Shown here: one piece after another, positions 1 through 64,000 of the stretch | Position numbering within the stretch: the stretch's first letter is position 1 | How the letters are laid out: every line of letters starts with the position of its first letter | Assembly (NCBI GenBank): GCA_041657425.1 | Contig: JBBABY010000005.1 | Span: forward strand, 22,834 to 86,833 | Source of the DNA: an archaeon | Lineage (GTDB): Archaea > Iainarchaeota > Iainarchaeia > Iainarchaeales > CSSED10-239 | Direction: 5' to 3' | Length of the DNA stretch: 64,000 nucleotides | Made by a program: the position numbers and the translations under genes | The notes under the pieces: generated by a model | Told to the model about the DNA's origin: nothing | Database searches by the model: none | Seen by the model: the letters and a program-made list of their open reading frames with translations, nothing else

Positions 1-128
1 AGTAATTTAATTTTTTTAAAAACAAGCATCTATTTTTAAAGATTTTTCACTACAATATATATATAAATATAATATATATACTATTATATGTTTCGAACAA
101 AATTTAACGATTTTTATAAGTGATAATA

Positions 129-1835
129 ATGGCTGAAAAAGAAGTTACTAAGAAGGATACTAAGGAAGTTGCAAGAAAGGAAATAGGTGCTGACCAATTA
201 TTTACTGAGTTTAAAGAACATTCAGTAGCAGATTTCTTTAAGAAAAACAAGCAGATGCTAGGTCTTTCTGGTAAGCAAAGAACTTTAACTACAATAATAC
301 ACGAGCTTGTGACCAATTCTCTTGATGCTTGTGAAGAAGCAGGCATACTTCCTGAGATTGAGGTACACCTTTCTGAACTCGGTTCTGAATATTATGAAAT
401 TTCAGTAATGGATAATGGTCCAGGAATACCTGAAGACAAATTAGCAAGTGCTATGGGAAAACTTCTAGCAGGAACAAAATTCCATAGACTAGTACAAACA
501 AGAGGTCAACAAGGTATTGGTGTTAGTGGAATCATTCTTTTGTCTCAAATGACAACAGGGAAACCTACAAAAGTAATTTCTGGAACTAATACAGGAAAAA
601 CTGTTTCTATAGAAATTTCAATAGACAGTAAAACAAATACTCCAAAAGTTACAGACAAACATTATCTTGATAATAAACATAAAGGCTTAGCAGTTAAATG
701 TAAATTTAAAGACATAGTCTATAAGAAAGGACAAAACAGCGTTGATGAATATTTAAGAAGAACAGCAATTGCTAATCCTCACTTAACATTAAAGTTTGAA
801 GACCCAAGTGGAGAAATTACAAAGTACACAAGAACAATTAATAAACTTCCAAGTATCCCAACAGCAGTTAAGCCTCATCCAAGAGGAGTAACAGTTGATG
901 AAATGTTAACTTATGCAAGACATTCTCCTGCAAGAAAAGTTAATTCATTTTTAACAACAACATTTGATAGATTTGGACAAACATCAATTGATGGTGTTCA
1001 AGCATTAGCTCATTTTGATTTAAATAAAGATCCAAAGTCATTAACTTGGGAAGAAGCAGAAGATTTAATTAAAGCAATTAAACAAACGAAATTTATTGCG
1101 CCAAGTACAGATAATCTTGTTCCAATTGGAGAAGAGCACATACAGAAATCTCTAAAGGCAATTGTTAATCCTGAATTTTTAGCAGTAGTTACAAGAAAAC
1201 CATCAGTTTACCAAGGTGGTTATGCTTTCCAGATAGAAGCAGGAGTTGCTTATGGTGGTAATGCAGGAAGATTGATTTCTGTAGAAAAAACAAATGGTAA
1301 AGAAGTAGTGACAGAAGAAGTAAGGTCTTCTGAAATTATAAGATATGCAAACAAAGCTCCATTGTTATTTGATGCAGGCGGTTGTGCAATAACAAAAACT
1401 GTTGAATCAGTTGAATGGAAAAGATATGGTGTGAGTAATTTTGATAATAATCCAATCACTGTTTTTATTAATTTAATTTCAGTACACATCCCATACACTT
1501 CTGCAGGAAAGTCTGCAGTTTCTGATGACCCAGACATTGTTTCAGAAATAAAACTTGCATTAATGGAAGTTGCAAGAAAGGTTGGCTTCTACATTATTGA
1601 AAAGAAAAGAGAAGAAGAAAAGAAAGAAAAGAAAAAAGTATTTACAAAATATGCTCCGTATGTTGTAGAGGCATTAATCCACACAACTGGAGAAAAGAAT
1701 AAAGAGTTACTTCTAAAAAATCTAAATAACATGGTTCTTGAAAAACTAAAGATGGAAGAAGCAGGAATTAAAACTCCAGAAGATGAAGTTGTTGACGACG
1801 ACACAGTTGCAGAAGAAGAGGAGTTTGAAGAATAG
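129..1835 (+). CDS. top6B: DNA topoisomerase VI subunit B
   Basis: GHKL ATPase motifs (LVTNSLDA, MDNGPGIP, GQQGIGVSG); immediately followed by Top6A; acidic C-terminal tail; start moved to the ATG at 129 (track ORF begins at 120). Confidence 0.88.
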   Translation: MAEKEVTKKDTKEVARKEIGADQLFTEFKEHSVADFFKKNKQMLGLSGKQRTLTTIIHELVTNSLDACEEAGILPEIEVHLSELGSEYYEISVMDNGPGIPEDKLASAMGKLLAGTKFHRLVQTRGQQGIGVSGIILLSQMTTGKPTKVISGTNTGKTVSIEISIDSKTNTPKVTDKHYLDNKHKGLAVKCKFKDIVYKKGQNSVDEYLRRTAIANPHLTLKFEDPSGEITKYTRTINKLPSIPTAVKPHPRGVTVDEMLTYARHSPARKVNSFLTTTFDRFGQTSIDGVQALAHFDLNKDPKSLTWEEAEDLIKAIKQTKFIAPSTDNLVPIGEEHIQKSLKAIVNPEFLAVVTRKPSVYQGGYAFQIEAGVAYGGNAGRLISVEKTNGKEVVTEEVRSSEIIRYANKAPLLFDAGGCAITKTVESVEWKRYGVSNFDNNPITVFINLISVHIPYTSAGKSAVSDDPDIVSEIKLALMEVARKVGFYIIEKKREEEKKEKKKVFTKYAPYVVEALIHTTGEKNKELLLKNLNNMVLEKLKMEEAGIKTPEDEVVDDDTVAEEEEFEE

Positions 1836-1845
1836 GTGAACAATT

Positions 1846-3006
1846 ATGGTTGCAAAAAAAGAAACTAAATCTGAAAAAAAGCACGTTCATAAGGGTCTTG
1901 ATACTTATGAGACAGAAACAACTAAAGATATAGAACAAAGAACTCTTCAAATTGCTAAAGATATTGTTGATCAAATAAAAGGAAATAGATCTCCAACTTT
2001 TACAACAAAAGTTAGAGGTTTAAGTAATGTTTATTTTGATGATGAGAAACAATATATTCAATTAGGAGATAAAAAAGTTGTTAGACCTTTCTTAAATCTT
2101 GGAGCTGCAAGAAAGTTCATGCAAACAATGTTAATTAATGATAAATGTAATGAATATTTAAAAGAAGGAAAGACAGCATCAATCAGAGAAATTTATTATG
2201 AACTTAAAAGAACAGTAGCTAATACTAAAGAAAATACTTTCGATGGTCAGAATGAATCTGATGAAGTTATTGTTGATGTTGAGCACGCAGCAAGTACTAT
2301 TAGAGAAAAGTTAGGACTTCATGCTGAAGCAAAAGGTTCTCTTTATGGTGACATTACATTAAAAGATTTAAAACACGATGACGATATTTTCAATTGCGGT
2401 TCTCTAGGTAGGGGCGGTTGGAGTATTATGTCAAGAATCGAACCAGAAGAAGTTGAGATTGTTGATGTTAACGCAGATATGGTTTTAGTTATTGAAACAG
2501 CAGCAATGTACAATAGACTAATTGAAGAAAAGTTTGCAAAGCAACACAACGCAATTCTTATTGGAACAGGTGGTCAAGCAGCAAGAGGAGCAAGAAGACT
2601 TGTTCATAGATTAAGATACGAGTATGATCTTCCAGTAATTGTGTTTACTGATGGAGACCCTTACGGTTGGTATATTTATTCAGTTATCAAGAGTGGATCA
2701 ATGGCTCTTGCTGCTCACTCTAAATACATGGCAGTACCTGATGCAAAGTATGTAGGAATGACCATAACGGATGTTGAAACATACGGTCTTTCAAACGTTA
2801 CTGAAAAAATGAAAGACGGGGACATTAAGAGAGCAAAGGAATTAATGAATTATCCTTGGTTTAAGTCAAAAGAATGGCAATCTGAATTAAAAATTGCAAT
2901 TGATAAGAAAATAAGAATTGAACAACAGGCTCTTGCAAACAAGTCACTTGATTTCGTTGCAAGGAAGTATCTTCCAGAAAAGATTGAAAAAGAGATATTT
3001 TTATAA
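1846..3006 (+). CDS. top6A: DNA topoisomerase VI subunit A (Spo11-like)
   Basis: Spo11/TopoVI-A toprim region (VIVFTDGDPYGW); operonic with top6B 10 bp downstream. Confidence 0.88.
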   Translation: MVAKKETKSEKKHVHKGLDTYETETTKDIEQRTLQIAKDIVDQIKGNRSPTFTTKVRGLSNVYFDDEKQYIQLGDKKVVRPFLNLGAARKFMQTMLINDKCNEYLKEGKTASIREIYYELKRTVANTKENTFDGQNESDEVIVDVEHAASTIREKLGLHAEAKGSLYGDITLKDLKHDDDIFNCGSLGRGGWSIMSRIEPEEVEIVDVNADMVLVIETAAMYNRLIEEKFAKQHNAILIGTGGQAARGARRLVHRLRYEYDLPVIVFTDGDPYGWYIYSVIKSGSMALAAHSKYMAVPDAKYVGMTITDVETYGLSNVTEKMKDGDIKRAKELMNYPWFKSKEWQSELKIAIDKKIRIEQQALANKSLDFVARKYLPEKIEKEIFL

Positions 3007-3128
3007 AATTAAAAAGGATATAAAAAAGGTCAATCAAAAAGTCTTACAGTTCCAAGAGAAAATTTTAGAAAAACGAAACATTAATTCAGTATAAAAAAAT
3101 AACTGGTGAAAAAATAGCAGGAAGAGCA

Positions 3129-3344
3129 ATGACTGGGAGAATAAGAATTAAGCAAACGCCTAGAAGAGAACACCAAAAAATAACTGATTTAACAAAAAAA
3201 GCAAAAGTTACAGATTTTAGTCATTTAGAAGATTTGTCTGAAATTGAAATAGAAAATTTAGTAAAAATATTAAAACACAGTAATACAAGACCAAATAGTG
3301 CGACTAAAGTTAGACAAAAAAAAGACGTTACAACAAAAAGATAA
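3129..3344 (+). CDS. small basic hypothetical protein
   Basis: 71-aa ORF, Lys/Arg-rich; no recognisable family. Confidence 0.3.
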   Translation: MTGRIRIKQTPRREHQKITDLTKKAKVTDFSHLEDLSEIEIENLVKILKHSNTRPNSATKVRQKKDVTTKR

Positions 3345-3354
3345 CTGGTAAAAA

Positions 3355-3942
3355 ATGGTTATTAAAAGAGCACTCGATAGAAGAGCCGAATCTGTAAAAA
3401 TAAGAAACACTACTAATTCTAGAAAAAAATTTCAAGTAGGAACTAGATTTGTTTTAGATAAACAATTACTACATTTGAATAATGCGATATTAATTTCACA
3501 AAAAGACGCAGAATCCATCCTAATTAATTTTCTAAAACATAAGAAAACAACAAGATTTAGAGAAGATTTAAAGCTTACAGAAATAGAATTAGAAAATGGA
3601 GATAATTTAATAATTGATGAAAATGTAGAAAAGCAATATCTAAATTTAATTTCAAAAAGATCTGCAATTTTATTATCTCATGGAATAACGCCTTGGGCAC
3701 TTTTAGAAATTCTCCCTAAAGAAAAGCTTTACTATTCAGAAAATACAAAAAAATATTATGATTCATTCTTTAGTAAGTTTTTAAGATTTGAATTTGCAAC
3801 GATAGTATCAAAAAATCCAAAAGCATTTGGTAACATACAACTTAAACAAAAATTAAAGCAAGCATTTAAAGTTAAATTAACAGTTGCATTAAAAAAACTA
3901 GGATTTTCAACAGAATTTATTGATAATTTAGTTTTTGATTAA
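3355..3942 (+). CDS. hypothetical protein
   Basis: 195-aa ORF, no family recognised; follows 3129..3344 closely on the same strand. Confidence 0.4.
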   Translation: MVIKRALDRRAESVKIRNTTNSRKKFQVGTRFVLDKQLLHLNNAILISQKDAESILINFLKHKKTTRFREDLKLTEIELENGDNLIIDENVEKQYLNLISKRSAILLSHGITPWALLEILPKEKLYYSENTKKYYDSFFSKFLRFEFATIVSKNPKAFGNIQLKQKLKQAFKVKLTVALKKLGFSTEFIDNLVFD

Positions 3943-5163
3943 TTATATTGTTCTTAAATCTTTTTCTTTATCAGGAAGTATTTGGTTTAAAGTGATTCCA
4001 ATAACACTAGCTAAAGCAACTCCTCCAAACATAAAATCGCCAAAACTAATCATTGCTCCACCAACGCCAATTGTTAGCATTACCGCAACAATTACCATAT
4101 TTTTTGTGTGATTAAGATTTGTTTTCGATTCAATTAATGTTTTTATTCCAACAATTGTTATCATTCCAAAGAGTAATAACATCATACCGCCTAAGATTGC
4201 TTGAGGAATAGTATATAAAAATCCAGTAATTTTTCCTAAAAATGCAAAACAAATAGCAGTAATTGCTGCAATTCTCAAGATTACGGGATCTTTAAGTTTA
4301 GTTAAGATGATTGCACCAGTAACTTCAGAGTAAGTCGTTGTTGGTGTTCCTCCGACAAGCCCTGAAAAGAAAGTTGCACATCCGTCTCCAAACATAGTTC
4401 TTGAGAGTCCTGGATTTTTAACAAAATTAGTATTTGTGGCTTTACTGATTGCATACATATCTCCAATGTGTTCAATTATTGGGGCAATTGCTACAGGTAT
4501 TAAAAATAAAATTGCATTAATATTAAAGACTGGAGTTGCAAACTGCGGAATGGAAAACCATGGCGCATTTATTAATTTTGTAAAATCTACAAGTCTAAGA
4601 ACTATAGCAGCAATATAACTTACAATTAAACCAATAATTACTGGCAATAACTTAACAGTACCTTTACCAAAAACCACAACAGAAATTGCAGTAATTAAAG
4701 CAATACTTGCAAGTAACCAATTATTATTTGCCATTCCTACTCCTGTACTTGCAAGAGACATACCAATTATCATAATTACTGGCCCAACCACAATTGGAGG
4801 AAATAATTTTGAAAGAAATCCAGCGCCATTTCTTTTAACAATAAAAGACATAATCATATATACAATACCGACAGCCATTAATCCTCCAAGTGCCCCAGGA
4901 TAACCATATAATTCTGTGGCTTTAATAACTGGTGCAATAAAAACAAAAGAACTTCCTAAAAATACAGGCACTTTTCCTTTAGTAATAAAATGAAAAATTA
5001 AAGTTCCACAACCCGCAGTAAAAAGAGCAACAGCAGGATCAATTCCCACAAGAAGAGGAACAAGAACAACAGCACCAAAAGCCACAAAAAGCATTTGCAT
5101 ACCAATTATTATTTTTTTAAATATACTAAGTTTTTCTGTTTCTGTATTATTTTGATATTTCAT
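3943..5163 (-). CDS. nucleobase (uracil/xanthine) permease, NCS2 family
   Basis: Polytopic membrane protein with about 12 TM segments; N-terminal region resembles UraA/NCS2 (FGAVVLVPLLVG). Confidence 0.6.
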   Translation of the reverse strand: MKYQNNTETEKLSIFKKIIIGMQMLFVAFGAVVLVPLLVGIDPAVALFTAGCGTLIFHFITKGKVPVFLGSSFVFIAPVIKATELYGYPGALGGLMAVGIVYMIMSFIVKRNGAGFLSKLFPPIVVGPVIMIIGMSLASTGVGMANNNWLLASIALITAISVVVFGKGTVKLLPVIIGLIVSYIAAIVLRLVDFTKLINAPWFSIPQFATPVFNINAILFLIPVAIAPIIEHIGDMYAISKATNTNFVKNPGLSRTMFGDGCATFFSGLVGGTPTTTYSEVTGAIILTKLKDPVILRIAAITAICFAFLGKITGFLYTIPQAILGGMMLLLFGMITIVGIKTLIESKTNLNHTKNMVIVAVMLTIGVGGAMISFGDFMFGGVALASVIGITLNQILPDKEKDLRTI

Positions 5164-5270
5164 AATAAAAGGAAAATGAAAGAATATTTAAATGTAGTTT
5201 TTTATAGACTATTTATAATTTGTTTGATTCTTAAATTAAATATATAAGCTAATTTTAAAAAATGATAATT

Positions 5271-6461
5271 ATGAACATATTAGTAATTAATGCAGGAAGC
5301 AGTTCCTTAAAGTTTCAATATATTAATCCAGATACAAAAGCTGTATTAATTAAAGGAAATTATGATGGAATAAATAGAAGCGACGGTAACCCTTGTTTGA
5401 AAAAGATTTCAATTTCTGGCCACAGCACAGTTGATAATTTAATTATTGTAAATCACGAGCAAGCAATTGAAGATATGCTTGTAACATTAACTGAAAAAAA
5501 AGTAATTACGAGATTTTCAGAAATAGAATTTATTGGACATAGAGTTGTTCATGGAGCAGAAGAATATTCAAAAACTACAGAAATTACTGATCAAATGTTA
5601 GAGTCTTTAAAGATTGTTTCTTTTTTAGCTCCACTTCATAATCCAATAAATATTAAATGTATAGAAATCTTAAAAGAGAAATTGCCAGAAGCAAAACAAT
5701 ATGCAGTATTTGACACCGCTTTTCATCAAACAATGCCTGATAAGATTTTCTTGTATGCCTTACCAAAAGACTTATATGATAAATTCAAGATTAGAAAATA
5801 TGGCTTTCACGGAATAAGCCATCAATATGTTTCTAAGCAAGTTGCTGAAATTCTAAATAAAGACTATAATAAATTAAATATAATAACTTGTCATTTAGGT
5901 AACGGTCAAAGCATTTGTGCAATCAAACAAGGAAAGAGCTATGACACCTCTATGGGCTTTACTCCTGTTGATGGGCTTCCAATGGGAACAAGAAGTGGAA
6001 GTTTTGATCCCGAAATTATTCTTTTCCTTTTAGAGAAAGGCTACACTAAAGAAGAAATTAAAAATCTAATAAACAAGAAGTCAGGACTTCTAGGAATAAG
6101 TCAAATAAGCAGTGATCACAGGCAAATTGAAGAACTTTCAAAAAAGGGATTTTTGTTTGCAAGACTTGCTAATGATATTCTTAACACAAGAATAATAAAC
6201 ATCATTGGAAGTTATGCCGCAGAAATGAATGGAGTAGACGTTATTGTTTTTACTGGCGGTATTGGAGAAAAATCAGCTTACTTAAGAGAACAAATTCTTG
6301 AAAACTTTACTTATCTTGGTTTAGAGATAGACAAAGCAGCAAATGACGAACACGAATTAATAATCACAAAACCAAACAGCAAAGTAATAGCAATGGTAAT
6401 TCCAACAAATGAAGAATTAGAAATTGCAATAGAAACAAGTGAGAAAATAAGAAAAGGTTAA
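5271..6461 (+). CDS. ackA: acetate kinase
   Basis: Near-canonical acetate kinase signatures: ILVINAGSSSLKFQ, GHRVVHG, FDTAFHQTMP, ITCHLGNG, VFTGGIGE, IPTNEELEIA. Confidence 0.88.
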   Translation: MNILVINAGSSSLKFQYINPDTKAVLIKGNYDGINRSDGNPCLKKISISGHSTVDNLIIVNHEQAIEDMLVTLTEKKVITRFSEIEFIGHRVVHGAEEYSKTTEITDQMLESLKIVSFLAPLHNPINIKCIEILKEKLPEAKQYAVFDTAFHQTMPDKIFLYALPKDLYDKFKIRKYGFHGISHQYVSKQVAEILNKDYNKLNIITCHLGNGQSICAIKQGKSYDTSMGFTPVDGLPMGTRSGSFDPEIILFLLEKGYTKEEIKNLINKKSGLLGISQISSDHRQIEELSKKGFLFARLANDILNTRIINIIGSYAAEMNGVDVIVFTGGIGEKSAYLREQILENFTYLGLEIDKAANDEHELIITKPNSKVIAMVIPTNEELEIAIETSEKIRKG

Positions 6462-8510
6462 TTACTTTTCATTTCCCATTTTTTCTAATTTCAAAAGTTC
6501 ATTCCATCTTCTGTCTATTTCTTCCTGTATTGATTTAAGAACTGCTTTATTCTCTGGTTTTAAAACACTTTTAAATTTAGTTTGTGTTTTTAAGAATTCT
6601 TCAATTGGTAGTTTGTTTGTTGGTTTGTAATTGATAATTACTTTTCCATTAACCACTTCATAAAGAGGCCAAAAGCAAGTTTCAGTTGCAAGTTTACTTA
6701 TCTTAATTGTTTGTGAAGAATCTGCCTTCATGTTTGTTGGGCAAGCTGCAAATGCAATTAGAACTGCAGGGCCAGAAACATCAAATGCTTTCTTTGCTTT
6801 TTCAAATATATCAACTTGGTTAGAAGGATTAATTTGAGCAACATAAGGAATGTTATGAGCTGCTGCAATCTTTGTTAAATCTTTTGAGAACTCTACTTTA
6901 CCATAAGAACACTTCCCTGAAGGAGTTGTTGAGGTTATTGCACCCTTTGGCGTTGCTGAGCTTCTCTGGTTGCCTGTGTTGTGTACTACAACCCCATCAG
7001 CAATGAAATTATGTTCTCCTTCAACTCTTAAATCAAAGGTTTGTTCTTTGCCAACTTCTTTAATATTTTTTATAATTTCAGTATCGAAGTTTTCATTTCC
7101 AATCAAAAAGTTTTGATATTTATATTGTGTAGGATATTTAGTTGTATTCCAATAATCTTTTTTACTAAAACAAATATAGTGATATTCTGAATTTTTCAGT
7201 AATTTCTTTCCAACGACAAGAGTTCCTTTTTCTTTTTTTTGAGTTGTAATTTTACCAACTCTGTAATTAAGTGTCTGTAATAATAATCTTAATCTTAAGA
7301 TTAATTCTTTACTTGCAGACACATATCTACAACTATCTTTTTTCTTTTTATGAATATACCCGTCAGATAACAACAACCCTTCAATAAATGCTTCTTTTTG
7401 CTCATCTGGAATCGTATAAACCCAAGAAGGAATTATTTTATTCTTTGCACCTTTGTTAAATCCAAGGGATTCAATAAATTTAGTTATGTTAACTGAATTC
7501 ATATAGATGTAAGTTTTATCAGTAGTAATTGTCTTAAATCCAAATACTTTTTTACAAGTAGTTATACATTTTTCTCTACCCTCTGTTCCTTCAGGTAAGG
7601 CAAAACCTATTTCTCCTTTATCTCTAATCCAACCATCTCCAAGATAAAGTCCTAAGAATAACATTAAATCTGTTGTTGATTTTTCTGGTATTTTTACATC
7701 ATTAATTACATTTACTTTATAATCGCCTTTCTTTGAAAGTTGTATTTTTTCAAAAGTAAACGGTTTATTTCCTTTTAATTTCTTTAATGTAATTATTTGA
7801 TCTCCTTTTTTTAATTCTTCAAGTGTTTTCCAAATTAAAGTGTTTGGTTTTCCTCTTGGAAGTTTATTAACAACTAAGAATGGGTGATTTCCTGTTGCTT
7901 TGATGTTATGATGAAAAGTTTCAATTTCATAAACTTTCTTAACTCCATTATCAAACACACCACTGCATTTTTTCAGAACCAATTTGTGTGTTTTTTGATC
8001 AAATGCATAAACCATTTCTCCAACTTTAATTTCAGTTATTTTTTTAAGTCCGGTTTCTGTGTAAATTAATGAGTCTTTACTTAAGCAATTCATGTACCCT
8101 TCATTCGAATAACAAAGATAAACAAAATCATGTCCTCTTTCTAGTGCTCCAGATAAACTTTGAAGACCAATATCAAAACTTCCACCATCTCCAGCAATTA
8201 CTAAAAAATTAATGTCTTTTTTTATTTTTCCTTTTTTCTTTTGTGCTCTGTATGCACTTTCAACTCCAGAAATTGTTGCGGCAGAGTTTGCAAAAAGAGA
8301 ATGTATCCAAGGAATATTCCATGCAGTCTGTGGATAAACTGTTGTTGTAACTTCTGCACAAGAAGTTGCGCTGCTTGCAACAACTGGTTTGTCGCTTGCC
8401 GCAATCACAGTCTTACAAATAATTGCAATGGGGCACCCTGCACAAGTTCTGTATCCTGGAACCATTGCTTTACTTTCAGCTAATTTAATAGCAAGTTCTT
8501 TTGAGTTCAT
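6462..8510 (-). CDS. porB: pyruvate/2-oxoacid:ferredoxin oxidoreductase beta subunit (TPP-binding), intein-containing
   Basis: Exteins match PorB (IAGDGG, YLCYSNEGYMN|TGNQRS); a 370-aa insertion begins with Cys and ends in HN followed by Thr. Confidence 0.85.
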   Translation of the reverse strand: MNSKELAIKLAESKAMVPGYRTCAGCPIAIICKTVIAASDKPVVASSATSCAEVTTTVYPQTAWNIPWIHSLFANSAATISGVESAYRAQKKKGKIKKDINFLVIAGDGGSFDIGLQSLSGALERGHDFVYLCYSNEGYMNCLSKDSLIYTETGLKKITEIKVGEMVYAFDQKTHKLVLKKCSGVFDNGVKKVYEIETFHHNIKATGNHPFLVVNKLPRGKPNTLIWKTLEELKKGDQIITLKKLKGNKPFTFEKIQLSKKGDYKVNVINDVKIPEKSTTDLMLFLGLYLGDGWIRDKGEIGFALPEGTEGREKCITTCKKVFGFKTITTDKTYIYMNSVNITKFIESLGFNKGAKNKIIPSWVYTIPDEQKEAFIEGLLLSDGYIHKKKKDSCRYVSASKELILRLRLLLQTLNYRVGKITTQKKEKGTLVVGKKLLKNSEYHYICFSKKDYWNTTKYPTQYKYQNFLIGNENFDTEIIKNIKEVGKEQTFDLRVEGEHNFIADGVVVHNTGNQRSSATPKGAITSTTPSGKCSYGKVEFSKDLTKIAAAHNIPYVAQINPSNQVDIFEKAKKAFDVSGPAVLIAFAACPTNMKADSSQTIKISKLATETCFWPLYEVVNGKVIINYKPTNKLPIEEFLKTQTKFKSVLKPENKAVLKSIQEEIDRRWNELLKLEKMGNEK
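6978..8087 (-). other. intein with LAGLIDADG homing-endonuclease domain inside porB
   Basis: Starts CLSKDSLIY, ends VVHN with +1 Thr; LAGLIDADG-type blocks LFLGLYLGDGW and IEGLLLSDGY; interrupts the conserved PorB motif YMN-TG. Confidence 0.75.
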
Positions 8511-8513
8511 GTT

Positions 8514-9674
8514 TTATTCCTTTTCTTTTTCAAATCTGTGTTTTTTATAATTATCAACCATCGCTAAAATTAAATCTCTAAATGCTGGATTTTTTATAAC
8601 ATCGTTATTATTAGGATATGCAGATTCTTTCTGTCTGCCTTTAGAGGGGTTAAATAAAATTGCATCAATTTTATTTTCCCCGTCTAATTTTAATGTGCTA
8701 GGTAATTGCTTTGTTCCATCACGCATGCTCCAATCATAACCTATAAGTTTTGAATTTATGTTACTATCAGATAATACTCGACGAATCGGATATTGCATAT
8801 ATGTCCAATCATCGGATCTTGCAGCTGAAGAATATCCAACAAATGATGCTGGCATTTTCTTACTATCACTAGCATCTACAAATATAAAAACTGGATCTTT
8901 ATATTCTTGTTTATAATTATTGATAAATTTCATAAACGTATTAACAATTATTCTTGTTTTTGTTCCATCTCCAACTTCTCCATATCTTCGATCAGGATTA
9001 CTTGAAGGATATTTAAATTTATCTACAATTACTTTTTTACCATCTGGTTTAATTGACCAAGTATAAGGCACACCAGTACTTGCAATACCTACCACAACTA
9101 TTGGTCTTTTTGTAAGTTTTGAAATTCTATTTACAAAAAATTCAGTAATTAAAATCTCTTTTCTAAAGGAGTTCATAAATTCAAAATCAGAAAAGTGCAA
9201 TTTATATTTGTAAAACACTTCTTCTATTTCTTTTTCTAGTTCGTAACCATCTTTAATTTTTCCTGCTCTCACTTTTTCAAATAAAATATTAAGATCTTTT
9301 AGTATTGGAGAATTCACTTGATTAATAGAATTTATATTTAAGTCTGAAATCTGGGATAATATTTCATTAAAATATACTTTCTCTCTTAATAATTGTTCTA
9401 TTCCTAACTTTTCTAAACTTGTAAATACTTTGTTTTCCATATCGCTATACTTGGACGACTGCCAATAGTACCGGCTATTTAATATACGTCTAACTTCTTC
9501 TCTAAGGCGATGTATGCCAATTTTGTTATTCCTTATTTTTTCAAACAATTCGTTTAAATCCTTTAATATTGGACGCCCTTTTAGTTCTGCAGGATTTATT
9601 TTTGAATGTGTAATAGATAGTAATAATTCATTAAATTTGTGAGGCCCATCAGGTTTACGATTTAATTTAGGCAT
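8514..9674 (-). CDS. hypothetical protein with internal tandem repeat, embedded in por operon
   Basis: 386-aa ORF between porA and porB (stop 4 nt before porB start); duplicated roughly 30-aa motif (PILKDLNELFEKIRNNKI / PILKDLNILFEKVRAGKI); no family recognised. Confidence 0.5.
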   Translation of the reverse strand: MPKLNRKPDGPHKFNELLLSITHSKINPAELKGRPILKDLNELFEKIRNNKIGIHRLREEVRRILNSRYYWQSSKYSDMENKVFTSLEKLGIEQLLREKVYFNEILSQISDLNINSINQVNSPILKDLNILFEKVRAGKIKDGYELEKEIEEVFYKYKLHFSDFEFMNSFRKEILITEFFVNRISKLTKRPIVVVGIASTGVPYTWSIKPDGKKVIVDKFKYPSSNPDRRYGEVGDGTKTRIIVNTFMKFINNYKQEYKDPVFIFVDASDSKKMPASFVGYSSAARSDDWTYMQYPIRRVLSDSNINSKLIGYDWSMRDGTKQLPSTLKLDGENKIDAILFNPSKGRQKESAYPNNNDVIKNPAFRDLILAMVDNYKKHRFEKEKE

Positions 9675-9695
9675 AAAATTTTCACTTTAATTATT

Positions 9696-10877
9696 TTATT
9701 CCTTAATTCCAATATATCTGCTTTTTAGTTTCTTTCCTGCAATTACAGAAACTAAAAGTTCTTCAATATCTTTTTGATAAATGTCTCTTCCACCAAGTCC
9801 AAAGACTAAGGACATTACTTCTGGTTTATTTGTTGTATTCATTACTGTTAAACAAATATCTTTGTAAAGAGGAGGATAACTTCCTGGCCCTTCAGTTCTT
9901 TCAAGAACAATTATTTTTTTTGCTTTCTTTAAAGCTTTTGAATATTCTTCATAAAGGAATGGTCTGAATAATATTGGTCGCAAAAGACCAACAGATTTTC
10001 CTTCTTTTCTTAATTTATCAATAACATCTTTTGAGCTTTCTGCTGTTGAACTTAATACAATAAGAACTGTTTCTGAAGAACTTGCAAAATAATCTTCATA
10101 AAAATTAATTTCTTTTCCAAAATTATTTTTAAATTCTTTAGAAATTTTTGAATAGTTGTCTTTAACTTCCAAAAAAGCATCAAACATTTGTTTTCTTATT
10201 TCCATGTAACTGTCAGGTAAAGCAAGAGCACCAATAGTTATTGGGTGATCAGTGTCAAGAAGATTATATTTAGGTTTAAATTCTCCTACAAATTTTTTAA
10301 CAGTTAAATCATCATAAACATTAATAACTTCCATATTGTGGCTTGTGTAAAATCCATCAATACAAACCATGATCGGAAGAGATACTGATTCTGCAAGTTT
10401 TAATCCAAATAATGTCATCTCATAAGCTTCCTCGGCATTCTCACAATACACTTGCATCCAACCTTGGTCAATAGCAGACATTGAGTCACTGTGATCACAA
10501 TGAATGTTAATCGGCGCAGAGATTGCTCTATTAGCCACAGGCATAACTATTGGAAGTCTTAAACCACTAGCGACACTAAGTGCTTCATACATGTAAAGTA
10601 AACCTTGAGAAGCAGTAGCTGTAACTGCTCTAACACCTGCAGCACTTGCACCAATGGTTGCTGAAAGAGCAGAGTGTTCAGATTCTGTTCTAATTAATTC
10701 AGTGTCAACAAGCCCATTAGCAGAATACTTAGCATAACTTTCAATGATTGGTGTTTGAGGAGTAATTGGATACATTGCAAATACTTCTGGGTTAATTTGC
10801 TTTAATGCATAAGCAATTGCTTCTCCACCACTTAAACCTAATTTTGTTGTTTTCATTCCTTCACCATCTTTATACAT
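9696..10877 (-). CDS. porA: pyruvate:ferredoxin oxidoreductase alpha subunit
   Basis: POR N-terminal and domain II signatures (GGEAIAYA, YPITPQT, SEHSA). Confidence 0.85.
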   Translation of the reverse strand: MYKDGEGMKTTKLGLSGGEAIAYALKQINPEVFAMYPITPQTPIIESYAKYSANGLVDTELIRTESEHSALSATIGASAAGVRAVTATASQGLLYMYEALSVASGLRLPIVMPVANRAISAPINIHCDHSDSMSAIDQGWMQVYCENAEEAYEMTLFGLKLAESVSLPIMVCIDGFYTSHNMEVINVYDDLTVKKFVGEFKPKYNLLDTDHPITIGALALPDSYMEIRKQMFDAFLEVKDNYSKISKEFKNNFGKEINFYEDYFASSSETVLIVLSSTAESSKDVIDKLRKEGKSVGLLRPILFRPFLYEEYSKALKKAKKIIVLERTEGPGSYPPLYKDICLTVMNTTNKPEVMSLVFGLGGRDIYQKDIEELLVSVIAGKKLKSRYIGIKE

Positions 10878-11140
10878 TTAACTGGACAGATTTCAGCACA
10901 GATTCCACAGCCTTTACAATAATCCATATTTGTTTCTCCTCTTTTAATGCCAGTTTTATCTTTTTTGGTTAAGATACAATGTTCAGGGCAAGCATTAAAG
11001 CAAAGCATACAGTGTATGCATTTTTTTGAGTCCCACACTGGCTTAACACTTCTCCAAGATCCAGTTTTGTTAACAAGGGCAGTTCCTCCAGGAAGCACCC
11101 CACCAAGATTGTGTTTTTGTTTTTCTGTCATAAATATCAC
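10853..11140 (-). CDS. porD: pyruvate:ferredoxin oxidoreductase delta subunit (2x[4Fe-4S] ferredoxin)
   Basis: Two CxxCxxCxxxCP clusters (CIHCMLCFNACP, CKGCGICAEICP); overlaps porA start. Confidence 0.8.
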   Translation of the reverse strand: MIFMTEKQKHNLGGVLPGGTALVNKTGSWRSVKPVWDSKKCIHCMLCFNACPEHCILTKKDKTGIKRGETNMDYCKGCGICAEICPVKCIKMVKE

Positions 11141-11220
11141 TTATACCTAAATACTATATAGTATATAAAATACAAGTCTTTTTATAATTATTTAATTTAA
11201 AATATATAAGTGATTTAATA

Positions 11221-12048
11221 ATGCCAGAACTAAGAACCTATAAACGAGGAAAAACAGAAGTTGTTGTTAATGGGCATAAGCATGAATTACTAGATAAAAA
11301 AATATTTGAAGAAATTAAAAGACAAGCAAATTTTGTGAGATTACCAAATTCAACAGGCCAGTTTTCTCAAATTTTAGAAAAAGAGATCTTTATTAAAAAG
11401 GCAATTGATCCAGAAACAGACATAGATCAAATGAAGGATTACTTAAAACAATCACAAGTAGTAGATAATATTCCAGAGATTTATGGTTATATTAAACTAA
11501 ATGATAAGTTATATATTATTCAAAAACTAATTTTAGACTCGATGGTATTAAGTGATTATTTAAAAAAAGCAGATAAAAAAGAAATATTAAGAATAAAAGA
11601 GCAACTAAGAAAACAAGGAGAAATACTTTTACAAAATAACCTTTTACCTTGGGATTTTAAAATAAAGAATTTAATTTATTCTAAGAAAGATAATAAAGTT
11701 TATATTTGTGACAATGAGATATCCCACATACACCCCGAACTATTATATTCTTTAATTAAAAGAGCAAATTTACAACCCTCTAGAAAATTAAAATTATTAA
11801 GAGATTTGTCAAAAATAAAAAGAAAAGTTGTTTTAATAAAACAAAAATTGCTTAATTTAAATAAAAAAACAAGCAATGCAGAAACTGTATTGCAATCTAA
11901 TAAAGAAATGAAATCTTCTAAATTAAAAAGATTAATTCATTCAGAAACTAAAAAGATATATTCTAATTTATCAAGTCAAGAAATTAAAAAAATACAACAA
12001 ATTACTTTTGAAGAGTTTTTGGCAGATCTTGATTCTTATTTAAAATAA
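11221..12048 (+). CDS. hypothetical protein, possibly atypical kinase-like fold
   Basis: 275 aa; weak resemblance to protein-kinase-like catalytic region (LLPWDFKIKNLIY ... VYICDNE); opposite strand, splitting porG from porDAB. Confidence 0.35.
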   Translation: MPELRTYKRGKTEVVVNGHKHELLDKKIFEEIKRQANFVRLPNSTGQFSQILEKEIFIKKAIDPETDIDQMKDYLKQSQVVDNIPEIYGYIKLNDKLYIIQKLILDSMVLSDYLKKADKKEILRIKEQLRKQGEILLQNNLLPWDFKIKNLIYSKKDNKVYICDNEISHIHPELLYSLIKRANLQPSRKLKLLRDLSKIKRKVVLIKQKLLNLNKKTSNAETVLQSNKEMKSSKLKRLIHSETKKIYSNLSSQEIKKIQQITFEEFLADLDSYLK

Positions 12049-12593
12049 TCAAATCCTTTTTTAAGACATAAAAGATTTGGTTGAATAATATCTTTCTTTC
12101 CTTTCTTTTCAAATTCTGTAGTTATTGATGTTTCAACTGAAGAATATTTGATAACTCCAAATAATTTAACAAAGGCACCAATAAGAACTGCATTTGGATT
12201 ATTTAATTTTAATAATTCCATAGAAATTGAACTTCCATCAATTACGTTTGTTTTTTCTTCTTCTTTTATGTATTTTTTAAAGTCTGCTTTCTTTTTATTT
12301 GTATTAATTATATAATCACAAGTAAACTTTGAAAGATCAGGGATTGCTGTAAACAAAGTATCGTCAATAACAATAACTAAATCTGGATTAGTTATTGGTT
12401 CATGCACTCTTATTTGTTTGTCAGAAAGTCTAACAAATGATCTTACTGGCGCTCCTCTTCTTTCAGGGCCATACTCAGGAAATGCTTGAACCACTTTTCC
12501 ATCGATTAGCCCAGAATCTGCAATCAATTGTGCACAGGTTTTGGCACCAAGTCCTGCTCTACCATAAATTATTATTTCAAAGTTTGTTTTCAT
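12036..12593 (-). CDS. porG: pyruvate:ferredoxin oxidoreductase gamma subunit
   Basis: POR gamma domain (IYGRAGLGAKTCAQLIA, PERRGAPV). Confidence 0.8.
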   Translation of the reverse strand: MKTNFEIIIYGRAGLGAKTCAQLIADSGLIDGKVVQAFPEYGPERRGAPVRSFVRLSDKQIRVHEPITNPDLVIVIDDTLFTAIPDLSKFTCDYIINTNKKKADFKKYIKEEEKTNVIDGSSISMELLKLNNPNAVLIGAFVKLFGVIKYSSVETSITTEFEKKGKKDIIQPNLLCLKKGFDYFK

Positions 12594-12605
12594 ATTTTCT
12601 CAAAT

Positions 12606-12908
12606 TTATTTTTTAGTTGCAATTCTGGTTATCCAAAAGAAGGTTTCATAATTCTGGTCTTTATCAATTAATTCTGAAATAGTTAAATCTCCACAATTTT
12701 CAAAAAATTCTTTTAATCTGGGTTCTTTAGCAACACATCCATAAAACATCTTTACTTTTAAATGTCCAATCTTAGTTTTTATTAAGTCAGGTCTAGTATT
12801 TACATTAAAAAATTTTTTTAATTTCTCAGGAGTTGAACGAAAGGTAAAGTTATTTATTCTTTCTTTTATTTTTGTTCTAATTTCTCTAATTTTTGCTTTC
12901 ATTGCCAT
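12606..12908 (-). CDS. hypothetical protein
   Basis: 100-aa ORF upstream of and co-oriented with porG; no family recognised. Confidence 0.3.
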   Translation of the reverse strand: MAMKAKIREIRTKIKERINNFTFRSTPEKLKKFFNVNTRPDLIKTKIGHLKVKMFYGCVAKEPRLKEFFENCGDLTISELIDKDQNYETFFWITRIATKK

Positions 12909-13006
12909 TTATAATCACCATAACTATCAATACATAAGAAAGAAATGATTATATATATATTTATAGTATTTATAATATATCTATTTACAAACAAACGTGA
13001 TAATTC

Positions 13007-14353
13007 TTGAAAACACTAGAAAAATACTTTAAACCACATACAATTGCAATAATTGGGGCCTCTGATAAGCAGGCAAGTATAGGTAATACCCTCGCTAAGA
13101 ACGTAAGCAACTATAAAAGAAAAGTATTTTTTGTAAATCCTAGATTGTCAGGAAAGAAAATATTAAATAAACAAGTTTTTGCAAGTATTCTAGAAATCAA
13201 AGAAACAATAGATTTAGCAGTTATTGCAGTTCCTGCAGTTGCTGTGATTTCTGTTATTGAAGAAATTGCAAAAACTAAATGTAAGAACATATTAATGGTG
13301 ACTTCTGGTTTTTCAGAGATTGGAAGAATCGACATTACTGAGAATATAAAAAAATTAATAACAAAACACAAAATAAATCTAGTGGGTCCAAATTGTTTAG
13401 GTTTATTAAATCTAGAAAATAATTTAGATATTACATTTAATGACAGAAATAAATATGATTTGCCAAAAGTAGGAAGAACATCAATAATTTCTCAGTCAGG
13501 CGCTCTTGGTCTTGCACTTTTAGATCTCTCAAGTAAAGAGCAATTAGAAATTAATAAGTTTATTTCATATGGTAATGCATTAGATGTTGATGAAAGTGAT
13601 TTATTAGAGTATTTTTATACTGACAAAAGCACAGACCTAATTCTTTGTTACATTGAAGGAGTGCAAAACGGGAAGAAGTTCTTTGAAACATTAAAGAAGG
13701 TTACAAAGAAAAAGAAAGTTATAATTTTAAAAGGCGGAATCTCAGAGAAAGGAACAACAGCAGTTAAGAGTCACACCGCAGCAATTGCCGGTTCTTCAAA
13801 AGTTTTTTCTACAGCAGTTAAGCAAGCAGGAGCAAAAGAAGTAGATAATATTAGAGATTTATTTAATCTTGCAAAGTTTTATTCTTGGTACAAAACAAAT
13901 AAGATGGAAAATATTCAGATAATAACTAATGGTGGGGGGTTTGGCGTAATTACAACAGACCAATTAGATTTACAAAAAATAAAGTTGGCAGAAACTACAA
14001 AAGAAACAAAAGAAAAAATAAAAAAGATTGTTCCAATCTATGCGACAACCACAAACCCAATTGATTTAACAGGGGATGCCGATAATGCCAGATTCTGTAA
14101 AGTTATTGATATTTGTTTAAAAGACAAAAATGTTTCAGCAATTGCAGTATTAATGCTTTTGCAACTACCGAGTATTTCTTCTTCAATTGTTAATGAGATT
14201 GCAAGCAGAAAATCAAAAACACACAAATCAATATTTTTAGTATCAGTTGGTGGAAGTAAAACCGATAAGCAATTAGCAGATTTTGAAAAACAAAAAGTAC
14301 TATGTTTTAAAGACCCAAAAGATCTTTCAAGGATTTTAAAACAAATTATTTAA
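13007..14353 (+). CDS. acetyl-CoA synthetase (ADP-forming) alpha subunit / CoA-binding ligase domain protein
   Basis: N-terminal CoA-binding Rossmann motif (IAIIGASDKQASIGN, LVGPNCLGL) and succinyl-CoA-ligase-like domain; TTG start. Confidence 0.7.
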   Translation: MKTLEKYFKPHTIAIIGASDKQASIGNTLAKNVSNYKRKVFFVNPRLSGKKILNKQVFASILEIKETIDLAVIAVPAVAVISVIEEIAKTKCKNILMVTSGFSEIGRIDITENIKKLITKHKINLVGPNCLGLLNLENNLDITFNDRNKYDLPKVGRTSIISQSGALGLALLDLSSKEQLEINKFISYGNALDVDESDLLEYFYTDKSTDLILCYIEGVQNGKKFFETLKKVTKKKKVIILKGGISEKGTTAVKSHTAAIAGSSKVFSTAVKQAGAKEVDNIRDLFNLAKFYSWYKTNKMENIQIITNGGGFGVITTDQLDLQKIKLAETTKETKEKIKKIVPIYATTTNPIDLTGDADNARFCKVIDICLKDKNVSAIAVLMLLQLPSISSSIVNEIASRKSKTHKSIFLVSVGGSKTDKQLADFEKQKVLCFKDPKDLSRILKQII

Positions 14354-14598
14354 ATTGCTTTTACTTTTCTTTTTGGACTTTCAGCTTTATCTTTGTGTTT
14401 TAATAGTTGGTTAATTTCCAGAAGCAGTTCTTTTTTCTTTAGTCCATACATTTCACAGACATCGCCAATTTCTAAATTGTCAATTTCTATTTTTGCCATT
14501 GGACAACTTACGCAAGGGACTTTGTGTTTAACTAGTACTTTTTCCATTCCCTTAAGTTTCATTATCTTTTCTAATTTTGTATGTTCGTCTACTTTCAT
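14350..14598 (-). CDS. DUF1858-type small redox-disulfide protein
   Basis: VPCVSCPMAKIEIDNLEIGDVCEMYGL matches the DUF1858 CxxCP motif; sits immediately downstream of iscU. Confidence 0.55.
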   Translation of the reverse strand: MKVDEHTKLEKIMKLKGMEKVLVKHKVPCVSCPMAKIEIDNLEIGDVCEMYGLKKKELLLEINQLLKHKDKAESPKRKVKAI

Positions 14599-14612
14599 AT
14601 TTTGCCTCCGAT

Positions 14613-16208
14613 TTATTTTTTACAATTTTTTTCTTTATGACAACAGGAGCAGTTATCATTATGTGTTATTTCTAATATTTTTCTTCCTTGTTTGGAATAA
14701 TAATCATTAATTGCTGCTTGAAGTGCATCTGCTGCTAAGTTAGAACAGTGCATTTTAATTGGTGGCAAGCCGTCAAGAGATTTTGCAACATCTCCTCTAG
14801 TTATTTTAAAAGCATCATCTAGAGTTTTACCTTTAGCAAGTTCAGTAACCATAGATGAGGTTGCAATTGCTGCTGCACAGCCAAGTGTCTTAAACTTAAT
14901 ATCTTGAATAATTTCTTTTCCGTCTTTGTTTTTTGAAACAGTAATGTATAACCACATTATATCTCCACAATTATGAACAGTAAAAGCATTTGTGTTGTAA
15001 GAATGCGAAGTATCTATTTCTAAATTATACACTTTGCCGGAATAGTTTTCTGTTTTTTTAAAAGTAATGGGGGTATATAAAATGTTTTTATCTATCCAAG
15101 AGTTTATTGCTTCTGGTCTTAGATTATAAAAAGTAACTTCAATAATTTTAGCAAGTTTTGTTGTAGATTCTTTATCGCCCACGTGTATTCTATAACATTC
15201 TTGATGTTTTTGCTCTTTTTTATCTGTTTTTTCTTTTTCTGTATATATTGATGGAATAATTCCTTGTCTTAATAATAATATTTTAAGTTTATGGACTAAT
15301 TCCTTAGATATAGTAGAATATCCCCCCCTTGGTATTTTTGTATTAAAGAAACCATCCCCTTTCCAAATACCATAAATTAAAGATTTTTGTTTTTCTGGAG
15401 GCAATGTCATAAACATATCTGGTATATCTTTATTTTTAGCACCAGATTTAAATAACTCTTTAAATAATTTAACTATAAAAACGCTATTTATATAAACTAC
15501 TTGAGAATGTTGAGTTTCATTTTTTTTAATAATTGGGGTTATTCCAAAAATTTTTTCTGAAATTCTAACCACGTCTTGTGCAAGATTATTTTCTTTTAAA
15601 TTAAAACAAAATGCTATATGCACATTATTTGTTTTATCAAAATAATATCCTTCTGAAAGATAATATCCTGCTAATCTTAAAAAATCTGAATCTAATTTTA
15701 TTTTTGAAGGTATTGATTTACTATTGTGATCAAATTTCTTTTTTTTGGTATTTACTTCTAAGTAATCAACATCTTTTGTATCAGATAGTATTGCATATAA
15801 AATTAAGTCGCCTTTATCTAGTTGTTCTGCGTGATACCAGGCCGGAATTAATGTTTTTTTATTTTTCGTTCTTAAAAATTTATCTCCTTTAGGGATTTTT
15901 ATTGCATAAACAAGATGTTCTTTAGTTAATTTTATTTCTCCTAGTCTGTTTTTTAGAACAATAATTGGTTCAGAAATAACTCTTTTGTAAGTTTCAGTAA
16001 CTGAATGATACTTCCCATCATGACTTATAATAAAATCATTTTTTTTTATATCTTTAATTTTTTTTAGTTTTAAATTAGTGTGTATATTTGTATCTTTAAA
16101 CAAGCATTTAGGATTTCCTACCTTTCCAACTCCGTCAGCATTTTCAATCTCTCCAAGGTTTTGTGGTTTTAAGAAATTTTCCATAACTTTTTTTGAATAG
16201 TTTTCCAT
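14613..16208 (-). CDS. iscU: Fe-S cluster scaffold IscU/NifU-like, intein-containing
   Basis: Exteins MENYSK...GNPK | CGDIMWLYI ... GCAAAIATSS ... HCSNLAADAL are IscU; a 379-aa insertion sits between them. Confidence 0.85.
   Translation of the reverse strand: MENYSKKVMENFLKPQNLGEIENADGVGKVGNPKCLFKDTNIHTNLKLKKIKDIKKNDFIISHDGKYHSVTETYKRVISEPIIVLKNRLGEIKLTKEHLVYAIKIPKGDKFLRTKNKKTLIPAWYHAEQLDKGDLILYAILSDTKDVDYLEVNTKKKKFDHNSKSIPSKIKLDSDFLRLAGYYLSEGYYFDKTNNVHIAFCFNLKENNLAQDVVRISEKIFGITPIIKKNETQHSQVVYINSVFIVKLFKELFKSGAKNKDIPDMFMTLPPEKQKSLIYGIWKGDGFFNTKIPRGGYSTISKELVHKLKILLLRQGIIPSIYTEKEKTDKKEQKHQECYRIHVGDKESTTKLAKIIEVTFYNLRPEAINSWIDKNILYTPITFKKTENYSGKVYNLEIDTSHSYNTNAFTVHNCGDIMWLYITVSKNKDGKEIIQDIKFKTLGCAAAIATSSMVTELAKGKTLDDAFKITRGDVAKSLDGLPPIKMHCSNLAADALQAAINDYYSKQGRKILEITHNDNCSCCHKEKNCKK
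14970..16106 (-). other. intein with LAGLIDADG homing-endonuclease domain inside iscU
   Basis: Begins CLFKDT, ends FTVHN with +1 Cys, which is the first Cys of the IscU CGD motif; LAGLIDADG blocks LRLAGYYLSEGY and IYGIWKGDGF. Confidence 0.75.
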
Positions 16209-16219
16209 AATCTTTTCAC

Positions 16220-17362
16220 CTAATATTTATAAGGACACATTTCTCTTAATTTTTTAATTGTGTCTTTAACAGTGTCAACAGTATATTTAATTTCTTCTTT
16301 AGTATTATCAATTCCTACAGAGAATCTAACAGTTCCATGAGTTTGTTCTTGTTTTAATCCTATTGCTCTTAAAACATGACTTGGTTCAAGAGTATTAGAT
16401 GAACAAGCAGAACCAGTTGAAACTGAAATTCCTGCAGCATCAAGATACAAAAGTATTGCTTCTCCTTCTGCATACATGAAACTCAAATTAGCATTATTAC
16501 ATAGCCTTTTATCTTTTGAACCATTCAACCAAGACTCTTCAACATCTGATAATCCTTTAATCAATTGATTTCTAAGATTAGTCATATGTTCAATTTCTTT
16601 TTCTCCAATGATGTCGGTTGCTTTAGAAAAACCAATTATTCCAGGAACATTAACAGTTCCGCTTCTTAAATTATATTCGTGTCCTCCACCATGAAGAAGC
16701 GGTTCTAATTTTATTCCTTCTTTAATAAATAATCCTCCAACACCTTTAGGTCCATAAATCTTATGAGCATTAATTGTTAAAAGATCAATATTGTCTTTCT
16801 CAAGGTTAATTGGAGCTTTTGTAAAACTTTGACAAGCATCTGAATGGAAAAGAGTTTCTTTTTCATGGCAAATTTTTCCAATCTCTCTTAAGTCTTGAAT
16901 AGTTCCAATCTCGTTATTTCCATGAATTACAGAAACTACAAGTGTGTCTTTTTTAATTGCCTTTTCAAGTTGGGAAAGATTAACAAAACCTTCTTTATCA
17001 ACATCAAGATATGTTACAGAATATCCTTTTCTTTCAAGAAACTTATAAACATTAAGAATACTATCGTGTTCAATCTTTGTTGTAATAATGTGTTTCTTAT
17101 TTTTGTTATTTTCTGCTAGCCCCTTAATTGCAAAATTATTACTTTCTGTTCCTCCAGAAGTAAAGATTAGTTTGTGATTTTTGCTATTGGCCTTCTTTGA
17201 AATGTGCTCTCTTGCTTTATCTAGTTCTGCTTTAGCTTCGCGACCAATTGTGTGAAGACTAGAGGAATTTCCGAAGTATTTTTCTTCTGCGTCAGTTATT
17301 GCTTTCATAACAGATGAATGCATCTTTGTTGTTGCTGCATTATCTAAATAAATTGATTTCAT
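16220..17362 (-). CDS. iscS: cysteine desulfurase
   Basis: Class V aminotransferase/NifS signatures (YLDNAATT, SSLH, SGGTESNN, active-site region SACSS). Confidence 0.9.
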   Translation of the reverse strand: MKSIYLDNAATTKMHSSVMKAITDAEEKYFGNSSSLHTIGREAKAELDKAREHISKKANSKNHKLIFTSGGTESNNFAIKGLAENNKNKKHIITTKIEHDSILNVYKFLERKGYSVTYLDVDKEGFVNLSQLEKAIKKDTLVVSVIHGNNEIGTIQDLREIGKICHEKETLFHSDACQSFTKAPINLEKDNIDLLTINAHKIYGPKGVGGLFIKEGIKLEPLLHGGGHEYNLRSGTVNVPGIIGFSKATDIIGEKEIEHMTNLRNQLIKGLSDVEESWLNGSKDKRLCNNANLSFMYAEGEAILLYLDAAGISVSTGSACSSNTLEPSHVLRAIGLKQEQTHGTVRFSVGIDNTKEEIKYTVDTVKDTIKKLREMCPYKY

Positions 17363-17667
17363 TTCTTTTCCTCTTTTTTACAGCATTTATTTTTACAAAA
17401 ATCTTTTGTGTGTTGATTAACGATCTTAACAAGTGGTTTAATTGTTTTCTTGTTTAAGGAATAAATAATGTTCTTTCCTTGTCTTTTAGAAAAAACAATA
17501 TTGCAATTAAGAAGTTGTTTTAAACTATGGCTAACCTTTGATTGTTCTTCTCCAGTAATTGTACTTATTTCAGAAACTGTTTTTTCAGACTTATAAAGTA
17601 GCTTAATTATTTTCCATCTCGTCTTGTTGGAAATAACTCCAAAGAAATTATATGATAAACATTTCAT
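17359..17667 (-). CDS. ArsR/SmtB-family HTH transcriptional regulator
   Basis: wHTH region KTRWKIIKLL...TVSEIS; first gene of the ArsR-iscS-iscU cluster. Confidence 0.65.
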   Translation of the reverse strand: MKCLSYNFFGVISNKTRWKIIKLLYKSEKTVSEISTITGEEQSKVSHSLKQLLNCNIVFSKRQGKNIIYSLNKKTIKPLVKIVNQHTKDFCKNKCCKKEEKK

Positions 17668-17707
17668 ATGTATATTATGTCAGAAGTAGTATATATATAT
17701 TTTGTTT

Positions 17708-18904
17708 TTAATATTTTAGAATATCTTTAGCTTTTTCAACATCTCCGTTATTTAGAAGATCATAGATTCTCTTATAATCAAAGTCTTTGGAGATTTTAGT
17801 TTGCTCAATTTGCTCAGAGAAGATTTCTTTTGCAAGTTCTTGTATGTTTTTATTTTCGGTTTGTAATTTCTTAAGTTGATCAATGCTTTCTTTTAGTCTT
17901 TTTTCTTCAATATCGTTCTTGATTGAAATATAAAAATAATCAGAATATTCTTTTTTAATCTCATTTAAATTTAGATTCTTAAGAGATTCTCCGCTTTCAA
18001 GTTCCCCTTTAATTCTAATTCTTACAATTGCTTTTTTTTCAGGAGTCTTTGTAAGTTTTTCAAGTTCAGTTTTGATTTGTTGCAAGATTTCAAAAACGGT
18101 TTTTTTAGAAAACTTAATATCTATATAATGTGTTTGTCTAATGTTTTTTATTTCAAAGAAGTTTGTTTCTTTAGTTTCAGTATCAATAATAAAATAACCT
18201 TTTGGTTTTTCAGTTTCTTTTTTTTTAATCTGTGTTGTTACTGTGGAACCAGGAAGTAAGAACTTAACTCCTGAAGGAAGATCAATAACGCTTGACCAAT
18301 GAAGATGGCCATTAACAATAACATCAAATCCACTTGGAAGGTCACTTAAGGAAATTGTGGCGATCATCTCGTCTTCAAAAGGCAGATATTCCAAAATTGA
18401 CTGATGTATCATTAAAAGGTTGTATTCTCCCTTTACTGGTTGTGGAGAAAACTTTTCAAGAAGATAGTCCTTAGCATATTTTTCTGGAACTCCAGTCATT
18501 CCAAAGATATTTATTTTTTCATTTATAAACGAAAATTTGTCTGCTTTTAAAAGTTTAAGAAAACCCATAGATTCTAAAAGTTCAACAGTAGTGATATAGT
18601 CTTTTCCACGATATTCGTGGTTACCAATAATTGCAATCATTGGTATTTTTGTTTTTAATTCTTCTAATTTATTTGGAATATTAATGTCGCTTAAAAGATT
18701 AATTGTTTCAAACAAAACTTCTGGAGAGGGAATAGAAATATCAAAGAGGTCTCCAGGAACCAATACTAGATTAATATTTTGTTCTTCAAGTTGCTTGAAG
18801 GCAGTATAAAGATTATTAAAAGAGTCTTTTCCAAGTTCAGTGTCATAGCTAACTCCAAGGTGCCAATCGCTAATAATTGCAATTTTCATAAATAAGATAT
18901 ACAC
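17708..18904 (-). CDS. mre11: Mre11/SbcD-family DNA repair nuclease
   Basis: Calcineurin-like phosphoesterase motifs (ISDWHLG, GDLFD, GNHE, GHLH); no adjacent rad50. Confidence 0.7.
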   Translation of the reverse strand: MYILFMKIAIISDWHLGVSYDTELGKDSFNNLYTAFKQLEEQNINLVLVPGDLFDISIPSPEVLFETINLLSDINIPNKLEELKTKIPMIAIIGNHEYRGKDYITTVELLESMGFLKLLKADKFSFINEKINIFGMTGVPEKYAKDYLLEKFSPQPVKGEYNLLMIHQSILEYLPFEDEMIATISLSDLPSGFDVIVNGHLHWSSVIDLPSGVKFLLPGSTVTTQIKKKETEKPKGYFIIDTETKETNFFEIKNIRQTHYIDIKFSKKTVFEILQQIKTELEKLTKTPEKKAIVRIRIKGELESGESLKNLNLNEIKKEYSDYFYISIKNDIEEKRLKESIDQLKKLQTENKNIQELAKEIFSEQIEQTKISKDFDYKRIYDLLNNGDVEKAKDILKY

Positions 18905-18967
18905 ATAACTTTTTTTAATACCTTTTAAAAATATATTTATTCATAAATATATATCTAGTTTTCTAGT

Positions 18968-19038
18968 GCCTTGGTAGCAAAACGGTCATGCGTTCGCCTG
19001 CAGAGCGAAATAACGGAGTTCGACTCTCTGCCAAGGCT
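18968..19038 (+). tRNA. tRNA-Cys (GCA)
   Basis: Cloverleaf with acceptor GCCTTGG/CCAAGGC, anticodon stem TTCGC/GCGAA, loop CTGCAGA, T-loop TTCGACT. Confidence 0.85.
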
Positions 19039-19042
19039 TAAT

Positions 19043-19456
19043 TTACATATTCTTTAAGATCTCTGCAATGTATTTTTGTGCATCGTTTAATTCAGATATT
19101 TCTCTTGTTAATTTTGCAGAGTATTTTTTTGCTCCAAGTTCTTGAAATTCGTGAATGTCAAAGTCTTCAACTGTAGAAAATAAAACTTTTGGATCTGTCC
19201 CATTAATAATCTCATTTAATAATTTAGTTGTATTTTTTTGTTTTCTATAAAAAAAAGAATTAGAAAATGCAAGTCTTTTTTTCTTTGCATCTTTTGTTTT
19301 GGTTAAAGAAAGAAATGTGTTAATGTGTTTTTTGTGAGAGTTAGTTGTGGTTGTATCTAATACCAGTTTTGGTTTTTTTAAATGATTTGGAAGGCCAACC
19401 TTTACTTGCTTTTTTGCAAGTTTTGCTTTTCCCATTTTTTTAAAATCACCAAACAC
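19043..19456 (-). CDS. hypothetical basic protein
   Basis: 137 aa, Lys-rich; overlaps the stop of the upstream PEP-utilising-enzyme gene by 1 nt, so operonic. Confidence 0.4.
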   Translation of the reverse strand: MFGDFKKMGKAKLAKKQVKVGLPNHLKKPKLVLDTTTTNSHKKHINTFLSLTKTKDAKKKRLAFSNSFFYRKQKNTTKLLNEIINGTDPKVLFSTVEDFDIHEFQELGAKKYSAKLTREISELNDAQKYIAEILKNM

Positions 19457-21249
19457 TACATATCTTTTACTTCTTTTAAGATCTTTTTAATTTTCTCTTT
19501 AGCAATCATACAAACTGAACCAGGATATTCTGCTCTTAATCTTGAAATTTCAGAAGCAGTAAATATTTGTTCAATTGGTATAACTATTTGCTTAACCTTA
19601 TCAACATCTATGTGATTTAGATCTTTAATATTTAAAGTTCCTTTTGCATCAACATATGTTTTTACGTTTTGATTAGCCGTTGGTTTTTCTTCAATTTCTT
19701 CTTCTCTTGGCTTATTAAAGATTATATGTTCTGGAGCAGTGTTTGTTTTTTTAATTTCTTTTTTATTAATTATAACAGCACCTTTTTCTCTAAGTTCTCT
19801 TTGTTCTTGCCATAATTGTTTTGTTCTTTGTTGTCTTTCATCCAAAAAATCATCTTCTTCTGGATGTATATCAACAATATCAAGAGAAGCAATAGAATGA
19901 ACTTCACCAGTCTGTCCGTTTATTTGAACTTTATCTCCATCAAGTAATTGTTCTGTTCCAAATCTAGTTCCAACAATACATGGTTTATCAAGATCTTTAG
20001 TTATTACTGCTGCATGACATAATGAACTCCCAGCATTAGTAATTACTCCTCTAGCAATTCTCATTGCTCCAACCATGTCTTGATCAGTCATTGCAGTAAC
20101 AATAATTGATTCTGAATTAACTTTTTCAAGATCATTGTAATTCATAATGTTAACAACAATTCCATTAACTGTTCCGTTAGTTACTCCAACACCTTTAATT
20201 AATAATTCACTTTTAAAAGTATTAATTTTTTGTTGTCCACACTTTTTTGTTTTCTCTGCAGTATTTGGATTAACTGCTTCTGAGCCGATAATATAAACAT
20301 CAGCTTTATCAATAGCCCATTCAATTATCTGCGGTGTTCCAAAATATTCTTCTAGTTTTACTGCAGTGTTAGTTAAATCTTTAAGAACGTGAGTATTAAT
20401 TTTAGGTTTTTCTCTTTCGGATTCTTGAACTGCTTCTTTAGCCGTTGCACCTTTCATTCTTTTAAGTTCCCAGTCTTGTCTTGAAACTGTTTTACCAAGA
20501 GTCAAGTATGGTTTCTTTTGTGTTTCGTAATGATCAGGAGTAATTTCTTTAATAACATGAGCTGCTCCAAAACCATAGACTGCTTCAATAACAACAGTGT
20601 TTGGGTCAGTTGCACTTTTACTTGAAATTATTATTCCTGAAGACTTTGCATTAATCATATTTTGAATAATTATTCCAATTCCGAGTCTTTCAATATTAAT
20701 TTCTTTCTTGTGAGCATATTCTAAAACATCAGGACTATAAAGAACACCCCATGTTTCTTTAACTGCTTTAATCATTTCTGGCTTTCCTTTAATGTTTAAA
20801 GATCCGCCTTCTTCTTCAATAAATTTAGTATCACAAACTTCTCCGTCGTCACAAACAACAGAACATCTTATTGCAATATAAGCATCAGCACTGCTTGGAA
20901 GCCAACCACCAGTTGCATCTCCAAGTTTGCCATAATATTTATATAATTCAATTTCTGTTTCTTGATTTAATTTTCCTTTAACAATTAATTGTTTGATTTC
21001 GCTTGATTTAGTTTCAATATCTTCTCTATCACTATAATTTATACTTCTTAAAATTTCAACAATCTTTGGTTTTAAATTATTCATTTGTACAAAATTGAAA
21101 AATTCAGTAGCAGTAACAACAAAACCTCTAGGAACCGTTATCCCTGTGATTGCAAGTTGAGCAAGTCTAGCTGCTTTTCTCCCAATTGTTCTAGAATCAG
21201 TTGAACCAAGTTCTTTAAGCCATCGTATGTTTTCGTAATCCATTCCCAT
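19456..21249 (-). CDS. PEP synthase/pyruvate phosphate dikinase-like protein (ATP-grasp N-domain plus phosphohistidine swivel domain, lacking the PEP/pyruvate TIM-barrel domain)
   Basis: PPDK_N-like N-terminus (TIGRKAARLAQL, GITVPRGFVVT) and mobile-domain motif NAGSSLCHAAVITKDLDKPCIVG; C-terminal 150 aa unrelated. Confidence 0.65.
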   Translation of the reverse strand: MGMDYENIRWLKELGSTDSRTIGRKAARLAQLAITGITVPRGFVVTATEFFNFVQMNNLKPKIVEILRSINYSDREDIETKSSEIKQLIVKGKLNQETEIELYKYYGKLGDATGGWLPSSADAYIAIRCSVVCDDGEVCDTKFIEEEGGSLNIKGKPEMIKAVKETWGVLYSPDVLEYAHKKEINIERLGIGIIIQNMINAKSSGIIISSKSATDPNTVVIEAVYGFGAAHVIKEITPDHYETQKKPYLTLGKTVSRQDWELKRMKGATAKEAVQESEREKPKINTHVLKDLTNTAVKLEEYFGTPQIIEWAIDKADVYIIGSEAVNPNTAEKTKKCGQQKINTFKSELLIKGVGVTNGTVNGIVVNIMNYNDLEKVNSESIIVTAMTDQDMVGAMRIARGVITNAGSSLCHAAVITKDLDKPCIVGTRFGTEQLLDGDKVQINGQTGEVHSIASLDIVDIHPEEDDFLDERQQRTKQLWQEQRELREKGAVIINKKEIKKTNTAPEHIIFNKPREEEIEEKPTANQNVKTYVDAKGTLNIKDLNHIDVDKVKQIVIPIEQIFTASEISRLRAEYPGSVCMIAKEKIKKILKEVKDM

Positions 21250-21334
21250 AATAATTCACATATTTTTAATTTAATCCCAATAATATAATATATATTCTTT
21301 TTAAATCCTTTTTGGTTAAGAAAATGAAATTCCG

Positions 21335-21359
21335 CACTGGACAGCTACCCCCCCGAAAA
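21335..21359 (+). promoter_or_regulatory. GC-rich motif CACTGGACAGCTACCCCC(CC)GAAAA upstream of radA (copy 1)
   Basis: 18-nt core identical to 61187..61204; GC-rich in an AT-rich intergenic region about 80 bp upstream of radA. Confidence 0.4.
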
Positions 21360-21436
21360 TACCCCCCTTTTGAAAAACAATAGTATTATTACCCAAAATA
21401 AAAGGGTTTAAAAGAATAAAAGGAGAGTAGATATTT

Positions 21437-22456
21437 ATGAAGAAGGTAAAGAAGGAAGATAATATGGATGAAGAATTTACTAATGAAGAAGTTTCTGAAA
21501 ATACAGTTGTAGAACCAGGAAAGAATATGTCAATAACTGATTTGCCAGGTATTGGTCCAGCTTCTGCTGAAAAACTTTTAGCTGGGGGTTATGATTCTTT
21601 AGAAGCTATAGCTGTAGCTTCACCTAGTGAACTTGTTGCAGTTGCTGGTATTGGAGAAGGAACTGCAATTAAAGCAATTAAGGCAGCAAGGGATTCATTA
21701 GAAATGGGTTACGAAACTGCAGAAAAGATACTTGACAGAAGAAAATTAATAGCAAGAGTTTCAACTGGTTCAAAGGAGCTTGATGAATTGTTAGGTGGAG
21801 GAATAGAAAGTCAATCAATCACAGAAGTCTATGGAATGTATGCTTCTGGAAAATCACAATGGTGTTTTCAATTATGTGTAATTGCGCAAATGCCTACAGA
21901 GAAGGGTGGGTTAAATGGAGGAGTTCTTTACATTGATACAGAAAACTCATTTAGACCTGAAAGAGTAGCGCAGATTGCAAAGTACAGAGGGCTTGATCCT
22001 GAAGAAGTTATGAAAAATATTTTTGTAGCAAGAGCGTTTAATAGTAATCATCAAATGCTTTTAGCAGATAAGGCGCAAGAACTAATTAAAGAAAAAAATA
22101 TTAAACTTGTAATTGTTGATTCCTTAACAAGTCAATTTCGTTCAGAATTTGTTGGTAGAGGTCAGTTATCAGACAGACAACAAAAACTAAATACTCATAT
22201 GAGATTACTTCAAAAGCTTGCAGAGCTTTATAATGTTGTTGTGTTTGTAACAAACCAAGTAATGTCAAGACCTGATGTTTTGTTTGGAGATCCAACAGAT
22301 GCTATTGGTGGTAACATCGTTAAGCACGCTTCAAAAACAAGAATCTATTTAAGAAAGAGTTCAGGGTCTAAAAGAATTGCAAAGCTAGTAGATTCTCCAA
22401 GCTTACCAGATGGCGAAGCAGTATATCAAGTTACAGAAAATGGAATCACAGATTAG
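21437..22456 (+). CDS. radA: DNA repair and recombination protein RadA
   Basis: N-terminal HhH ([13 protein letters not shown]), Walker A region [14 protein letters not shown], RecA-fold core. Confidence 0.9.
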
Positions 22457-22535
22457 ATTCCTTTTTCGTTTTCTATTTTTTATTTGACTTAATATGTATG
22501 CATTATAATTCGATATTGATTGGAATAAGTATTTT

Positions 22536-22757
22536 TTGGCATTACCTGAAGACATTAAAATTCGTGTCTTAAAAAAGATAGATAATATTCTCCAAGAACC
22601 TCATAAAAGACACCTAGAAGGTTCTACTAAATATTTTGTAGCAGAAGTTAGTCAATATAGATTAACATATTTCGTATATGAAAATATTTTATTAGTTAAA
22701 TTTTATTTTGTAGGAAAACATAAAGAATATGAAAAATGGTATAAATCATTTTTTTGA
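22536..22757 (+). CDS. RelE/ParE-family toxin (orphan)
   Basis: C-terminal region YRLTYFVYENILLVKFYFVGKHKEY matches the RelE/ParE fold pattern; TTG start; no co-oriented antitoxin. Confidence 0.5.
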   Translation: MALPEDIKIRVLKKIDNILQEPHKRHLEGSTKYFVAEVSQYRLTYFVYENILLVKFYFVGKHKEYEKWYKSFF

Positions 22758-23021
22758 TTTTGTATTCCTGTAAGGATAAGTAATATATTTAGCATAATCT
22801 CCTAGTGCTTCTTCAGGAGTCAAAGTCTTTCTTTTCCCTAGTTTCACTTGCTCCTCTATATATGCAATTTTTCTATTTACCATCTCAATTTCAATGTCTT
22901 GTTTGCTTTTACCAAAAGAGATTATTGCAAGTCTTATTGCTTCTGATTTAGTTGAGGCATAACCTTCTTCAATCATTTTATTTAAGATTTTTTCAGTAAT
23001 TCCAGTTATTGTTACATTCAT
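22746..23021 (-). CDS. ribbon-helix-helix (CopG/VapB-like) DNA-binding protein
   Basis: N-terminal MNVTITGITEKILNKMIEEGYASTKSEAIRLAI is a typical RHH; convergent with the RelE-like ORF and overlaps its 3' end. Confidence 0.5.
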   Translation of the reverse strand: MNVTITGITEKILNKMIEEGYASTKSEAIRLAIISFGKSKQDIEIEMVNRKIAYIEEQVKLGKRKTLTPEEALGDYAKYITYPYRNTKSKK

Positions 23022-23084
23022 ATTATCACAATATAATATAGAATAAAAATATATTTAAATGATTCGTTTTGAATCAAAAATGAA

Positions 23085-23966
23085 TCACGGTGTTTTTCTT
23101 TTAATATCTAATCCAAATGCATGTACAAATTTACCGTAGTTATTTTCTGGTTCAAATTCTTTTGCTTTATCTTTGTATTCAAATATCTTTTCTTTTCTTT
23201 TTTCTAAATTATCATTGCAAATAATTCCTGGGCCACCAATACATCCGCCCTTACAAAAAAGAATATCTACAAATCTTATTTTTTTATTTTGTTTAAGATT
23301 AGTCATTGCTTTTGCTATGCAATCAGGGCCATCACAAACAATCACTTCGTCAAGATTAAGAATGTCTTTAGTAATCATGGAACTTGCAACTCCTCCGCCA
23401 AGAGGATAAATCTTAGTTACATCATTATAGAATTTATCAAACTCATTATTTTCTTTTGTATCAGATATTTTTTTTAATTTCCCAAGTTCTTCAAGATAAT
23501 CATAAATTTCAACAAGTTCTTTAAAAGTTAAAGCAAAATCTATGCAATCTGGGTTTTCTTTAGCTTCATTTTTTTTTGCAAAACACGGGCCAACAAAGAT
23601 TGTTTTATATTCTTCTCCAAATTCTCGCTTAACAAATCTAGCCATCACAACCATTGGTGAAGCAACATCAAGCAATTTATCTTTGTGTTCTGGATATTGG
23701 TTTTCCACAAGTTTAATTATGGTTGGGCAGTTCCCACAAATGTATTGTTTTTCAGGATTATCATTAATTACATCAATGTAACGATAATTAATAAGTTTAG
23801 CTGCATAAGTAAGTTCCATAATTTTTGAGAAACCCATAGTTCTTAAATCTGAGATGATATTTGGGAATTCAAAATCCACAGGAAAGCTTGGCGCCAAAAG
23901 GCAAATTGTTTTCTGTGTGTTTAAGACTTCTGCAACTTCTTTTAATTCTTCGTTCATTTGTTTCAC
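23085..23966 (-). CDS. minimal [FeFe]-hydrogenase H-domain homolog (Fe_hyd_lg_C-like)
   Basis: H-cluster motifs present: LAPS (APAVR-like), L1 ICGNCP...ENQYPE, SP motif, L2 GPCFAKKNE, L3 FCKGGCIGGPG; Asn occupies the proton-relay Cys position; no F-cluster domain. Confidence 0.65.
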   Translation of the reverse strand: MKQMNEELKEVAEVLNTQKTICLLAPSFPVDFEFPNIISDLRTMGFSKIMELTYAAKLINYRYIDVINDNPEKQYICGNCPTIIKLVENQYPEHKDKLLDVASPMVVMARFVKREFGEEYKTIFVGPCFAKKNEAKENPDCIDFALTFKELVEIYDYLEELGKLKKISDTKENNEFDKFYNDVTKIYPLGGGVASSMITKDILNLDEVIVCDGPDCIAKAMTNLKQNKKIRFVDILFCKGGCIGGPGIICNDNLEKRKEKIFEYKDKAKEFEPENNYGKFVHAFGLDIKRKTP

Positions 23967-24955
23967 TTCTTTTCAATTATAAAATTATCTACTTTTGAAT
24001 TTTTGTTTTTTAAAAGAATGATTCTTGATGGTTTACAGCTATCAGAGATTTTAAAATCCTTTGAAACTTTTTCTAATTCTTTTGCATAATTCATACATTC
24101 ATCAAAGCTTGGCATGTTTTCAATGGCCATGGTTTTTCTAGAATATCCTAAAAACATGTAAGATTTAATTTCAATAAAATCTGTTTTTGATTTTTCAAAA
24201 ATTTTTATAAATTCTGGAAGGTATTTTAGGTCATCGTTAAGTCCCTTAATCAACGTAAATCTAATGACTTTTCTACATTTTAGTTTTGGAAAAATATCAA
24301 TTGTTTTCATTAATCTTTCCCAAGAGTCTTTGATTTTTGGTCTATTGATTTTTAAATGTAATTCTTTATTAGGAGCTACAAAAGAAAGATATAGTTGAGT
24401 AGGAAGTGCTTTATTTTTATTAAGTTTTTCGAGATTTTCTGGTTCTAGTCCATTAGTCACAACAAAAATAGTTTTAATTTCTTTTCGGGATTTCAGTTCA
24501 AGAATCATTTTGTCAAGATCCTTGTATATTGTTGGTTCTCCAGAAAGAGATATTGCAACATGACTTGGAATCTCTGCTTCTTTTAGTTTTTTTTTATCCA
24601 CTTTTTTAAATCCACCAAAGCCAGACAATAATTTTTTTCTTTCTGCAAATAATCCATCAATAATTTCTTTAGGATCATCATAGTCGCTTTCTGAAAATTT
24701 ATCTACAGTCATATATTCTGCAGGCCTCCAACAAAATATACAATTATTATGGCACCAAAGAACTGTTGGAGTAATTTGTGCACATCTGTGGCATTCAACA
24801 TTATAGAAATGTTCTTTATAGCAAACCCCTTCTCCTCTAATTGCTTTTTTATTCCATTCACATATTTCAACTGCGGAGTGTTTGCCAAAAATCCCATAAT
24901 GTTTATGTTTTAGATCATCAATAATTTCTTTTTTAATTAATTCTTTAGTTACCAT
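23963..24955 (-). CDS. taw1: tRNA wyosine biosynthesis radical-SAM enzyme TYW1/Taw1
   Basis: Radical-SAM CHNNCIFCWRP (CxxxCxxC) plus N-terminal Cys cluster (CYKEHFYNVECHRC); overlaps the hydrogenase-like gene by 4 nt. Confidence 0.75.
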   Translation of the reverse strand: MVTKELIKKEIIDDLKHKHYGIFGKHSAVEICEWNKKAIRGEGVCYKEHFYNVECHRCAQITPTVLWCHNNCIFCWRPAEYMTVDKFSESDYDDPKEIIDGLFAERKKLLSGFGGFKKVDKKKLKEAEIPSHVAISLSGEPTIYKDLDKMILELKSRKEIKTIFVVTNGLEPENLEKLNKNKALPTQLYLSFVAPNKELHLKINRPKIKDSWERLMKTIDIFPKLKCRKVIRFTLIKGLNDDLKYLPEFIKIFEKSKTDFIEIKSYMFLGYSRKTMAIENMPSFDECMNYAKELEKVSKDFKISDSCKPSRIILLKNKNSKVDNFIIEKK

Positions 24956-25054
24956 ATAAAAAACACTTATTTTTAATTGTTATTATTCTATATATAGTAT
25001 AAATATACAATTTTTATAGTTAAGCTTATAGGCATAAAACAAAAAGGTGAAAGA

Positions 25055-26149
25055 ATGAAAAAGCATGAAGAGCATAAACCAGTTCATAAAGCAATAGTTC
25101 ATAAAGAACTAGCACATAAAGAACACGCAGTGCATCACACACACGACAAAAAGAAAAAATTTCTAATGGTGGGGATTGCAGTTTTAATAGTTTTAATTAT
25201 TGGAATTATTGTTGCAACAATAGTGTTAACAAAAACTACAAAAGTAACAGATACACAAGATTTAGTTGTACCAGTTACTCCAGTAGTTGATACTACCACA
25301 ATTGTAACCCCTCCAATAACAGGCGCAAATTTAACATTAGATGATTTTAAAGTAAGATATGAATCATTAATGTTAAAAAATAATGAATTAAATGCAAAGA
25401 TTCAACCCGAATTTTTAATTGAATTAGATATTGCTCAAAAACCAGTTTTTGATGCAATCACTACAAAATTAAATTTAAATAAATCACAAATGGATAGTTG
25501 TCTTGCAAGCAATAATCAATTAAGTGAAATATTCAATCCAGAAACCGCAGATATATTAAAGAAAATATATTTAGATACTCAATTTGGGCAATCAATTGGA
25601 GTAAGTGGAACACCAGCAATATTAGTTAACGGACAATTAGTTGGCGGATATGTCGCATATACAGATCTTAAGAAAGCAATTGATGATGCAATAGACGGTA
25701 ACGTTGTTATAGACGAGCTATATGATGCAAACGATACTTACTTTGGTGTAAAAAACGCAAAAGTAGTTGTTTATTTATTCTCAGACTATTACTGTAGCTA
25801 TTGTAAGAAACTTGCAGAAGAATCAATTACTCTTTTAAAAACAGAATATATTAATACAAACAAAATTAAGTTCGTACCAAAGGATTTTATTAGAGTAGAA
25901 CCATCTGCAGCAATATATGCTAGATGTGCACAAGAACAAAATAAATACTTTGAAGCAGAAGCAGAATTGTTTAGTAATTCTGAAACACTTTCAAGTAATT
26001 TAGACGCAGCACAAACAAAAATAACAGACAAATATTCTACAGAAATAAACGAATTTGAAGCAGAAGTTGCAATTCTTCAAAAATGGAGTGAAGAGAATCC
26101 AGAAGAATTTAAACTATTTCAAGAGTCATTAAACGCACAAGCACAATAA
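25055..26149 (+). CDS. membrane-anchored DsbA/thioredoxin-like protein with His-rich N-terminus
   Basis: N-terminal His/Lys-rich stretch, one TM segment, then thioredoxin-like halves (GVSGTPAILVNGQLVGG; CxxC motif YCSYCKKL). Confidence 0.55.
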   Translation: MKKHEEHKPVHKAIVHKELAHKEHAVHHTHDKKKKFLMVGIAVLIVLIIGIIVATIVLTKTTKVTDTQDLVVPVTPVVDTTTIVTPPITGANLTLDDFKVRYESLMLKNNELNAKIQPEFLIELDIAQKPVFDAITTKLNLNKSQMDSCLASNNQLSEIFNPETADILKKIYLDTQFGQSIGVSGTPAILVNGQLVGGYVAYTDLKKAIDDAIDGNVVIDELYDANDTYFGVKNAKVVVYLFSDYYCSYCKKLAEESITLLKTEYINTNKIKFVPKDFIRVEPSAAIYARCAQEQNKYFEAEAELFSNSETLSSNLDAAQTKITDKYSTEINEFEAEVAILQKWSEENPEEFKLFQESLNAQAQ

Positions 26150-26220
26150 TTTGTGCTTTCTGTTCTCTTTTTATTTATTTTCTTTTCTAATTCTATTATA
26201 TAACCACATAAATATATTGT

Positions 26221-26293
26221 GGGCCCGTGGCCTAGTGGATAGGGCAACAGCCTTCTAAGCTGTGGGTCGAGGGTTCAAATCCCTCCGGGCTCG
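26221..26293 (+). tRNA. tRNA-Arg (TCT)
   Basis: Acceptor GGGCCCG/CGGGCTC (one GU), anticodon stem ACAGC/GCTGT, loop CTTCTAA, T-loop TTCAAAT. Confidence 0.85.
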
Positions 26294-26311
26294 CTTTAAA
26301 GGTAATGAACT

Positions 26312-28015
26312 ATGATAAACTTTAAAGAGCAGTTTGCAATTAATATTTCAAAGATATTAAATAAAGATAAAGACGAAATATTTAAATTTATAGAACAACC
26401 GCCTGATTTTTCTTTAGGAGACTTGTCTTTTCCGTGTTTTTCTTTATCAAAGGAGTTAAAGAAATCTCCACAAGACATTGCAAAAGAATTAACTGAGAAA
26501 TTACAAAAAGAAAAGCAAGACACATTTGAATACTTCTCAGTCAATGGTTATATTAATCTTAGAATTTCTCATAACCAACTTTACAAAGAAACTATAACTG
26601 AAGTTTTAAAAGAAAAAGAAAATTATGGTAAACCTAAAATAATTACAAAAGAACAATATGTTATTGATACATTTAATGCAAATCCATTTAAGACTCTTCA
26701 CGTGGGTCACTTAAGAATGATTGTTGGTGGAGATTCTATTTCTCGTTTATTAGCATTTAGTGGTTATGATCCTAAACCAGTTTATTATGGTGGAGATGTA
26801 GGAACTCATGTTGCTAAATGGTATTGGTATTATACAAAATATTTAACAGATAAACAAAGAGAAATTCCAAAAACAAATGTAGCAAAATGGTTTGGAGAAA
26901 TTTATCTTAAAGCTGGAGAAAAAGCAAAATCAGAAAGTAATTCAACTGAAGAGATAGACGAACTTCAAAAAGAAATACTAACTAATAGAGATTTACAAAT
27001 AACTATTGCAAAATTAAGAGATAGTTGTTTTCAAGCATATATGCAAGTCAAAGATGAATTAAAAGTAACTCTTATAGATAAGATATTTGAAAGTGAAAGT
27101 GAAAAAAAGTTTTTAGAAATAAAAGATGATTTAATTAAAAAACACAAGGACGTAATTACAGAAAGTCAAGACGCAGTAATTGCTGATTTAAAAGACCAGA
27201 AATTAGATGTAATTGTTTTGATTAAAAAGAATGGAGCACCACTTTACGGTGCAAAAGATATCGCATTAGTTCAAGTAAAGCAACAAAAATTTCCAAAATG
27301 TAATCATTTTATTTACGTGGTTGGAGCAGAACAAGATTTTTACTTTAAGCAATTATTTGCTTTATTTTCAGACATCTATCCAAACACAACTCATGAACAT
27401 ATTTCTTTAGGCATGGTTAATCTTTCAACAGGGAAGATGGCTTCTCGTGCTGGTGGCATGATACTTTATGAGGACTTAAGAGATATGTTAAAAGAAAAAG
27501 CAAAAGAAATATTAATTGAAAACAATTTAGAGATTGATAATGAGATAATAAACAAGATAGTATTTGGAACAATTAAGTTTGAAATGTTAAAGATTGGTTT
27601 TAATAAAACATTTGTGTTTGATATAAACTCAGCCCTTGATCTTCAAGGGGATTCTTCAGTGTATGTACAATACAGTGGAGTAAGAGCAAAAAGCATTTTA
27701 AGAAAAGTTAGTGCAATTTCAGACACCACAGAAATAAAGCCTATACAGTTAGAAGACGACGAGCATAAATTACTAAACTTAATTTATCAATTTTCAAATA
27801 AAGTAGAATATGCAACCAAAGAAAGAAAACCAAACATCATCGCAAGTTATTGTTTAGATCTTTCTCATACTTTTAATAAATTTTACACTAACTGTCAAGT
27901 AATTAATGAAGCCAAAAATATTAAAAATCAAAGGCTGTTATTGATTAAAGCATATTTGCAATGTTTAGAAAATGCTTTAGATTTATTAGGAATAGAAATT
28001 CCGGAGAAAATGTAG
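26312..28015 (+). CDS. argS: arginyl-tRNA synthetase
   Basis: Class I HIGH motif (HVGHLR), N-terminal Arg_tRNA_synt_N-like region, C-terminal DALR anticodon-binding domain. Confidence 0.88.
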   Translation: MINFKEQFAINISKILNKDKDEIFKFIEQPPDFSLGDLSFPCFSLSKELKKSPQDIAKELTEKLQKEKQDTFEYFSVNGYINLRISHNQLYKETITEVLKEKENYGKPKIITKEQYVIDTFNANPFKTLHVGHLRMIVGGDSISRLLAFSGYDPKPVYYGGDVGTHVAKWYWYYTKYLTDKQREIPKTNVAKWFGEIYLKAGEKAKSESNSTEEIDELQKEILTNRDLQITIAKLRDSCFQAYMQVKDELKVTLIDKIFESESEKKFLEIKDDLIKKHKDVITESQDAVIADLKDQKLDVIVLIKKNGAPLYGAKDIALVQVKQQKFPKCNHFIYVVGAEQDFYFKQLFALFSDIYPNTTHEHISLGMVNLSTGKMASRAGGMILYEDLRDMLKEKAKEILIENNLEIDNEIINKIVFGTIKFEMLKIGFNKTFVFDINSALDLQGDSSVYVQYSGVRAKSILRKVSAISDTTEIKPIQLEDDEHKLLNLIYQFSNKVEYATKERKPNIIASYCLDLSHTFNKFYTNCQVINEAKNIKNQRLLLIKAYLQCLENALDLLGIEIPEKM

Positions 28016-28609
28016 ATGAAAGATAAATATACAGATGTTGTTTCAATTGATTTGTTTAAGACAAGCGGCGTTCCAGAAATCCTTGCACAATTAGATCTAG
28101 AAACAATATATGTTTTAAAGAATGTAAAAAAAAAAGAAGACGTTGATTTCCCATTACCTTCCAGAAAGCAATTCAAAAAAGCACTTTTGTTTTCAGATCT
28201 TGCCTTACTTAATACATGTAAATCAATTATTCCAAAAAACACATTAATTCTTGGACAAGGTGGCTCGCTTCAATCCAATATAAATATATTATCAAACAAA
28301 TCTCCAATCCATCTTTTCGACCCAATAGGTCAAGAGACCTGTATTGACGAAGGCCAATGTAGGATTGCACATCAAAACAAGAAAATTGTATTTTTCAATT
28401 TAGACCAGATAAGAAACAATCAATACAAGGCAATAAAGCAAATGTCTTTTGCCATAGGGTTATTAAAAAAGCACAATGTAGAAATGAGGTTTATGACTTT
28501 AGCGAAAAGACCAGAAGATCTAGTTGATCCAATAATTCTTCAAAACTTTCTAAAAAATTTTAATTTAGAAAAATCATTTACAAAAAGAATATTACAAGAA
28601 AAAATATGA
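28016..28609 (+). CDS. rnp3: RNase P protein subunit Rpp30 (Rnp3)
   Basis: Size and C-terminal motif FMTLAKRPEDL resemble the Rpp30 SSA...RxPxDL; position upstream of pop5/psmA as in the archaeal superoperon. Confidence 0.55.
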   Translation: MKDKYTDVVSIDLFKTSGVPEILAQLDLETIYVLKNVKKKEDVDFPLPSRKQFKKALLFSDLALLNTCKSIIPKNTLILGQGGSLQSNINILSNKSPIHLFDPIGQETCIDEGQCRIAHQNKKIVFFNLDQIRNNQYKAIKQMSFAIGLLKKHNVEMRFMTLAKRPEDLVDPIILQNFLKNFNLEKSFTKRILQEKI

Positions 28610-28935
28610 AAAAAACAAAACTTGCAGTAATTAGGCCAAATTTGAGGCATAAGAAGAGATATGTGCAATTACAATTACTAACTTATAATCAATCAATCGA
28701 TCAAAAGATAATTCATACAACTCTTTGTAGAGCTCTTCAAAAGCAAAGTGGAATTTTTGCACAAATCGAAAGCAACATTACAATTTTAGAAACAAATCCA
28801 AAAACCAAAGAATTAATAATAAGAATTAATAAAGAATATTTAGATGAGTTCATTGGCTCATTATTTTTCGCACAAAGTGATTTAGGTTTAATTAAAATAA
28901 AAGATATAAAAAGTACAATAAAAAAGGTGAAATAA
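28606..28935 (+). CDS. rnp2: RNase P protein subunit Pop5 (Rnp2)
   Basis: About 110 aa with N-terminal KKRYVQLQL; overlaps the rnp3 stop; canonical rnp3-rnp2 pairing. Confidence 0.55.
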   Translation: MKKTKLAVIRPNLRHKKRYVQLQLLTYNQSIDQKIIHTTLCRALQKQSGIFAQIESNITILETNPKTKELIIRINKEYLDEFIGSLFFAQSDLGLIKIKDIKSTIKKVK

Positions 28936-28939
28936 AAAA

Positions 28940-29443
28940 ATGGTGGCTAAAAAGAAAGTTGTAAAAAAAATAAAAACTTTGCCAAAAGCAAAGCCGAAAA
29001 TAGTTAAAAAAGAAGAACCAAAGAAGGAAAGGCCATTAGGCATTAAAATAATTTCAACATATTACATAATTGTCTCGGTTCTAAGTTTTATTGTTGGAAT
29101 ACTTGTAACTTTATTTCCAGAAAAGATTTCAGAGTATACAATTAATTCCATACAAGCAACACAATCAAGTTATTCTGCAGCAATGTTTACTCCCACAGTA
29201 ATTTTGATAATGGGGTCAATAATGGTTGTAGTTGGAATAATTGGATTCGTTTTGGGTCTAGGGCTATGGAATATGAAAAAATGGGCAAGAATGCTATTAA
29301 TAGTTTTTGCAGTATTTGGTTTTTTCATGGCATTAATGGGACTAACAACAGGAGAATTTTCAAATATAGTAGGGTTGTTAATCAACGGATTTATCGCAGG
29401 ATATTTGATATTTTGTAAAGACGTAAAGGCAGTATTTAAATAA
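28940..29443 (+). CDS. membrane protein, Lys-rich N-terminus
   Basis: 167 aa with 4 predicted TM helices after a KKKVVKKIK region; no family recognised. Confidence 0.4.
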   Translation: MVAKKKVVKKIKTLPKAKPKIVKKEEPKKERPLGIKIISTYYIIVSVLSFIVGILVTLFPEKISEYTINSIQATQSSYSAAMFTPTVILIMGSIMVVVGIIGFVLGLGLWNMKKWARMLLIVFAVFGFFMALMGLTTGEFSNIVGLLINGFIAGYLIFCKDVKAVFK

Positions 29444-29452
29444 AAGAGTTTA

Positions 29453-29878
29453 TTGGTTATGAAAATAAACACAAAAATCCTTTTAATTTCTATTTTTTAT
29501 TTTTTATTTGCATTATATAATTTAGCAATGTTTGTGCGTTTATTATTACCAGATTCTGGAATGGGTGCGCTTTTGGCACCTGCGTTTTTCTTTTTATTTG
29601 TAATTTTTTTATTGATTGGGGTAGGTATTTTAATAAAATCCAATTTTGCAAGATGGTGTGCAATAGTTATTTCTATAATTAGTATATTGACTTTTAGTAA
29701 TATTAATTTTGATGCATTTAATTCTTATTCCCAAATAATTTTACTTTCAAACACATTAAAAAGTTTAAATTTTGGTTTAAATCTTTTAATCGCTATAATT
29801 AATGTATTAATTGTAATTTTTTGGTTTTCTAAAGATTCTAAAAATTATTTTAAAAAAGATAAAAAACAAGCAAAATAG
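29453..29878 (+). CDS. membrane protein
   Basis: 141 aa with 4 TM helices; no family recognised. Confidence 0.4.
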   Translation: MVMKINTKILLISIFYFLFALYNLAMFVRLLLPDSGMGALLAPAFFFLFVIFLLIGVGILIKSNFARWCAIVISIISILTFSNINFDAFNSYSQIILLSNTLKSLNFGLNLLIAIINVLIVIFWFSKDSKNYFKKDKKQAK

Positions 29879-30017
29879 TATATTTAAAGCAAATAGTGTT
29901 TTTCTGTCTAAAATAAGCTTTTTAAATGCTTCTTATATATAATATATATAAGATATATTTCTGTTTTATACATTTATCTTTATAGTAAAAAAATAATAAA
30001 AACGGTGAAAAATTTTG

Positions 30018-30740
30018 ATGCCAAATTCTCTAGGTGCTGCAGCAGCAGGTTATGATAGATCAACAACAATGTTTAGTCCTGAAGGACATTTATACCAAGT
30101 AGATTATACTTCAAAGATAATCGAAAAAGGAAGTCCAGCAGTAGCAATCATATACAAGCAAGGAATAGTAATTATTGCAGACAAGAAGATTCATTCAAGT
30201 CTTGTAATCCCTGACTCCGTAGAAAAGGTATTCAAGATTGACGGCCACATCTGGACAGCTTGTGCAGGATTAATTGGAGACGGAAGAAGATTAGTGGATT
30301 TTGCAAGACAAATGTCTCAGGAAAACAGAACATATTACGATCAAGCAATAGAAGTAGAAACTTTAGTTAAGAAGATTGCTTCAGTAATCCAATACTACAC
30401 TCAATACGGCGGCGGAAGACCATTTGGAGTATCATTAATTATCGCAGGCTATGATTCTTTAGGAAAGCACATTTTCGAAGCAGAACCAAGTGGAGCAATA
30501 ACTGCTTATAAGGCAGTTGCAATTGGTCAAAATAGAGCAAAGTTAATGGAATACTTAGAAAAGAATTACAAAGAAAATCTTTCTTTTGAAGATGCAATGG
30601 AAATAGGAATAAAAGCAATAGCATTAAACTTAGAACCAAAACACAAATTAAATCCACAGAGTATAGAGGTAATAAATATTTCCGAGAATGGAAATAACGG
30701 AACAGTGGTTCCATTAGAGAAATATTCTAAATTATTATAA
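30018..30740 (+). CDS. psmA: proteasome alpha subunit
   Basis: YDRSTTMFSPEGHLYQVDY N-terminal signature of 20S alpha subunits. Confidence 0.9.
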   Translation: MPNSLGAAAAGYDRSTTMFSPEGHLYQVDYTSKIIEKGSPAVAIIYKQGIVIIADKKIHSSLVIPDSVEKVFKIDGHIWTACAGLIGDGRRLVDFARQMSQENRTYYDQAIEVETLVKKIASVIQYYTQYGGGRPFGVSLIIAGYDSLGKHIFEAEPSGAITAYKAVAIGQNRAKLMEYLEKNYKENLSFEDAMEIGIKAIALNLEPKHKLNPQSIEVINISENGNNGTVVPLEKYSKLL

Positions 30741-30756
30741 AAGGTGAAACAAAAAT

Positions 30757-31455
30757 ATGGTAAAATTAGAAGACGCAGTAATTGCAAGGTATAGTAGAAA
30801 CACACATCATTTTGAAATATTGGTTGAACCATACTTAGCTTGGGATTATAAACACGGAAAAACCGAAATAAGTTTTGATAATCTGTTTGCAATGGAAGAA
30901 ATCTATTCTGATTCTGCAAAAGGAAAATTAGCTTCTGAGGATGTAATTAAAGAAGTATTTCAAACCACAGACTTCCAAACAATTGCAAAGAAAATAATTA
31001 TTGATGGAGAAGTTCAATTAACAACAAATCAAAGAAATGAAATGTTAAAGAAAAGAGAAAATGAAATAATTGATTTCATAGCAAAGAATGCGCACGATCC
31101 AAAGGAAATGACTCCAATCCCTCCACAAAGAATAATCAATGCATTAGAATCAGGCAAATTTAAATTTAATCTTTCAAGAAAGAAAGAAGATGAAATAAAT
31201 GAAGTAATGTTAATTCTAAAAAGAGCAATGCCAATTTCTTTAGAGAAAATAACTGTGACAATTGAAGTAACTGCACAGTTCTCAGGAAAGATTACTCCAA
31301 TACTTCACAAGTACGATATAGTTGAAGAAAAATGGTTACCAAGTGGCGGGTTATTTGCAAAGTTAACTTTACCAGTTGGTCTTAAAACAAAATTAATAAA
31401 CGATTTAAATAACGTAACACACGGTTCAGTAATCGTTAATGTTGAAAAACAATAA
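30757..31455 (+). CDS. sdo1: ribosome maturation protein Sdo1 (SBDS)
   Basis: SBDS N-terminal FYSH domain pattern (ARYSRNTHHFEILVEP); superoperon position. Confidence 0.8.
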   Translation: MVKLEDAVIARYSRNTHHFEILVEPYLAWDYKHGKTEISFDNLFAMEEIYSDSAKGKLASEDVIKEVFQTTDFQTIAKKIIIDGEVQLTTNQRNEMLKKRENEIIDFIAKNAHDPKEMTPIPPQRIINALESGKFKFNLSRKKEDEINEVMLILKRAMPISLEKITVTIEVTAQFSGKITPILHKYDIVEEKWLPSGGLFAKLTLPVGLKTKLINDLNNVTHGSVIVNVEKQ

Positions 31456-31471
31456 AAGAGAAGTGAAAATT

Positions 31472-32080
31472 ATGAAAAGAATAGTTGTTCCAGGAGAACT
31501 AATAACAGATAAGAAAAAGAAGTTAGGGGAAAATATTTTTATCAAAGATGATAAAATATATAGTTCAGTTCTTGGTATATTAAACGAAACTGATGATTTC
31601 GTTTCTATAGTTCCATTAAATGGTCCATACATTCCTCAAGAAAATGACCCAGTAGTTTGCGTAGTAAGAAACATAACTGCAAATGGATATATAATTGATG
31701 TTAATTCTCATAGCGATTGTTTCTTTCCAAAATCACAAATCACAAGAGAATTAAAGATTGGCCAAACTCTTTTTGCAAGAGTGAAAGGAGTAGATGGTGT
31801 AGAGATTTCAGAATTAGATAATATAAATATTCTTCCAGAAGGGCAAGTTATTTCAATATCTTCAGTAAAGGTTCCAAGAATAATAGGAAAGAATGATTCT
31901 ATGGTAAATTTACTTAAGAAATATACGCAAGCAAATATCTTGGTTGGAAGAAATGGGTGGATTTGGTATGTTTCTAAAAATTCATACTTATTAGAAAAAA
32001 CAATAAAATTAATTTCTAAAAATTCACAAAAATCAAACTTAACAAATACAATAGAAGAATACTTAAAAAATAATCAATAA
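31472..32080 (+). CDS. rrp4: exosome RNA-binding subunit Rrp4
   Basis: N-terminal domain (VVPGELI), S1 domain, KH domain (IIGKNDSMVNLL...ILVGRNGWIW). Confidence 0.8.
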   Translation: MKRIVVPGELITDKKKKLGENIFIKDDKIYSSVLGILNETDDFVSIVPLNGPYIPQENDPVVCVVRNITANGYIIDVNSHSDCFFPKSQITRELKIGQTLFARVKGVDGVEISELDNINILPEGQVISISSVKVPRIIGKNDSMVNLLKKYTQANILVGRNGWIWYVSKNSYLLEKTIKLISKNSQKSNLTNTIEEYLKNNQ

Positions 32081-32093
32081 AGGAGAGAAATAT

Positions 32094-32801
32094 ATGACGA
32101 CAGCAAAAAGGCAAGATGGAAGAGCCTTAGATGAATTGCGACCAATAAAAATTCAACTTGGTTTAGCAAAGAACGCAGATGGTTCATGTTATTTAGAATG
32201 GGGTAAAAATATAGTTATAGCAACAGTTAATGGCCCTAAGCCAGTTTTACCAAAACATTTAGCAGATCCAACAAAAGCATTAATCAATTATAAATACAGA
32301 ATGGCTTGCTTTTCAGTGACTGAAAGAAAATCACCAGTACCAGGAAAAAGAGATAAAGAAATTTCTTTAGTTTCAGGCCAGGCTTTAGAAGCAGCAGTAA
32401 TGGTTGATCAATTTCCAAACACAATGATTGATGTTAATGTTTTAATATTATCAGCAGATGCAGGAACAAGAGCAGCAGCATTAACAGCAGCTAGTCTTGC
32501 AGCAGCAGATGCGGGTCTTCCAATGAGAGGCATGATAAGTGCAGTAGCTGCAGGCAGAGCAAATAAACAATTAGTTCTTGATCTTGATAAAGAGGATGAA
32601 GACACAGAAGATGCAGTTGATATGGCTTGTGCATTTTTAATGCCACAACAAGAATTAGCTCTTCTTCAAATGGATGGTTTTGTAGACAAGAAAGATTGTA
32701 CAAAGATCTTAGAAGTTGCTTTAAAAGGTGCAGAGAAGATTTATGAAATCCAAAAGAAAGCACTTGTTGAAAAATATCCAATGGAAGGTGACGTACAATG
32801 A
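32094..32801 (+). CDS. rrp41: exosome RNase PH subunit Rrp41
   Basis: RNase PH domain (DGRALDELRPIKIQLG...ADGSCYLEWGKN). Confidence 0.85.
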   Translation: MTTAKRQDGRALDELRPIKIQLGLAKNADGSCYLEWGKNIVIATVNGPKPVLPKHLADPTKALINYKYRMACFSVTERKSPVPGKRDKEISLVSGQALEAAVMVDQFPNTMIDVNVLILSADAGTRAAALTAASLAAADAGLPMRGMISAVAAGRANKQLVLDLDKEDEDTEDAVDMACAFLMPQQELALLQMDGFVDKKDCTKILEVALKGAEKIYEIQKKALVEKYPMEGDVQ

Positions 32802-33607
32802 GTGATATAGATATTTTAAAAGTAATCAAGTCTGATAAAGCAAAAAAATTATTAGTTGAAGATAAAAGATTTGATAATAGAGAAATGTTAGAATACAGAC
32901 AAATCGAAATCAAAAGAGGAGTAATGAAATCCGCTGATGGTTCAGCATGGGTAAAACTAGGAGATACAGAAATAATTGCAGGAGTTAAGTTTGCAGTTGG
33001 TACTCCTTATGTTGATTCTCCTGATGAAGGATCAATGGTTCTTAATCTTGAGATGTCAGGAATTGCTTCAGCAGACATAGACACAGGTCCACCAAGCATT
33101 GATGCAATGGAATATGGAAGAGTAGTGGACAGAGTTATAAGATCTTCAGAATGTGTAAATTTCAAAGATTTAAGTATTGTAAGTGGAGAAAAATCATTTA
33201 TTGTTTATGTTGATTGTTATGCAATTAATGCAGATGGTAACTTGATAGATGCAGCACAGTATGCAGCAATGGCAGCATTACTTGATTGTAAAATCCCTAA
33301 GTTAAATGAGAAGAACGCAATAATCCTTAAGGAATACACAGACAAAGGATTAACTATAGATAAAAACAAAATTGCAATCTCTTTTACTTTCTCAAAATCT
33401 AAAAACAAATTAATTGCAGACGCAACAGAAGTTGAAGATTTAGCAAGTGATTGTAGATTCTCTCTTGGAGTTTGTGGAAACAACGTTGTTTCTTATCATA
33501 AAGGAGGAGGCAATGGAACTTTTAAGACTGAGGAAATAAATACAATGATGGATATAGCATCTAAGAAATATTTAGAAATAAAAACAAAAATATGTGATGA
33601 ACAATGA
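32798..33607 (+). CDS. rrp42: exosome RNase PH-like subunit Rrp42
   Basis: Second RNase PH-like paralog overlapping the rrp41 stop; canonical gene order. Confidence 0.85.
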   Translation: MSDIDILKVIKSDKAKKLLVEDKRFDNREMLEYRQIEIKRGVMKSADGSAWVKLGDTEIIAGVKFAVGTPYVDSPDEGSMVLNLEMSGIASADIDTGPPSIDAMEYGRVVDRVIRSSECVNFKDLSIVSGEKSFIVYVDCYAINADGNLIDAAQYAAMAALLDCKIPKLNEKNAIILKEYTDKGLTIDKNKIAISFTFSKSKNKLIADATEVEDLASDCRFSLGVCGNNVVSYHKGGGNGTFKTEEINTMMDIASKKYLEIKTKICDEQ

Positions 33608-33828
33608 GTACAAAAAAAGTAGGCGTAACCGGTAAACATGGAGTAAGAGGCGGAGTCGGTATTAGAAAGAAATATCTTTTAGCAGTAACCGACAAAAACA
33701 AAAAAGTTTGTCCAAAATGCGGGACAGCAGATAAAATAAAAAGAATAGCTACAGGAATTTTCCAATGTCAAAAATGTATGACTAAGATTTCTGGCGCAGC
33801 TTATAAATTTAAGAGCACAGGAAAATAA
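33604..33828 (+). CDS. rpl37ae: ribosomal protein L37Ae
   Basis: TKKVGVTGKHG...CPKCG...CQKC C4 zinc ribbon. Confidence 0.85.
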   Translation: MSTKKVGVTGKHGVRGGVGIRKKYLLAVTDKNKKVCPKCGTADKIKRIATGIFQCQKCMTKISGAAYKFKSTGK

Positions 33829-33840
33829 AGGTGAATATAA

Positions 33841-33969
33841 ATGTACTACTGTGGAAAATGTAATGAAGTGTATAACGATTTACCAGAAAGTAAAAAATGT
33901 AAAAACTGTTCAGGAAGAGTATTTTACAAGAAGAGAATGCCAATAGTAAAGAAGGTTAAAGCTGACTAG
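33841..33969 (+). CDS. rpoP: RNA polymerase subunit P (Rpo12/RpoP)
   Basis: 42-aa ORF MYYCGKCNEVY...CKNCSGRVFYKK (CxxC-x15-CxxC zinc ribbon) with an AGGTGA RBS; not in the ORF track because it is below the size cutoff. Confidence 0.7.
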   Translation: MYYCGKCNEVYNDLPESKKCKNCSGRVFYKKRMPIVKKVKAD

Positions 33970-33970
33970 G

Positions 33971-34420
33971 ATGATAATAACAACGTCAAGAAATACAACT
34001 GCTTTAGCAAAAAAGTTTTGTAAGTATTTGGCAATATTTCTTTATGGAGTTAAGCACATCCCAAGAGGGCAGACTAATCTTTCTAAGATTTTTGAGAAAT
34101 CCAGTTATCTTGGTTATAACCATTTGCTATTGGTTTCAAAAGTTAAAGAAGGACTTTCATTAACAGTTTATCTGCGAACAGATAAGGAATATCTTCCAGT
34201 TTCTGAGCACATAATTACAAACATTAACTTTCAAACAACTGTTCCTTTATCTCAAATAAAGAAAATCAAACAACAGGAAGTAAATACAGATGTGTTTTTC
34301 TTAGATAAAGAATATTTAAAAGAAACAAAAGATTCAGAAATAACATTAAAACAAAAAGACAATCACTTTTCTTTTTTTCTTGAAAAAAAAGAACTTGGTT
34401 TTTCTTTTGATTTAAAGTGA
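33971..34420 (+). CDS. Brix-domain (Imp4-like) ribosome biogenesis protein
   Basis: MIITTSRNTTALAKKF N-terminus typical of archaeal Brix proteins. Confidence 0.75.
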   Translation: MIITTSRNTTALAKKFCKYLAIFLYGVKHIPRGQTNLSKIFEKSSYLGYNHLLLVSKVKEGLSLTVYLRTDKEYLPVSEHIITNINFQTTVPLSQIKKIKQQEVNTDVFFLDKEYLKETKDSEITLKQKDNHFSFFLEKKELGFSFDLK

Positions 34421-34427
34421 GATAAAA

Positions 34428-34673
34428 ATGATAGGAACAATAATTTCAAGTAATCTAGTAATCAAGACAAAAGACGCAAAGAAATTAAAGCAATTACTAG
34501 AGTTAGAGATAAACAGAAAATCCTATGATCGTTCAGAATCAAAGATGACAATCAAGGGAAAAGACTTAATTATTGATATCTATTGTAAAGACGTAACAGC
34601 TTACAAAGCAACAATTAATCATTATATTAATCTATTAGAATTGATTAAAAAAACTTATGAGGTGGAATTATGA
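34428..34673 (+). CDS. pcc1: KEOPS subunit Pcc1-like protein
   Basis: 81 aa; C-terminal DVTAYKATINHYINLLELI resembles the Pcc1 motif; position between brix and pfdB. Confidence 0.45.
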   Translation: MIGTIISSNLVIKTKDAKKLKQLLELEINRKSYDRSESKMTIKGKDLIIDIYCKDVTAYKATINHYINLLELIKKTYEVEL

Positions 34674-35008
34674 GTGAAAATGTAAATATGTATAGACAAC
34701 AATTAATGTTTTTAACACAACAAAAACAACAAATTCAATTTCAGTTAAATGTTTTAGACAACACAATCAAAGAACTAGAGAAAACAAAAGAAAAGAAAGT
34801 CTACAAAGGCATTGGTAATGTTTTTATTTATGCAGATAAAGACGAAGTTATCAAGGAAACAAAAGACTTAAAGGACACGCTTGACTTAAGACAAAAGACC
34901 GTTCAAAAGCAAGAAGACGCAATCCTAAAGAAGATTAACAGCGCAACAAGACCAGAAGACAAGGGCAAGTCCGATCAAGACATGGACGACATAGAAGGAA
35001 TAGAATAA
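34670..35008 (+). CDS. pfdB: prefoldin beta subunit
   Basis: Two coiled-coil arms flanking a beta-hairpin region (VYKGIGNVFIYADKDE). Confidence 0.75.
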   Translation: MSENVNMYRQQLMFLTQQKQQIQFQLNVLDNTIKELEKTKEKKVYKGIGNVFIYADKDEVIKETKDLKDTLDLRQKTVQKQEDAILKKINSATRPEDKGKSDQDMDDIEGIE

Positions 35009-35129
35009 AGTTCTATTCTCTTTTCTTTTCTATAAAGGCCTTTTCCTAAGTAAATAGATAGACATATACGCTTTTATTCTAATTAATTATATTATACCAT
35101 TAAACAACTAATTTTTGGAGGAACAATAA

Positions 35130-36089
35130 ATGAAAAATAATAATTACAAATTAATTACTTTTGCAATAGCGGCATTAGTAATTGGAGCAATACTTAGTAC
35201 ATTACTGATTAGTACAGTAAGTGCAGAAAAGACAGACCTTACAAATATAGATGCTCTTGAAATCACAGATCCAGAATCAAGAACAAATTTAATATTAAAT
35301 TTATTAAAAGTAAATAGAATACAAAATAGAAATAATAATCCATTATTTATTGATTCTAGTAATCAATTATCTATCAATGGAGATACTTATGTAAGTATTT
35401 CATCTCCAAACACTGCAAAATTAGGATCAGGAAATGCAGTAGTTAAAGCATTTGCTAATGGTCAAGAACAACAAGCCGGTTCAAAAGTAGAAATTAATGC
35501 AAATAATTTCTTTGTAGGACATGGTGGACAATCAGTATTTAAAATAATAGGCGGAGCTAACGAATACGGTGCACAATATTCTCAAGTAATAATAGAAACA
35601 GGAGTTCAAATGAACCATTATTTACAAGTTAATAATGGGCTTTATGCAGATGGCGCAAACATAGGCGAACATCATAATCAACCAGCATTACAAATTGTAA
35701 GAAATGGTCAATCCGGCAATTACACTTCAGAAATTACAATTAATGCTCCTACCAGATTTCCTAATCTTTCAGAAGGCGCCACCAATACTGGCGCAATATA
35801 TCATTTAGGAGATACTTTTCTTATAGAAAATTATACTGTAGAAGTTATGAATATTTGGGACGCAAATAACGCAGTTGAAATGCAATTAAGAAATGACGTT
35901 AATGGCATAATTGCAGAAGAAGTCTATAGTGAAGGAGATGCAATCTTTGAAGATTATCTTACCACAACTCTTATAGTAGATGGGATAGACTCAGATAGTG
36001 TAAGTATAGTTATACCATCAGGAAATACATACTATGCCTGTTTAACAGAAGACGGAACACTATTTAGAAGCAATGATCCTTGTAACTAA
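35130..36089 (+). CDS. secreted/surface protein, paralog family member A
   Basis: N-terminal TM/signal; shares module ESRTNLILNLLKVNRIQNR and about 95-aa C-terminal domain (GDTFLIEN...GNTYYAC...DGTLFRSNDPCN) with 37792..38628. Confidence 0.6.
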   Translation: MKNNNYKLITFAIAALVIGAILSTLLISTVSAEKTDLTNIDALEITDPESRTNLILNLLKVNRIQNRNNNPLFIDSSNQLSINGDTYVSISSPNTAKLGSGNAVVKAFANGQEQQAGSKVEINANNFFVGHGGQSVFKIIGGANEYGAQYSQVIIETGVQMNHYLQVNNGLYADGANIGEHHNQPALQIVRNGQSGNYTSEITINAPTRFPNLSEGATNTGAIYHLGDTFLIENYTVEVMNIWDANNAVEMQLRNDVNGIIAEEVYSEGDAIFEDYLTTTLIVDGIDSDSVSIVIPSGNTYYACLTEDGTLFRSNDPCN

Positions 36090-36125
36090 GCAAATTAACC
36101 AATAAGATTATTCTAGAAAAATAAT
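36090..36125 (+). terminator. hairpin plus T-tract after surface protein gene A
   Basis: Inverted repeat AAGATTATT-ctagaaaa-AATAATCTT followed by TTTTTTCTTTTT. Confidence 0.4.
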
Positions 36126-36269
36126 CTTATTTTTTCTTTTTATTCTATTTTTAAAAATCAGACAATTTGCAGAAAAAACTTGGCAGAAAGTTAGACAATT
36201 TGATTAAAAAAGTAAGCAATTTATCTAAAATTAGAGATATATTTAAAAACCTTTCGTTATATTATATAT

Positions 36270-37538
36270 TTGATAAATATGTTTGAAATATACAAAATTC
36301 AAAATCAACATTGGGAAAACAAATTATACGATTTACCAATAAAAAGAAAAATTTTAGAAACTTTAAAAAAAGAACTATTAAATCACAAATTAATTATTTC
36401 TATAGAGGGGCCAAGAAGAGTAGGGAAATCTGTTTTAATGAAACAATTGATTAATTATCTTATAGAAAATAAAGTGCCTTCAAAAAACCTATTTTATTTT
36501 TCTTTTGATAAACTTGATAAAAAGATATTAGATACATTAAAGGACTATGAGGAATTGTCCGGAATATCATTAAGAGAAGAAAAAACTTATTTATTTTTTG
36601 ACGAAATTCAAAAGATTAAAGATTGGCAATCAGATATTAAGATAATTTATGATAATTATCCAAATTTAAAAATAATAGTAAGTGGATCTACATTAAGAGT
36701 TAGTAAAAAAGAAAGCCTTGCAGGAAGGATTGTTGATTTTTTTATTAATCCTTTATCTTTCGAAGAATATCTTATATTTTCAGGTAAAGAAAAATTATTA
36801 GATTCAGAAATAGATTATATTTTTGAAAAAGAGTATAATAATTATTTATTTAGGCAATATCCAGATATTGTTTTAAATAAAGAAATAGATTCCACGCAAT
36901 ATATTTCATTAATTCTACAAAAAGTGATTTTTGAAGATTCGGAAAAGTATATTAGAAATGTGGATAAAGATATTTTATACAAAATTTGTATGATTATACT
37001 TAGAGATCCTGGGCAGATTATTAATTATTCTGACTTATCGAAAGATTTAGGTGTGAAAAGAGAAGTTGTTTCAAAATATATTGATTTTTTAGTTAATTCT
37101 GGAGTTGTAAAAAAAGTTTATAATTTTTCAAATAATTCTCGAAAATTAGAGATTAAATCTAAAAAGTTTTATCCGTATTGTACATCACTAACAAGAGCAG
37201 TAACTGATAATCCAGATATGGGTAAGATTATAGAGACTGATGTTTGTTTTCAATTAGATGCAAAATACTTTTTAAATAACAAAGGTAAAGAAGAAATAGA
37301 TTTTCTACTTATAGACCCGATAACTTCTAAAAAGATAGGGGTAGAAGTAAAATATAGAAATTTAATAACAAATAAAGACGTAAGTGCATTTAGATCAGCG
37401 ATAGTTAAAAAGTTAAATTTGGATAAAAGAATAATAATTGTAAAAGCAGAATCAAAATTAGATTTTAATACAAAAGAAATAGTTCCTGTCATGTATTTTA
37501 CAATCTTTAAACACCAATCAGAATTCAAATTTAAATAA
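36270..37538 (+). CDS. AAA+ superfamily ATPase (COG1373-like, AAA_14 plus DUF4143)
   Basis: Walker A GPRRVGKS, Walker B LFFDEIQ; architecture typical of archaeal COG1373 ATPases. Confidence 0.65.
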   Translation: MINMFEIYKIQNQHWENKLYDLPIKRKILETLKKELLNHKLIISIEGPRRVGKSVLMKQLINYLIENKVPSKNLFYFSFDKLDKKILDTLKDYEELSGISLREEKTYLFFDEIQKIKDWQSDIKIIYDNYPNLKIIVSGSTLRVSKKESLAGRIVDFFINPLSFEEYLIFSGKEKLLDSEIDYIFEKEYNNYLFRQYPDIVLNKEIDSTQYISLILQKVIFEDSEKYIRNVDKDILYKICMIILRDPGQIINYSDLSKDLGVKREVVSKYIDFLVNSGVVKKVYNFSNNSRKLEIKSKKFYPYCTSLTRAVTDNPDMGKIIETDVCFQLDAKYFLNNKGKEEIDFLLIDPITSKKIGVEVKYRNLITNKDVSAFRSAIVKKLNLDKRIIIVKAESKLDFNTKEIVPVMYFTIFKHQSEFKFK

Positions 37539-37722
37539 ATAATTCTGGGAAAATATGAACTCGCAAAAAAAGAAAAAAACAAAGAAGTTCTTTGCAGAAT
37601 TAAATAAAAGAAGCATAGAAGCAAAAGATAAATCTAATTTTATTTCTTTAAGGTATTTATAAACACAGTAAAGGCACTCTAATTCTTCCAAACACTTGGA
37701 AAAAACCATATATTTATAAATT

Positions 37723-37736
37723 CCCCCCCCCCCCCC
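37723..37736 (+). repeat. homopolymeric poly-C tract (C14) in promoter region of surface protein gene B
   Basis: 14 consecutive C between TTTATAAA and ATAGATAATATAG, 55 bp upstream of the ATG at 37792; unique in the window. Confidence 0.9.
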
Positions 37737-37791
37737 ATAGATAATATAGTATTAAAAAATTAATTAAAACAAAATTACGGAGGAAATTAAA

Positions 37792-38628
37792 ATGGCAAAA
37801 GAAAATAATAAAAAGCTAATCATTTGGGCGTTAGTCGCTTTAGTGGTTGGTGTAGTAATAGGTCTACTATTAACAAGTATAGTAACAACAGGAAATGCAG
37901 CAACCGCATTAGGTGAAAAATCAGCAACACTTGATACGAAAACCACAGAAGATAATGTAGTTGAATCAAGAACAAACTTAGTATTAAACTTATTAAAAGT
38001 AAATAGAATTGAAAATAGAGACGAAGATTTATTAATTCATGCAAATAGTGGAACTGAACGTCTTATGTTATGGGGAGACACAATGACAAATATTTGGGCT
38101 CCAAGCATAGATATTTCTGGATCTACAGCGGTCGCAATTTCTACACCTGTAAATTTTATAGGATTAGGAACAGATGGTATAAATATTTTTGCTCATAATT
38201 TTATGATTGCTAATTCAGAACAAACTCAAACAAATCCAATAATTTCACTTGATTTAGAAAATTCTGAATTAGTCATAAATGCATCCACTACAAAATTTAT
38301 AAATGTCGTATCTGTAAGTCCAATCATTTCAGAATATAGTGTAGGAGACACATTTACTATAGAAAATAATACTATAGAAGTTGCTGCCATTTGGGATGCA
38401 AATGGAGTAGTTGAAATGCATTTGTTCGATGCAAATATGATAAATCCAATTGTTGAATTTTACGGAGAAGGAGATATAATCTTTAATCAATATTTAACTG
38501 CAAGTTTAAAAGTAGAAAATATTTCTCAAAATGTAGTAGGCATTGTGGTTTTACCAACAGGCAACTCATATTATGCATGTATAGGATCTGATGGAACTTT
38601 GTTTAAAAGTAATTATCCATGTAACTAA
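37792..38628 (+). CDS. secreted/surface protein, paralog family member B
   Basis: N-terminus MAKENNKKLIIWALVALV shared with 50212 and 51300; ESRTNLVLNLLKVNRIENR and YYAC/PCN C-terminal domain shared with 35130. Confidence 0.6.
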   Translation: MAKENNKKLIIWALVALVVGVVIGLLLTSIVTTGNAATALGEKSATLDTKTTEDNVVESRTNLVLNLLKVNRIENRDEDLLIHANSGTERLMLWGDTMTNIWAPSIDISGSTAVAISTPVNFIGLGTDGINIFAHNFMIANSEQTQTNPIISLDLENSELVINASTTKFINVVSVSPIISEYSVGDTFTIENNTIEVAAIWDANGVVEMHLFDANMINPIVEFYGEGDIIFNQYLTASLKVENISQNVVGIVVLPTGNSYYACIGSDGTLFKSNYPCN

Positions 38629-38651
38629 ATAGAAATAAAAAATAAAATCAT

Positions 38652-39071
38652 TTATTTAAGATAGATGATTTTATTTCCATCTTTTATTTTTCTCCTTTTT
38701 GAATACTTGATTAAATAGTGTATCTTGCTTTTTGGAATGCCTAGTTTCTTTTCAAGGTCTCTGTAACTGTAGTCTTTGTATGTTTGTAAGATTTTTTGTA
38801 GTTTTTCTATCTTAATGTCAATTGGTCTTCCTTGTTCTTTTCTTATTGCAATTGTAATTTCTTTCTTTTTTATAAATTCCTTAATTGCTTTACTCAGTCT
38901 TTCATTAGTTGAATTAGAGATAGTTATCATCTTTAGTCTTTTACATCGGCTGAGTATTTTGTTAAGAACTGCTTTAGAGAAAGCCCTAGTGATATGTAGC
39001 TCTTCGCAGTTAGTATTAACTTGTCCTGCTTTTGTAAAGTCTGAAAGTGTATCTTTTACAGTGTAGTTCAT
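38652..39071 (-). CDS. hypothetical protein with C-terminal HTH
   Basis: 139 aa; C-terminal YRDLEKKLGIPKSKIHYLIK resembles a resolvase-type HTH; no catalytic domain recognised. Confidence 0.35.
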   Translation of the reverse strand: MNYTVKDTLSDFTKAGQVNTNCEELHITRAFSKAVLNKILSRCKRLKMITISNSTNERLSKAIKEFIKKKEITIAIRKEQGRPIDIKIEKLQKILQTYKDYSYRDLEKKLGIPKSKIHYLIKYSKRRKIKDGNKIIYLK

Positions 39072-39131
39072 ATTTGTCCAAGATTTAATAATTCAATATT
39101 TATATCTGGTAGATTAGATTTATAAATAAAT

Positions 39132-40841
39132 CTATGTGTTTAGAAATTCAAAGGTACTGGTTGTTCCTTTTTTAAATTTGTGATTTTTTAAGAAATCTAT
39201 GTGGTCAAATCTTTCTCTTGTAATTTTTTCTTTATCTGTGTCTTGTAGTTGTATAAAATTATTAATATCATAAGAACACAAAAATTCAGGCATAATCACA
39301 TAGTCTGCTCCAGCATGATATAATTCTAAAGCCACATCTATGTGATCATTAACTACAATAAATAAGATATTTTTGTTTTTAGATTTAATCTTAGATATTA
39401 AAAAGTGATTAATGGAATAAGAATTAATTGTTGATATAATTACTTTTATTTTAGAGAGATTTAGTTCTTCTGTTAATTCAACATTTCCTGCATCTCCATA
39501 AATATGATTAATTCTATTTTTTGTAAGTATTTTATCGATTTCGGGATTATGGTCAATTACCAAAAATTTTTTATTTTTCGTTTTAAGATATTCTCCAACA
39601 CCCATTCCTACTTTATTATATCCAAAGATGATATAATTATAATCTTCTATAATTTGCACTTCGTCTCTTGCATTTTTCTTTTCAAAGATATTTAGATATT
39701 TTCCGATTTTATCAAATATCCAATCAGAATATATTATCATGTAAGAAGAGCAAGTAATTGTTATTAGCCCTACAAAGGTAACAAATGAAAGAACCTCTGT
39801 TGTTAAATGTCCCGCAGTAATTCCTAAAGCGATAAGGATTAAAGAAAATTCAGAAATTTGAGCAACAGTAAGTCCTGCCATAAATCCTACTTTTTTTTTG
39901 TAACCCGATAGTCCCATAATAATCATAACAATTAAAGGATTACCTATTAAAATAAATAATGACAAAATTATTATTGGAATAATGTGTGCGGAAAAACTTC
40001 CAAAAGTCATTTGTAATCCTAATAATACAAAAAATAAAATCAAAAAGAAATCTCTTAGTGGTTTAAGCTTAAGGTTTATCTCAAATCTGTACGTTGAAAA
40101 AGACAAGAAAAATCCTGCAAGAAGCGCCCCGATTTCAATAGAGAAACCAAAGTAAAAAAACAATGCTGCAAGTATTAAACACCAACCAATTGAAAATAAT
40201 AATAAAAATTCTTGCGATTTTGCTACAAATTTAAGAAATTTAGGCAACAAATATATTGAAAATAATAACAATCCAATTACTAATCCAATGCCAATAAATA
40301 TATTAGTTAACATTGATGATTTGTTTTGTCCACTAAGAGAAGAAATAACAATTAAAACAACTATTGCAACAAGATCTTGAACAACTAAAAAACCAATAGA
40401 TATTTTTCCATAAAGAGAATTGACTGCCCCCTTATCTGTAAGCAACTTCATTATAATAATGGTACTACTAAATGCAAGAGCTAAAGACACATAAAGAGAA
40501 GTAACCCAATTAAATCCTATAAGTAAACAAATAAGATATCCTATACCAGTAGTAAAAACAATTTGACCAATACCTGTAAATAAGGAAACCTTGCCCACTT
40601 CTTTTAAGACTTTAGGATTAAGATTTATCCCTACCATAAATAACAATAAAGAAACGCCTATATGTGAAAATACCGTAATTGACGAGGTGTCTTTAATAAT
40701 ATTTAGAACATATGGACTAACTACAATTCCTGTAAGTATATATCCAATAATTAGTGGTTGCTTTAATAATCTAATAATTGTAGTTATGATAATAGCTATG
40801 AATATAATAATACAGATTTCAATAAAAAAATTATTAATCAT
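39132..40841 (-). CDS. CPA2-family K+/H+ antiporter (Kef-type) with TrkA-N domain
   Basis: Na_H_exchanger membrane domain followed by a Rossmann TrkA-N (IIFGYNKVGMGVGEYL). Confidence 0.7.
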   Translation of the reverse strand: MINNFFIEICIIIFIAIIITTIIRLLKQPLIIGYILTGIVVSPYVLNIIKDTSSITVFSHIGVSLLLFMVGINLNPKVLKEVGKVSLFTGIGQIVFTTGIGYLICLLIGFNWVTSLYVSLALAFSSTIIIMKLLTDKGAVNSLYGKISIGFLVVQDLVAIVVLIVISSLSGQNKSSMLTNIFIGIGLVIGLLLFSIYLLPKFLKFVAKSQEFLLLFSIGWCLILAALFFYFGFSIEIGALLAGFFLSFSTYRFEINLKLKPLRDFFLILFFVLLGLQMTFGSFSAHIIPIIILSLFILIGNPLIVMIIMGLSGYKKKVGFMAGLTVAQISEFSLILIALGITAGHLTTEVLSFVTFVGLITITCSSYMIIYSDWIFDKIGKYLNIFEKKNARDEVQIIEDYNYIIFGYNKVGMGVGEYLKTKNKKFLVIDHNPEIDKILTKNRINHIYGDAGNVELTEELNLSKIKVIISTINSYSINHFLISKIKSKNKNILFIVVNDHIDVALELYHAGADYVIMPEFLCSYDINNFIQLQDTDKEKITRERFDHIDFLKNHKFKKGTTSTFEFLNT

Positions 40842-40926
40842 ATAATATTTAAGAAATATATATTTATAAATACAACTCTAGTACATAATAACTAAGGACA
40901 ATATAAAAATTAAAATACGAAAAAAA

Positions 40927-42615
40927 ATGACACATTTACTATTATTGAATATTGCAATTATCATAATTTGTGCAACAGTAATGACATTTATTTTTACTAA
41001 ACTTAAACAACCATCTGTTCTCGCATTTATAGTAACTGGTATTTTAATAGGTCCGTTAGTTCTTGGTTGGGTTAATAATTCTGAAGAAATAATGTTAATT
41101 TCTGAAATTGGAATTGCCTTTCTTTTATTTAGTGTAGGAATTGGAACGGATTTAAAAGAATTAAAAAGTTTAAAATTATCGATTATTCTTTTGCCATTAA
41201 TAAATATAGTTCTTATGTTTATATTTTTATTTGTATTTAGTAAAGTTATTAATCTCACATTAATTCAATCATTATATTTTTCTGTCATATTGTCATTCAG
41301 TTCCACAATGTTAGTTGCTAAGATTTATTTAGATAATTTTATGATTGATTCTTTGCATGGGCGGATTGCGATCGGAATACTTCTTGTTGAAGATCTTATA
41401 GCCATTCTTGCAATTCCAATTTTAAAAAATTTCAGCGAATTTACATTTTTGATGTTTTTAATAATTCTTGCAAAGACTGCGGTATTTGTTCTTTTTGCTC
41501 TTTTTTTAAATAAAATTGTGTATCCTTATATTATAAAACAAGCATACAAATCTGAGCAAAGTTTCTTCTTATTATCAATTGCAAGTTGTTTTATATTTAT
41601 TATGTTATCTTATCTTCTTGATTTTCCAATGGCCGTTGGTGCATTTTTTGGGGGGGTTGCAATTTCTATTTATCCGTATAGTTACGAAATCTCTAATAAA
41701 ATCTCAAGTATAAGAGATCTTTTAGCAACTATTGTTTTTGTATCTTTAGGTATGCAGTTATCTTTAAATATTTCTAACGATATTTTCTTTATAATAGTAA
41801 TATTTATACTTGCATTTATAATAAAACCAATAATTCATTTCTTTATGATTTTATTTGCAGGATATGGTACAAAAATTTCTTTAAGAGTATCTGGAGATTT
41901 AAACCAGATTTCTGAATTTTCGTTAATAATAGCAATGCAAGGAATCGCTTTGGGGCAAATTACAAGTTCACAATATGCAATAGTGATTATAATTACTTCT
42001 CTATCAATGTTAACAACACCTTATGTAATGCTTAATAGTGAAAAGATATATACTTTCTTTAAACCAATAATGGATAGATTTAAGGAAGAATTTTGGCACA
42101 GGCAAATAAATTCATTGTCTACCATTTCAAAAGATATTAAAGATCACATAGTAGTAATTGGTTCAGATGTAATGACTGAAGGTTTCATAAAAGTAGTTTC
42201 AAGAGATGTAGATCAACCAATTATCTTAGTGGATTATAATCCAGAAAAGTTATTAGCTTTTCAAAACAAAAGAATAAAATATGTTTGTGGAGACATCAAC
42301 TATAAAGAAGTAATGAATGCAGTAAATTTAAAAGAAGCAAAACTTGCAATATTGACTGCTCCAAAGTTTGATACAACAATAAGATTTCTAAAAACTGCAA
42401 AAACAATTAACCCTCGGCTTCCAATTTATGTTAGAGCAAAAACTAAAAAAGAAGCATTACAATTATATGAGCTTGGTGCAGATTTAGTGATCTTACCACA
42501 TGTTTTAGAATCAAATTATCTTCTTCAAAAAGTTTATTCTTTTGTTAAAGATGGTCCCGAAAGAAACAAGGCTCTAAGATCTGAATATTTAAGTTATTTA
42601 AAAAAAGAAAATTAG
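40927..42615 (+). CDS. CPA2-family K+/H+ antiporter (Kef-type) with TrkA-N domain, paralog
   Basis: Same architecture as 39132..40841 (membrane domain plus VVIGSDVMTEGFIKVV Rossmann); divergently arranged. Confidence 0.7.
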   Translation: MTHLLLLNIAIIIICATVMTFIFTKLKQPSVLAFIVTGILIGPLVLGWVNNSEEIMLISEIGIAFLLFSVGIGTDLKELKSLKLSIILLPLINIVLMFIFLFVFSKVINLTLIQSLYFSVILSFSSTMLVAKIYLDNFMIDSLHGRIAIGILLVEDLIAILAIPILKNFSEFTFLMFLIILAKTAVFVLFALFLNKIVYPYIIKQAYKSEQSFFLLSIASCFIFIMLSYLLDFPMAVGAFFGGVAISIYPYSYEISNKISSIRDLLATIVFVSLGMQLSLNISNDIFFIIVIFILAFIIKPIIHFFMILFAGYGTKISLRVSGDLNQISEFSLIIAMQGIALGQITSSQYAIVIIITSLSMLTTPYVMLNSEKIYTFFKPIMDRFKEEFWHRQINSLSTISKDIKDHIVVIGSDVMTEGFIKVVSRDVDQPIILVDYNPEKLLAFQNKRIKYVCGDINYKEVMNAVNLKEAKLAILTAPKFDTTIRFLKTAKTINPRLPIYVRAKTKKEALQLYELGADLVILPHVLESNYLLQKVYSFVKDGPERNKALRSEYLSYLKKEN

Positions 42616-43670
42616 ATATTTTTAAATTGTTTAACTAATTCTTCAATCTTCTCATCTACTCTCTTTAAAAATAATTTTGAATCTTGGTATTTATGATTTT
42701 TAAGTTTTTGTTTATATTTTGGGATATTTATTAAAAATTGTTTAAGACTTTTCTCATCAATTTTTGTGTGTGATTCTCCATATCCTAAAATATCAAGATA
42801 GTGTGCATTTGTTAATTGTTCAAATTGATGTTTCATAGGAATGGAGTAGATTGGTTTTTTGAAATATAACGCTTCAGTAATTAATGTGTGCCCGCCATTA
42901 GTAATTATAGCTTTACATTCAGAAATATATTTAAACAGATTTGGTTCATTTTTTTTAAATGTAATATTTCCATCAATTTTATCTTGATTATATCCAAATA
43001 CAATGAATTTTTCAGTTTTAATTTTCTTAAGAACCGGGGTCACATTTGTTTTCTCCATAAATCTGTTATACACAAGAATATACCCTTTGTCTTTAGATTT
43101 AAACTTTTTAATTTCGTCCATAAAAATAGGATCAAAGACTTCTGTATTCTTCTTAACAATGTTTGTTCTATAGAAACATAATCCAAAATAATAATTTGCA
43201 AAAGGATAAACTAATTTTGAAACTGCTTTTGCTTGAAAGAAATCTCCACTGTCCTTTGCTTTAAATTCAACATCTCCTCTAAAGATAGTTGCATGATTAT
43301 CAATTTCAATAGTTGGGATCTCAAGCATCTTTCCTGCCCAAAGAGTATATCTCTCAAGATCTGAAATAATTATATCTGGTTTATAATTATAAATGATTTT
43401 AGTTGTTTGTGTTAAGTTCTTTGCATTCTTTGCATTAAACCACCCAAAAAAACTTTTAGCAAGCTTTACTCCTTCTTTACTATAAACAAAAACTGGTTGT
43501 TTAACAACATCAATTTTAATGTTAGGATATTTTTTTTCTAAGAAGTTAGCAACACTTTCATCTGTAATAATTTGAATTTTGTGTCCTTTCTTAAGCAAGT
43601 GATCAATGATTGGAATACTTCTAGTGACATGTCCAAACCCATCTGAATTAAGTGCATATATAATCTTCAT
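42612..43670 (-). CDS. GT-B fold glycosyltransferase (MurG/GT28-like)
   Basis: N-terminal SDGFGHVTRSI and C-terminal NGGHTLITEAL motifs resemble GT28/MJ1255-like transferases. Confidence 0.45.
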   Translation of the reverse strand: MKIIYALNSDGFGHVTRSIPIIDHLLKKGHKIQIITDESVANFLEKKYPNIKIDVVKQPVFVYSKEGVKLAKSFFGWFNAKNAKNLTQTTKIIYNYKPDIIISDLERYTLWAGKMLEIPTIEIDNHATIFRGDVEFKAKDSGDFFQAKAVSKLVYPFANYYFGLCFYRTNIVKKNTEVFDPIFMDEIKKFKSKDKGYILVYNRFMEKTNVTPVLKKIKTEKFIVFGYNQDKIDGNITFKKNEPNLFKYISECKAIITNGGHTLITEALYFKKPIYSIPMKHQFEQLTNAHYLDILGYGESHTKIDEKSLKQFLINIPKYKQKLKNHKYQDSKLFLKRVDEKIEELVKQFKNI

Positions 43671-43740
43671 AATAATATTATAAAATAAAGCAATTTTTAA
43701 ATGTTTTTAAATACTCATTTTTATTAAAAGGAGCAAACAA

Positions 43741-44322
43741 ATGATAATCTTAATATGTGGTTTTTCTGCATCAGGTAAAAGCTATCTAGTTAATTCTGTG
43801 GCAGATAAACTAAACTATAAGCACGTTCATACTTCAGATATTCTTAATCAAATTGCGTGCGGGGTTTCTGAAAAGAAAGTAAATTGTAATAATACAAAAA
43901 TGAACACCGGTTGGTACGAGTTTTCAGGACTTGATGAAAAGCGAAAGAAAACAAATAATATAGATAAGAAATTGGATAAATATCTTCTAAACTTAGTAAA
44001 AACAAAAAACAATATTGTTCTTGATTCTTGGACACTACCATATTTAGTAAAAGATAATAAAAAAGTAATTAAGATTTGGTTAGATGCAACAGAAAAAATA
44101 AGATCACAAAGGCTTGCATTAAGAGACAAGATAACATACACAGAAGCACATAAGCTACTAAAAAGCAAAGATTCTTTTTCTAAGGAACATTTCCAAGAAC
44201 TCTATGGTTTTACGTTAGGGAAAGACAAACAAGTTTTTGATTTAGTAATTAATACAAATACTTTAAGTATAAAACAAGTAGAACAGAAAACTCTTGATTT
44301 TTTAAAAAAGAAAATTAAGTAG
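43741..44322 (+). CDS. P-loop nucleotide kinase, likely archaeal-type cytidylate kinase
   Basis: Walker A GFSASGKS; LID/C-terminal region IWLDATEKIRSQRLALRD matches the archaeal CMK pattern. Confidence 0.5.
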   Translation: MIILICGFSASGKSYLVNSVADKLNYKHVHTSDILNQIACGVSEKKVNCNNTKMNTGWYEFSGLDEKRKKTNNIDKKLDKYLLNLVKTKNNIVLDSWTLPYLVKDNKKVIKIWLDATEKIRSQRLALRDKITYTEAHKLLKSKDSFSKEHFQELYGFTLGKDKQVFDLVINTNTLSIKQVEQKTLDFLKKKIK

Positions 44323-45153
44323 TTATTTTTCTATTTTTTTTCTTAGTCTTTCAATAACAGAATAATCTACATTATATTTTCCAAGTTCATTTTCTGGAAA
44401 AAAAGTGCTTCCGTGAAAATCAGAGCCACCACTTTCAATTAAGCATAATTTTTTTGCAATTTCTTTTGATTCCACGATAAACGCATCATATTCACTTCCA
44501 TGTGGTCCAGTAGTTTCAATTCCTGAAAGTCCATAAGAAATAAGTTTAGATGAATAATATTCAAAGTCATTTCTAAGAGATAACGGGAGATACCAAGGGT
44601 GAGGAAGCACAGCAACTCCTCCTGCATTTTTTATTTCAGCAATTACTTTTTTAGCACTATATCTTTTTGGTTTATAGTCAATACTTATCTTCTTAATAAT
44701 TCCAACAAATGCTTCTTGTAAGTTTTGAACATAGCCGTTCTTTCTAAGTTCCAAAGCCAGGTGTGTAGCCATAACTTTTTGTGTTGGTCCTGCAAACTTA
44801 AAGATTGATTCCATTTCAACATTGTAGCCATTATCTTGTAACCAATAAATCTTTTGAGTAACGACGTCACTAATGGATTTTGAGTTTTCTTCTAAAATCT
44901 TAAGTAATGGTTCATAATTAGGATCAAAGAAATAACCAAGAATTTCTGTAGACTCACAATTAATTTCAACACCTGTAATTAATTCGATTTTTTCTTTTTT
45001 TGCAAATTTAGAAGCATCAGCCAAAGCATCAACGCCATTATGATCAGTAATTGCTAAAGCTTTAAGTTTCTTAGAAGAAGCAATTTTTATTAAATATTCA
45101 GGAGAATGAAAACCATCTGAATAGTAAGTGTGAGTGTGTAAATCACAGTTCAT
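44323..45153 (-). CDS. PHP-domain metal-dependent phosphoesterase
   Basis: CDLHTHTYYSDG...ALAITDHN PHP motifs. Confidence 0.7.
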   Translation of the reverse strand: MNCDLHTHTYYSDGFHSPEYLIKIASSKKLKALAITDHNGVDALADASKFAKKEKIELITGVEINCESTEILGYFFDPNYEPLLKILEENSKSISDVVTQKIYWLQDNGYNVEMESIFKFAGPTQKVMATHLALELRKNGYVQNLQEAFVGIIKKISIDYKPKRYSAKKVIAEIKNAGGVAVLPHPWYLPLSLRNDFEYYSSKLISYGLSGIETTGPHGSEYDAFIVESKEIAKKLCLIESGGSDFHGSTFFPENELGKYNVDYSVIERLRKKIEK

Positions 45154-45169
45154 TTGTTTTCTTCCCGCT

Positions 45170-45379
45170 TTATTGCATAGTCTTGGTTGCTAGTTTTATA
45201 TCTTCGCCAGTAACTGTTTTTCTTTTTGCGTGCTTTGCAAGTTCAATTGCTTGTTTTGAGATGTCCATAGCTACTTCAGAAAGAATCTTACTTAGTTCTT
45301 CTGCTGCGTCTTCTGACACTCTTTCTGCTCCTGCCTTTCTAATAAGTCTATCGATTGCTGCAACTGGTAAATCAGTCAT
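45170..45379 (-). CDS. archaeal histone (HMf-like)
   Basis: 69 aa; histone fold [22 protein letters not shown]...[17 protein letters not shown]; GGGGGT RBS. Confidence 0.88.
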
Positions 45380-45480
45380 AAAATAACCCCCATATTTAAT
45401 TTAAATAAATTATAACGCTTTTCGTTTATAAGATGGTACTTCAAAAGCTTTTTAAATAAAACCTCTAAAAGATATATACT

Positions 45481-46374
45481 ATGACGCTATTAGATTCCAT
45501 TCTTTTGCAGATTAATCAAAAGAAAACAAGCTTTAATGAGCTATTAACAAGAATCATACCTAATTATTCAAGTACAGAATCAGCAAGAGCTGCTCTTTTT
45601 CGTGTTATTAAAAACCTGGTGTCGTTTGGTTATATTCAAAAAACTGAAGATTTTTACGAGATAACTGAGAAAGGAAAAAAGATGGTGGAGTCAAAGCTTC
45701 AAGATAAGATGCTAAATAATATAAATAGCATAAATGATCTTCTTCAAAAATCTCAACCTGCAAAATCTCTACAATATCTTGATGACATGGTTAGAAATTT
45801 ACAAATATTTTTAGAAAGATCAAAAGAAGACCAAACTCTTTTAAAGATAGGTAAAACAAGTGTTACTTTTTATGTTTCAGATTTAGAAGATATAAAAACA
45901 AATGTCGCAAGTAGATTAACAAAATTTGAACAATCTTTTGATAGGCAGATACAGTCTTTAAAGGATTTAAATTTTGAAGATCAGTTTGTTATTAATCTTG
46001 ACAATAACGCTTTTGAGTTGATTAAAGAATTATCCACTAGTAACAACGTTTCAGAACTAATAATTGATTGTGATAAGACAGATATCAATTCAGGGATGCT
46101 TTTTGAAACACATGCAGAGTTTGCAAAAAAGCCAGATAATGTTTTTATTCTTAAGCAAGCAGACATAGATGTTTTAAAGAAATTATTATTATCAAGACTT
46201 GACATAATAATGCAGACTAGATTTAAGACCTACATTAAAGAAATTGTAATTTATTTAAAGGTTGGAAAGCTTTACTTCACAGGCCCTTACAATCAGATAG
46301 TTACAATTAAAGAAAGCTATTCTAAACTAACAGAACCAGAAAAGAAAGAAGTTAAAGAAAAAATAATATCTTAA
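45481..46374 (+). CDS. hypothetical protein, possible N-terminal winged-helix
   Basis: 297 aa; N-terminal region resembles wHTH; remainder unknown. Confidence 0.4.
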   Translation: MTLLDSILLQINQKKTSFNELLTRIIPNYSSTESARAALFRVIKNLVSFGYIQKTEDFYEITEKGKKMVESKLQDKMLNNINSINDLLQKSQPAKSLQYLDDMVRNLQIFLERSKEDQTLLKIGKTSVTFYVSDLEDIKTNVASRLTKFEQSFDRQIQSLKDLNFEDQFVINLDNNAFELIKELSTSNNVSELIIDCDKTDINSGMLFETHAEFAKKPDNVFILKQADIDVLKKLLLSRLDIIMQTRFKTYIKEIVIYLKVGKLYFTGPYNQIVTIKESYSKLTEPEKKEVKEKIIS

Positions 46375-46375
46375 A

Positions 46376-46446
46376 GCAACTATAGTCTAGTGGTAGGATG
46401 CAAGCTTCCCAAGCTTGCGACTCGGGTTCGAATCCCGGTAGTTGCA
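46376..46446 (+). tRNA. tRNA-Gly (CCC)
   Basis: Acceptor GCAACTA/TAGTTGC, anticodon stem CAAGC/GCTTG, loop TTCCCAA, T-loop TTCGAAT. Confidence 0.8.
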
Positions 46447-46451
46447 CTGCC

Positions 46452-46478
46452 TTTTCTTTTCTTGTAAGAAAAGAAAAT
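46452..46478 (+). terminator. perfect 12-bp inverted repeat hairpin downstream of tRNA-Gly
   Basis: TTTTCTTTTCTT-gta-AAGAAAAGAAAA immediately 3' of the tRNA. Confidence 0.4.
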
Positions 46479-46573
46479 GTAAGCTGCCAAAAGAAAAGAA
46501 CTATAAGGTGCCAAAAACGGCAGGTGTCGAAAGAAAACACGAACGATTAAAAAAATAATTAAACGGCAAAATT

Positions 46574-47155
46574 ATGTCAACTGTTAAAATACTTGTAGAA
46601 GGTTATGCTCACGAAGGAAAAGATTGTTATGAAGCAACTTGTTCGACAGTTTTAATTGAGGATTCCGGAAAAAGAATAATTGTTGATCCAGGTTGTAACG
46701 AGAAACTACTTCTTAATGCATTAAAGAAAGAAAAATTAACCCCAAAAGATATTGATTTAATTTTCTTAACACATTATCATATTGATCACTTATTAAATAT
46801 AAGATTATTTCCTGGAATTGATATCTTAGATGGAGACATAATTTATCGTGGAGATAAAGAATTTTCTTTTAAAAAGAAAATACCTGGCACAAATATTGAA
46901 GTAATAGAAACTCCAGGCCACGCACACGAACAAGTAACTCTTTTAGTAAAAACTGAAAAAGGCATCATTGCAATTGCGGAAGACTTATGGTGGTGGGAAG
47001 ATGGAAAACAAAAAACAGATAAGAAATCATTATTATCTTTAAAAGATCCATTTGTAAAAAATAAGCAAGCATTATTGAAAAGCAGGAAATTAATATTACA
47101 AAAAGCAGACTATATAATTCCAGGACACGGAAAAATGTTTAAAGTAGAAAAGTGA
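46574..47155 (+). CDS. metallo-beta-lactamase fold hydrolase
   Basis: HxHxDH motif (THYHIDHL) and downstream His/Asp ligands. Confidence 0.65.
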   Translation: MSTVKILVEGYAHEGKDCYEATCSTVLIEDSGKRIIVDPGCNEKLLLNALKKEKLTPKDIDLIFLTHYHIDHLLNIRLFPGIDILDGDIIYRGDKEFSFKKKIPGTNIEVIETPGHAHEQVTLLVKTEKGIIAIAEDLWWWEDGKQKTDKKSLLSLKDPFVKNKQALLKSRKLILQKADYIIPGHGKMFKVEK

Positions 47156-47160
47156 GTGTT

Positions 47161-47355
47161 ATGAAACTAGGAAAATATAAACACTACAAGGGGAAGATTG
47201 TAGAAGTTATTAGTGTTGGTAAGCACACAGAGACAAATGAAGATTTAGTAATCTATAAAGAAGGAAAAAACTTTTGGGTAAGACCAGAAAAAATCTTTAA
47301 AGAGAAAGTAATTGTAAATGGAAAATCAGTTTCAAGATTTAAATATATAAAATAA
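47161..47355 (+). CDS. DUF1653-like small protein
   Basis: GKYKHYKGKIVEV...YKEGKNFWVRPEKIF pattern. Confidence 0.45.
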   Translation: MKLGKYKHYKGKIVEVISVGKHTETNEDLVIYKEGKNFWVRPEKIFKEKVIVNGKSVSRFKYIK

Positions 47356-47374
47356 AAAGGAAGTGAAAAATAGT

Positions 47375-48715
47375 ATGAAAACAAGATTTTATGAAAATGC
47401 AGGACTTTCTAGTCCAAAGGTATTATTACCAAAAAAAGAAATAGATTATACTAAATGGTCAGTTGTTGCTTGTGACCAGTATACCTCTGAACCAGAATAT
47501 TGGAATTCTGTTAAAGAGATTGTAGGAAACAATCCCTCAACATTAAAAATAACATTCCCTGAAATTTATCTTGAAGATTCAGACAAAGAAGAAAGAATTT
47601 CAAATATTGTAACAACAATGAAAGAATATATTTCAAAAAAAATGTTTGATGAACATATGGGGTTCATTTATGTTGAAAGACAAATAAAAGACAAAATAAG
47701 AAAAGGATTAGTAGTTGCTTTAGATTTAGAAAAATATGATTATAATAAAGGTTCAACAACACTTGTCAGAGCAACAGAAGGAACAATTTTAGAAAGACTT
47801 CCACCAAGGATTGAAATACGTAAAGATGCACCTTTAGAATTGCCACACATAATGGTATTAATTGATGATCCTAAAGGGAAAGTTATTGAAAAGATTAGCG
47901 AGAATAAAAAAGATTTTGAAAAAGTATATGATTTTAATCTTATGAAAAAAGGTGGGCATATTGAAGGTTATCTAGTAAATAAAAGATTTGAAAAGAAAGC
48001 AGCTAAAGAATTAGAAAGACTTGCTAGTCCAGAAAAATTTAAAAAGAAATATAAGTTAGATAAAGATTATCCTGTTCTTTTGTATGCTGTTGGAGATGGC
48101 AATCATTCTCTAGCAACAGCTAAAGCAGTTTGGGAGAATCTAAAGAACACTGCAGAAAACAAAGTTGAAATAATGAACCATCCTGCAAGATTTGCTTTAA
48201 TTGAACTTGTTAATCTTCATGACGAGTCTTTAGAGTTTGAAGCAATTCACAGAGTATTATTTAATCTAAAGAAAGACATTGTTAAAGAAATGAAAAATCA
48301 TTTTGGAGATTGTTTTAGTTTTTCTAAAAAATCAAAAGAAGAAGTTATTGAAATAATAAAAACAAAGAAAAGCAAAGATAAACATTTTATTGGTTTAATT
48401 ACAGAGAATCCTAAAACAACTGGAATCATAAAAGTGGCTAGTCCGAAATCAAACTTGCCAGTTGGGACAATACAGGATTTCTTGGACAGTTTTGGTAAAT
48501 CAGGTGGCTTTGAAAAGATAGACTATGTCCATGGCGAGGATGTGGTGTGCTCTCTTGGTCAAAAACCAAACAACGCAGGAATCTATCTTCCAACAATTCA
48601 AAAGAAACAATTCTACAAAACTGTAATTGTTGATGGCGCTTTACCAAGAAAGACATTTTCAATGGGAGAAGCACACGAGAAAAGATATTATTTAGAGACA
48701 AGAAAGATTAGGTAA
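47375..48715 (+). CDS. DUF1015 family protein
   Basis: Length and N-terminal pattern consistent with COG4198/DUF1015; function unknown. Confidence 0.45.
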   Translation: MKTRFYENAGLSSPKVLLPKKEIDYTKWSVVACDQYTSEPEYWNSVKEIVGNNPSTLKITFPEIYLEDSDKEERISNIVTTMKEYISKKMFDEHMGFIYVERQIKDKIRKGLVVALDLEKYDYNKGSTTLVRATEGTILERLPPRIEIRKDAPLELPHIMVLIDDPKGKVIEKISENKKDFEKVYDFNLMKKGGHIEGYLVNKRFEKKAAKELERLASPEKFKKKYKLDKDYPVLLYAVGDGNHSLATAKAVWENLKNTAENKVEIMNHPARFALIELVNLHDESLEFEAIHRVLFNLKKDIVKEMKNHFGDCFSFSKKSKEEVIEIIKTKKSKDKHFIGLITENPKTTGIIKVASPKSNLPVGTIQDFLDSFGKSGGFEKIDYVHGEDVVCSLGQKPNNAGIYLPTIQKKQFYKTVIVDGALPRKTFSMGEAHEKRYYLETRKIR

Positions 48716-48788
48716 AAACCTAATCTAAAAATATAGTATTTAAACACAAGTAAACAGTATATATATTACCATTAAGGAGGAAACAATT

Positions 48789-49670
48789 ATGAGTTTAAAA
48801 GAACAATTTGAAAAATTAAAAGAAAATTGGTTATTAATTCTTTTAGTAGTATTAGTTTTAGGAACGATGATTTACTTACCAAACATAAGTGTTGGTTCAA
48901 GTTATAATTATGCTTCTGATTCTGCACTAGGAGGATATGCTCCCGCTTATGCAAAAGAAAGCTATCTAAATTATCAAAATCAAAATTTCTCTCCAGAAGT
49001 ATTGAACCGTAAAATCGTTAAAACTTCAAATTTAGGAATTGAAACAAAGATAGGTAAATTTAAAGAAACAGATTCTCAAGTAAGAGAGGTAGTTAAAGGA
49101 ACCGAATCAATAATTATAACTGAAAACATTTATTCAAATAAATTTGATTCAAAGGAAATATTTACAGGCAACTACACAATTAAAGTAAAAACAGATAAAC
49201 TAGATTTAGTAACAAATCAACTTAAGACTTTAGGAAAAGTAACAAGTTTTAATCAAGGAGCTGATGACGTTACTGGAGAATACACAAATGTAAACATAGA
49301 ATTACAAGTTGAAAAAGAAAGACTTGAAAGATTTCAAGAAATGTATGCAGAAGCTGAAGAAATTAAAGATAAAATAGAATTAAACGACAGAATCTTTAAT
49401 CAAGAAAGAACAATTAAATATCTAGAAGATTCAATAAAAGATGTTGATCAAAGAATTGACTATTCAACAATCTATTTAACAATAAACGAAAGGTCAGACT
49501 ATCTAGGTATTGCTTTTGTTAAGTTATCAGATCTTTTAAGATCATTTATGAGCAGTTTAAATTCCTTAGTAAGACTAATAGTAGTAGTTCTTCCTTGGGT
49601 ATTGATTGCAGGATTTATTTACGCAGTAAGTAAGTTAACCAAAAAGCAAGAAATCAAGAAGAAAAGATAA
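48789..49670 (+). CDS. membrane-anchored protein (DUF4349-like: N-terminal TM, coiled coil, C-terminal TM)
   Basis: Hydrophobic N- and C-terminal segments with an extracytoplasmic coiled-coil middle. Confidence 0.4.
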   Translation: MSLKEQFEKLKENWLLILLVVLVLGTMIYLPNISVGSSYNYASDSALGGYAPAYAKESYLNYQNQNFSPEVLNRKIVKTSNLGIETKIGKFKETDSQVREVVKGTESIIITENIYSNKFDSKEIFTGNYTIKVKTDKLDLVTNQLKTLGKVTSFNQGADDVTGEYTNVNIELQVEKERLERFQEMYAEAEEIKDKIELNDRIFNQERTIKYLEDSIKDVDQRIDYSTIYLTINERSDYLGIAFVKLSDLLRSFMSSLNSLVRLIVVVLPWVLIAGFIYAVSKLTKKQEIKKKR

Positions 49671-49718
49671 TTTTTCTTTTCTTTTCTATTTTTATTATTT
49701 TCTAATCTAATATTATTT

Positions 49719-50135
49719 ATGTTAAAAATATACTTTGCAGGATCAATTAGTGGTGGAAGAGATGACCAAGAAATCTATTTTGAATTAATAAATTATCTTA
49801 AGACTAAGGGACAAGTTCTAACAGAGCATATTTCAGATAAAAATTTAAGTTCTTATGGCGAGAGCAATAAATTAACTTCTGAGCAAATCTTTACAAGAGA
49901 TGTAAACTGGTTAAAAGAATCAGATATTGTTGTTGCAGAAGTTACTCAAGTTTCTTTAAGTGTTGGTTATGAATTAGGGCTTTCTGAAAGTTTAAATAAA
50001 AAAGTAATTTGCCTATATCGTCAAAAAGAAGGAAAAAGACTTTCAGCAATGATTTCTGGTAACCACAACTTCTTAGTTAAAGAATATCAAACAATAGAAG
50101 AAGCAAAAAGGATTATTGATGAGATTTTCAAATGA
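49719..50135 (+). CDS. 2'-deoxynucleoside 5'-phosphate N-hydrolase (DNPH1/Rcl-like; nucleoside 2-deoxyribosyltransferase fold)
   Basis: IYFAGSISGGRDDQ...VLTEH...DVNWLKESDIVVAEVTQVSLSVGYELG...RLSAMISG closely matches DNPH1/Rcl motifs. Confidence 0.65.
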   Translation: MLKIYFAGSISGGRDDQEIYFELINYLKTKGQVLTEHISDKNLSSYGESNKLTSEQIFTRDVNWLKESDIVVAEVTQVSLSVGYELGLSESLNKKVICLYRQKEGKRLSAMISGNHNFLVKEYQTIEEAKRIIDEIFK

Positions 50136-50138
50136 ACA

Positions 50139-50152
50139 ATATATATATATAT
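50139..50152 (+). repeat. (AT)7 dinucleotide repeat in promoter of surface protein gene C
   Basis: ATATATATATATAT; the paralogous position upstream of gene D has (AT)6. Confidence 0.85.
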
Positions 50153-50211
50153 TTCGTTCATTCATTCTATTAAATTACAATTAAATAATTAAAAAATTGG
50201 AGGAAACCAAA

Positions 50212-51162
50212 ATGGCAAAAGAAAATAATAAAAAGCTAATCATTTGGGCATTAGTAGCTTTAGTGATTGGTGTAATAATAGGGTTAGTAATAACAAACCT
50301 GACAACAACAGGAAAAGGGGGTTATATCTCTGAAATTCACCAGATTCGTCCAAAAACACAGGTTGGGATAACTATGCCTATTCCAATTTATTTGGAGTTA
50401 GTTCAAGAAATAGATAGTGTTAATGGTGGAACAGGTACTATTAATAAGTATGCGTTTATTGAAAACGAAGAATTTCACTCTAATTTACCCGGGAAAGTTA
50501 GAAAAAATACCACCGTCAACTTTTCTGATGGCACAGTATTATCTGACGATTATACTTCAGAATTAGAGTATTCTGCATATTATTCAGAATATATTGCAGG
50601 AACCTTTTTTGGTCCATTTACTTCAATAGAGGCTACTATATATGATATGAAAGTAACTTCTATAATTGATGCACACTTTAAAATAGGTTCTAAAATAATA
50701 CCTAAATCATTAACAACTGTATTTAATCCGAATGAAGATTTATTTGCAGTAGTTAATAGTCTTGATTTAGATTGTAGTGGTCAATATAATCTAACACATT
50801 CAGAAGTAGGAGATATTGATGAAATATCTGGGAATTTATATATTTCTCAATATAATCAAGGCACCGGTTGGACTAATGTTTTACAGGATTACCCTTTAGA
50901 TTTAACCTCGTCAGCAGATAATACCTATACAGGATATATTCCAGCATCTGCAATAACTCAGTTAAACAATGGAAGTCAGTACATTAGAGTGTCGATTAAT
51001 AGTCACATTATTACTGCAACAGGATTACAAACAAGTGCAGAAATGCACAAATATCTAAATTGTCAAACCAATAAATCTGAATCATTAACTCCTGAAGAAA
51101 TAAAGGACGTGAGAAAGATAACAGGCTATAAATCAATAGATGAAAGAGCAAAAATAAAATAA
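50212..51162 (+). CDS. secreted/surface protein, paralog family member C
   Basis: N-terminus MAKENNKKLIIWALVALVIGV shared with genes B and D; C-terminal YLNCQ motif shared with D; start moved to the ATG at 50212 after the GGAGG RBS (track ORF begins at 50197). Confidence 0.6.
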   Translation: MAKENNKKLIIWALVALVIGVIIGLVITNLTTTGKGGYISEIHQIRPKTQVGITMPIPIYLELVQEIDSVNGGTGTINKYAFIENEEFHSNLPGKVRKNTTVNFSDGTVLSDDYTSELEYSAYYSEYIAGTFFGPFTSIEATIYDMKVTSIIDAHFKIGSKIIPKSLTTVFNPNEDLFAVVNSLDLDCSGQYNLTHSEVGDIDEISGNLYISQYNQGTGWTNVLQDYPLDLTSSADNTYTGYIPASAITQLNNGSQYIRVSINSHIITATGLQTSAEMHKYLNCQTNKSESLTPEEIKDVRKITGYKSIDERAKIK

Positions 51163-51230
51163 GTTCTAACTACACAAAATGAGATTATTTAATTAATCTT
51201 ATTTTTCTTTTTCTTTTTTCTTAAGCGGCA

Positions 51231-51242
51231 ATATATATATAT
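51231..51242 (+). repeat. (AT)6 dinucleotide repeat in promoter of surface protein gene D
   Basis: ATATATATATAT inside a ~175-bp block near-identical to 50139..50317. Confidence 0.85.
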
Positions 51243-51299
51243 CGTTCATTCATTCTATTAAATTACAATTAAATAATTAAAAAATTGGAGGAAACCAAA

Positions 51300-52247
51300 A
51301 TGGCAAAAGAAAATAAAAAATCATTAATCATTTGGGCATTAGTAGCTTTAGTGATTGGTGTAATATTAGGATTAGTAATAACAAATTTATCAACAACAGG
51401 ACAAGCAAAATCTATAACAGAGGTTGCGCCAAGAACATTAATTGGCACGGGATATAATTTTGTATTATATCAAAATATGAGTTTTGAAAATCCAAATGGA
51501 GAATATCTTTTATGGACGCAAGAAAACTTACAATCTAATGTTCCTGCAAGAATTAAAAAAGAATCTTCAATGTCATATAATTTAGACGATTTCAGACCAT
51601 ACTTTCTTAATTCTTCTATAACTAATACAGAAAGAGCAGAAAATAGCAATTTAGGTTATGCTGCATATCCAGAAACTGTTTTATGGTTTCCAAACACAAC
51701 AAACACCCCCACCGTGTCCTATTCTTATTTTACAGAATGGACTTTTGGTAATGGAGTGACTAAAACAGAAGGTACTGGTTATTCAGTAAATGAAAATTAT
51801 AATTCATTTATAGAAGCAAGTTCTTTAAATGTAAATTGTTCTAATTATGAACTTGTTCATTCTACCCCTACGGGAATTAATTATCTTGGATATCAATTCT
51901 ATATATATGATACAACTTACAATTATGATCAAGTTTATTACGGGTCTTGGATAGAAGCAAGAATAAATCCTAACGGTATTCAACAAGGAAATTTGCCACA
52001 AGAGGCAATAGATATATTGCAAAATAATAATGGATATGAGGGAGTATTGATTGCACATATATCTACTACCGAGAATATGTATACTGTGGTTTACAGTGCT
52101 AATACTTATTTAAATTGTCAAAATGGCGCAATTACTAAATTAAATTCTGATGGTTTACAAAAATTACAACAAAAAACAGGAACTCCAATAGACGTAATAA
52201 AAAAATTACATGAAGAAGGTAAGATGCCTTTTACAGTACAAAAATAA
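51300..52247 (+). CDS. secreted/surface protein, paralog family member D
   Basis: Same 5' block as gene C (signal/anchor region identical at the DNA level), divergent body, YLNCQ C-terminal motif; start moved to the ATG at 51300 after the GGAGG RBS (track ORF begins at 51285). Confidence 0.6.
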   Translation: MAKENKKSLIIWALVALVIGVILGLVITNLSTTGQAKSITEVAPRTLIGTGYNFVLYQNMSFENPNGEYLLWTQENLQSNVPARIKKESSMSYNLDDFRPYFLNSSITNTERAENSNLGYAAYPETVLWFPNTTNTPTVSYSYFTEWTFGNGVTKTEGTGYSVNENYNSFIEASSLNVNCSNYELVHSTPTGINYLGYQFYIYDTTYNYDQVYYGSWIEARINPNGIQQGNLPQEAIDILQNNNGYEGVLIAHISTTENMYTVVYSANTYLNCQNGAITKLNSDGLQKLQQKTGTPIDVIKKLHEEGKMPFTVQK

Positions 52248-52260
52248 AATCAACTAGATT

Positions 52261-53928
52261 TTATTTTTCTTTTTCTTTTTTTTCTTTAGCTTTTTTTACA
52301 AATTCTACAAACAACGGGTGTGGAGTAAGTAGCTTTGATTTAAGTTCAGGGTGTGCTTGTGTTCCAATAAAGAAAGGATGTTTCTTAATTTCAATAAATT
52401 CAAGAAGTTCTCCAGTTGGGTCCATTCCACAAAGCACAAGTCCTTTTTCTTTCAAGATTGAATGATACTTTGGATTAACTTCATATCTATGTCTGTGTCT
52501 TTCAGTAATTTTGTTTTTACCATATATTTTTGCAACCTGTGATCCATCTTGTAATTCAGCAACACAAGACCCAAGCCTCATGCTTCCACCAATCTTTTTA
52601 TTTTCTTGACCAGGAAGGATAGTAACAATTGGTTCTTTACAATCTTTGTCAATTTCTGTTGTGTGTGCCTCAGGCAGTCCACAAACATTTCTTGCATACT
52701 CAATAACAGCAAGTTGCATTCCGTAGCAAAGTCCTAAGTAAGGAACATTATTTTCTCTAGCATATCTAATAATATTTAATTTTCCATTAATTCCTCTAGC
52801 TCCAAAACCACCAGGAACAATAATTCCATCAAGTTCTTTAATTTCTGGAGAGTTGGAAACGCCATCTTCTTCATATTTCTCAGTATCAATAAGTCTAATT
52901 TCTAAAGATTCAGATACTGTGGTTTTAGCATGATGTAAGGCTTCAATAACTGAAGCATAAGAGTCGTCAATACCGGTGTATTTTCCACATATGCCAATAA
53001 CAATTTTTTCTTTAGTTCCAGTTTCTATCTTTTTAACTGCTTCAATAAATTTATCGAATTCTAAATTAGTATTTATTTTTAATTTCTTAGAAATGAGTTT
53101 ATCTAGTTTTTGATTTTTAAAATTAATCGGTATTTCGTAAATATTTTTAACATCACAACCAGAGATTAATTGTTCAGGTAGTAGTGCACAATTTTCAGTA
53201 AGTTTCTCAATAGCCTTCTTATCAAGCATCCGCTTTGCTCTACAGATGACTGCGTCAGGAATAATTCCTCTTTTAAGTAATTCAGCAATACTATTTTGTG
53301 CAGGTTTAGTTTTCTGTTCATCGCTTGGTGCAATTTCAGGAACATAAGCGAGATGTACAAAAAAAACATTTTCTTTTCCAAGTTTTCTTCTAATTCCTTT
53401 ACAAGCAGTAATGTACAATTCATTTTCTAAATCTCCAACAGTTCCTCCAATTTCAAGAAGTACAATGTTTGCATCATTATCAAGTGCAGTTTTAATAACT
53501 CTATATTCTATGTAATTAGTAACTTCTGGTATTAACTTTACAGTTTTTCCTAAAAAAGCTCCGCTTCTCTCTAAGTCAATTATTTCTTTGTAGATTTTTC
53601 CCATTGTTAGGTTCTGAGATCCATTACAAGAAATATCTAAATATCTTTCATAATGTCCAAAATCCATATCCACTTCTGTTCCATCATCAAGAACAAAAAC
53701 TTCTCCGTGTTCCACAGGGTTCATAGTCCCTGGATCAAAATTAAGATAACCATCACATTTGATTGGTATTTTCTTAAGATCATTATCTAAAAGAAGAGCA
53801 ATACTAGAAGCAGAAACTCCTTTACCAATCCCAGAAAGCACTCCGCCAGTAATTATTACAAATTTTAGTTTCTTGTCAATTGCTTGACTATAAATATCAT
53901 TAGTTTCTTTATAATCCATAAATCTCAT
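52261..53928 (-). CDS. pyrG: CTP synthase
   Basis: N-terminal synthetase domain (ITGGVLSGIGKG) and C-terminal class I glutamine amidotransferase (GLCYGMQ, HRHRYEVN). Confidence 0.9.
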   Translation of the reverse strand: MRFMDYKETNDIYSQAIDKKLKFVIITGGVLSGIGKGVSASSIALLLDNDLKKIPIKCDGYLNFDPGTMNPVEHGEVFVLDDGTEVDMDFGHYERYLDISCNGSQNLTMGKIYKEIIDLERSGAFLGKTVKLIPEVTNYIEYRVIKTALDNDANIVLLEIGGTVGDLENELYITACKGIRRKLGKENVFFVHLAYVPEIAPSDEQKTKPAQNSIAELLKRGIIPDAVICRAKRMLDKKAIEKLTENCALLPEQLISGCDVKNIYEIPINFKNQKLDKLISKKLKINTNLEFDKFIEAVKKIETGTKEKIVIGICGKYTGIDDSYASVIEALHHAKTTVSESLEIRLIDTEKYEEDGVSNSPEIKELDGIIVPGGFGARGINGKLNIIRYARENNVPYLGLCYGMQLAVIEYARNVCGLPEAHTTEIDKDCKEPIVTILPGQENKKIGGSMRLGSCVAELQDGSQVAKIYGKNKITERHRHRYEVNPKYHSILKEKGLVLCGMDPTGELLEFIEIKKHPFFIGTQAHPELKSKLLTPHPLFVEFVKKAKEKKEKEK

Positions 53929-54107
53929 CTTTACAATTAGTTTAGAAAATTATGTAATAAACAGTTTATAATCTTTATTGTTAATTTTGGCAATCGCCAG
54001 ATTTATATACATTTTTGCTCATAAAATATATATTTGCGGCCAATTTGTAAGGTTATTGTGTGGAAATAGTAAACTATTGCGCGCTAACCTCAAAAAAAAT
54101 ACACGGT

Positions 54108-54129
54108 ATTTTTTAGGATCCTAAAAAAT
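54108..54129 (+). promoter_or_regulatory. 22-bp perfect palindrome ATTTTTTAGGATCCTAAAAAAT in divergent pyrG / tRNA-Ser intergenic region
   Basis: Perfect dyad symmetry centred on GGATCC. Confidence 0.35.
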
Positions 54130-54205
54130 CAGTGATTTTTTATGAGAGCGCAACCGGTTTAGTTAACTAGAGAAGAAACGCCTATGAACTGGGCGAACAG
54201 TTAAA

Positions 54206-54288
54206 GCAGAGATGGCGGAGTGGCCAAACGCGCCAGCCTTGAGAGCTGGAGTCGAAAGACTACGCGAGTTCGAATCTCGTTCTCTGCG
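54206..54288 (+). tRNA. tRNA-Ser (TGA)
   Basis: Acceptor GCAGAGA/TCTCTGC, anticodon stem CCAGC/GCTGG with loop CTTGAGA, long variable arm, T-arm GCGAG-TTCGAAT-CTCGT. Confidence 0.85.
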
Positions 54289-54312
54289 CTTAAAATTGTT
54301 AAAAGATCATTT

Positions 54313-54651
54313 ATGTCAGAAGAAAAACCAATCATTACTTTTGATGATTTCATAAAATTAGACATAAGAATAGGAACAGTTATAGAAGCAGAAAAAGTAC
54401 CAAACAGTTCAAAGCTTCTAAAGCTAATAATTGACTTTGGAGATTTTAAAAGACAAATACTTGCAGGAATTGGTACCAAGTATTCTCCTGAAGACTTACA
54501 AGGTAAACAAATACCAGTAATAGTTAATCTTGCACCAAGAAAGATGGCGGGGTTAGTTAGTCAAGGAATGATTATGGCTGTAGGGGATAATGATGTGGAA
54601 GCTCTTTTGTTTCCAACAGAAGCCGTAAAATCAGGAAGTTCAGTTCACTAA
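54313..54651 (+). CDS. tRNA-binding protein (Trbp111/CsaA, EMAP-like OB fold)
   Basis: FIKLDIRIGTVIEAEKVPNSSKLLKLIIDFGD...QILAGI...GKQIPVIVNLAPRKMAGLVSQGMIMA matches the Trbp111/CsaA pattern; real start at the ATG at 54313 (the track ORF extends into the tRNA). Confidence 0.75.
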   Translation: MSEEKPIITFDDFIKLDIRIGTVIEAEKVPNSSKLLKLIIDFGDFKRQILAGIGTKYSPEDLQGKQIPVIVNLAPRKMAGLVSQGMIMAVGDNDVEALLFPTEAVKSGSSVH

Positions 54652-54666
54652 AAGGAAGGGTAAATT

Positions 54667-54936
54667 ATGGATAAAATTAAAATAAATTATTTTATTGATG
54701 TTCTATTAATAATATCATTTATTGTAGTAGCAATAACAAGCCTTGTAATATTTTTCTTTCTTCCAAGTGGAGTAAGACAAGCAGGTTATCAAACATTTTT
54801 AGGATTAACAAAACATTCATGGGGTAATATTCATACAATCTCAGGATTTGCAATGATAATTCTGTCATTGATACATTTGATATTACATTTCAAATGGTTA
54901 ACAACAATGTCAAAAACAATATTTAAGAAAAAATAA
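54667..54936 (+). CDS. small membrane protein (DUF4405-like)
   Basis: 89 aa with 2 TM helices and conserved His residues (HSWGNIHTISG...HLILHFKW). Confidence 0.4.
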   Translation: MDKIKINYFIDVLLIISFIVVAITSLVIFFFLPSGVRQAGYQTFLGLTKHSWGNIHTISGFAMIILSLIHLILHFKWLTTMSKTIFKKK

Positions 54937-55070
54937 TTTAGTTGTGTGTCGATAAGCAACCAGTTAGTGCCATACAAATTCTGGCTGGGCGCCAACTCAG
55001 GAAAACAAAAGTTTTCAGGATGCCAAGAAATCGCAGCGACGATTTGTTGTGCACGACCGCAACCGGTTGT

Positions 55071-55153
55071 GCAGAGGTGGTGGAGTGGTCAAACGCACTA
55101 GCCTGGAAAGCTAGAGTCGAAAGACTACGCGAGTTCGAATCTCGTCCTCTGCG
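55071..55153 (+). tRNA. tRNA-Ser (GGA)
   Basis: Acceptor GCAGAGG/CCTCTGC, anticodon stem CTAGC/GCTAG with loop CTGGAAA, long variable arm, same T-arm as tRNA-Ser(TGA). Confidence 0.85.
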
Positions 55154-55369
55154 ATTAAATTTAGATCAACAGTTTGCTGTAAGTGAGCTTGTAGACTGGA
55201 TTAAAGGCAAGAAGCTCGCCCACGACTACGAAACAGGACTAATTTCTAAAATCCCGCTAATCTTCGAAGATACTCAAAAACATACGTACGTTTCTGAAAA
55301 GTGTTCTCAACAAAATCTTTTTAAATACAATATACAATAACTATTTATAGAAATAAAGTGTGATAAAAA

Positions 55370-56047
55370 ATGGTTGTAAGAAAATTAACAAAAGGCAGTT
55401 TCCCAAATGCAAAAAATATTAAGAGCATTAAAATAGGAGGTCGTAAATTCGTTGCAGAAAAGAAACAGACAGCAGACATAAAACTAGAAATAAATAAAGA
55501 AAAAATTAAAATAATCAGTTCTTTAAAAAAACGTCTAGAGAGAGGAGAATTAAAATTAACCAGTGCCGATTTAATGAAATTAAAGGCACAGGGAATTAGC
55601 CTGATTGAATTAAGAAAAGTAATAGCTCCAGAATATTTGTTAAAAACTTTGAGTTTAAAAGCATTTGTAAAAATATATGGTCAAGAAGATGTAGTTAAGG
55701 CTTTTAATGGTATTTCCCGATTAATATTTGATGCTGGTTTGAGGGAGACAGTTTATGCTATTGATCCAAAATATTTTAAAAATGAATTTTCATTAAAAGA
55801 AATTGTGAATAAGCTTTTTAAATACGGCTACAAGGATGTGTCACAGTATAGGGCCCCAGATATGCAAAGCTATATGTCACAAAATGGACGTTATGAAGTA
55901 GCAAAGGCTTGGGGGCTTAAGAATATAATAGAAACATTTGGGATTAAAGAGACTATGGTGGCTATGGGTAGATCAGAATCTGAACTTAGATCTTTATTAA
56001 ATGCATCAGATTACGATTTAGGGAAAGCTTTTCCTCGCGAATATTAG
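55370..56047 (+). CDS. hypothetical protein (islet segment 1)
   Basis: 225 aa, no family recognised; its TAG stop is formed by the first bases of the att-like repeat. Confidence 0.4.
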   Translation: MVVRKLTKGSFPNAKNIKSIKIGGRKFVAEKKQTADIKLEINKEKIKIISSLKKRLERGELKLTSADLMKLKAQGISLIELRKVIAPEYLLKTLSLKAFVKIYGQEDVVKAFNGISRLIFDAGLRETVYAIDPKYFKNEFSLKEIVNKLFKYGYKDVSQYRAPDMQSYMSQNGRYEVAKAWGLKNIIETFGIKETMVAMGRSESELRSLLNASDYDLGKAFPREY

Positions 56048-56090
56048 AGTCTCACGACTACGCGAGTTCGAATCTCGTCCTCTGCGATTT
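56047..56090 (+). repeat. direct repeat of tRNA-Ser(GGA) 3' end (att-like, copy 1)
   Basis: GACTACGCGAGTTCGAATCTCGTCCTCTGCGATT is identical to 55120..55153 plus 2 nt. Confidence 0.85.
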
Positions 56091-56111
56091 TTTATTTTGT
56101 GTTTAAATTGC

Positions 56112-57509
56112 TTATTTCAAAAACACACACTCTTCATTTTTTATTCGCGGATATTTTTTGTTTGACCAAGCAATTGTTCCACCAGAAATGTGAATAGCAT
56201 TATATCCTTCAATAATTAAATTTTTTGCAGCTTTAAAGGACTTTTCTCCAGTTTCACAAATAAGATAGATGTTGTTTTCTTTTTTTATTTTTTGTTTATA
56301 GTTTTTTATAAAAGCATCCATCGGTATGTTTGTAAATCCAGGAATGTGATAATCCCCAAATTTATTTTCAATTCTTAGGTCTATAAAAATATTGTTTGGA
56401 TTTCTTTTAATGTCTGTATTTAATTTTTCAGAATAGGTTTCTTTAAGTATTTTATAAAGTTTAGTTACAGTTATAGAATCTACTTTATCTTTTGTATGTT
56501 TAGTTGTAATTTCATAAGGAAGTAATTCTTTGTTAATTACTTTTGGAAAATCAGACGTTGGAAGATATGAAAAATATTCATCTAGATATGGTAATGGCGT
56601 GTCGTAACAAATAAATACGCAAGTTTTATTCTTAAGTTTATTTCTCTTAATATATTCTAATAACCCTGCAAGAGCAAACCCAGAACTTGGGCCAACTAAT
56701 AATCCGCTTCTAATTAATTTTAAGCTTTGGGTATAAGATTCAACACTTCCAATCTCGATAATATCATCTGCATTATTCTTCCAATCAAAAGCAATCATTT
56801 TCAAAAGATTTTTTGTTCTAACGCCTGGTACTAAGTTATTTGGTTTTCTTATTACCCCTATTGCCTTGAGGTTATCGTTTTTCTTCTTTAAGTAATTACT
56901 AGTTCCAAGAAAGGTTCCAGTTGTTCCAAGTCCTGAACAAAAGATATCAATCTTTCCATTTGTTTGAATCCAAATTTGTTTTCCTGTTATCAAACTATGC
57001 GAATTAGGATTATTTAAATTATCATATTGTCCAAAGTTAATATATTTCTCAGATTTAGCCATTTGTTTAGCCTTATAGATCCCGCTATTTTCATCATCTG
57101 GATCTGGACAAATTGGTTCATTATTAATAATCGGAGTAATCCCAAATAACCTTAGCATATTTAATTTATTTTTTGTAACTTCATTTGAAACAAATGCTTT
57201 CATTGAATTTAATCCATAATGCCTGCCAATTATTCCTAAAGAATAAGCAGTATTCCCTGAAGAATTTTCTATGATTGTAGGTTTATTTTGTAATTTCTTT
57301 TGAATATGTGCTGAATTAATCATCTCATATGCAGGAATAGATTTAATATTAAGTAAAGGCAAAGTGTTTTGTAATTTTGCAAATATTCTAATCCCATTTT
57401 TTCTAAAAGGATTACATTTATCATCAAGCTCTACAAGAGGAGTCATATGATTATGAGGATTGATATAATCCTTTATTGCATTCTTTCCAGAATAAACATT
57501 ATTTTTCAT
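56112..57509 (-). CDS. PLP-dependent cysteine synthase/CBS-family enzyme fused to C-terminal rhodanese domain
   Basis: PALP motifs (TPLVEL, SSGNTAYSLG, GLGTTGT) followed by a rhodanese module with active-site loop YLICETGEKS. Confidence 0.65.
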   Translation of the reverse strand: MKNNVYSGKNAIKDYINPHNHMTPLVELDDKCNPFRKNGIRIFAKLQNTLPLLNIKSIPAYEMINSAHIQKKLQNKPTIIENSSGNTAYSLGIIGRHYGLNSMKAFVSNEVTKNKLNMLRLFGITPIINNEPICPDPDDENSGIYKAKQMAKSEKYINFGQYDNLNNPNSHSLITGKQIWIQTNGKIDIFCSGLGTTGTFLGTSNYLKKKNDNLKAIGVIRKPNNLVPGVRTKNLLKMIAFDWKNNADDIIEIGSVESYTQSLKLIRSGLLVGPSSGFALAGLLEYIKRNKLKNKTCVFICYDTPLPYLDEYFSYLPTSDFPKVINKELLPYEITTKHTKDKVDSITVTKLYKILKETYSEKLNTDIKRNPNNIFIDLRIENKFGDYHIPGFTNIPMDAFIKNYKQKIKKENNIYLICETGEKSFKAAKNLIIEGYNAIHISGGTIAWSNKKYPRIKNEECVFLK

Positions 57510-57515
57510 AATCTT

Positions 57516-58460
57516 TCATTTAAATTTAAAATTAAGATCGATCTGAGAACTTAGATCTCCAAATCTGTCTTTAATGCTTGGTTGAGAAACATATTTCGTG
57601 TGTAATAATTGAAGTCTAGACAATCTTTTGTTTGGGTCAGGAGTAATTTTATTAATCTCTAAATATAGTTTTTCTAATACTTCTAAATTGTTAGTTTCAA
57701 ATTTATCTAAAGTAACTGCCCCACCGTACTTATCAAGTAATTGTAGATATTTAGAATCTCTAATAAATCCAATTATTTTTTCTGCACCAACATTGTCTAT
57801 TAAAAATTTTAAATCATCTTCATTTTTTATTTTATTTCCAAGAATAAAGAAATTATCAACATTGTTTTTGCTTAAGTTTTCAAACATTTTAAACAATTCT
57901 ACACTTTTTTTTGTAGGCTCTACAATTAGTACAATTGCATCAAACTGCAAATGCATTGAAGATGCAAATAAATCTGTTCCTGCAACCATGTCAGAAACTA
58001 TATATTCATTTTTATCGTATGTGTGACTAAGAATAATTTCTAAAATTTCAAGATTGTTATGATAACAACTAGTTCCTACACCGTGGACTTCATAAGTTCC
58101 AACAACTGCTAAGTATGCATTATCTGAAATCTCTTTACAGAAATTAGAAATAAAATAATCTTCTTTAGTAATTGTTATTAATTTAGAATTAACAGAAGGA
58201 GGAGTAGTCTTTCTAAATTCGTCATTATTTTTTATAAGATCGTTTGTTCCTTTTAAGTAGTTTTTAATTTTTAATTTTAGATTATTATTTGAAATATATT
58301 CTTCAGAAGACACTGTACAATTAAATAACTCAGGAAGATGCACATTTATGTCTGCATCAATCACAAGTACAGGTTTTCCTTTAGAAATAATTAATTTACT
58401 AAATAATGCAGAAAGGGTAGTTTTACCAACGCCGCCTTTCCCAACAAATGCTATTCTCAT
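57516..58460 (-). CDS. CooC/MinD-like P-loop ATPase
   Basis: Deviant Walker A AFVGKGGVGKTT, DADIN motif, CooC-like Cys region HGVGTSCYHN; start moved to the internal Met at 58460 because the upstream 17 codons lie in AT-rich promoter-like DNA. Confidence 0.6.
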   Translation of the reverse strand: MRIAFVGKGGVGKTTLSALFSKLIISKGKPVLVIDADINVHLPELFNCTVSSEEYISNNNLKLKIKNYLKGTNDLIKNNDEFRKTTPPSVNSKLITITKEDYFISNFCKEISDNAYLAVVGTYEVHGVGTSCYHNNLEILEIILSHTYDKNEYIVSDMVAGTDLFASSMHLQFDAIVLIVEPTKKSVELFKMFENLSKNNVDNFFILGNKIKNEDDLKFLIDNVGAEKIIGFIRDSKYLQLLDKYGGAVTLDKFETNNLEVLEKLYLEINKITPDPNKRLSRLQLLHTKYVSQPSIKDRFGDLSSQIDLNFKFK

Positions 58461-58491
58461 ACATATATATATTTTTCTTCCTTTATATATA

Positions 58492-58510
58492 TTAATGATA
58501 ACCATTATCA
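58492..58510 (+). promoter_or_regulatory. Fur-box-like operator TTAATGATAACCATTATCA
   Basis: 16/18 match to the classical Fur box core ATAATGATAATCATTATC; inverted repeat TGATAA-N3-TTATCA; sits between divergent fur and the ATPase/Cys-synthase-rhodanese operon, 14 bp before the fur ATG. Confidence 0.6.
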
Positions 58511-58523
58511 ATAAGGATAAAAT

Positions 58524-58883
58524 ATGTCTAAATCAAGAAGAACTATACAAAAAGAACTAATTTTAAAAGAAATAGAAAACATGAAAGTTTTCTTCTCTGC
58601 AGCAGAACTTTATAGTAGAATTAATTCTAAACACAAAATTGGTATTGCAACAATATATAGAATTCTTAATCAGCTAACTAAAGATTATATTATTTATTCA
58701 TTTGTTTGCGATAAACGAAACATTTATTCAAAACACGGAAGAAACCACTGCCATTTCGTTTGTGAAGATACTGGCGAAATTATTCATTTTAATATAGATT
58801 CTTTAGATTTCTTAAAAGATAAACTTCCTGGAAAAATTATTTCTTTTCAAATAGAAATAAAAGGTATTAAAAATAAGAAATAA
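58524..58883 (+). CDS. fur: Fur-family metalloregulator
   Basis: N-terminal wHTH (SAAELYSRI...IGIATIYRILNQL) and metal-site region HGRNHCHFVCEDTGEIIHF. Confidence 0.75.
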   Translation: MSKSRRTIQKELILKEIENMKVFFSAAELYSRINSKHKIGIATIYRILNQLTKDYIIYSFVCDKRNIYSKHGRNHCHFVCEDTGEIIHFNIDSLDFLKDKLPGKIISFQIEIKGIKNKK

Positions 58884-58983
58884 TGATATATTTAGTTTTA
58901 TAAATTAAATATAAATTTTTTTATAGAAAACCACTTTTTATAAATTATTTCTTTCTATTGTTGTTTAAGGGGGGAGACAAAAT

Positions 58984-59292
58984 ATGACAAATGTATTTAA
59001 AGAATTTAAAGAGTTTTTACAAGAGTATAAAGTAATTGGCTTAGCAATTGCTTTTATTATTGGTGCGGCAATTACAACACTAGTAAAGTCTTTAGTTGAT
59101 AATATCATCATGCCAATAATCACACCATTCATTCCTGGTGGGCAATGGCAAACTGCAACATTAAAGCTTGGTCCAATAGTTCTAAACTGGGGCGCATTTG
59201 CTGGGGCATTACTTAATTTCATAATTATTGCTTTTGTAGTATTTATGATTGCAAAATATATGTTTAAAGAAGAAACAGTTACAAAAAAGTAA
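58984..59292 (+). CDS. mscL: large-conductance mechanosensitive channel
   Basis: FKEFKEF...GLAIAFIIGAAI...NIIMPIITPFI...IIIAFVVFMIAK are hallmark MscL segments. Confidence 0.8.
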   Translation: MTNVFKEFKEFLQEYKVIGLAIAFIIGAAITTLVKSLVDNIIMPIITPFIPGGQWQTATLKLGPIVLNWGAFAGALLNFIIIAFVVFMIAKYMFKEETVTKK

Positions 59293-59372
59293 GTAACTTT
59301 CTTTTTTATTTTTTTAGTAAGCGGCTAGTGAAAGAATGTGACTTGCAAAAAAGTATCGGTACTAGAATGCGA

Positions 59373-59415
59373 GAGTCTCACGACTACTCGATTTCGAATC
59401 TAGTCTTATGCAATT
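59373..59415 (+). repeat. degenerate direct repeat of tRNA-Ser 3' end (att-like, copy 2)
   Basis: GAGTCTCACGACTACTCGATTTCGAATCTAGTCTTATGCAATT; 6 mismatches over the 34-nt tRNA-derived part. Confidence 0.7.
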
Positions 59416-59538
59416 CAATTCTAAGTAAGCATTTTGCGGCAAGTTGATTTGTATCGCGTGCATTGACTAAATTGTTTTAGATATATTTTTAAATTAGTTC
59501 TTATTAGTATATTTAGATTTTTATAAAGGAGGAATAAT

Positions 59539-60003
59539 ATGTTAAAAGAATTATCTATGAGCGAATATATTACAAAGTACACATCTATTTTACATTTAGG
59601 TGCTGGAATTTTATATATACTATACGGAATTGGATTATTAGTCCTTAAAAATTTCGCATCAAATCTTACTTCAATGTCAGGATTATTTGGCAGTGCATTT
59701 TTAAAAAATATGACTATTGGTCTTGCAATAATATTATTTATTGCAGGAATTTACACTTTATTAACAGCATATGGCCTTTGGGGGTATAAAAATTTTGGAA
59801 GAATAATGTTGTTAATAGAAATGTATGCTTTGGCTGCATTAATTGCAATAATGTTAATTATTTCAATATTTTCAATAATTACATTTTGGCAAGTTGGATT
59901 AATCTATTTCCTTGCAATGATGTATTTGGGATTGATTATCTTTTTAAGCATATATCTATTCCAAGCACATCCAGAAATGGTTGCCCTTTTCAATAAAATG
60001 TAA
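59539..60003 (+). CDS. membrane protein (islet segment 3)
   Basis: 154 aa, 4 TM helices; AGGAGG RBS. Confidence 0.4.
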   Translation: MLKELSMSEYITKYTSILHLGAGILYILYGIGLLVLKNFASNLTSMSGLFGSAFLKNMTIGLAIILFIAGIYTLLTAYGLWGYKNFGRIMLLIEMYALAALIAIMLIISIFSIITFWQVGLIYFLAMMYLGLIIFLSIYLFQAHPEMVALFNKM

Positions 60004-60073
60004 AACACATTTTTGCCCAATTCTTTGGGCACATTTATTTTATTAGATAGTAATAGATAAATTAGGGAATATC

Positions 60074-60724
60074 ATGAATAATGAGCCAGTAACTAATACA
60101 AATAAAGAATATCCTAAAAAAAAAGGGATATCTGTCAAATTTTTAATATCTCTTGGTATAATTTTAATAATTATAATTTTGGCAGTTATTTTGGTTTCCA
60201 AAGCAATATATAATAGAGATATTAGTACAAATATAAATAATTTTGATGAATGTATTGAGGCAGGAAATCCCGTAGTTGCGGGGACTTATCCTATACAATG
60301 TAAAACACTAGACGGAAAACTATTTATTTCTACTTCAGATAATATTGAGAATAAACCTAAGCATGTTGATGATTTAATATTTGTAGAAAGACAAGCAACT
60401 AATTTTGAGGAATGTTTAAACTGGGGTTTCGTTTCCCAAGGTTATCCTGAATATTGTACAGATGGGAATTCTACATTTATTAATCCTAAACATACAAGTG
60501 CTCCAACACTAGCAGAACAACAGATTTGTAATACTGATAGCGAATGTACAGGACTGCCAAATCCTTGTCATAGAACAAGGGTATGTATTAATAAAAAGTG
60601 GGTGTCTTTTTACAAAATTAAGCCAGCAGCGTGTACTTTAGAAATAGATCTTTTAGCAGTGTCTCCTGGAGATTGTGTTTGTCTAAATACAGTCTGTACA
60701 AATAAGAAGTTAATTCAAAGTTAG
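60074..60724 (+). CDS. secreted Cys-rich protein with internal duplication
   Basis: N-terminal TM anchor; duplicated module FDECIEAGNP...YPIQCKT / FEECLNWGF...YPEYCTDG; 14 Cys; its TAG stop is supplied by the att-like repeat. Confidence 0.45.
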   Translation: MNNEPVTNTNKEYPKKKGISVKFLISLGIILIIIILAVILVSKAIYNRDISTNINNFDECIEAGNPVVAGTYPIQCKTLDGKLFISTSDNIENKPKHVDDLIFVERQATNFEECLNWGFVSQGYPEYCTDGNSTFINPKHTSAPTLAEQQICNTDSECTGLPNPCHRTRVCINKKWVSFYKIKPAACTLEIDLLAVSPGDCVCLNTVCTNKKLIQS

Positions 60725-60767
60725 AGTCTCATGACTACGCAAGTTCGAATCTCGCCATCTGCGAATT
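60723..60767 (+). repeat. direct repeat of tRNA-Ser 3' end (att-like, copy 3)
   Basis: AGAGTCTCATGACTACGCAAGTTCGAATCTCGCCATCTGCGAATT; 4 mismatches over the tRNA-derived part. Confidence 0.75.
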
Positions 60768-60798
60768 ATTATTTAATAAACTATTTTGTGAAAAAAAC

Positions 60799-61125
60799 AT
60801 GACTAGAAAAAAAGACGCAGGAGAATTGTTACATTATTTTTATAAATCGTCTATAGTTGATCACTCCATTTCTGCAGAAGATTTACTAAAAGAAATAAGA
60901 TGGGGAAGTTGGAGATTAGAAAAAGCAATTAAATATCTAAGAGATGTTGATGCGATTGAAATTACTCTATTTAAAGAAAAGATTGAAAGATTACAAAAGT
61001 TTGTAATAGTGGGCCTAACAAAAACAGGTATCCAAATAATAGAAGATAAATCCAAATTTAAAACCACTTTCGGATTTGAAATAAACTTAGAGAGCACAAA
61101 GTGGAGTTGGAATACTAAACGATAA
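60799..61125 (+). CDS. hypothetical protein
   Basis: 108 aa, no family recognised. Confidence 0.35.
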   Translation: MTRKKDAGELLHYFYKSSIVDHSISAEDLLKEIRWGSWRLEKAIKYLRDVDAIEITLFKEKIERLQKFVIVGLTKTGIQIIEDKSKFKTTFGFEINLESTKWSWNTKR

Positions 61126-61186
61126 ATATTGCGCGCGAGCTGAACGCTGTCGTTTTTGGGATGAAGCACTTTTTCTAAAAGGGCTC

Positions 61187-61209
61187 CACTGGACAGCTAC
61201 CCCCGAAAA
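61187..61209 (+). promoter_or_regulatory. GC-rich motif CACTGGACAGCTACCCCCGAAAA upstream of DEDD exonuclease gene (copy 2)
   Basis: 18-nt core identical to 21335..21352 upstream of radA; 31 bp before the ATG at 61240. Confidence 0.4.
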
Positions 61210-61239
61210 CTTTAAACACTATTTCTTTCATAGTTATTT

Positions 61240-61824
61240 ATGAATTACTTATATGTAGATATCGAAACTGTTCCTGTGGATAAGGAAAAACATTTATCTC
61301 TAGATGAAGAGGAAAGAAAGAAACTCTTAAATCCAATTGATTCAAAAATTATTGCAATCGGTCTAAAGTCAACTAAAGATAATAAGCTAGTCATTCTTCA
61401 ATCTGATAATGAAAAGGAAATGTTAACTGAATTTTGGAAGATTTACGACAATTTTAGAGCAAATAGTTCTTTAACAAACAAGATTGTGGGCTTTAACATT
61501 AAGCAGTTTGATATTTCTTTTTTAGTGACTAGAAGCTTTGTTAATGGAGTTACAGTTGTTCCTTTCGTCTTAAAAGAGATAATCGACATTAGAGACCTAT
61601 TAACTTGCTTTAAAAGAGGGCCAACAAGAGGCACTTTAAAGGAATTTGGAGAGATTATTGGCGTGGTCTTAGTAGAAGACATGGACGGCTCAAAAGTGGC
61701 TGAAACTTACTGGTCAGGAAATATTGATTTAATCAAGACTTACTTAGCAAAAGACATAGAATTAACTGAAAAGATTCACAACAAGGTAATGGAACTAGGA
61801 CTAGACAAAATAAGAGAATGGTGA
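61240..61824 (+). CDS. DEDD-type 3'-5' exonuclease (PolB-exo-like, RNase H fold)
   Basis: Exo I YVDIETVP (D-x-E), Exo II VGFNIKQFDISFL, C-terminal Y-x3-D region (YLAKDIELT). Confidence 0.6.
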   Translation: MNYLYVDIETVPVDKEKHLSLDEEERKKLLNPIDSKIIAIGLKSTKDNKLVILQSDNEKEMLTEFWKIYDNFRANSSLTNKIVGFNIKQFDISFLVTRSFVNGVTVVPFVLKEIIDIRDLLTCFKRGPTRGTLKEFGEIIGVVLVEDMDGSKVAETYWSGNIDLIKTYLAKDIELTEKIHNKVMELGLDKIREW

Positions 61825-61895
61825 AATATCTATTTAAATATTTAATGTTCATATATATTACTACAAGACTATAATATTTGGAGAAATGATAAAAC

Positions 61896-62126
61896 ATGGA
61901 AAGACAACCAGTAGATGACAATAACCATAAAATGATTGGAAATATAGTTTCAATTGGATATGATCCAGAATTAGAAGTTCTAGAAGTAGAATATCAATTA
62001 GGCTATTTATACCAATATCTTAAGGTTCCTAAAGAAACTTACGACAAATTAATGAACGAAAGAAACAAAATTACATTCGTTCAAGAAAGAATCGCAAAAG
62101 TTTATAAAAATCAAAGAATCAAATAA
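61896..62126 (+). CDS. KTSC-domain protein
   Basis: IVSIGYDPELEVLEVEYQLGYLYQYLKVPKETYDKL matches the KTSC domain pattern. Confidence 0.5.
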   Translation: MERQPVDDNNHKMIGNIVSIGYDPELEVLEVEYQLGYLYQYLKVPKETYDKLMNERNKITFVQERIAKVYKNQRIK

Positions 62127-62184
62127 GATTCTTTATTTTTAATTTTTAAATAAGTTTAAATAATCTCTTTTTCTATAGTTATTT

Positions 62185-62913
62185 ATGATAAGTAAAAATT
62201 CTGAACAAAGTTATAGAGAAATTATTTTACTTATACACCCATTATTCAATTTATTTCTAGATAAAATTAGTAGAATAAATTTCAATAATAAGGAAGAGCT
62301 ATTAAAATATTTAGTTGGAAGAGAACCATTATTGATTAATTTAAAAGAAACAGTTAAAGATTATGCAAAAATTATTCTAAAATATAAAAATAAAAAAGGC
62401 GCATTATTTGTTTTAATTAATCCGGCAGCAAATAGTTCTCTTTCTTTTAATGTAGATGGCAAGAAAGTAAATTGGAAAAATTTGCCAGAATGTCAAGCAC
62501 TATTTTCTATAGTAAATATCATAAGTGCTTTTGGAAGAAAAGAGTTAGGTGAAAGATTTGTAATAACTAATTTTAGTCCGGAAGACGGTTACACAAAATT
62601 ATTTTCTGAGAAAATCTATAATAAATTAGATAAATATCTAGAAATAAGAGCTTTTGGAGAATACACTGATGGTTGTGTTTATGATATTTCAAATAGAGTT
62701 GTTGAAGAATTACAAAACAGAGAATTTAGAATAATGGACTTAGAGACTTTAAGAGATCATTGTATATCACTAAACGAGATAGAAACGAAACTAGATAAGC
62801 TATTAGAAGAAAAAAGGAAAGTATCAAAAATTAAAGAAAATCAACAAAAGAAAGAACAAATTCAAAAAGTAGTTTCTATGTTAAATAATTATAAGAAATC
62901 CAAAGCAAAATAA
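62185..62913 (+). CDS. hypothetical protein
   Basis: 242 aa; no family recognised; Lys-rich coiled-coil C-terminus. Confidence 0.4.
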   Translation: MISKNSEQSYREIILLIHPLFNLFLDKISRINFNNKEELLKYLVGREPLLINLKETVKDYAKIILKYKNKKGALFVLINPAANSSLSFNVDGKKVNWKNLPECQALFSIVNIISAFGRKELGERFVITNFSPEDGYTKLFSEKIYNKLDKYLEIRAFGEYTDGCVYDISNRVVEELQNREFRIMDLETLRDHCISLNEIETKLDKLLEEKRKVSKIKENQQKKEQIQKVVSMLNNYKKSKAK

Positions 62914-62998
62914 ATTATAGTTTTTAGCATACAAATCTTTAAAAACCCTAAGATATTATATTAATTTAGATATACTTAAATTATTACATTGAATATTT

Positions 62999-64000
62999 AT
63001 GGCTATAGAAAAATATAAAGCAGATAAAGAAGAGAAAGATTTCTTTGAAAAAATAGAAGATGAACCAGCAGAAGAAGAGTTAATTGATACCGTTAAAGAA
63101 AAAAAAGAAAAGATAAAAGAAATATCTCCAAAGCTTGAATTTTTAACAGATCCAAAGGATCCAGAAATGGTCTATATTGGAAGAAAAAAAAGCGTTCTAA
63201 AGGATCATGGTTCTAAGTCTTGTGCATTCTTAGGAAAGGTTTATGAGGATGATTGTAGAGATAAAAAGGTACATCTTGATGGATTAAACCCTCATGTTGT
63301 GTTTATAGATGGTTCAAGAGGATCAGGTAAGAGTTATGGCCTTGGGGTAATTGCTGAAGAGTTATCTGCAAATAATCCATATATTGGACAGATTGTTGTT
63401 GATCCAGTAGGTGTCTTTTGGTCCATGAAATATCCAAATCAAGAAAAGAAAGAACTAGAGGAATTAATTGCTTGGGGATTATCTCCAAAAGGTTGTAATA
63501 ATTTAAAAGTTTTTGTTCCAGAAGGAGTAGTAAGTAAAGTTTCAAAAGAAACATATGATGAAACTTTTTCAATGTATCCATCTTTACTTTTAGCAGAGGA
63601 TTGGTGTCTAACTTTTGGAATTGATAGATTTAATCCAACAGGTTTACTTCTTGAAAAAACACTATCTTTCGTAAAAACGGGTTATAAAGCAGGAGATCCA
63701 AGTAAAGATGATGTTCCTGAGCAGGACATTCCTTCTAAAGGAAATCTTTACACATTAGAAGACATAATTTTTTGTTTACAAAACGCAATGGAGTTTAAGT
63801 CTTCTTCAACAGGTTATAAGCAAGATTCAATAAGAGCATTAGTTTCAAGATTTGAAGCAGCAAAGGCTTGGGGAATATTTAGTGATCACGGTACACCACT
63901 TTCAAAGCTTTCAAAGGAAAGACAATTGACAATTCTTGATACTAGTTTTTTAGATGACAATATCACAGCACTAGTTATTGGAATATTAGCAAGAAGAATA
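62999..64000 (+). CDS. HerA/FtsK-like DUF87 P-loop ATPase (partial; runs off window end)
   Basis: Walker A VVFIDGSRGSGKSYGLGVIAEEL, Walker B-like LTILDTSFLDD; open to the end of the window. Confidence 0.55.
   Translation, partial: MAIEKYKADKEEKDFFEKIEDEPAEEELIDTVKEKKEKIKEISPKLEFLTDPKDPEMVYIGRKKSVLKDHGSKSCAFLGKVYEDDCRDKKVHLDGLNPHVVFIDGSRGSGKSYGLGVIAEELSANNPYIGQIVVDPVGVFWSMKYPNQEKKELEELIAWGLSPKGCNNLKVFVPEGVVSKVSKETYDETFSMYPSLLLAEDWCLTFGIDRFNPTGLLLEKTLSFVKTGYKAGDPSKDDVPEQDIPSKGNLYTLEDIIFCLQNAMEFKSSSTGYKQDSIRALVSRFEAAKAWGIFSDHGTPLSKLSKERQLTILDTSFLDDNITALVIGILARRI

Follow-up and report, generated by a model that had tools for sequence, protein, structure and literature searches.

In the stretch of archaeal DNA studied here (64,000 nt, hereafter the window), the 3' end of a tRNA-Ser(GGA) gene recurs three times, in direct orientation, downstream of that gene. 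These repeats are very probably att scars of small integrative elements with an SSV-type (type I, "suicidal") tyrosine integrase, which targets the 3' half of tRNA-Ser in this low-GC uncultured archaeal lineage. The host, with a GC content of about 29%, is probably a DPANN archaeon. Two elements, E1 and E3, exemplify the known process by which archaeal type I integrases bring about "gene capture", and no new mechanism is revealed; mildly new are the host and the fact that one array contains two scars. The first-pass annotation had considered an unrecognised insertion mechanism, where the data point to the SSV-type mechanism already described, whose integrase gene is split on integration.

Copies of the tRNA-Ser(GGA) 3' end

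The tRNA-Ser(GGA) gene was identified at 55070..55154 on the + strand by ARAGORN, by Rfam (tRNA, 58.7 bits) and by its membership of the repeat family. Its 3' 42-47 nt recur in the same orientation at 56044-56090 (rep1), 59370-59416 (rep2) and 60721-60767 (rep3), all found by repeat finder, pattern search and alignment to the tRNA. The repeat finder united two tRNA-Ser 3' ends with 56044-56097, 59370-59423 and 60721-60774 in a single family, whose successive copies from tRNA-Ser(GGA) onwards are spaced by 933, 3326 and 1351 nt. A 31-nt repeat pattern allowing at most three mismatches occurs at five sites versus none in 100 shuffles. The threefold copying reported initially is therefore real, and the perfect 34-nt match at 56057-56090 is correct. 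Each junction was also seen in other assemblies (ERZ27247350 and SRR18595299), which may share the window's own source.

In the tRNA-derived part (42 nt), rep1 agrees with the tRNA at 39/42 positions, rep2 at 33/42 and rep3 at 36/42; without the 4-nt loop, the values become 38/38, 32/38 and 35/38. The tRNA homology of all three starts at the identical base. In the integrase frame rep3 contains a TGA, which arose from a TCAC>TCAT change. ARAGORN called no tRNA at rep1, rep2 or rep3, Rfam gave no tRNA match at E<=10 over 55900-60900, and 5' of each repeat no significant similarity to the tRNA 5' half was found.

What had been taken for a non-tRNA prefix of the repeats, GAGTC-TCAC-GACTAC, is the tRNA variable arm with a TCAC loop, present in genuine tRNA-Ser(GGA/AGA) genes of related archaea. 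The argument that this prefix makes the copies derive from one another is thus unsupported, as an element-borne attP would give each attR this arm. The host tRNA-Ser(GGA) has a GAAA loop and TCAC is the loop of the element; strand exchange would have taken place within the T arm, by which the host GAAA loop is kept in the tRNA and the TCAC loop of the element enters every attR. The attR of the related contig L031 retains a 3' T-stem base of its host tRNA-Ser(TGA). One observation counts against the scar reading: the repeats of the window have this boundary in common, and the attR of L030 and L031 reach about 17 nt deeper, into the anticodon stem-loop.

Probable integrase remnants and the elements E1 and E3

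Related metagenome contigs contain elements that have both att sites and a split integrase at both ends (L030, L031). These elements are tiny, 4.8 kb, with an integrase and one protease gene. Matches to PF16795 were obtained with L030 ORF 795-1682 (E=6e-28) and with the L031 integrase (3e-29), and this domain was found in all 57 related protein clusters. The L030 integrase further matches the PDB chains 3UXU, 3VCF and 4DKS, deposited as "probable integrase" (E=4e-11) and representing the catalytic domain of the SSV1 integrase. One continuous frame runs in L030 from the int(N) ATG through att into int(C), across attR and attL, and L031 has the same arrangement in the +1 frame; int(N) comprises only about 20-28 codons. 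Integrase relatives sit at tRNA-Ser(GGA), tRNA-Ser(GCT) and tRNA-Thr(GGT), and at the last two the integrase frame likewise emerges from the tRNA. L031 is a hybrid of the GGA and TGA tRNA-Ser loci, and one related contig stems from activated sludge. Searches for a free circular form or a viral contig relative found none.

In the window, the tRNA is read out in frame into what is very probably a 62-codon 5' remnant of the int(C) of an SSV-type integrase (55155..55340, + strand). ORF 54942-55340 passes through the tRNA 3' half into this stump, and att is thereby translated. Homology extends to about 55301 and the rest of the integrase gene is deleted. In tblastn the remnant matched the reconstructed L030 integrase with 76% identity over 71 aa (E=5.6e-31), the L030 integrase with 71% over 49 aa and L029/L031 with 84% over 44 aa; seven more members of the integrase family gave matches at E<=1.2e-10. 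L033/L034 carry the same remnant. The stump corresponds to the non-catalytic N-terminal part and has no Pfam match. A second int(C) start, of about 55 nt, lies in register 3' of rep2 (59414..59472, + strand); local alignment to post-attL sequence gave z=8.0 for L029 and z=6.5 for L033 (0/1000 shuffles each), and nothing comparable was detected 3' of rep1 or rep3. Hence the locus, initially described as lacking an integrase, has probable integrase remnants in two places.

A weak 33-nt match at 55984..56016 (+ strand), which overlaps the 3' end of ORF1, may represent an int(N) start (ATG plus upstream sequence). A local alignment pairs it with positions 4865-4895 of L031, which hold the int(N) start (z=4.5, 0/500 shuffles), and the integrase frame of this putative remnant near rep1 is closed after six codons. 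At rep3 no trace of int(N) was seen. An intact integrase was detected neither in the window, by tblastn with 58 integrase sequences, nor in the adjacent 10 kb, where none of the predicted genes has an integrase or recombinase Pfam family. Since no catalytic domain survives, the integrase assignment in the window rests on the 49-71-aa N-terminal stump and the 55-nt stump.

Two other architectures were considered. A pNOB8-type (type II) or lambda-type island is not supported, no intact integrase having been found beside att. Nor is an integron supported: the repeats are tRNA 3' halves, Pfam found no recombinase domain, and so no IntI, among the window proteins scanned, and attC/attI architecture is lacking.

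In the mechanism that we propose, the free circular element would have its attP inside the 5' end of the integrase gene, translated as ...LAWKARVSRLREFESRPLR..., and this attP would recombine with the variable arm, T arm and acceptor strand of the tRNA. A working tRNA would be regenerated (attL), running into int(C), and at the far end a 3' tRNA fragment (attR) would stand beside a very short int(N). Because its integrase gene would be split, the element would be trapped and would decay by deletion with its cargo kept.

E1 (55155-56090) consists of the int(C) stump, the orphan ORF1 and rep1 as its attR, followed by native tRNA flank. Its attL is the tRNA 3' 42 nt, i.e. variable arm, T arm and 3' acceptor strand (55113-55154, + strand). 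ORF1 (55370..56047, + strand; 225 aa) is the cargo. It has no Pfam match, and its homologues form only three protein clusters among 5.8 billion; it is intact in two other samples at 79% amino acid identity. The 17 nt after rep1 (56091-56107) are native downstream flank of the tRNA: the flank of rep1 is 91.7% identical over 48 nt to that after the tRNA-Ser 3' end in L037, where the tRNA leads directly into it, an empty site.

E3 (59370-60767) comprises the tRNA 3' fragment rep2 as attL-type junction, the int(C) stump, two genes for membrane or secreted proteins, and rep3 as attR. Most likely rep2 is what remains, at the 3' side, of a tRNA-Ser gene that was formerly complete. The cargo encodes a multi-pass membrane protein of 154 aa (59539-60003, + strand) and a Cys-rich protein of 216 aa with an N-terminal anchor (60074-60724, + strand), both from the ORF list and both without a Pfam or PHROG match. 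As already noted in the first-pass annotation, the ORFs 55370-56047 and 60074-60724 end on a TAG in the first bases of rep1 and rep3, respectively. The cargo is absent from L006 and L007, where MscL adjoins p108, the conserved gene right of the array. In tetranucleotide composition the E3 cargo lies at the 97th percentile; the proposed comparison of segments with flanks yielded a weak signal for segment 3 and no discrimination otherwise.

The presence/absence check in related genomes, likewise proposed, revealed that segments 1 and 3 are missing from relatives, with empty sites in L037 (E1) and L006/L007 (E3). In the relatives without E1 and E3 the flank of the tRNA differs each time, being Alr-MetRS, MscS-MscL or HerA directly after the tRNA. 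Orphan tRNA 3' fragments were found only in the lineage of the window and in the integrase-bearing L030 and L031, more than 20 related loci being otherwise without them. The region 3' of tRNA-Ser(GGA) measures 0.2-0.5 kb in distant relatives versus 7.8 kb here, and its content differs in every relative examined, which shows that it is a gene-gain hotspot in these reduced genomes.

The probable chromosomal flank and rival readings

Segment 2, between rep1 and rep2, holds genes for a CysK-like PLP enzyme fused to a rhodanese (56112-57509, - strand), a CooC/ParA-type P-loop ATPase (57516-58505, - strand), a Fur-family regulator (58524-58883, + strand) and MscL (58984-59292, + strand); Pfam (PALP plus rhodanese, CbiA/ParA-type ATPase, FUR, MscL) bears out the gene content as first read. 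The CysK-rhodanese/CooC pair is a laterally acquired two-gene module that is not att-bounded. Its homologues are 100, 88 and 87% identical and then at most 50%, the few named matches there being mostly from Patescibacteria; its dN/dS is 0.11-0.21. MscL is 74-82% identical to its homologues in L006, L007, L011, L019 and L027, where it adjoins p108 or a KTSC gene, and it has diverged to about the same extent as core genes. As a syntenic orthologue of the MscL of relatives it belongs to the chromosomal flank and not to the cargo of an element.

Left of rep2 lies a decayed duplicate of the p108 upstream region and first six or so codons (59326..59353, + strand), whose source is the 5' end of p108 (60799..61125, + strand; orthologues 67-73% identical in L006, L007 and L024). 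In L007, the entire MscL-p108 spacer together with the p108 start aligns with window positions 59293-59353 (z=9.7, 0/1000), whose distal part alone gave z=5-6 against L006, L007 and L024. The duplicate suggests a join at this place that was not site-specific: either the rep2-E3-rep3 block or the block left of it may have been joined to the flank by one-sided homologous or illegitimate recombination, duplicating the p108 start, a step deduced from a single short duplication. The parental order that it predicts, tRNA-E3-att-p108, was seen in no genome. We infer that segment 2 is no element but plastic chromosomal flank of the tRNA. The idea of three islets is not supported for segment 2, which is not att-bounded, has a left edge that is native tRNA flank and contains a syntenic MscL, and that of a decayed array of integrated elements largely holds for segments 1 and 3, with their att origin, integrase remnants and absence in relatives, but not for segment 2.

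Three att copies in direct orientation are most simply read as pure tandem accretion, in which site-specific integration occurred three times in succession, targeting the tRNA or an att copy already present, and segment 2 would be cargo of a middle element, E2, that lost its integrase completely by deletion. The CysK-rhodanese/CooC pair is clearly foreign, secondary integration into attL or attR is on record (PMC7253208), and HerA directly follows the tRNA in distant relatives, so that everything between must have been added at some time. We nevertheless consider this unlikely. Behind rep1 there is no integrase remnant, and 21 nt separate it from the CysK stop codon; the rep1 flank continues the native tRNA flank of L037, a contig in which the CysK-CooC pair has an Alr-like gene on one side, MetRS on the other and no att sites. 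Nor is there an att trace where MscL, diverged like core genes, adjoins p108 in relatives, and the p108-start duplicate is no product of site-specific recombination. Quite unlikely, too, are still-mobile integrase-less cassettes, with E1 and E3 moved out and back in, in trans, by the integrases that newly arriving related elements supply, as for cis-mobilisable elements or integron cassettes. ORF1 remains intact in three diverged strains with a dN/dS of about 0.47, the two cassette ORFs stop exactly at the att boundary in the same frame, rep1 and rep3 are well preserved outside the loop, and the related elements are themselves minimal; moreover, a related exogenous integrase can excise trapped suicidal-integrase elements (PMC8371274). 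Yet neither a circular junction nor another location of E1 or E3 was found, contigs of about 950 nt are the expected product of repeat-bounded assembly, rep2 is badly eroded, and an intact integrase is missing from the window and the next 10 kb. That such cassettes form a class of minimal tRNA-Ser-targeting suicidal-integrase units (1-5 kb, one or two secreted or membrane-protein genes), moved in trans by related integrases, appears distinctly improbable. If they were mobile in trans, they would amount to an integron-like gene-shuttling system at the tRNA-Ser genes of small-genome (DPANN-type) archaea, and the common att boundary and the ORFs ending on it would be selected features.

Local duplication or rearrangement of the tRNA-Ser cluster could in principle leave pseudo-tRNA fragments with no mobile element, given that three tRNA-Ser genes (TGA, GGA, CGA) with common 3' halves lie within about 10 kb and that L031 combines two such loci. 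The fragments are 3' parts only, however, and orphan fragments are missing from relatives that share the tRNA cluster; the integrase stumps directly 3' of the tRNA and rep2 largely refute this reading and leave it highly improbable. A chimeric contig joined at repeated tRNA ends is extremely improbable: short-read assemblies do break at these repeats (L004, L005, L013), but L013 spans tRNA to stump, L004 spans stump, ORF1, rep1 and CysK, and L001 and L042 run from CysK via rep2 and rep3 to p108.

Comparison with known systems

In type I integrases attP lies inside the gene, which is split into int(N) and int(C) and is marked by PF16795; such suicidal integrases were described in hyperthermophilic archaea (PMC7253208, PMC8371274) and cause gene capture (PMC7253208; PMC8371274, citing She et al. 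2001). The array resembles SSV-type elements (SSV1/SSV2, pTN3, pT26-2) in its related integrases with PF16795, in attP inside the integrase ORF, in the tRNA 3' target, in int(C) beside the tRNA and, in the related elements L030 and L031, int(N) beside a tRNA 3' fragment, and in a trapped element that decays while its cargo stays. It differs in that the low-GC host comes from non-thermal samples, that int(N) is very short and related elements with both att sites are so small, and that the window has two scars in one array with integrase stumps only. Two scars in one array were not observed for suicidal integrases by Badel et al. 2020 (PMC7253208). The range of suicidal integrases would thus extend to low-GC uncultured archaea, probably DPANN, of non-thermal habitats, and for annotation, orphan tRNA 3' fragments together with ORFs reading out of a tRNA could serve as a cheap marker of captured DNA in such genomes.

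CIMEs and tandem accretion at bacterial tRNA/att sites, e.g. in the ICESt1/ICESt3 family, likewise yield att-flanked segments that have lost their recombination genes, and CIMEs derive from lambda-type integrases encoded beside att. E1 and E3 are comparable, being att-flanked, without functional recombinase and in tandem beside a tRNA-type target; here, however, att lies within the integrase gene, which integration itself destroys, and mobilisation of E1 and E3 in trans is putative. With integron cassette arrays the window shares small one- or two-gene cassettes with a hairpin-capable repeat of about 45 nt behind each, on which ORFs end, but instead of IntI, attC and attI it has literal tRNA 3' halves, with integrase stumps inside the cassettes.

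Repeats derived from the tRNA-Ser(GGA) gene

The tRNA-Ser(TGA) (54206-54289) and tRNA-Ser(GGA) (55070-55154) genes were delimited by ARAGORN and Rfam. A repeat finder grouped both 3' ends with three orphan copies, rep1 (56044-56090), rep2 (59370-59416) and rep3 (60721-60767), into a single five-member family with a spacing of 933, 3326 and 1351 nt. A 31-nt pattern with at most three mismatches finds these five sites in the window, whereas 100 shuffles contain no match. Of the 42 bases derived from the tRNA, rep1, rep2 and rep3 share 39, 33 and 36 with it, or 38, 32 and 35 of 38 when the 4-nt loop is disregarded. Since all array junctions are seen again in other assemblies, the repeats that the first-pass annotation placed after tRNA-Ser(GGA) hold. 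Its segment gene content agrees with Pfam, and its two ORFs, 55370-56047 (ORF1) and 60074-60724 (the Cys-rich ORF), do stop on the TAG that opens rep1 and rep3, respectively.

The prefix shared by the repeats had been taken as foreign to the tRNA and as proof that the repeats derive from one another. It reads GAGTC-TCAC-GACTAC, which is the tRNA variable arm with another loop, the window tRNA having GAGTC-GAAA-GACTAC. A scan of metagenome contigs found the TCAY version at 18 loci, 16 of which have their sole match inside a true gene for tRNA-Ser(GGA) or tRNA-Ser(AGA), located in the neighbourhood tRNA-Ser(TGA)-tRNA_bind-(DUF4405)-tRNA-Ser; in genome relatives the loop is TCAC (L011), TTAC (L010), GCAA (L007) or GAAA (L006). 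Real tRNA-Ser genes of relatives thus contain the TCAY loop, and since the prefix comes from the tRNA it does not prove copy-from-copy descent. The TCAC arm does not originate from tRNA-Ser(CGA), of which the variable arm differs. Neither is rep2 a full pseudo-tRNA: matching GTACTAG...AATGCG to the anticodon stem requires a 5-nt deletion and is not significant, and a covariance-model search gave no match for rep2.

Three tRNA-Ser genes (TGA, GGA, CGA) lie inside about 10 kb (window 54206-55154 and related locus L001:9326-9415), and the order tRNA-Ser(TGA)-tRNA_bind-DUF4405-tRNA-Ser(GGA)...HerA-TBP-like-tRNA-Ser(CGA) is kept across relatives. The TGA and GGA genes have their 3' halves in common, so that both can be integrase targets. 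In more distant relatives an AGA-anticodon (A34) tRNA-Ser replaces GGA (L015:3689-3771, L021:6694-6778, L028:3470-3554 and seven more loci); such A34 tRNAs are unusual for archaea, in which no A34 deaminase is known. A further small presence/absence polymorphism of the tRNA cluster consists of two small ORFs (~50-66 and 91-94 aa) that separate tRNA_bind from DUF4405 in L022:3227-3716, L024:4362-4646 and L030:132-623 and are absent from the window.

Split integrases in relatives and their remnants in the window

At two of the metagenome loci, L030 and L031, another orphan copy follows 4.8 kb after the tRNA. An ORF of L030 exits the tRNA and stays open for 269 more codons; its product hits PF16795, the Pfam family "Archaeal phage integrase", with E=6e-28, and the L031 counterpart does so with E=3e-29. 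The L030 protein also matches three PDB chains, 3UXU, 3VCF and 4DKS (E=4e-11), deposited as "probable integrase" and representing the SSV1 integrase catalytic domain. An ATG just upstream of the distal L030 copy starts a 20-codon frame that passes in-frame through the repeat, so that the element, once circularised, would specify a single protein of 308 aa with the predicted order int(N), att-encoded segment, int(C), where int(N) and int(C) are the two halves of the split gene. L031 has the same split arrangement in the +1 frame. A layout of this predicted kind defines type I (SSV-type, "suicidal") integrases, in which attP lies within the gene and integration cuts it into int(N) and int(C), and of which PF16795 is the marker domain (PMC7253208; PMC8371274). 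A protein search yielded 57 related clusters, all 57 with PF16795; the two integrase relatives examined read out of tRNA-Ser(GCT) and tRNA-Thr(GGT).

Both att-bounded 4.8-kb elements (L030:788-5658, L031:115-5006) pair the split integrase with a single gene for a secreted protease of very large size (L030: S8 subtilase, 1254 aa; L031: C25-like, 844 aa), and have neither replication nor structural genes. L031:115-5830 is a hybrid locus: attL is tRNA-Ser(GGA), and attR consists of a tRNA-Ser(TGA) 3' end with its flank, after which come a tRNA_bind gene, with 100% identity to that of the window, and a second tRNA-Ser(GGA). The L031 int(C) is truncated at its 3' end by an overlapping DDE transposase gene. 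The arrangement points either to recombination of the two tRNA-Ser loci by way of the element or to an assembly chimeric between strains.

The window had been reported to show no integrase, which no longer stands, as int(C) remnants directly follow both the tRNA and rep2. ORF 54942-55340 crosses the tRNA and extends 62 codons beyond it. In these codons, identity to the L030 integrase is 71% over 49 aa and to those of L029/L031 84% over 44 aa; with the att-encoded part included, identity to the reconstructed integrase is 76% over 71 aa (E=5.6e-31), and seven further family members match the same place with E<=1.2e-10. Homology stops near 55301, the remainder of the gene being missing. Behind rep2, 55-60 nt can be aligned with the same integrase gene start, in register from the att end, both for L029 (z=8.0, 0/1000 shuffles) and for L033 (z=6.5); the sequences after rep1 and rep3 gave nothing similar. 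A weak match to the L031 int(N) start lies upstream of rep1 (z=4.5). The window holds no intact integrase, and no integrase or recombinase Pfam family occurs among the genes predicted over the adjoining 10 kb.

ORF1 and the Cys-rich ORF were both excluded as int(N), since their frame differs from that of the integrase and each has an in-frame TAG. The anticodon-loop 8-mer GGAAAGCT, 16 nt upstream of rep1, hinted at a frameshifted int(N)-ORF1 fusion, which was rejected as the 8-mer is not conserved in L033/L034.

Segments of the array

Of the three islets proposed earlier, segments 1 and 3 stand as att scars with int(C) stumps; segment 2 (rep1 to rep2) has no integrase remnant after rep1 and is probably not an element. 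Segment 1 (E1) contains the int(C) stump, then the orphan ORF1, then rep1. Directly behind rep1 come 17 nt that match the tRNA's immediate 3' flank in related strain L037, the native flank that an attR should carry. The whole cassette occurs at ~90% nucleotide identity in two other samples. ORF1 is found in only three clusters among 5.8 billion proteins, with a dN/dS of ~0.47 against 0.11-0.21 in neighbouring metabolic genes; no cassette ORF gave an informative PHROG or Pfam match. The ~950-nt contigs L005, L033 and L034 were rejected as circular excised forms, their ends fitting repeat-bounded short-read assembly.

In segment 2, MscL shares 74-82% identity with its orthologues in synteny, which is close to the values for CTP synthase in L006, L007 and L011 (78-82%). 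The CysK-rhodanese/CooC pair (module 56112-58505) appears foreign: identity to homologues of the CysK-like/rhodanese fusion falls from 87% to <=50%, at which level the few named homologues are mostly from Patescibacteria (CPR), and in L037 the pair lies between an alanine-racemase-like (Alr-like) gene and MetRS without att sites. It looks like a two-gene module of CysK-rhodanese and CooC-type ATPase, transferred across domains and moving without att sites.

Segment 3 (E3) comprises rep2, an int(C) stump, two membrane/secreted-protein genes and rep3. The comparison of composition with the flanks, proposed earlier, sets it alone weakly apart, 59417-60720 being at the 97th percentile of same-length window pieces for tetranucleotides; by GC and tetranucleotides the other segments are indistinguishable from the rest of the window. 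In L006 and L007, MscL adjoins p108 (60799-61125 in the window, right of the array) across a 40-nt spacer, without E3 or any att trace. Left of rep2, 59293-59353 aligns with the whole MscL-p108 spacer and the first ~6 p108 codons of L007 (z=9.7, 0/1000), and its distal part alone with the p108 start of L006, L007 and L024 (z=5-6). The window thus has two copies of the p108 start, a decayed one left of rep2 and an intact one right of rep3, a duplication that site-specific recombination does not yield. We give an even chance to a history in which one-sided homologous and illegitimate recombination together attached, at this place, a block that ends or begins within a tRNA-Ser/E3 locus; such a join would explain both the relatives without att between MscL and p108 and the attL-type behaviour of rep2. 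Searches for the parental order tRNA-E3-att-p108, or for E3 elsewhere, returned the same arrangement only.

The interval between tRNA and HerA is a hotspot: HerA lies 0.2-0.5 kb after the tRNA in at least six more distant relatives and 7.8 kb after it in the window. Its content in closer relatives is Alr and MetRS (L022/L024), MscS and MscL (L007, L011, L019, L027) or two membrane proteins and MscL (L006). Among the related loci compared, orphan tRNA fragments are confined to the window's lineage and L030/L031. Between array and HerA (60799-62913) the window encodes p108, then at 61240-61824 a 3'-5' exonuclease resembling the PolB exonuclease, at 61896-62126 a protein with a KTSC domain, and an orphan protein of 242 aa. 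Because distant relatives have HerA directly behind the tRNA, the genes of 60799-62913 may be an older captured element with eroded att sites.

Mechanism and comparison with known systems

The window tRNA retains its own GAAA loop and every attR has the TCAC of the element, while the L031 attR retains the 3' T-stem base and flank of its host tRNA-Ser(TGA); these loop and T-stem polymorphisms would place the crossover inside the T arm. Integration would split the integrase, the split enzyme would be unable to excise the element, and later deletions would strip all except cargo and att scars. It is improbable that the cassettes are not dead and are mobilised in trans. A small chance of this is left, since the tRNA homology of all three repeats begins at the identical base (~17 nt short of the L030/L031 attR sites), the two ORFs terminate at that boundary in the same frame, and elements with only an integrase and one or two genes would have to spread in some way. 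Searches of a viral collection with the att pattern and the integrase gave nothing and so lend no support to these being viruses.

The array is the known "gene capture" scenario, the same as in Sulfolobus and Thermococcales (She et al. 2001, cited after PMC8371274; PMC7253208). Suicidal integrases are presented as a hyperthermophile trait (PMC7253208; PMC8371274), whereas the host here is low-GC and non-thermophilic, with a related contig from activated sludge; a literature search found no paper tying them to DPANN. In contrast to known systems, very little sequence makes up int(N), the related elements are of very small size, and two scars lie in one array, whereas tandem suicidal-integrase integrations were not observed in the data of Badel et al. 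(PMC7253208). The mechanism itself is already known.

What the first reader, a model, noticed from the sequence alone, without database searches (positions are those of the whole stretch)
56112..58460. Operon of a CooC-like P-loop ATPase and a PLP cysteine-synthase-family enzyme fused to rhodanese, a candidate metal/sulfur-trafficking module
The ATPase has a deviant Walker A (GKGGVGKTT) and a CooC-like Cys region (GTSCYHN), features of metal-insertion or Fe-S carrier ATPases. It sits 6 bp upstream of a CysK/CysM/CBS-fold PLP enzyme with all PALP motifs. That enzyme is fused to a rhodanese domain with active-site Cys CETGEKS. The fusion is uncommon and suggests persulfide generation or relay coupled to beta-replacement chemistry. 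Possible roles include thiocarboxylate-type sulfur donation, metallophore building-block synthesis or Fe-S supply. The whole unit lies under a Fur box on an att-flanked islet.
Basis: inference. Interest (0 to 1): 0.6.

Follow-up and report, generated by a model that had tools for sequence, protein, structure and literature searches.

The report
Metal-regulated ATPase plus chelator-synthase-like enzyme
This archaeal islet carries a widely conserved but undescribed cassette: a metal-sensing repressor, a nickel-chaperone-like ATPase, and a relative of the fungal enzyme that makes the zinc-binding compound aspergillomarasmine A. It most likely helps very small microbes cope with zinc (or nickel/cobalt) shortage.

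Summary
The window holds a 314-aa CooC-like ATPase (58460-57516) and, 6 bp downstream, a 465-aa PLP cysteine-synthase-fold enzyme fused to rhodanese (57509-56112). A divergent Fur-family gene, a Fur-type box and tRNA-Ser-derived att-like repeats are also present.

The fusion is not rare. Its closest solved relative is fungal aspergillomarasmine A (AMA) synthase (E 4e-71). That enzyme forms C-N bonds from O-phosphoserine and aspartate to make a Zn/Ni/Co chelator.

The pairing is strongly conserved. In 47 of 51 informative species-representative loci, mostly Patescibacteria, the same ATPase sits directly upstream. A Fur-family gene is adjacent in about 70%. A module-specific operator, TGCAA-N5-TTGCA, is present in 37 of 49 loci. 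Some loci add ZnuA/ZnuC, COG0523 GTPases and putative metal permeases, which points to a zinc-starvation regulon.

The prokaryotic enzymes differ from fungal AMA synthase at loop residues around the PLP site. They also carry three invariant cysteines (C134, C418, C461) that occur only together with the rhodanese domain, and in nearly all loci with the ATPase.

Best reading (about 0.45): a metal-starvation cassette that makes a small chelator and handles the metal. A three-cysteine persulfide relay (about 0.25) is not excluded. It is a new variant of a known kind; interest is about 0.68.

The parts
56112..57509 (-). 465-aa PLP (cysteine-synthase fold) plus rhodanese fusion, a prokaryotic relative of fungal AMA synthase
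   Evidence: ORF. Pfam PALP and Rhodanese. phmmer E 4e-71 to 8h4q/8h4h, which Foldseek names as aspergillomarasmine A synthetase. AF2 model pLDDT 85.7.
56607..57461 (-). PALP catalytic domain (aa 17-301). Key residues: PLP Lys56 (57342-57344), Asn loop SSGNT (57249-57263), phosphate loop GTTGT (56913-56927), GPSSG (56679-56693), anion-binding R231 (56817-56819).
   Evidence: R231 aligns with E. coli CysM R210 in the PGIRR motif.
57099..57119 (-). EPICPDP loop holding invariant Cys134 (57108-57110). EPIC is a 4-residue insertion relative to CysM.
   Evidence: C134 is invariant in 121 of 121 fused homologues. It is absent from all 20 rhodanese-less relatives and is Gln in 119 of 119 fungal enzymes. 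The insertion is seen in the CysM alignment.
56160..56405 (-). Rhodanese domain (aa 369-450) with active-site loop C418-ETGEKS (56238-56258)
   Evidence: Pfam 2.3e-9. C418 and G421 are invariant, and S424 is S or T in all 121. The prokaryotic loop is basic and the fungal loop is acidic.
56127..56150 (-). C-terminal tail PRIKNEEC ending in invariant Cys461, predicted to be flexible
   Evidence: P454, R455 and C461 are invariant in 121 of 121. pLDDT is below 50 for residues 461-465. The tail is absent from fungal enzymes.
57516..58460 (-). 314-aa CooC-like P-loop ATPase. Features: deviant Walker A GKGGVGKTT (58416-58442), invariant Cys132-Tyr-His134 within SCYHNN (58053-58070), and a family-specific C-terminal helical extension.
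   Evidence: C132, Y133 and H134 are invariant in 121 of 121; H146 and H287 are also invariant in 121 of 121, and H41 and H170 in 120 of 121.
58461..58523 (.). 63-bp divergent promoter region with an AT-rich TATA-like stretch and a 7-1-7 Fur-type box TGATAAC-C-ATTATCA (58496-58510)
   Evidence: Sequence. Palindrome. Only site in 64 kb with at most 1 mismatch. The TATA-like element is conserved in close relatives.
58524..58883 (+). 119-aa Fur-family regulator, closest to E. coli/Vibrio Fur, lacking both CxxC pairs
   Evidence: PF01475 3.7e-16. PDB hits 8j6w 4e-9 and 2w57 1e-8.
56045..56089 (+). att-like copy of the 3' 45 nt of tRNA-Ser(gga); one boundary of the islet
   Evidence: 93% identical to 55112-55156.
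59371..59415 (+). Second, more decayed att-like copy; the other boundary of the islet. It shares the variant GTCTCACGAC with the copy at 56045.
   Evidence: 78% identical to the tRNA copy.

Best explanation
The locus is a self-contained metal-starvation cassette.

- Regulator (inferred mechanism): a Fur-family repressor sits on an operator in the shared promoter and releases it when its metal runs short. In related bacteria the regulator is Zur-like and the context is zinc. Nickel or cobalt are not excluded, and the metal in this archaeon is unknown.
- PLP enzyme (inferred from motifs and homologues): it converts O-phospho-L-serine to a PLP-bound aminoacrylate and adds a nucleophile. Like its closest characterised relatives, AMA synthase and Fda4, it would give a small aminopolycarboxylate-type (possibly thiol-bearing) chelator for Zn/Ni/Co.
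- ATPase (inferred): it is co-translated with the enzyme and dimerises around ATP. It would hold a metal ion between two Cys132-x-His134 motifs and hand the metal on, as CooC does for nickel and as COG0523 GTPases are proposed to do for zinc.
- Three invariant cysteines of the enzyme: they are not explained by fungal AMA synthase chemistry. They probably form a metal-binding or thiol-relay site that couples the enzyme to the ATPase.

Shown: the homology, the conserved gene linkage, the operator and the zinc-related neighbours. Inferred: the substrate, the product, the metal and the direction of metal transfer.
For: 1. Homology. The closest solved relative by far is AMA synthase (E 4e-71, against 1e-25 for CBS and CysM), and it has the same two-domain architecture.
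2. Chemistry of relatives. AMA synthase makes AMA from O-phosphoserine and Asp in one enzyme (PMC8319579). AMA binds only Zn, Co and Ni. Fda4, also PLP plus rhodanese, condenses O-phosphoserine with Ala.
3. Active site. The catalytic PLP motifs are intact and invariant. R231 aligns with the anion-binding Arg of CysM.
4. ATPase linkage. It is directly upstream in 47 of 51 informative species loci. Two more loci have a divergent CooC-like ATPase that keeps C-x-H. None of 22 rhodanese-less relatives has it.
5. ATPase identity. Its best match by sequence and by fold is CooC1. C-Y-H replaces the C-x-C of CooC1 and is invariant in 121 of 121.
6. Regulator linkage. Fur-family genes account for 41 of 300 flanking ORFs from 59 loci and are by far the commonest neighbour. 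The bacterial regulators are closest to Zur structures.
7. Operator. TGCAA-N5-TTGCA occurs in the promoters of 37 of 49 loci. The background is 0.04 hits per kb, with no perfect match in 530 kb.
8. Zinc context. In L008 the same operator sits in the promoter of a fur-znuA-znuC operon divergent from the module, with a COG0523 gene nearby. In L018 the order is COG0523, ATPase, methyltransferase-like gene, fusion, all on one strand. ArsP_1/DUF1980 permease pairs occur in L008, L029 and L047, and YibE_F membrane proteins, one with a His-rich tail, in 12-14 loci.
9. Precedent. Zur regulons are known to include metallophore synthesis and putative NTPase metallochaperones (PMC6103462).
10. Tailoring genes. 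These suggest a small-molecule product: an Orn/DAP-decarboxylase-like gene overlaps distant fused homologues, and SAM methyltransferase-like genes lie in or beside the operon in 5 loci.
11. Independent recruitment. In the window a different Fur lineage with a different box is attached to the same module.
Against: - The prokaryotic clade differs from fungal AMA synthase at clade-invariant residues around the active site (N86 vs S, R221 vs T, N224-N225 vs G-D, C134 vs Q). The nucleophile, and so the product, may differ.
- Three invariant cysteines and a basic, canonical rhodanese loop have no role in known AMA synthase chemistry.
- No dedicated exporter or importer is universally linked to the module.
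- A metallochaperone translationally coupled to a metallophore synthase has no precedent that I know of.
- Zinc-specific neighbours are seen in only a handful of loci.
- The Zur-specific Asp/Cys ligands are missing in the one module regulator compared with M. tuberculosis Zur (L015), and no such ligand is among the columns conserved in at least 80% of the 39 regulators.
- The operator has the 6-5-6 layout of the nickel regulator Nur.
- The window's own regulator and box are Fur-like, so iron cannot be excluded there.
- Supply of O-phosphoserine in these reduced genomes was not checked.
Confidence: 0.45

Rival explanations
1. Three-cysteine persulfide relay.

- The rhodanese Cys418 picks up sulfane sulfur from thiosulfate or a desulfurase.
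- It passes the sulfur to Cys461 on the flexible C-terminal tail.
- The tail swings into the PLP site and attacks the O-phosphoserine-derived aminoacrylate.
- Cys134 at the active-site entrance resolves the mixed disulfide and releases cysteine or another thiol.

This would resemble the way CysO-thiocarboxylate feeds M. tuberculosis CysM. Run in reverse, the enzyme could generate a protein persulfide. The ATPase would then take sulfur and metal to build or carry a metal-sulfur centre.
For: - C134, C418 and C461 are invariant in 121 of 121 homologues.
- C134 occurs only where the rhodanese domain is present. It is absent in 20 of 20 rhodanese-less relatives and present in distant fused ones.
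- The prokaryotic loop, C-[RKY]-x-G-N-x-S, is basic like active sulfurtransferases, whereas the fungal loop is acidic.
- The rhodanese domain scores best against MoeB/MoeZ-type domains.
- The C-terminal tail is predicted to be disordered.
- EPIC is an insertion beside the loop that lines the CysM active site.
- R231 equals CysM R210. From my own knowledge, that residue is linked to binding of thiosulfate or large anions.
Against: - Both characterised members of the architecture form C-N bonds.
- The rhodanese Cys is just as invariant in those enzymes.
- No sulfur-carrier protein or thioredoxin is linked.
- Cysteine synthesis under a Zur-like regulator beside znuA and COG0523 is hard to rationalise.
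- The window already has a NifS-like/NifU pair.
- Tailoring genes (decarboxylase, methyltransferase) suggest a small-molecule product.
Confidence: 0.25
2. Dedicated maturase model. The CooC-like ATPase exists to insert or remove a metal ion at a Cys134/Cys418/Cys461 site of the enzyme, just as CooC matures its neighbouring enzyme. The metal site would either be catalytic or act as an on/off switch that shuts the enzyme down when metal is plentiful. The reaction of the enzyme itself remains open.
For: - The ATPase, the rhodanese domain and C134 co-occur across loci; C461 is invariant in the main fused clade (121 of 121) but is Ala in one of the two distant fused loci, L084.
- The two genes overlap or lie a few bases apart, with a median gap of about 23 bp.
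- From my own knowledge, NTPases of this class are typically encoded beside the enzyme they mature.
- Cys2His2 at an ATPase dimer interface and Cys3 on the partner are plausible donor and acceptor sites.
Against:
- A zinc-requiring enzyme induced under zinc starvation would be paradoxical.
- Distant fused homologues L084 and L085 keep C134 and C418 without any ATPase.
Confidence: 0.15
3. The neighbours are unrelated genes that happen to lie together on a mobile islet.
For: - The unit sits between att-like repeats.
- Related loci are often next to recombinases, relaxases or transposases.
Against: - The same gene order recurs in 47 of 51 species-level loci at only 40-50% identity.
- The loci share a module-specific operator.
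Confidence: 0.02

Closest known systems
Aspergillomarasmine A (AMA) synthase, fungal (PDB 8H4H/8H4Q; Guo et al. 2020, as cited in PMC8319579), and Fda4 of Fusarium poae (PMC12751119)
   Same: - Same PALP plus rhodanese architecture.
- Far the best sequence and fold match (E 4e-71; Foldseek 1.5e-42).
- Shared PLP Lys, phosphate loop, GPSSG, the PG-x-R Arg and the rhodanese Cys.
- The product of AMA synthase is a Zn/Ni/Co-selective chelator, which fits the metal regulation seen here.
   Different: - Only about 31-37% identical.
- Clade-invariant substitutions near the active site: N86/S, C134/Q, R221/T, N224-N225/G-D.
- Basic versus acidic rhodanese loop.
- The prokaryote-only tail W448, S449, P454, R455, C461.
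- The prokaryotic form has an obligate CooC-like ATPase partner and a Fur-family regulator.
CooC1, the nickel-insertion ATPase for CO dehydrogenase (PDB 3KJE)
   Same: - Best sequence hit (2e-12) and best fold hit (6.9e-14).
- Deviant Walker A with the signature Lys.
- The metal-motif position is conserved.
   Different: - 22% identity.
- C-x-H instead of C-x-C.
- An extra C-terminal helical domain of about 60 aa with the RFGDL..QID motif.
- No CO dehydrogenase or acetyl-CoA synthase gene turned up among the flanking genes that were Pfam-scanned, either in the window around the module or within about 2.6 kb of the module in 59 loci.
Zur regulons with metallophore synthesis and COG0523 GTPases, for example EDDS in Amycolatopsis and pseudopaline in Pseudomonas (PMC6103462)
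   Same: - A Fur-family repressor controls a chelator-making enzyme and a putative NTPase metallochaperone.
- ZnuA/ZnuC and COG0523 genes lie beside the module in L008 and L018.
   Different: - The NTPase here is of the MinD/CooC class, not G3E.
- The operator is 6-5-6, not the usual n-1-n Zur box.
- The Zur-specific Asp/Cys ligands are absent in the one module regulator compared with M. tuberculosis Zur (L015), and none is among the 80%-conserved columns of the 39 regulators.
Nur box of Streptomyces coelicolor (tTGCaa-N5-ttGCAA; PMC2691836)
   Same: The module operator TGCAA-N5-TTGCA has the same half-sites and the same 5-bp spacer.
   Different: - The linked regulators score far better against Zur than against Nur (1.8e-15 vs 1.5e-5).
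- Most lack the His70/His72 Ni-site pattern.
- The window itself has a Fur-type 7-1-7 box instead.
M. tuberculosis CysM/CysO/MoeZ and E. coli CysM (O-phosphoserine- or thiosulfate-using cysteine synthases; own knowledge)
   Same: - Same PLP fold.
- The conserved PG-x-R arginine.
- A rhodanese domain of the MoeZ type.
- A flexible C-terminal nucleophile-bearing tail is conceivable.
   Different: - Well below the NCBIfam cut-offs for cysK and cysM (151 vs 344 bits).
- No CysO-like carrier gene is linked.
- The rhodanese is fused to the synthase rather than to an adenylyltransferase.

Membership tests
Fold-type II PLP beta-replacement enzymes (Pfam PALP) | Schiff-base Lys, Asn loop (S/T)SGN(T), Gly-rich phosphate loop, and the Ser that contacts the pyridine N | tested here: met
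   K56, SSGNT 83-87, GTTGT 195-199 and GPSSG 273-277 are all invariant in 121 homologues.
CysK / CysM / SbnA / CBS equivalogs (NCBIfam) | Score above the curated whole-protein cut-off | tested here: not met
   The best score is cysKM at 151.5 bits against a cut-off of 344. CysM scores 132.6 vs 413, SbnA 116.8 vs 350 and CBS 116.9 vs 510.
AMA synthase family (fungal) | PALP plus C-terminal rhodanese architecture and closest overall similarity | tested here: met
   phmmer E 4e-71 over aa 4-398. Foldseek top four hits are 8h4q and 8h4h.
AMA synthase family (fungal) | Residues invariant in 119 fungal members around the active site (S86, Q134, T221, G224-D225; acidic CY(D/N)GD loop) | tested here: not met
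   The window and 40 of 40 sampled prokaryotic homologues have N86, C134, R221, N224-N225 and a basic loop.
AMA synthase family (fungal) | Catalyses O-phosphoserine plus L-Asp to toxin A to AMA | not testable with these tools
   Needs an enzyme assay.
Rhodanese sulfurtransferases | Active-site Cys at the start of a six-residue loop ending in S/T/R, with a positive loop environment | tested here: met
   The loop is C418-E-T-G-E-K-S424. C418 and G421 are invariant, S424 is S or T, and the loop is mostly basic across homologues. Activity was not tested.
CooC-type nickel-insertion ATPases | Deviant Walker A (KGGxGKT) and the MinD/CooC fold | tested here: met
   GKGGVGKTT is present. CooC1 is the top sequence and fold hit.
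CooC-type nickel-insertion ATPases | C-x-C metal-binding motif at the dimer interface | tested here: not met
   The aligned motif is C132-Y-H134, invariant in 121 of 121. Divergent versions have C-A-H.
CooC-type nickel-insertion ATPases | Genomic association with CO dehydrogenase or acetyl-CoA synthase | tested here: not met
   No such gene appears among the 25 most frequent Pfam families listed for each batch of 150 flanking ORFs (300 ORFs, 59 loci), nor among the 29 window ORFs that were scanned. The remaining families of those two batches were not displayed, and most window ORFs were not scanned.
Fur-family metalloregulators | Fur domain (PF01475) plus a palindromic operator in its own or a divergent promoter | tested here: met
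   Window: 3.7e-16, and TGATAAC-C-ATTATCA lies 14 bp upstream of the start codon. Bacterial loci: a Fur-family gene is adjacent in about 70%, and a 6-5-6 operator is present in 37 of 49.
Zur (zinc-specific Fur paralogue) | Zur-specific sensing ligands (Asp/Cys of the M-site) and control of zinc-uptake genes | tested here: inconclusive
   The best PDB hits are Zur, and in L008 the operator precedes a fur-znuA-znuC operon. Against this, the Asp/Cys ligands are not aligned in the one module regulator compared with M. tuberculosis Zur (L015), and none is among the 80%-conserved columns of the 39 regulators. The window regulator is Fur-like.

The most novel reading that the evidence does not exclude
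Ultra-small bacteria and archaea (Patescibacteria, DPANN) carry a mobile zinc-starvation cassette that has not been recognised before. In it, a one-enzyme route to an AMA-like (possibly thiol-containing) zincophore is physically coupled to a new class of CooC-like Cys/His zinc chaperone ATPase. The cassette is controlled by a Zur-like repressor that uses a Nur-type 6-5-6 operator. The fungal AMA synthase family would then be a simplified offshoot of this prokaryotic system.
Probability: 0.3. Interest if true: 0.85.

Novelty: new variant of a known kind. Interest (0 to 1): 0.68.

Why it matters
- **Clinical interest of AMA.** AMA is the lead natural inhibitor of NDM/VIM metallo-beta-lactamases, and its synthase is used as a biocatalyst. 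A large, diverse prokaryotic sister family with different residues around the active site would widen the range of aminopolycarboxylate or thiol chelators that can be made enzymatically.
- **Metal biology of reduced-genome microbes.** It is largely unknown how reduced-genome episymbionts obtain trace metals. A two-gene, self-regulated, horizontally mobile cassette would be a compact answer.
- **A testable new ATPase subfamily.** The ATPase defines a CooC-like subfamily with an invariant Cys-x-His motif and no CO dehydrogenase partner. This makes directly testable the question of whether MinD/CooC-class ATPases act as zinc chaperones, alongside the COG0523 GTPases.
- **A regulon handle.** The conserved TGCAA-N5-TTGCA operator gives a way to map the metal regulon of Patescibacteria.

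Tried and rejected
- **Single-protein genome scan.** It found no relatives. Repeating it with an alignment found 338.
- **Exact-sequence contig look-up of P0001.** It returned nothing.
- **Literature searches that found nothing relevant.** These covered the PDB codes, 'cysteine synthase-like' with rhodanese, CooC/rhodanese/Patescibacteria, PLP/rhodanese/BGC, and AMA with zinc regulation in fungi. The YibE search returned only noise. The Guo 2020 paper is not held. The supplement of PMC12751119 did not name the second gene of the fungal AMA cluster.
- **Classical Fur box as the shared operator.** Rejected. It is absent from 38 bacterial promoter regions and from the window's closest relatives. 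The real shared operator is 6-5-6.
- **Nur orthology of the regulators.** Rejected on sequence grounds. Nur is a weak hit (1.5e-5), and the Ni-site histidines are mostly absent.
- **Neighbourhoods of the rhodanese-less relatives.** They showed no conserved partner.
- **Fe-S supply as the main role.** Downgraded. A NifS-like/NifU pair lies in the same window, and the neighbours in related loci are zinc-related.
- **Arsenate-reductase-type rhodanese (CX5R loop).** Considered and dropped, because the loop ends in Ser or Thr.
- **Spatial proximity of the three cysteines.** This could not be measured, because model coordinates are not exposed.


Full report
**1.

The minus strand carries two ORFs 6 bp apart. 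The upstream ORF is listed from a TTG at 58511. All 120 homologues begin at MRIAFVGKGG, so the real start is the ATG at 58460, giving 314 aa.

- The ATPase has the deviant Walker A GKGGVGKTT and matches the Pfam CbiA/ParA/ArsA families.
- Its only clear solved relative over the full length is CooC1 (3kje, E 2e-12). SCYHNN aligns on QCYCRE of CooC1, so Cys-x-His replaces the Cys-x-Cys motif.
- An AlphaFold model built from 30 homologues (pLDDT 91.3) also finds CooC1 first (Foldseek 6.9e-14). ParA, MinD, FleN, ATPase-type HypB and NifH follow near 1e-9.
- The downstream ORF (465 aa) has a PALP domain (9.5e-37) and a rhodanese domain (2.3e-9). All fold-type II PLP motifs and the loop CETGEKS are present.
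- A 119-aa Fur-family gene diverges from the ATPase across 63 bp. That spacer holds TGATAAC-C-ATTATCA, the only site in the 64 kb within one mismatch of the 7-1-7 Fur consensus.
- Copies of the last 45 nt of tRNA-Ser(gga) lie at 56045-56089 and 59371-59415. They bracket the fusion, the ATPase, the Fur gene and an MscL gene.

**2. What the enzyme resembles**

The best solved relative is a 'rhodanese domain-containing protein', 8h4q/8h4h (E 4e-71). The next hits, CBS and CysM, are near 1e-25.

Foldseek with an AF2 model (pLDDT 85.7) names those entries as aspergillomarasmine A synthetase, apo and with O-phosphoserine.

- According to the literature held, AMA synthase alone makes AMA by successive additions of O-phospho-L-serine to L-aspartate (PMC8319579).
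- AMA binds only Zn2+, Co2+ and Ni2+.
- Fda4 of Fusarium poae is a second characterised PLP enzyme with a rhodanese-like domain. It condenses O-phosphoserine with L-alanine on the way to L-2,3-diaminopropionate (PMC12751119).
- Both known members of this architecture therefore form C-N bonds.
- The window protein falls far below the NCBIfam cut-offs for cysK, cysM, SbnA and CBS.

**3. The gene pair is a conserved module**

Searches with either protein return hundreds of full-length homologues at 43-50% identity, and these lie on the same contigs. An alignment-based scan of one genome per species found 338 relatives. Most are Patescibacteria, with some Marsarchaeota, Kapaibacteria, Bdellovibrionota and others.

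| Set of loci (from the 80 loci kept) | Number | ATPase context |
|---|---|---|
| Fused form (PALP plus rhodanese) | 57 | n/a |
| Fused, with at least 1050 bp of upstream sequence | 51 | n/a |
| of these, orthologous ATPase directly upstream, same strand | 47 | gaps from -16 to +56 bp (median about 23) in 45 of them; two have gaps of 823 and 1091 bp |
| of these, divergent CooC-like ATPase that keeps C-A-H | 2 | L008, L079 |
| of these, distant (29-30% identical), decarboxylase gene instead | 2 | L084, L085 |
| Rhodanese-less relatives (about 350 aa; Proteobacteria, Actinomycetota, Chloroflexota) | 22 | none has the ATPase |

**4. Regulator and operator**

Among 300 ORFs flanking 59 loci, the most frequent families were:

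| Pfam family | Count |
|---|---|
| FUR | 41 |
| YibE_F membrane proteins | 12 |
| ArsP_1 permeases | 3 |
| cobW | 2 |
| HMA | 2 |
| YbjQ_1 | 2 |
| Mobile-element genes (resolvase, relaxase) | a few |

- The Fur-family gene is either first in the operon, with gaps of 0-23 bp, or divergent from it.
- The bacterial promoters do not contain the classical Fur box.
- Instead, 37 of 49 loci have TGCAA-N5-TTGCA, mostly as perfect matches and often twice, overlapping the -35/-10 region. In 530 kb of flanking DNA there were 23 one-mismatch hits and no perfect hit.
- This is the 6-5-6 layout and the half-site of the Streptomyces Nur box, tTGCaa-N5-ttGCAA (PMC2691836).
- By sequence, however, the regulators are closest to Zur structures: 2o03 at 1.8e-15 and 3mwm at 5e-14, against Nur at 1.5e-5.
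- They keep the two CxxC pairs and HxH. The one regulator compared with M. tuberculosis Zur (L015) lacks the Zur-specific Asp/Cys, and no such ligand is among the 80%-conserved columns of the 39 regulators.
- The window's regulator belongs to a different lineage. It is closest to E. coli/Vibrio Fur, has no CxxC, and has a different box.
- The window's nearest relatives (81-90% identical ATPase) have no adjacent Fur gene.
- It therefore appears that two different Fur-family lineages were attached to the same module independently. This strengthens the link to metal.

**5. Which metal**

- L008 reads ZnuC, ZnuA and the Fur gene on one strand, divergent from the CooC-like ATPase, an unknown ORF and the fusion. 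A CobW/COG0523 GTPase and an ArsP_1/DUF1980 permease pair follow. Its divergent promoter carries a perfect TGCAACTGAATTGCA and a second box across the -35/-10 region.
- L018 reads COG0523, ATPase, a methyltransferase-like gene and the fusion, all on one strand.
- L029 and L047 have the permease pair divergent from the ATPase, with two boxes in between in L029.
- ZnuABC and COG0523 are hallmark Zur-regulon members, and Zur regulons also include metallophore clusters (PMC6103462).
- Zinc is therefore the best-supported signal in bacteria.
- Nickel or cobalt are not excluded, given the Nur-like box, the CooC-like ATPase and the selectivity of AMA. For this archaeon, iron is not excluded either.

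**6. How the prokaryotic enzymes differ from AMA synthase**

I compared 119 fungal homologues (60-91% identical to the PDB protein, which is 91% identical to its best fungal hit, a Pyrenophora tritici-repentis protein) with 40 prokaryotic ones.

- Shared by both clades: K56, S83-S84-G85 and T87 of the Asn loop (position 86 differs), Q161, R231, S275 and the rhodanese Cys.
- Fixed differences (prokaryote vs fungus): N86/S, C134/Q, R221/T, N224-N225/G-D.
- The rhodanese loop is basic in prokaryotes and acidic, CY(D/N)GD, in fungi.
- The tail W448, S449, P454, R455, C461 is found only in prokaryotes.
- C134, C418 and C461 are invariant in 121 of 121.
- C134 is absent from every rhodanese-less relative but is kept in distant fused ones.
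- In the CysM alignment, EPIC (131-134) is a four-residue insertion next to the KEQGMEG loop, and R231 equals CysM R210. That this loop lines the active-site entrance is my inference from knowledge of the CysK/CysM structures.
- The ATPase keeps C132-Y-H134, H146 and H287 in 121 of 121 and H41 and H170 in 120 of 121.

**7. Weighing the mechanisms**

For a chelator-synthase plus metallochaperone cassette:

- the nearest characterised homologues;
- the metal regulation;
- the zinc-uptake and COG0523 neighbours;
- the tailoring genes, namely an Orn/DAP-decarboxylase-like gene overlapping the fused gene in L084/L085 and SAM methyltransferase-like genes in five operons;
- the mobile, accessory character of the module.

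Against it, or at least unexplained by it:

- the three cysteines;
- the canonical rhodanese loop;
- the strict co-occurrence with the ATPase.

These unexplained features fit a persulfide relay onto the aminoacrylate. From my own knowledge, this would resemble CysO/CysM or the three-cysteine relay of SepCysS. They also fit a Cys3 metal site serviced by the ATPase.

I put the chelator/metal-handling model at about 0.45, the relay model at about 0.25 and the dedicated-maturase model at about 0.15. The models are not mutually exclusive; a thiol-bearing chelator is possible. Fe-S supply is less attractive, because the window already encodes a NifS-like aminotransferase and a NifU scaffold.

**8. 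Mobility**

- The window is archaeal: it has Topo VI A/B, RadA and PFOR, and NCBI labels the protein 'archaeon'.
- The module's relatives are mostly bacterial.
- The unit lies between tRNA-Ser-derived repeats that share the variant GTCTCACGAC.
- Related loci lie beside relaxase/FtsK/SSB genes, a Y1 transposase or serine recombinases.
- Horizontal spread between Patescibacteria and DPANN-like archaea is therefore likely.

**9. Novelty and limits**

- No curated family covers either protein.
- None of ten full-text searches found a description of the prokaryotic module.
- The enzyme family and each protein class are known. New are the obligate pairing, the Cys-x-His CooC-like subfamily, the three-cysteine signature and the 6-5-6 operator.
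- Nothing here measures chemistry, metal binding or expression.
- Zinc-specific neighbours occur in only a few loci.
- The metal sensed in this archaeon is unknown.

Noticed in passing
window 6462-8510 (-) and 14613-16208 (-): Two genes are interrupted by inteins that carry LAGLIDADG homing-endonuclease domains. One is the TPP-binding subunit of a pyruvate:ferredoxin oxidoreductase. The other is a NifU/IscU-type Fe-S scaffold, which lies next to a NifS-like class-V aminotransferase at 16220-17362.
   Followed up: partly
window 54206-54289, 55070-55154, 56045-56089, 59371-59415: Two tRNA-Ser genes (tga and gga) are 88% identical over 92 nt and are followed by two tRNA 3'-end fragments. This suggests tandem integration events. 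The first islet (55157-56044) holds only a 225-aa ORF with no Pfam match, and no integrase is visible.
   Followed up: partly
window 54220-54651 (+): The GTG-start ORF for the tRNA-binding-domain protein overlaps tRNA-Ser(tga) at its 5' end. The true start is probably the internal Met of MSEEKP, about 32 codons downstream.
   Followed up: no
window 5262-6461 (+): There is a full-length acetate kinase (PF00871, 7.6e-135) in an archaeal window that also has an ADP-forming acyl-CoA synthetase-like gene (13007-14353). Acetate kinase is unusual in archaea, so horizontal acquisition is possible.
   Followed up: no
window 39132-40841 (-) and 40927-42615 (+): Two divergent paralogous genes each combine a Na+/H+ exchanger with a TrkA_N domain.
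   Followed up: no
L079 5149-5990 and 6001-7278: The ATPase and the fusion in this locus are broken by in-frame TGA codons that fall at conserved Gly positions, for example VGK*GSGKS. This indicates genetic code 25 (UGA = Gly), as in Gracilibacteria/Absconditabacteria, although the record is labelled Peribacteria.
   Followed up: partly
L001 5368-6540, L094 4390-5559 and about 12 other loci: YibE_F-family membrane proteins (PF07907) lie in an operon with the module's Fur-family regulator. The example printed from L050 ends in a His-rich tail (HAGHHH). They are candidate metal or chelator transporters of unknown function.
   Followed up: partly
L084 4376-5968 and L085 65-1486: Distant fused homologues in Bdellovibrionota have no ATPase. 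Instead they have an Orn/DAP-decarboxylase-like PLP gene overlapping their start. This pairing recalls Dap- and ethylenediamine-based metallophore pathways.
   Followed up: partly
L086 2921-4009 (-): In the closest relative of the window module, an alanine-racemase-N-domain gene lies convergent to the fusion, just downstream. A Met-tRNA-synthetase fragment replaces the Fur gene upstream.
   Followed up: no
L017, L020, L022, L023, L051 regulators: A subset of the module-linked Fur-family proteins has an RHNHAHYE stretch in the S1-S2 hairpin. This resembles the His70/His72 nickel site of Nur.
   Followed up: no

Follow-up and report, generated by a model that had tools for sequence, protein, structure and literature searches.

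Between a gene for a Fur-family protein and a divergent operon encoding an ATPase and a PALP-rhodanese fusion lies a palindrome that closely resembles the bacterial Fur box. This raises three connected questions: whether the site is an operator at all, which metal its regulator would sense, and whether one or both of the flanking transcripts fall under its control. The original prediction was drawn from the sequence of a 64,000-nucleotide stretch of archaeal DNA (hereafter the window) and took the site to be a near-consensus Fur box conferring autoregulated, metal-responsive control on both sides. The elements of the locus are as follows.

56112..57509, minus strand: second gene of the divergent operon, a 465-aa fusion of a PALP domain (CysK/CysM/SbnA-like) with a rhodanese, 6 nt past the ATPase gene
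57516..58460, minus strand: first gene of the divergent operon, a 314-aa CooC-like P-loop ATPase (Pfam CbiA; CbiA/ArsA-type)
58461..58523: 63-bp intergenic region acatatatatatttttcttcctttatatataTTAATGATAACCATTATCAataaggataaaat between the regulator ATG and the divergent ATPase ATG
58482..58489: archaeal TATA box TTTATATA, lying 2 nt (TA) before the operator, with 21 nt separating it from the ATPase ATG
58492..58515, plus strand: predicted 24-bp operator TTAATGATAACCATTATCAATAAG, an 11-1-11 imperfect palindrome centred on 58503
58496..58510: inverted repeat TGATAA-CCA-TTATCA (TGATAA-N3-TTATCA), equally a 7-1-7 Fur-type motif, TGATAAC-C-ATTATCA
58524..58883, plus strand: gene for a 119-aa Fur-family regulator (Pfam PF01475), probably of the Zur type

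The operator and its conservation

Direct reading of the sequence places the 19-mer TTAATGATAACCATTATCA at 58492..58510, with 13 nt between it and the regulator ATG at 58524. The agreement with the Fur box ATAATGATAATCATTATC at 16 of 18 positions, as originally reported, is borne out by direct comparison, and the inverted repeat TGATAA-N3-TTATCA is indeed perfect at 58496..58510. The site also matches the 19-mer Fur box of E. coli, GATAATGATAATCATTATC, at 16 of 19 positions and differs from AATGATAANNNTTATCATT by a single mismatch. The exact palindrome occurs once in the 64 kb against an expectation of 0.04, and just 4 of 100 dinucleotide shuffles contained any; similarly, a search for the E. 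coli box with up to three mismatches returned one match in the window, the operator itself, against 0.13 expected. A 15-mer palindrome with one mismatch allowed is expected 1.14 times per window and is not rare, so the weight is carried by the exactness of the repeat and by its location. In DNA of about 29% G+C, the motif as seen in the window sequence alone is suggestive, and not conclusive. Rfam and tRNA scans of the window returned five tRNAs and no match at the operator site. Among these are tRNA-Ser genes at 54206..54289 and 55070..55154; the ORFs at 54201..54479, 54220..54651 and 54942..55340 overlap tRNAs at least in part and may be spurious.

Orthologous promoters are far more informative. 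We collected 79 loci encoding relatives of the regulator from GTDB species genomes (689 kb in total) and built an operator matrix from 63 aligned orthologous sites, leaving the window site out. To be called, a site had to reach 13 bits and lie no further than 130 nt upstream of the regulator orthologue. On this basis the operator was found upstream of the regulator orthologue in 75 of the 79 DPANN loci, and shuffled copies of the same 689 kb yielded zero sites at or above 13 bits. The window operator scores 24.7 bits with the orthologue-derived matrix; the next-best site in the window reaches 11.6 bits, and shuffled windows gave a mean best score of 9.4 and a maximum of 16.8. An unbiased count of 10-mers in the upstream regions led to the same element: all fifteen of the most frequent 10-mers tile the operator, and one of them, TTATCAATAA, is present in 36 of 79 upstream regions as against 12 of 5205 control blocks, an enrichment of about 200-fold.

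It had been reasoned that absence of the motif from orthologous promoters would suggest a chance occurrence in AT-rich DNA, and this is not what we find. That the site is a chance palindrome in 29% G+C DNA may be dismissed on the orthologue data, even though a 15-mer with one mismatch is expected about once per window, since an exact match is expected only 0.04 times, the element is kept in 75 of 79 orthologous promoters despite protein identities of about 50%, and its k-mers are enriched about 200-fold. The 24-bp element is almost certainly a genuine operator of a Fur-family repressor, and its predicted role as the operator of the adjacent protein, with autoregulation, is well supported by conservation.

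The only other candidate that the matrix raised in the window was the 11.6-bit site at 35347..35370 (TTATTGATTCTAGTAATCAATTAT), which was rejected as lying within an ORF and not rising above shuffles. Its arms, ATTGAT-N7-ATCAAT, are those of the operator, and the ORF that contains it (35130..36089) encodes 319 aa.

The orthologous sites also define the form of the element. The family consensus is TTATTGATTCTCATTATCAATAAG, with G6, T15, T17, C18, A19 and T21 invariant in all 63 aligned sites. Its arms, TTATTGATTCT-C-ATTATCAATAA, form an 11-1-11 imperfect palindrome and are complementary at the eight outer positions; in the TATA-proximal arm, positions 9 and 10 are T and C/T where symmetry would need AA. 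The window operator carries the symmetric AA at these positions, giving TGATAAC-C-ATTATCA, and it is for this reason that it so strongly resembles the bacterial Fur box. Its outer arm has one mismatch (TTAATGAT). A DPANN promoter between a ZIP gene and a regulator gene (L152, from a metagenome scan) shares the same TGATAACCATTATCA core, which indicates that variation at the inner positions is tolerated. The conserved element runs to 58515 (…TCAATAAG), 5 bp further to the right than first described, and in many orthologues its 3' end lies at most 4 nt from the regulator ATG.

The metagenome scan with the operator pattern gave a mixed return. It added about 15 promoters of the DPANN regulator type, again with ZIP or ZnuA as partners, together with many symmetric boxes TTATTGATAATNATTATCAATAA on contigs of higher G+C, and no additional ATPase locus. 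One contig (L111), which may be archaeal, carries a site identical to the window operator at 491..514 and a second strong site at 851..874, 360 bp apart. A TATA box precedes neither of them, and the roughly 25 nt that come after each resemble one another (…AAGAA-N-TGAGTGCNTTTAACA), perhaps as a repeat or an unannotated small gene.

The regulator and its metal

The regulator is recognised by the Pfam FUR model PF01475 with 59.8 bits (cut-off 23.1, E 3.7e-16, residues 5-103). Its AlphaFold model (pLDDT 89, pTM 0.77) has the architecture of a winged-helix DNA-binding domain joined to an alpha/beta dimerisation domain, and Foldseek returns a probability of 1.00 to structures of Fur, PerR, Mur and Zur, with TM-scores up to 0.68. 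The solved structures of C. jejuni Fur, M. tuberculosis Zur, S. coelicolor Zur and B. subtilis PerR match similarly by sequence (E 4e-14 to 4e-12), C. jejuni Fur being the best of them, and an NCBIfam equivalog search found only sub-threshold Fur, PerR and Irr models. Sequence and fold agree with Fur, Zur and PerR alike and single out no class. The conserved residues are H75-C76-H77, C80, C62 and H88, and the H75-C76-H77 stretch corresponds to no single Fur-family class. In this subfamily the first CxxC pair has become C80-x-x-T83 (CxxT), so that the canonical Cys4 zinc site is incomplete. The window protein, moreover, ends in …GIKNKK (58869..58883) without the Cys pair that is kept in at least 90% of its relatives. 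The structural Zn(Cys)4 site of two CxxC pairs, which occurs in many though not all Fur members, is thus not found in the window regulator.

Relatives of the regulator, 83 in number, share 48-63% identity with it, are 117-139 aa long and come from metagenome-assembled archaea. Their genomes are named Woesearchaeota, Nanoarchaeota, Aenigmarchaeota and Micrarchaeota, from which it follows that the window belongs to a DPANN archaeon. A profile of 77 subfamily members searched against 1.8 billion representatives returned 28 clusters (50% identity) at E<=1e-30, beyond which it drops to a plateau of about 1e-14 that constitutes the rest of the Fur family. Judged by this profile, the subfamily is a discrete, separate clade within the Fur family.

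The metal is best approached through the genes that share the operator. In 69 of the 79 loci a gene is divergent from the regulator across the same intergenic region, and by Pfam these partners include 36 ZIP transporters, 24 ZnuA proteins, 4 CobW/COG0523 proteins, 1 CbiA-type ATPase and 1 TIM. Iron-uptake or iron-storage Pfam families are absent from all 69. Half of the partner ZnuA proteins (12 of 24) contain a His-rich stretch, defined as at least 5 His in 25 residues. Operators that stand apart from the regulator gene precede ZnuA (L043, L065) and COG0523 (L063, L065), and in L011 one is situated between the genes for a ZIP protein and a second regulator paralog. A further locus (L019) has two operators before unknown proteins and a third site with no assigned ORF.

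Zinc importers of the ZnuA and ZIP types, together with COG0523, form the core of Zur regulons, and His-rich ZnuA and COG0523 are regarded as zinc-regulon markers (PMC6103462, PMC2770081). The zinc-acquisition genes that would be expected behind a Zur operator are thus present in the orthologous loci. The window itself has no ZIP, ZnuA or COG0523 gene in its 64 kb, and the assignment of zinc consequently rests on the orthologues. We read the regulator as a Zur because its partners are zinc importers and COG0523 without iron families, and on this gene context zinc is very probably the metal that it senses. The label of Fur box in the original prediction therefore holds for the form of the box; as a sign of control by iron it probably does not, for a regulon of ZIP, ZnuA and COG0523 points to zinc.

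A classical iron Fur, in which Fe(II)-Fur represses its own gene and the divergent operon, has in its favour the resemblance of the site to the E. coli 19-mer (16 of 19) and to the 9-1-9 Fur box AATGATAATNATTATCATT (16 of 18; PMC2706843), the rank of C. jejuni Fur as the best sequence match among solved structures, and the many symmetric boxes TTATTGATAATNATTATCAATAA that the metagenome scan drew from higher-G+C contigs. Set against these, none of the 69 promoter-sharing partners belongs to an iron-uptake or iron-storage Pfam family and 64 of them are ZIP, ZnuA or COG0523, and His-rich ZnuA and COG0523 mark zinc regulons (PMC2770081, PMC6103462). We consider an iron Fur very improbable.

Another Fur-family signal, be it manganese (Mur), nickel (Nur), peroxide (PerR) or a broad response to divalent metals, is also improbable. 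The ZIP and ZnuA families do include carriers of manganese and iron, the ATPase targeted in the window is CooC-like and CooC itself acts as a nickel chaperone, and the H75-C76-H77 stretch of the regulator fits no single class. Furthermore, bacterial loci with the same ATPase/PALP-rhodanese pair have a different Fur gene and boxes of Nur-like form, TGCAA-N5-TTGCA (PMC2691836). Nevertheless, COG0523, His-rich ZnuA and ZIP occurring together are characteristic of zinc, neither peroxide-defence nor nickel-transport genes were seen at the operators examined, and the DPANN operator is of the n-1-n type, not the 6-5-6 Nur type. Ribosomal-protein paralogs were likewise not seen at operators.

Reading the regulator as a zinc sensor also brings some uncharacterised proteins into view. 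The two unknown proteins of L019 (485..1513 and 1581..3821, both on the minus strand) have no Pfam match, and an operator lies 33 nt from each start codon; one has 342 aa, and the other 746 aa with low complexity and a Cys/His-rich C-terminus. Both are candidates for new zinc-acquisition or surface proteins. In L043, a 100-aa membrane protein with a GCPCCG motif (4658..4960), for which no NCBIfam match was found, is encoded between the operator and the regulator gene and looks to be co-transcribed with it.

Promoter architecture and the divergent operon

As homologues indicate an archaeal host, the logic of a sigma-70 promoter was dropped in favour of TATA/BRE. Among the 63 aligned sites TTTAWAWA is conserved at -9..-2 relative to the operator, and in orthologue loci the TATA variants TTTATAAA, TTTAAATA and TTTATATA all end 2 nt before it. 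Distances from the divergent ATG to the operator cluster in two ranges: 31-33 nt (40 loci, with ZIP, COG0523 and ATPase partners as examples) and 43-45 nt (another 13 loci, with ZnuA partners as examples). With 31 nt between the ATPase ATG and the operator, the window belongs with the first group. Where the one gene served by a site is on the minus strand (L019 at 1547 and 3855, L033 and L063), the order of gene, about 20 nt, TATA box, 2 nt and operator is preserved. Hence the position of the operator is fixed relative to the TATA box and to both start codons, the reference points being start codons and not mapped transcript starts. A histogram of TATA positions before the window ORFs was sparse and is consistent with short or absent leaders, nothing more. 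The geometry suggests that a single TATA box serves both divergent transcripts.

In the mechanism that we infer from sequence, conservation, geometry and gene neighbours, a dimer of the metal-loaded regulator would bind the 24-bp palindrome at 58492..58515. The regulator transcript would start about 26 nt past the TATA centre, at around 58512 within the 3' end of the operator, and would have a leader of about 12 nt. The operator would then span about -20 to +4 of the regulator promoter, and its occupation would block recruitment of RNA polymerase and result in autorepression; archaeal repressors block polymerase recruitment from such a position between TATA box and start. In the opposite direction, the placement of the TATA box 21 nt from the ATPase ATG implies that the ATPase mRNA would be leaderless, with its start at or beside 58460. 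For this promoter the operator would lie on the BRE side of the TATA box, at about -32 to -55, and bound repressor would be expected to hinder the assembly of TFB and TBP. Scarcity of the metal would derepress both divergent transcripts. Sites upstream of the TATA box can also activate in archaea, and for the ATPase operon the effect may be repression or activation. Taken as a whole, the model of a zinc-sensing (Zur-type) DPANN repressor acting through one operator and one TATA box in both directions is probably correct.

The ORF of the first gene of the divergent operon begins MRIAFVGKGG at 58460, and the N-terminus MRIAF agrees with homologues. The best solved relative is CooC1 of Carboxydothermus (3kje, E 2.2e-27), a nickel-insertion ATPase with which the window protein shares the deviant Walker A motif GKGGxGKT. 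An invariant C132-Y-H134 aligns with the 'CYC' of CooC1, whose CxC motif binds the metal at the CooC dimer interface. The window ATPase differs from CooC1 in having C-Y-H (CxH) in place of the CxC metal-binding motif, in an extra 70-aa C-terminal region and in its constant PALP-rhodanese partner. At least 716 database entries are related to it, many of them under the name CO dehydrogenase maturation factor; CODH/ACS genes were not seen in any of the ATPase neighbourhoods examined. The second gene matches Pfam PALP (9.5e-37) and Rhodanese (2.3e-9) and falls below the cut-off of all NCBIfam equivalogs (cysKM 151.5 versus 344; SbnA-family 116.8 versus 350); with CysK and CysM it shares only the PALP fold and the SSGNT loop. 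MscL is encoded downstream in the window neighbourhood.

The association of the two genes is constant: each of the seven look-ups that covered more distant homologues showed a PALP-rhodanese gene after the ATPase gene, and one was also called in L211-L213. In three loci a gene for an Orn/DAP-decarboxylase-like PLP enzyme is inserted between them, giving a three-gene variant of the operon:

L020, 175..3972: three-gene operon variant
L024, 1095..2609: three-gene operon variant
L033, 4240..5601: three-gene operon variant

The presence of this enzyme hints at small-molecule biosynthesis. In L020 the variant is followed by genes for a 254-aa protein and a PEP-utilising mobile-domain protein. In L089, where no Fur-family gene is nearby, a cation-diffusion facilitator (Cation_efflux + ZT_dimer; 7467..8378) directly follows the ATPase/PALP-rhodanese pair and represents another link to metal.

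Is this operon, then, controlled by the operator? The site does lie within the promoter region of the divergent operon, as predicted, and abuts the TATA box at 58482..58489. The predicted control of the ATPase and Cys-synthase-rhodanese genes is plausible on geometry and on three further loci. The 31-nt gap of the window is that of the group in which zinc-gene partners (ZIP and COG0523 among the examples) are found, and L020 has the same divergent regulator/ATPase layout as the window. Between the ATPase ATG and the operator there are 31-32 nt in L020 and L033, compared with 86 nt in L024. The operators before the ATPase operon in L024 and L033, which score 36.8 and 16.6 bits, are not in the regulator's own promoter. 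However, control is not conserved. In the two nearest relatives (81% and 90% ATPase identity; L211-L216) a TATA box is retained equally far from the ATG, yet no site there reaches 12 bits and a regulator gene is not found alongside, and any regulatory link would consequently be lineage-specific. On balance, operator control of the ATPase operon is fairly likely in the genome of the window.

This leaves some room for an operator that serves the regulator gene only, the neighbouring ATPase gene having arrived by an accident of rearrangement with no regulatory effect. Such an accident would accord with the retention of the TATA box, at the same distance but without operator or regulator, in L211-L216, and with the finding that the ATPase operon is near a regulator gene in only 4 of 80 loci (the window, L020, L024 and L033). 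It is harder to reconcile with a 31-nt gap that falls within the 31-33 nt peak of 40 loci, or with the L024 and L033 operators that stand before the ATPase operon and away from the regulator's own promoter. In addition, a protein that sits 2 nt away from a TATA box would hardly be expected to have no effect. We regard this alternative as doubtful, and favour control of both transcripts.

The same gene pair occurs beyond the DPANN loci. In 5 of the 7 look-ups it lies on contigs with bacterial-looking neighbours (possibly CPR), adjacent to a different Fur-family gene whose product has 20-23% identity to the window regulator; this gene is often followed by one for a YibE_F membrane protein. The DPANN operator was not found in these bacterial-type ATPase loci, where the box is a different one. 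Pairs of TGCAA-N5-TTGCA, 47 bp apart, are positioned directly upstream of the ATPase gene in L080 (5947/5994), L087 (4914/4961) and L088 (4905/4952), and L085 has one such box (5921), against a background of 4 matches in 1.45 Mb. The Streptomyces Nur box, tTGCaa-N5-ttGCAA, has the same form (PMC2691836). Accounting for both kinds of locus, the ATPase/PALP-rhodanese module looks to be metal-related in two domains of life. It is tempting to speculate further that it constitutes a metal-limitation module common to DPANN and CPR-like bacteria, in which a CxH metallochaperone ATPase works with a fusion of a CysK-like domain and an active rhodanese and which Zur-type and Nur-like sensors have captured independently, though this is a tentative and rather unlikely proposal. 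If true, the module might make a sulfur-containing metal ligand or load metal onto a target.

Relation to known systems

The mechanism that we propose is of a known kind, namely a Fur-family repressor acting on a Fur-type box by promoter occlusion. The bacterial Zur regulons of B. subtilis, E. coli, M. tuberculosis and S. coelicolor likewise employ a Fur-family repressor and an AT-rich pseudo-palindrome over the core promoter, their targets likewise include ZnuABC, ZupT/ZIP and COG0523, and divergent regulator-transporter pairs are common among them (PMC6103462). Unlike these, the DPANN box is found beside a TATA box and not over -35/-10 elements, the Cys4 site is incomplete and the dependence on zinc is a prediction. 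The box also differs from the gamma-proteobacterial Zur box AATGTTATANTATAACATT in being of the TGAT…ATCA Fur type (PMC2706843). With the classical Fur box (in both its 19-bp and 9-1-9 descriptions) the window site shares the n-1-n geometry; in contrast to that box, the DPANN consensus is asymmetric, with a TATA-proximal inner half of TTCT and not TAAT, extends outward to TTATTGA…TCAATAAG, and is linked to genes for zinc and not iron.

Among archaeal metal repressors, the DtxR-type MDR1 of Archaeoglobus is also of a bacterial type and works by steric exclusion at an archaeal TATA/BRE promoter, but it differs in subfamily and signal. SisPerR of Saccharolobus islandicus is likewise a bacterial-type repressor that acts on an archaeal TATA/BRE promoter by steric exclusion, though of another subfamily and with another signal (PMC11724291). 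The same can be said of the predicted DtxR-like ZntR of Methanosarcina, also a bacterial-type repressor at an archaeal promoter and also of a different subfamily and signal (PMC2770081). The archaeal genomes available at the time of that prediction were stated to be without Fur/Zur homologs, and a DtxR-like regulator was predicted instead (PMC2770081); a 2024 survey found PerR homologs to be scarce in DPANN (PMC11724291). Among the papers searched we found no specific report of a DPANN or archaeal Zur and nothing specific on the ATPase/PALP-rhodanese module. Relative to these papers, what is new is the proposed assignment of zinc to a widespread DPANN subfamily, the operator matrix with its TATA-adjacent bidirectional layout, and the probable inclusion of the ATPase/PALP-rhodanese operon among the regulated genes of some lineages.

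Little has been described of how archaea regulate zinc. The window and the 79 related genomes provide, for the mostly uncultured DPANN, a testable regulator-operator pair with its precise matrix, a promoter layout and a first regulon list. They also offer a compact model in which a lone TATA box could allow one repressor of bacterial type to silence divergent archaeal promoters on both sides. Lastly, the link to the ATPase/PALP-rhodanese operon draws attention to genes without an assigned function that may have a part in the metal homeostasis of archaea and bacteria with reduced genomes.
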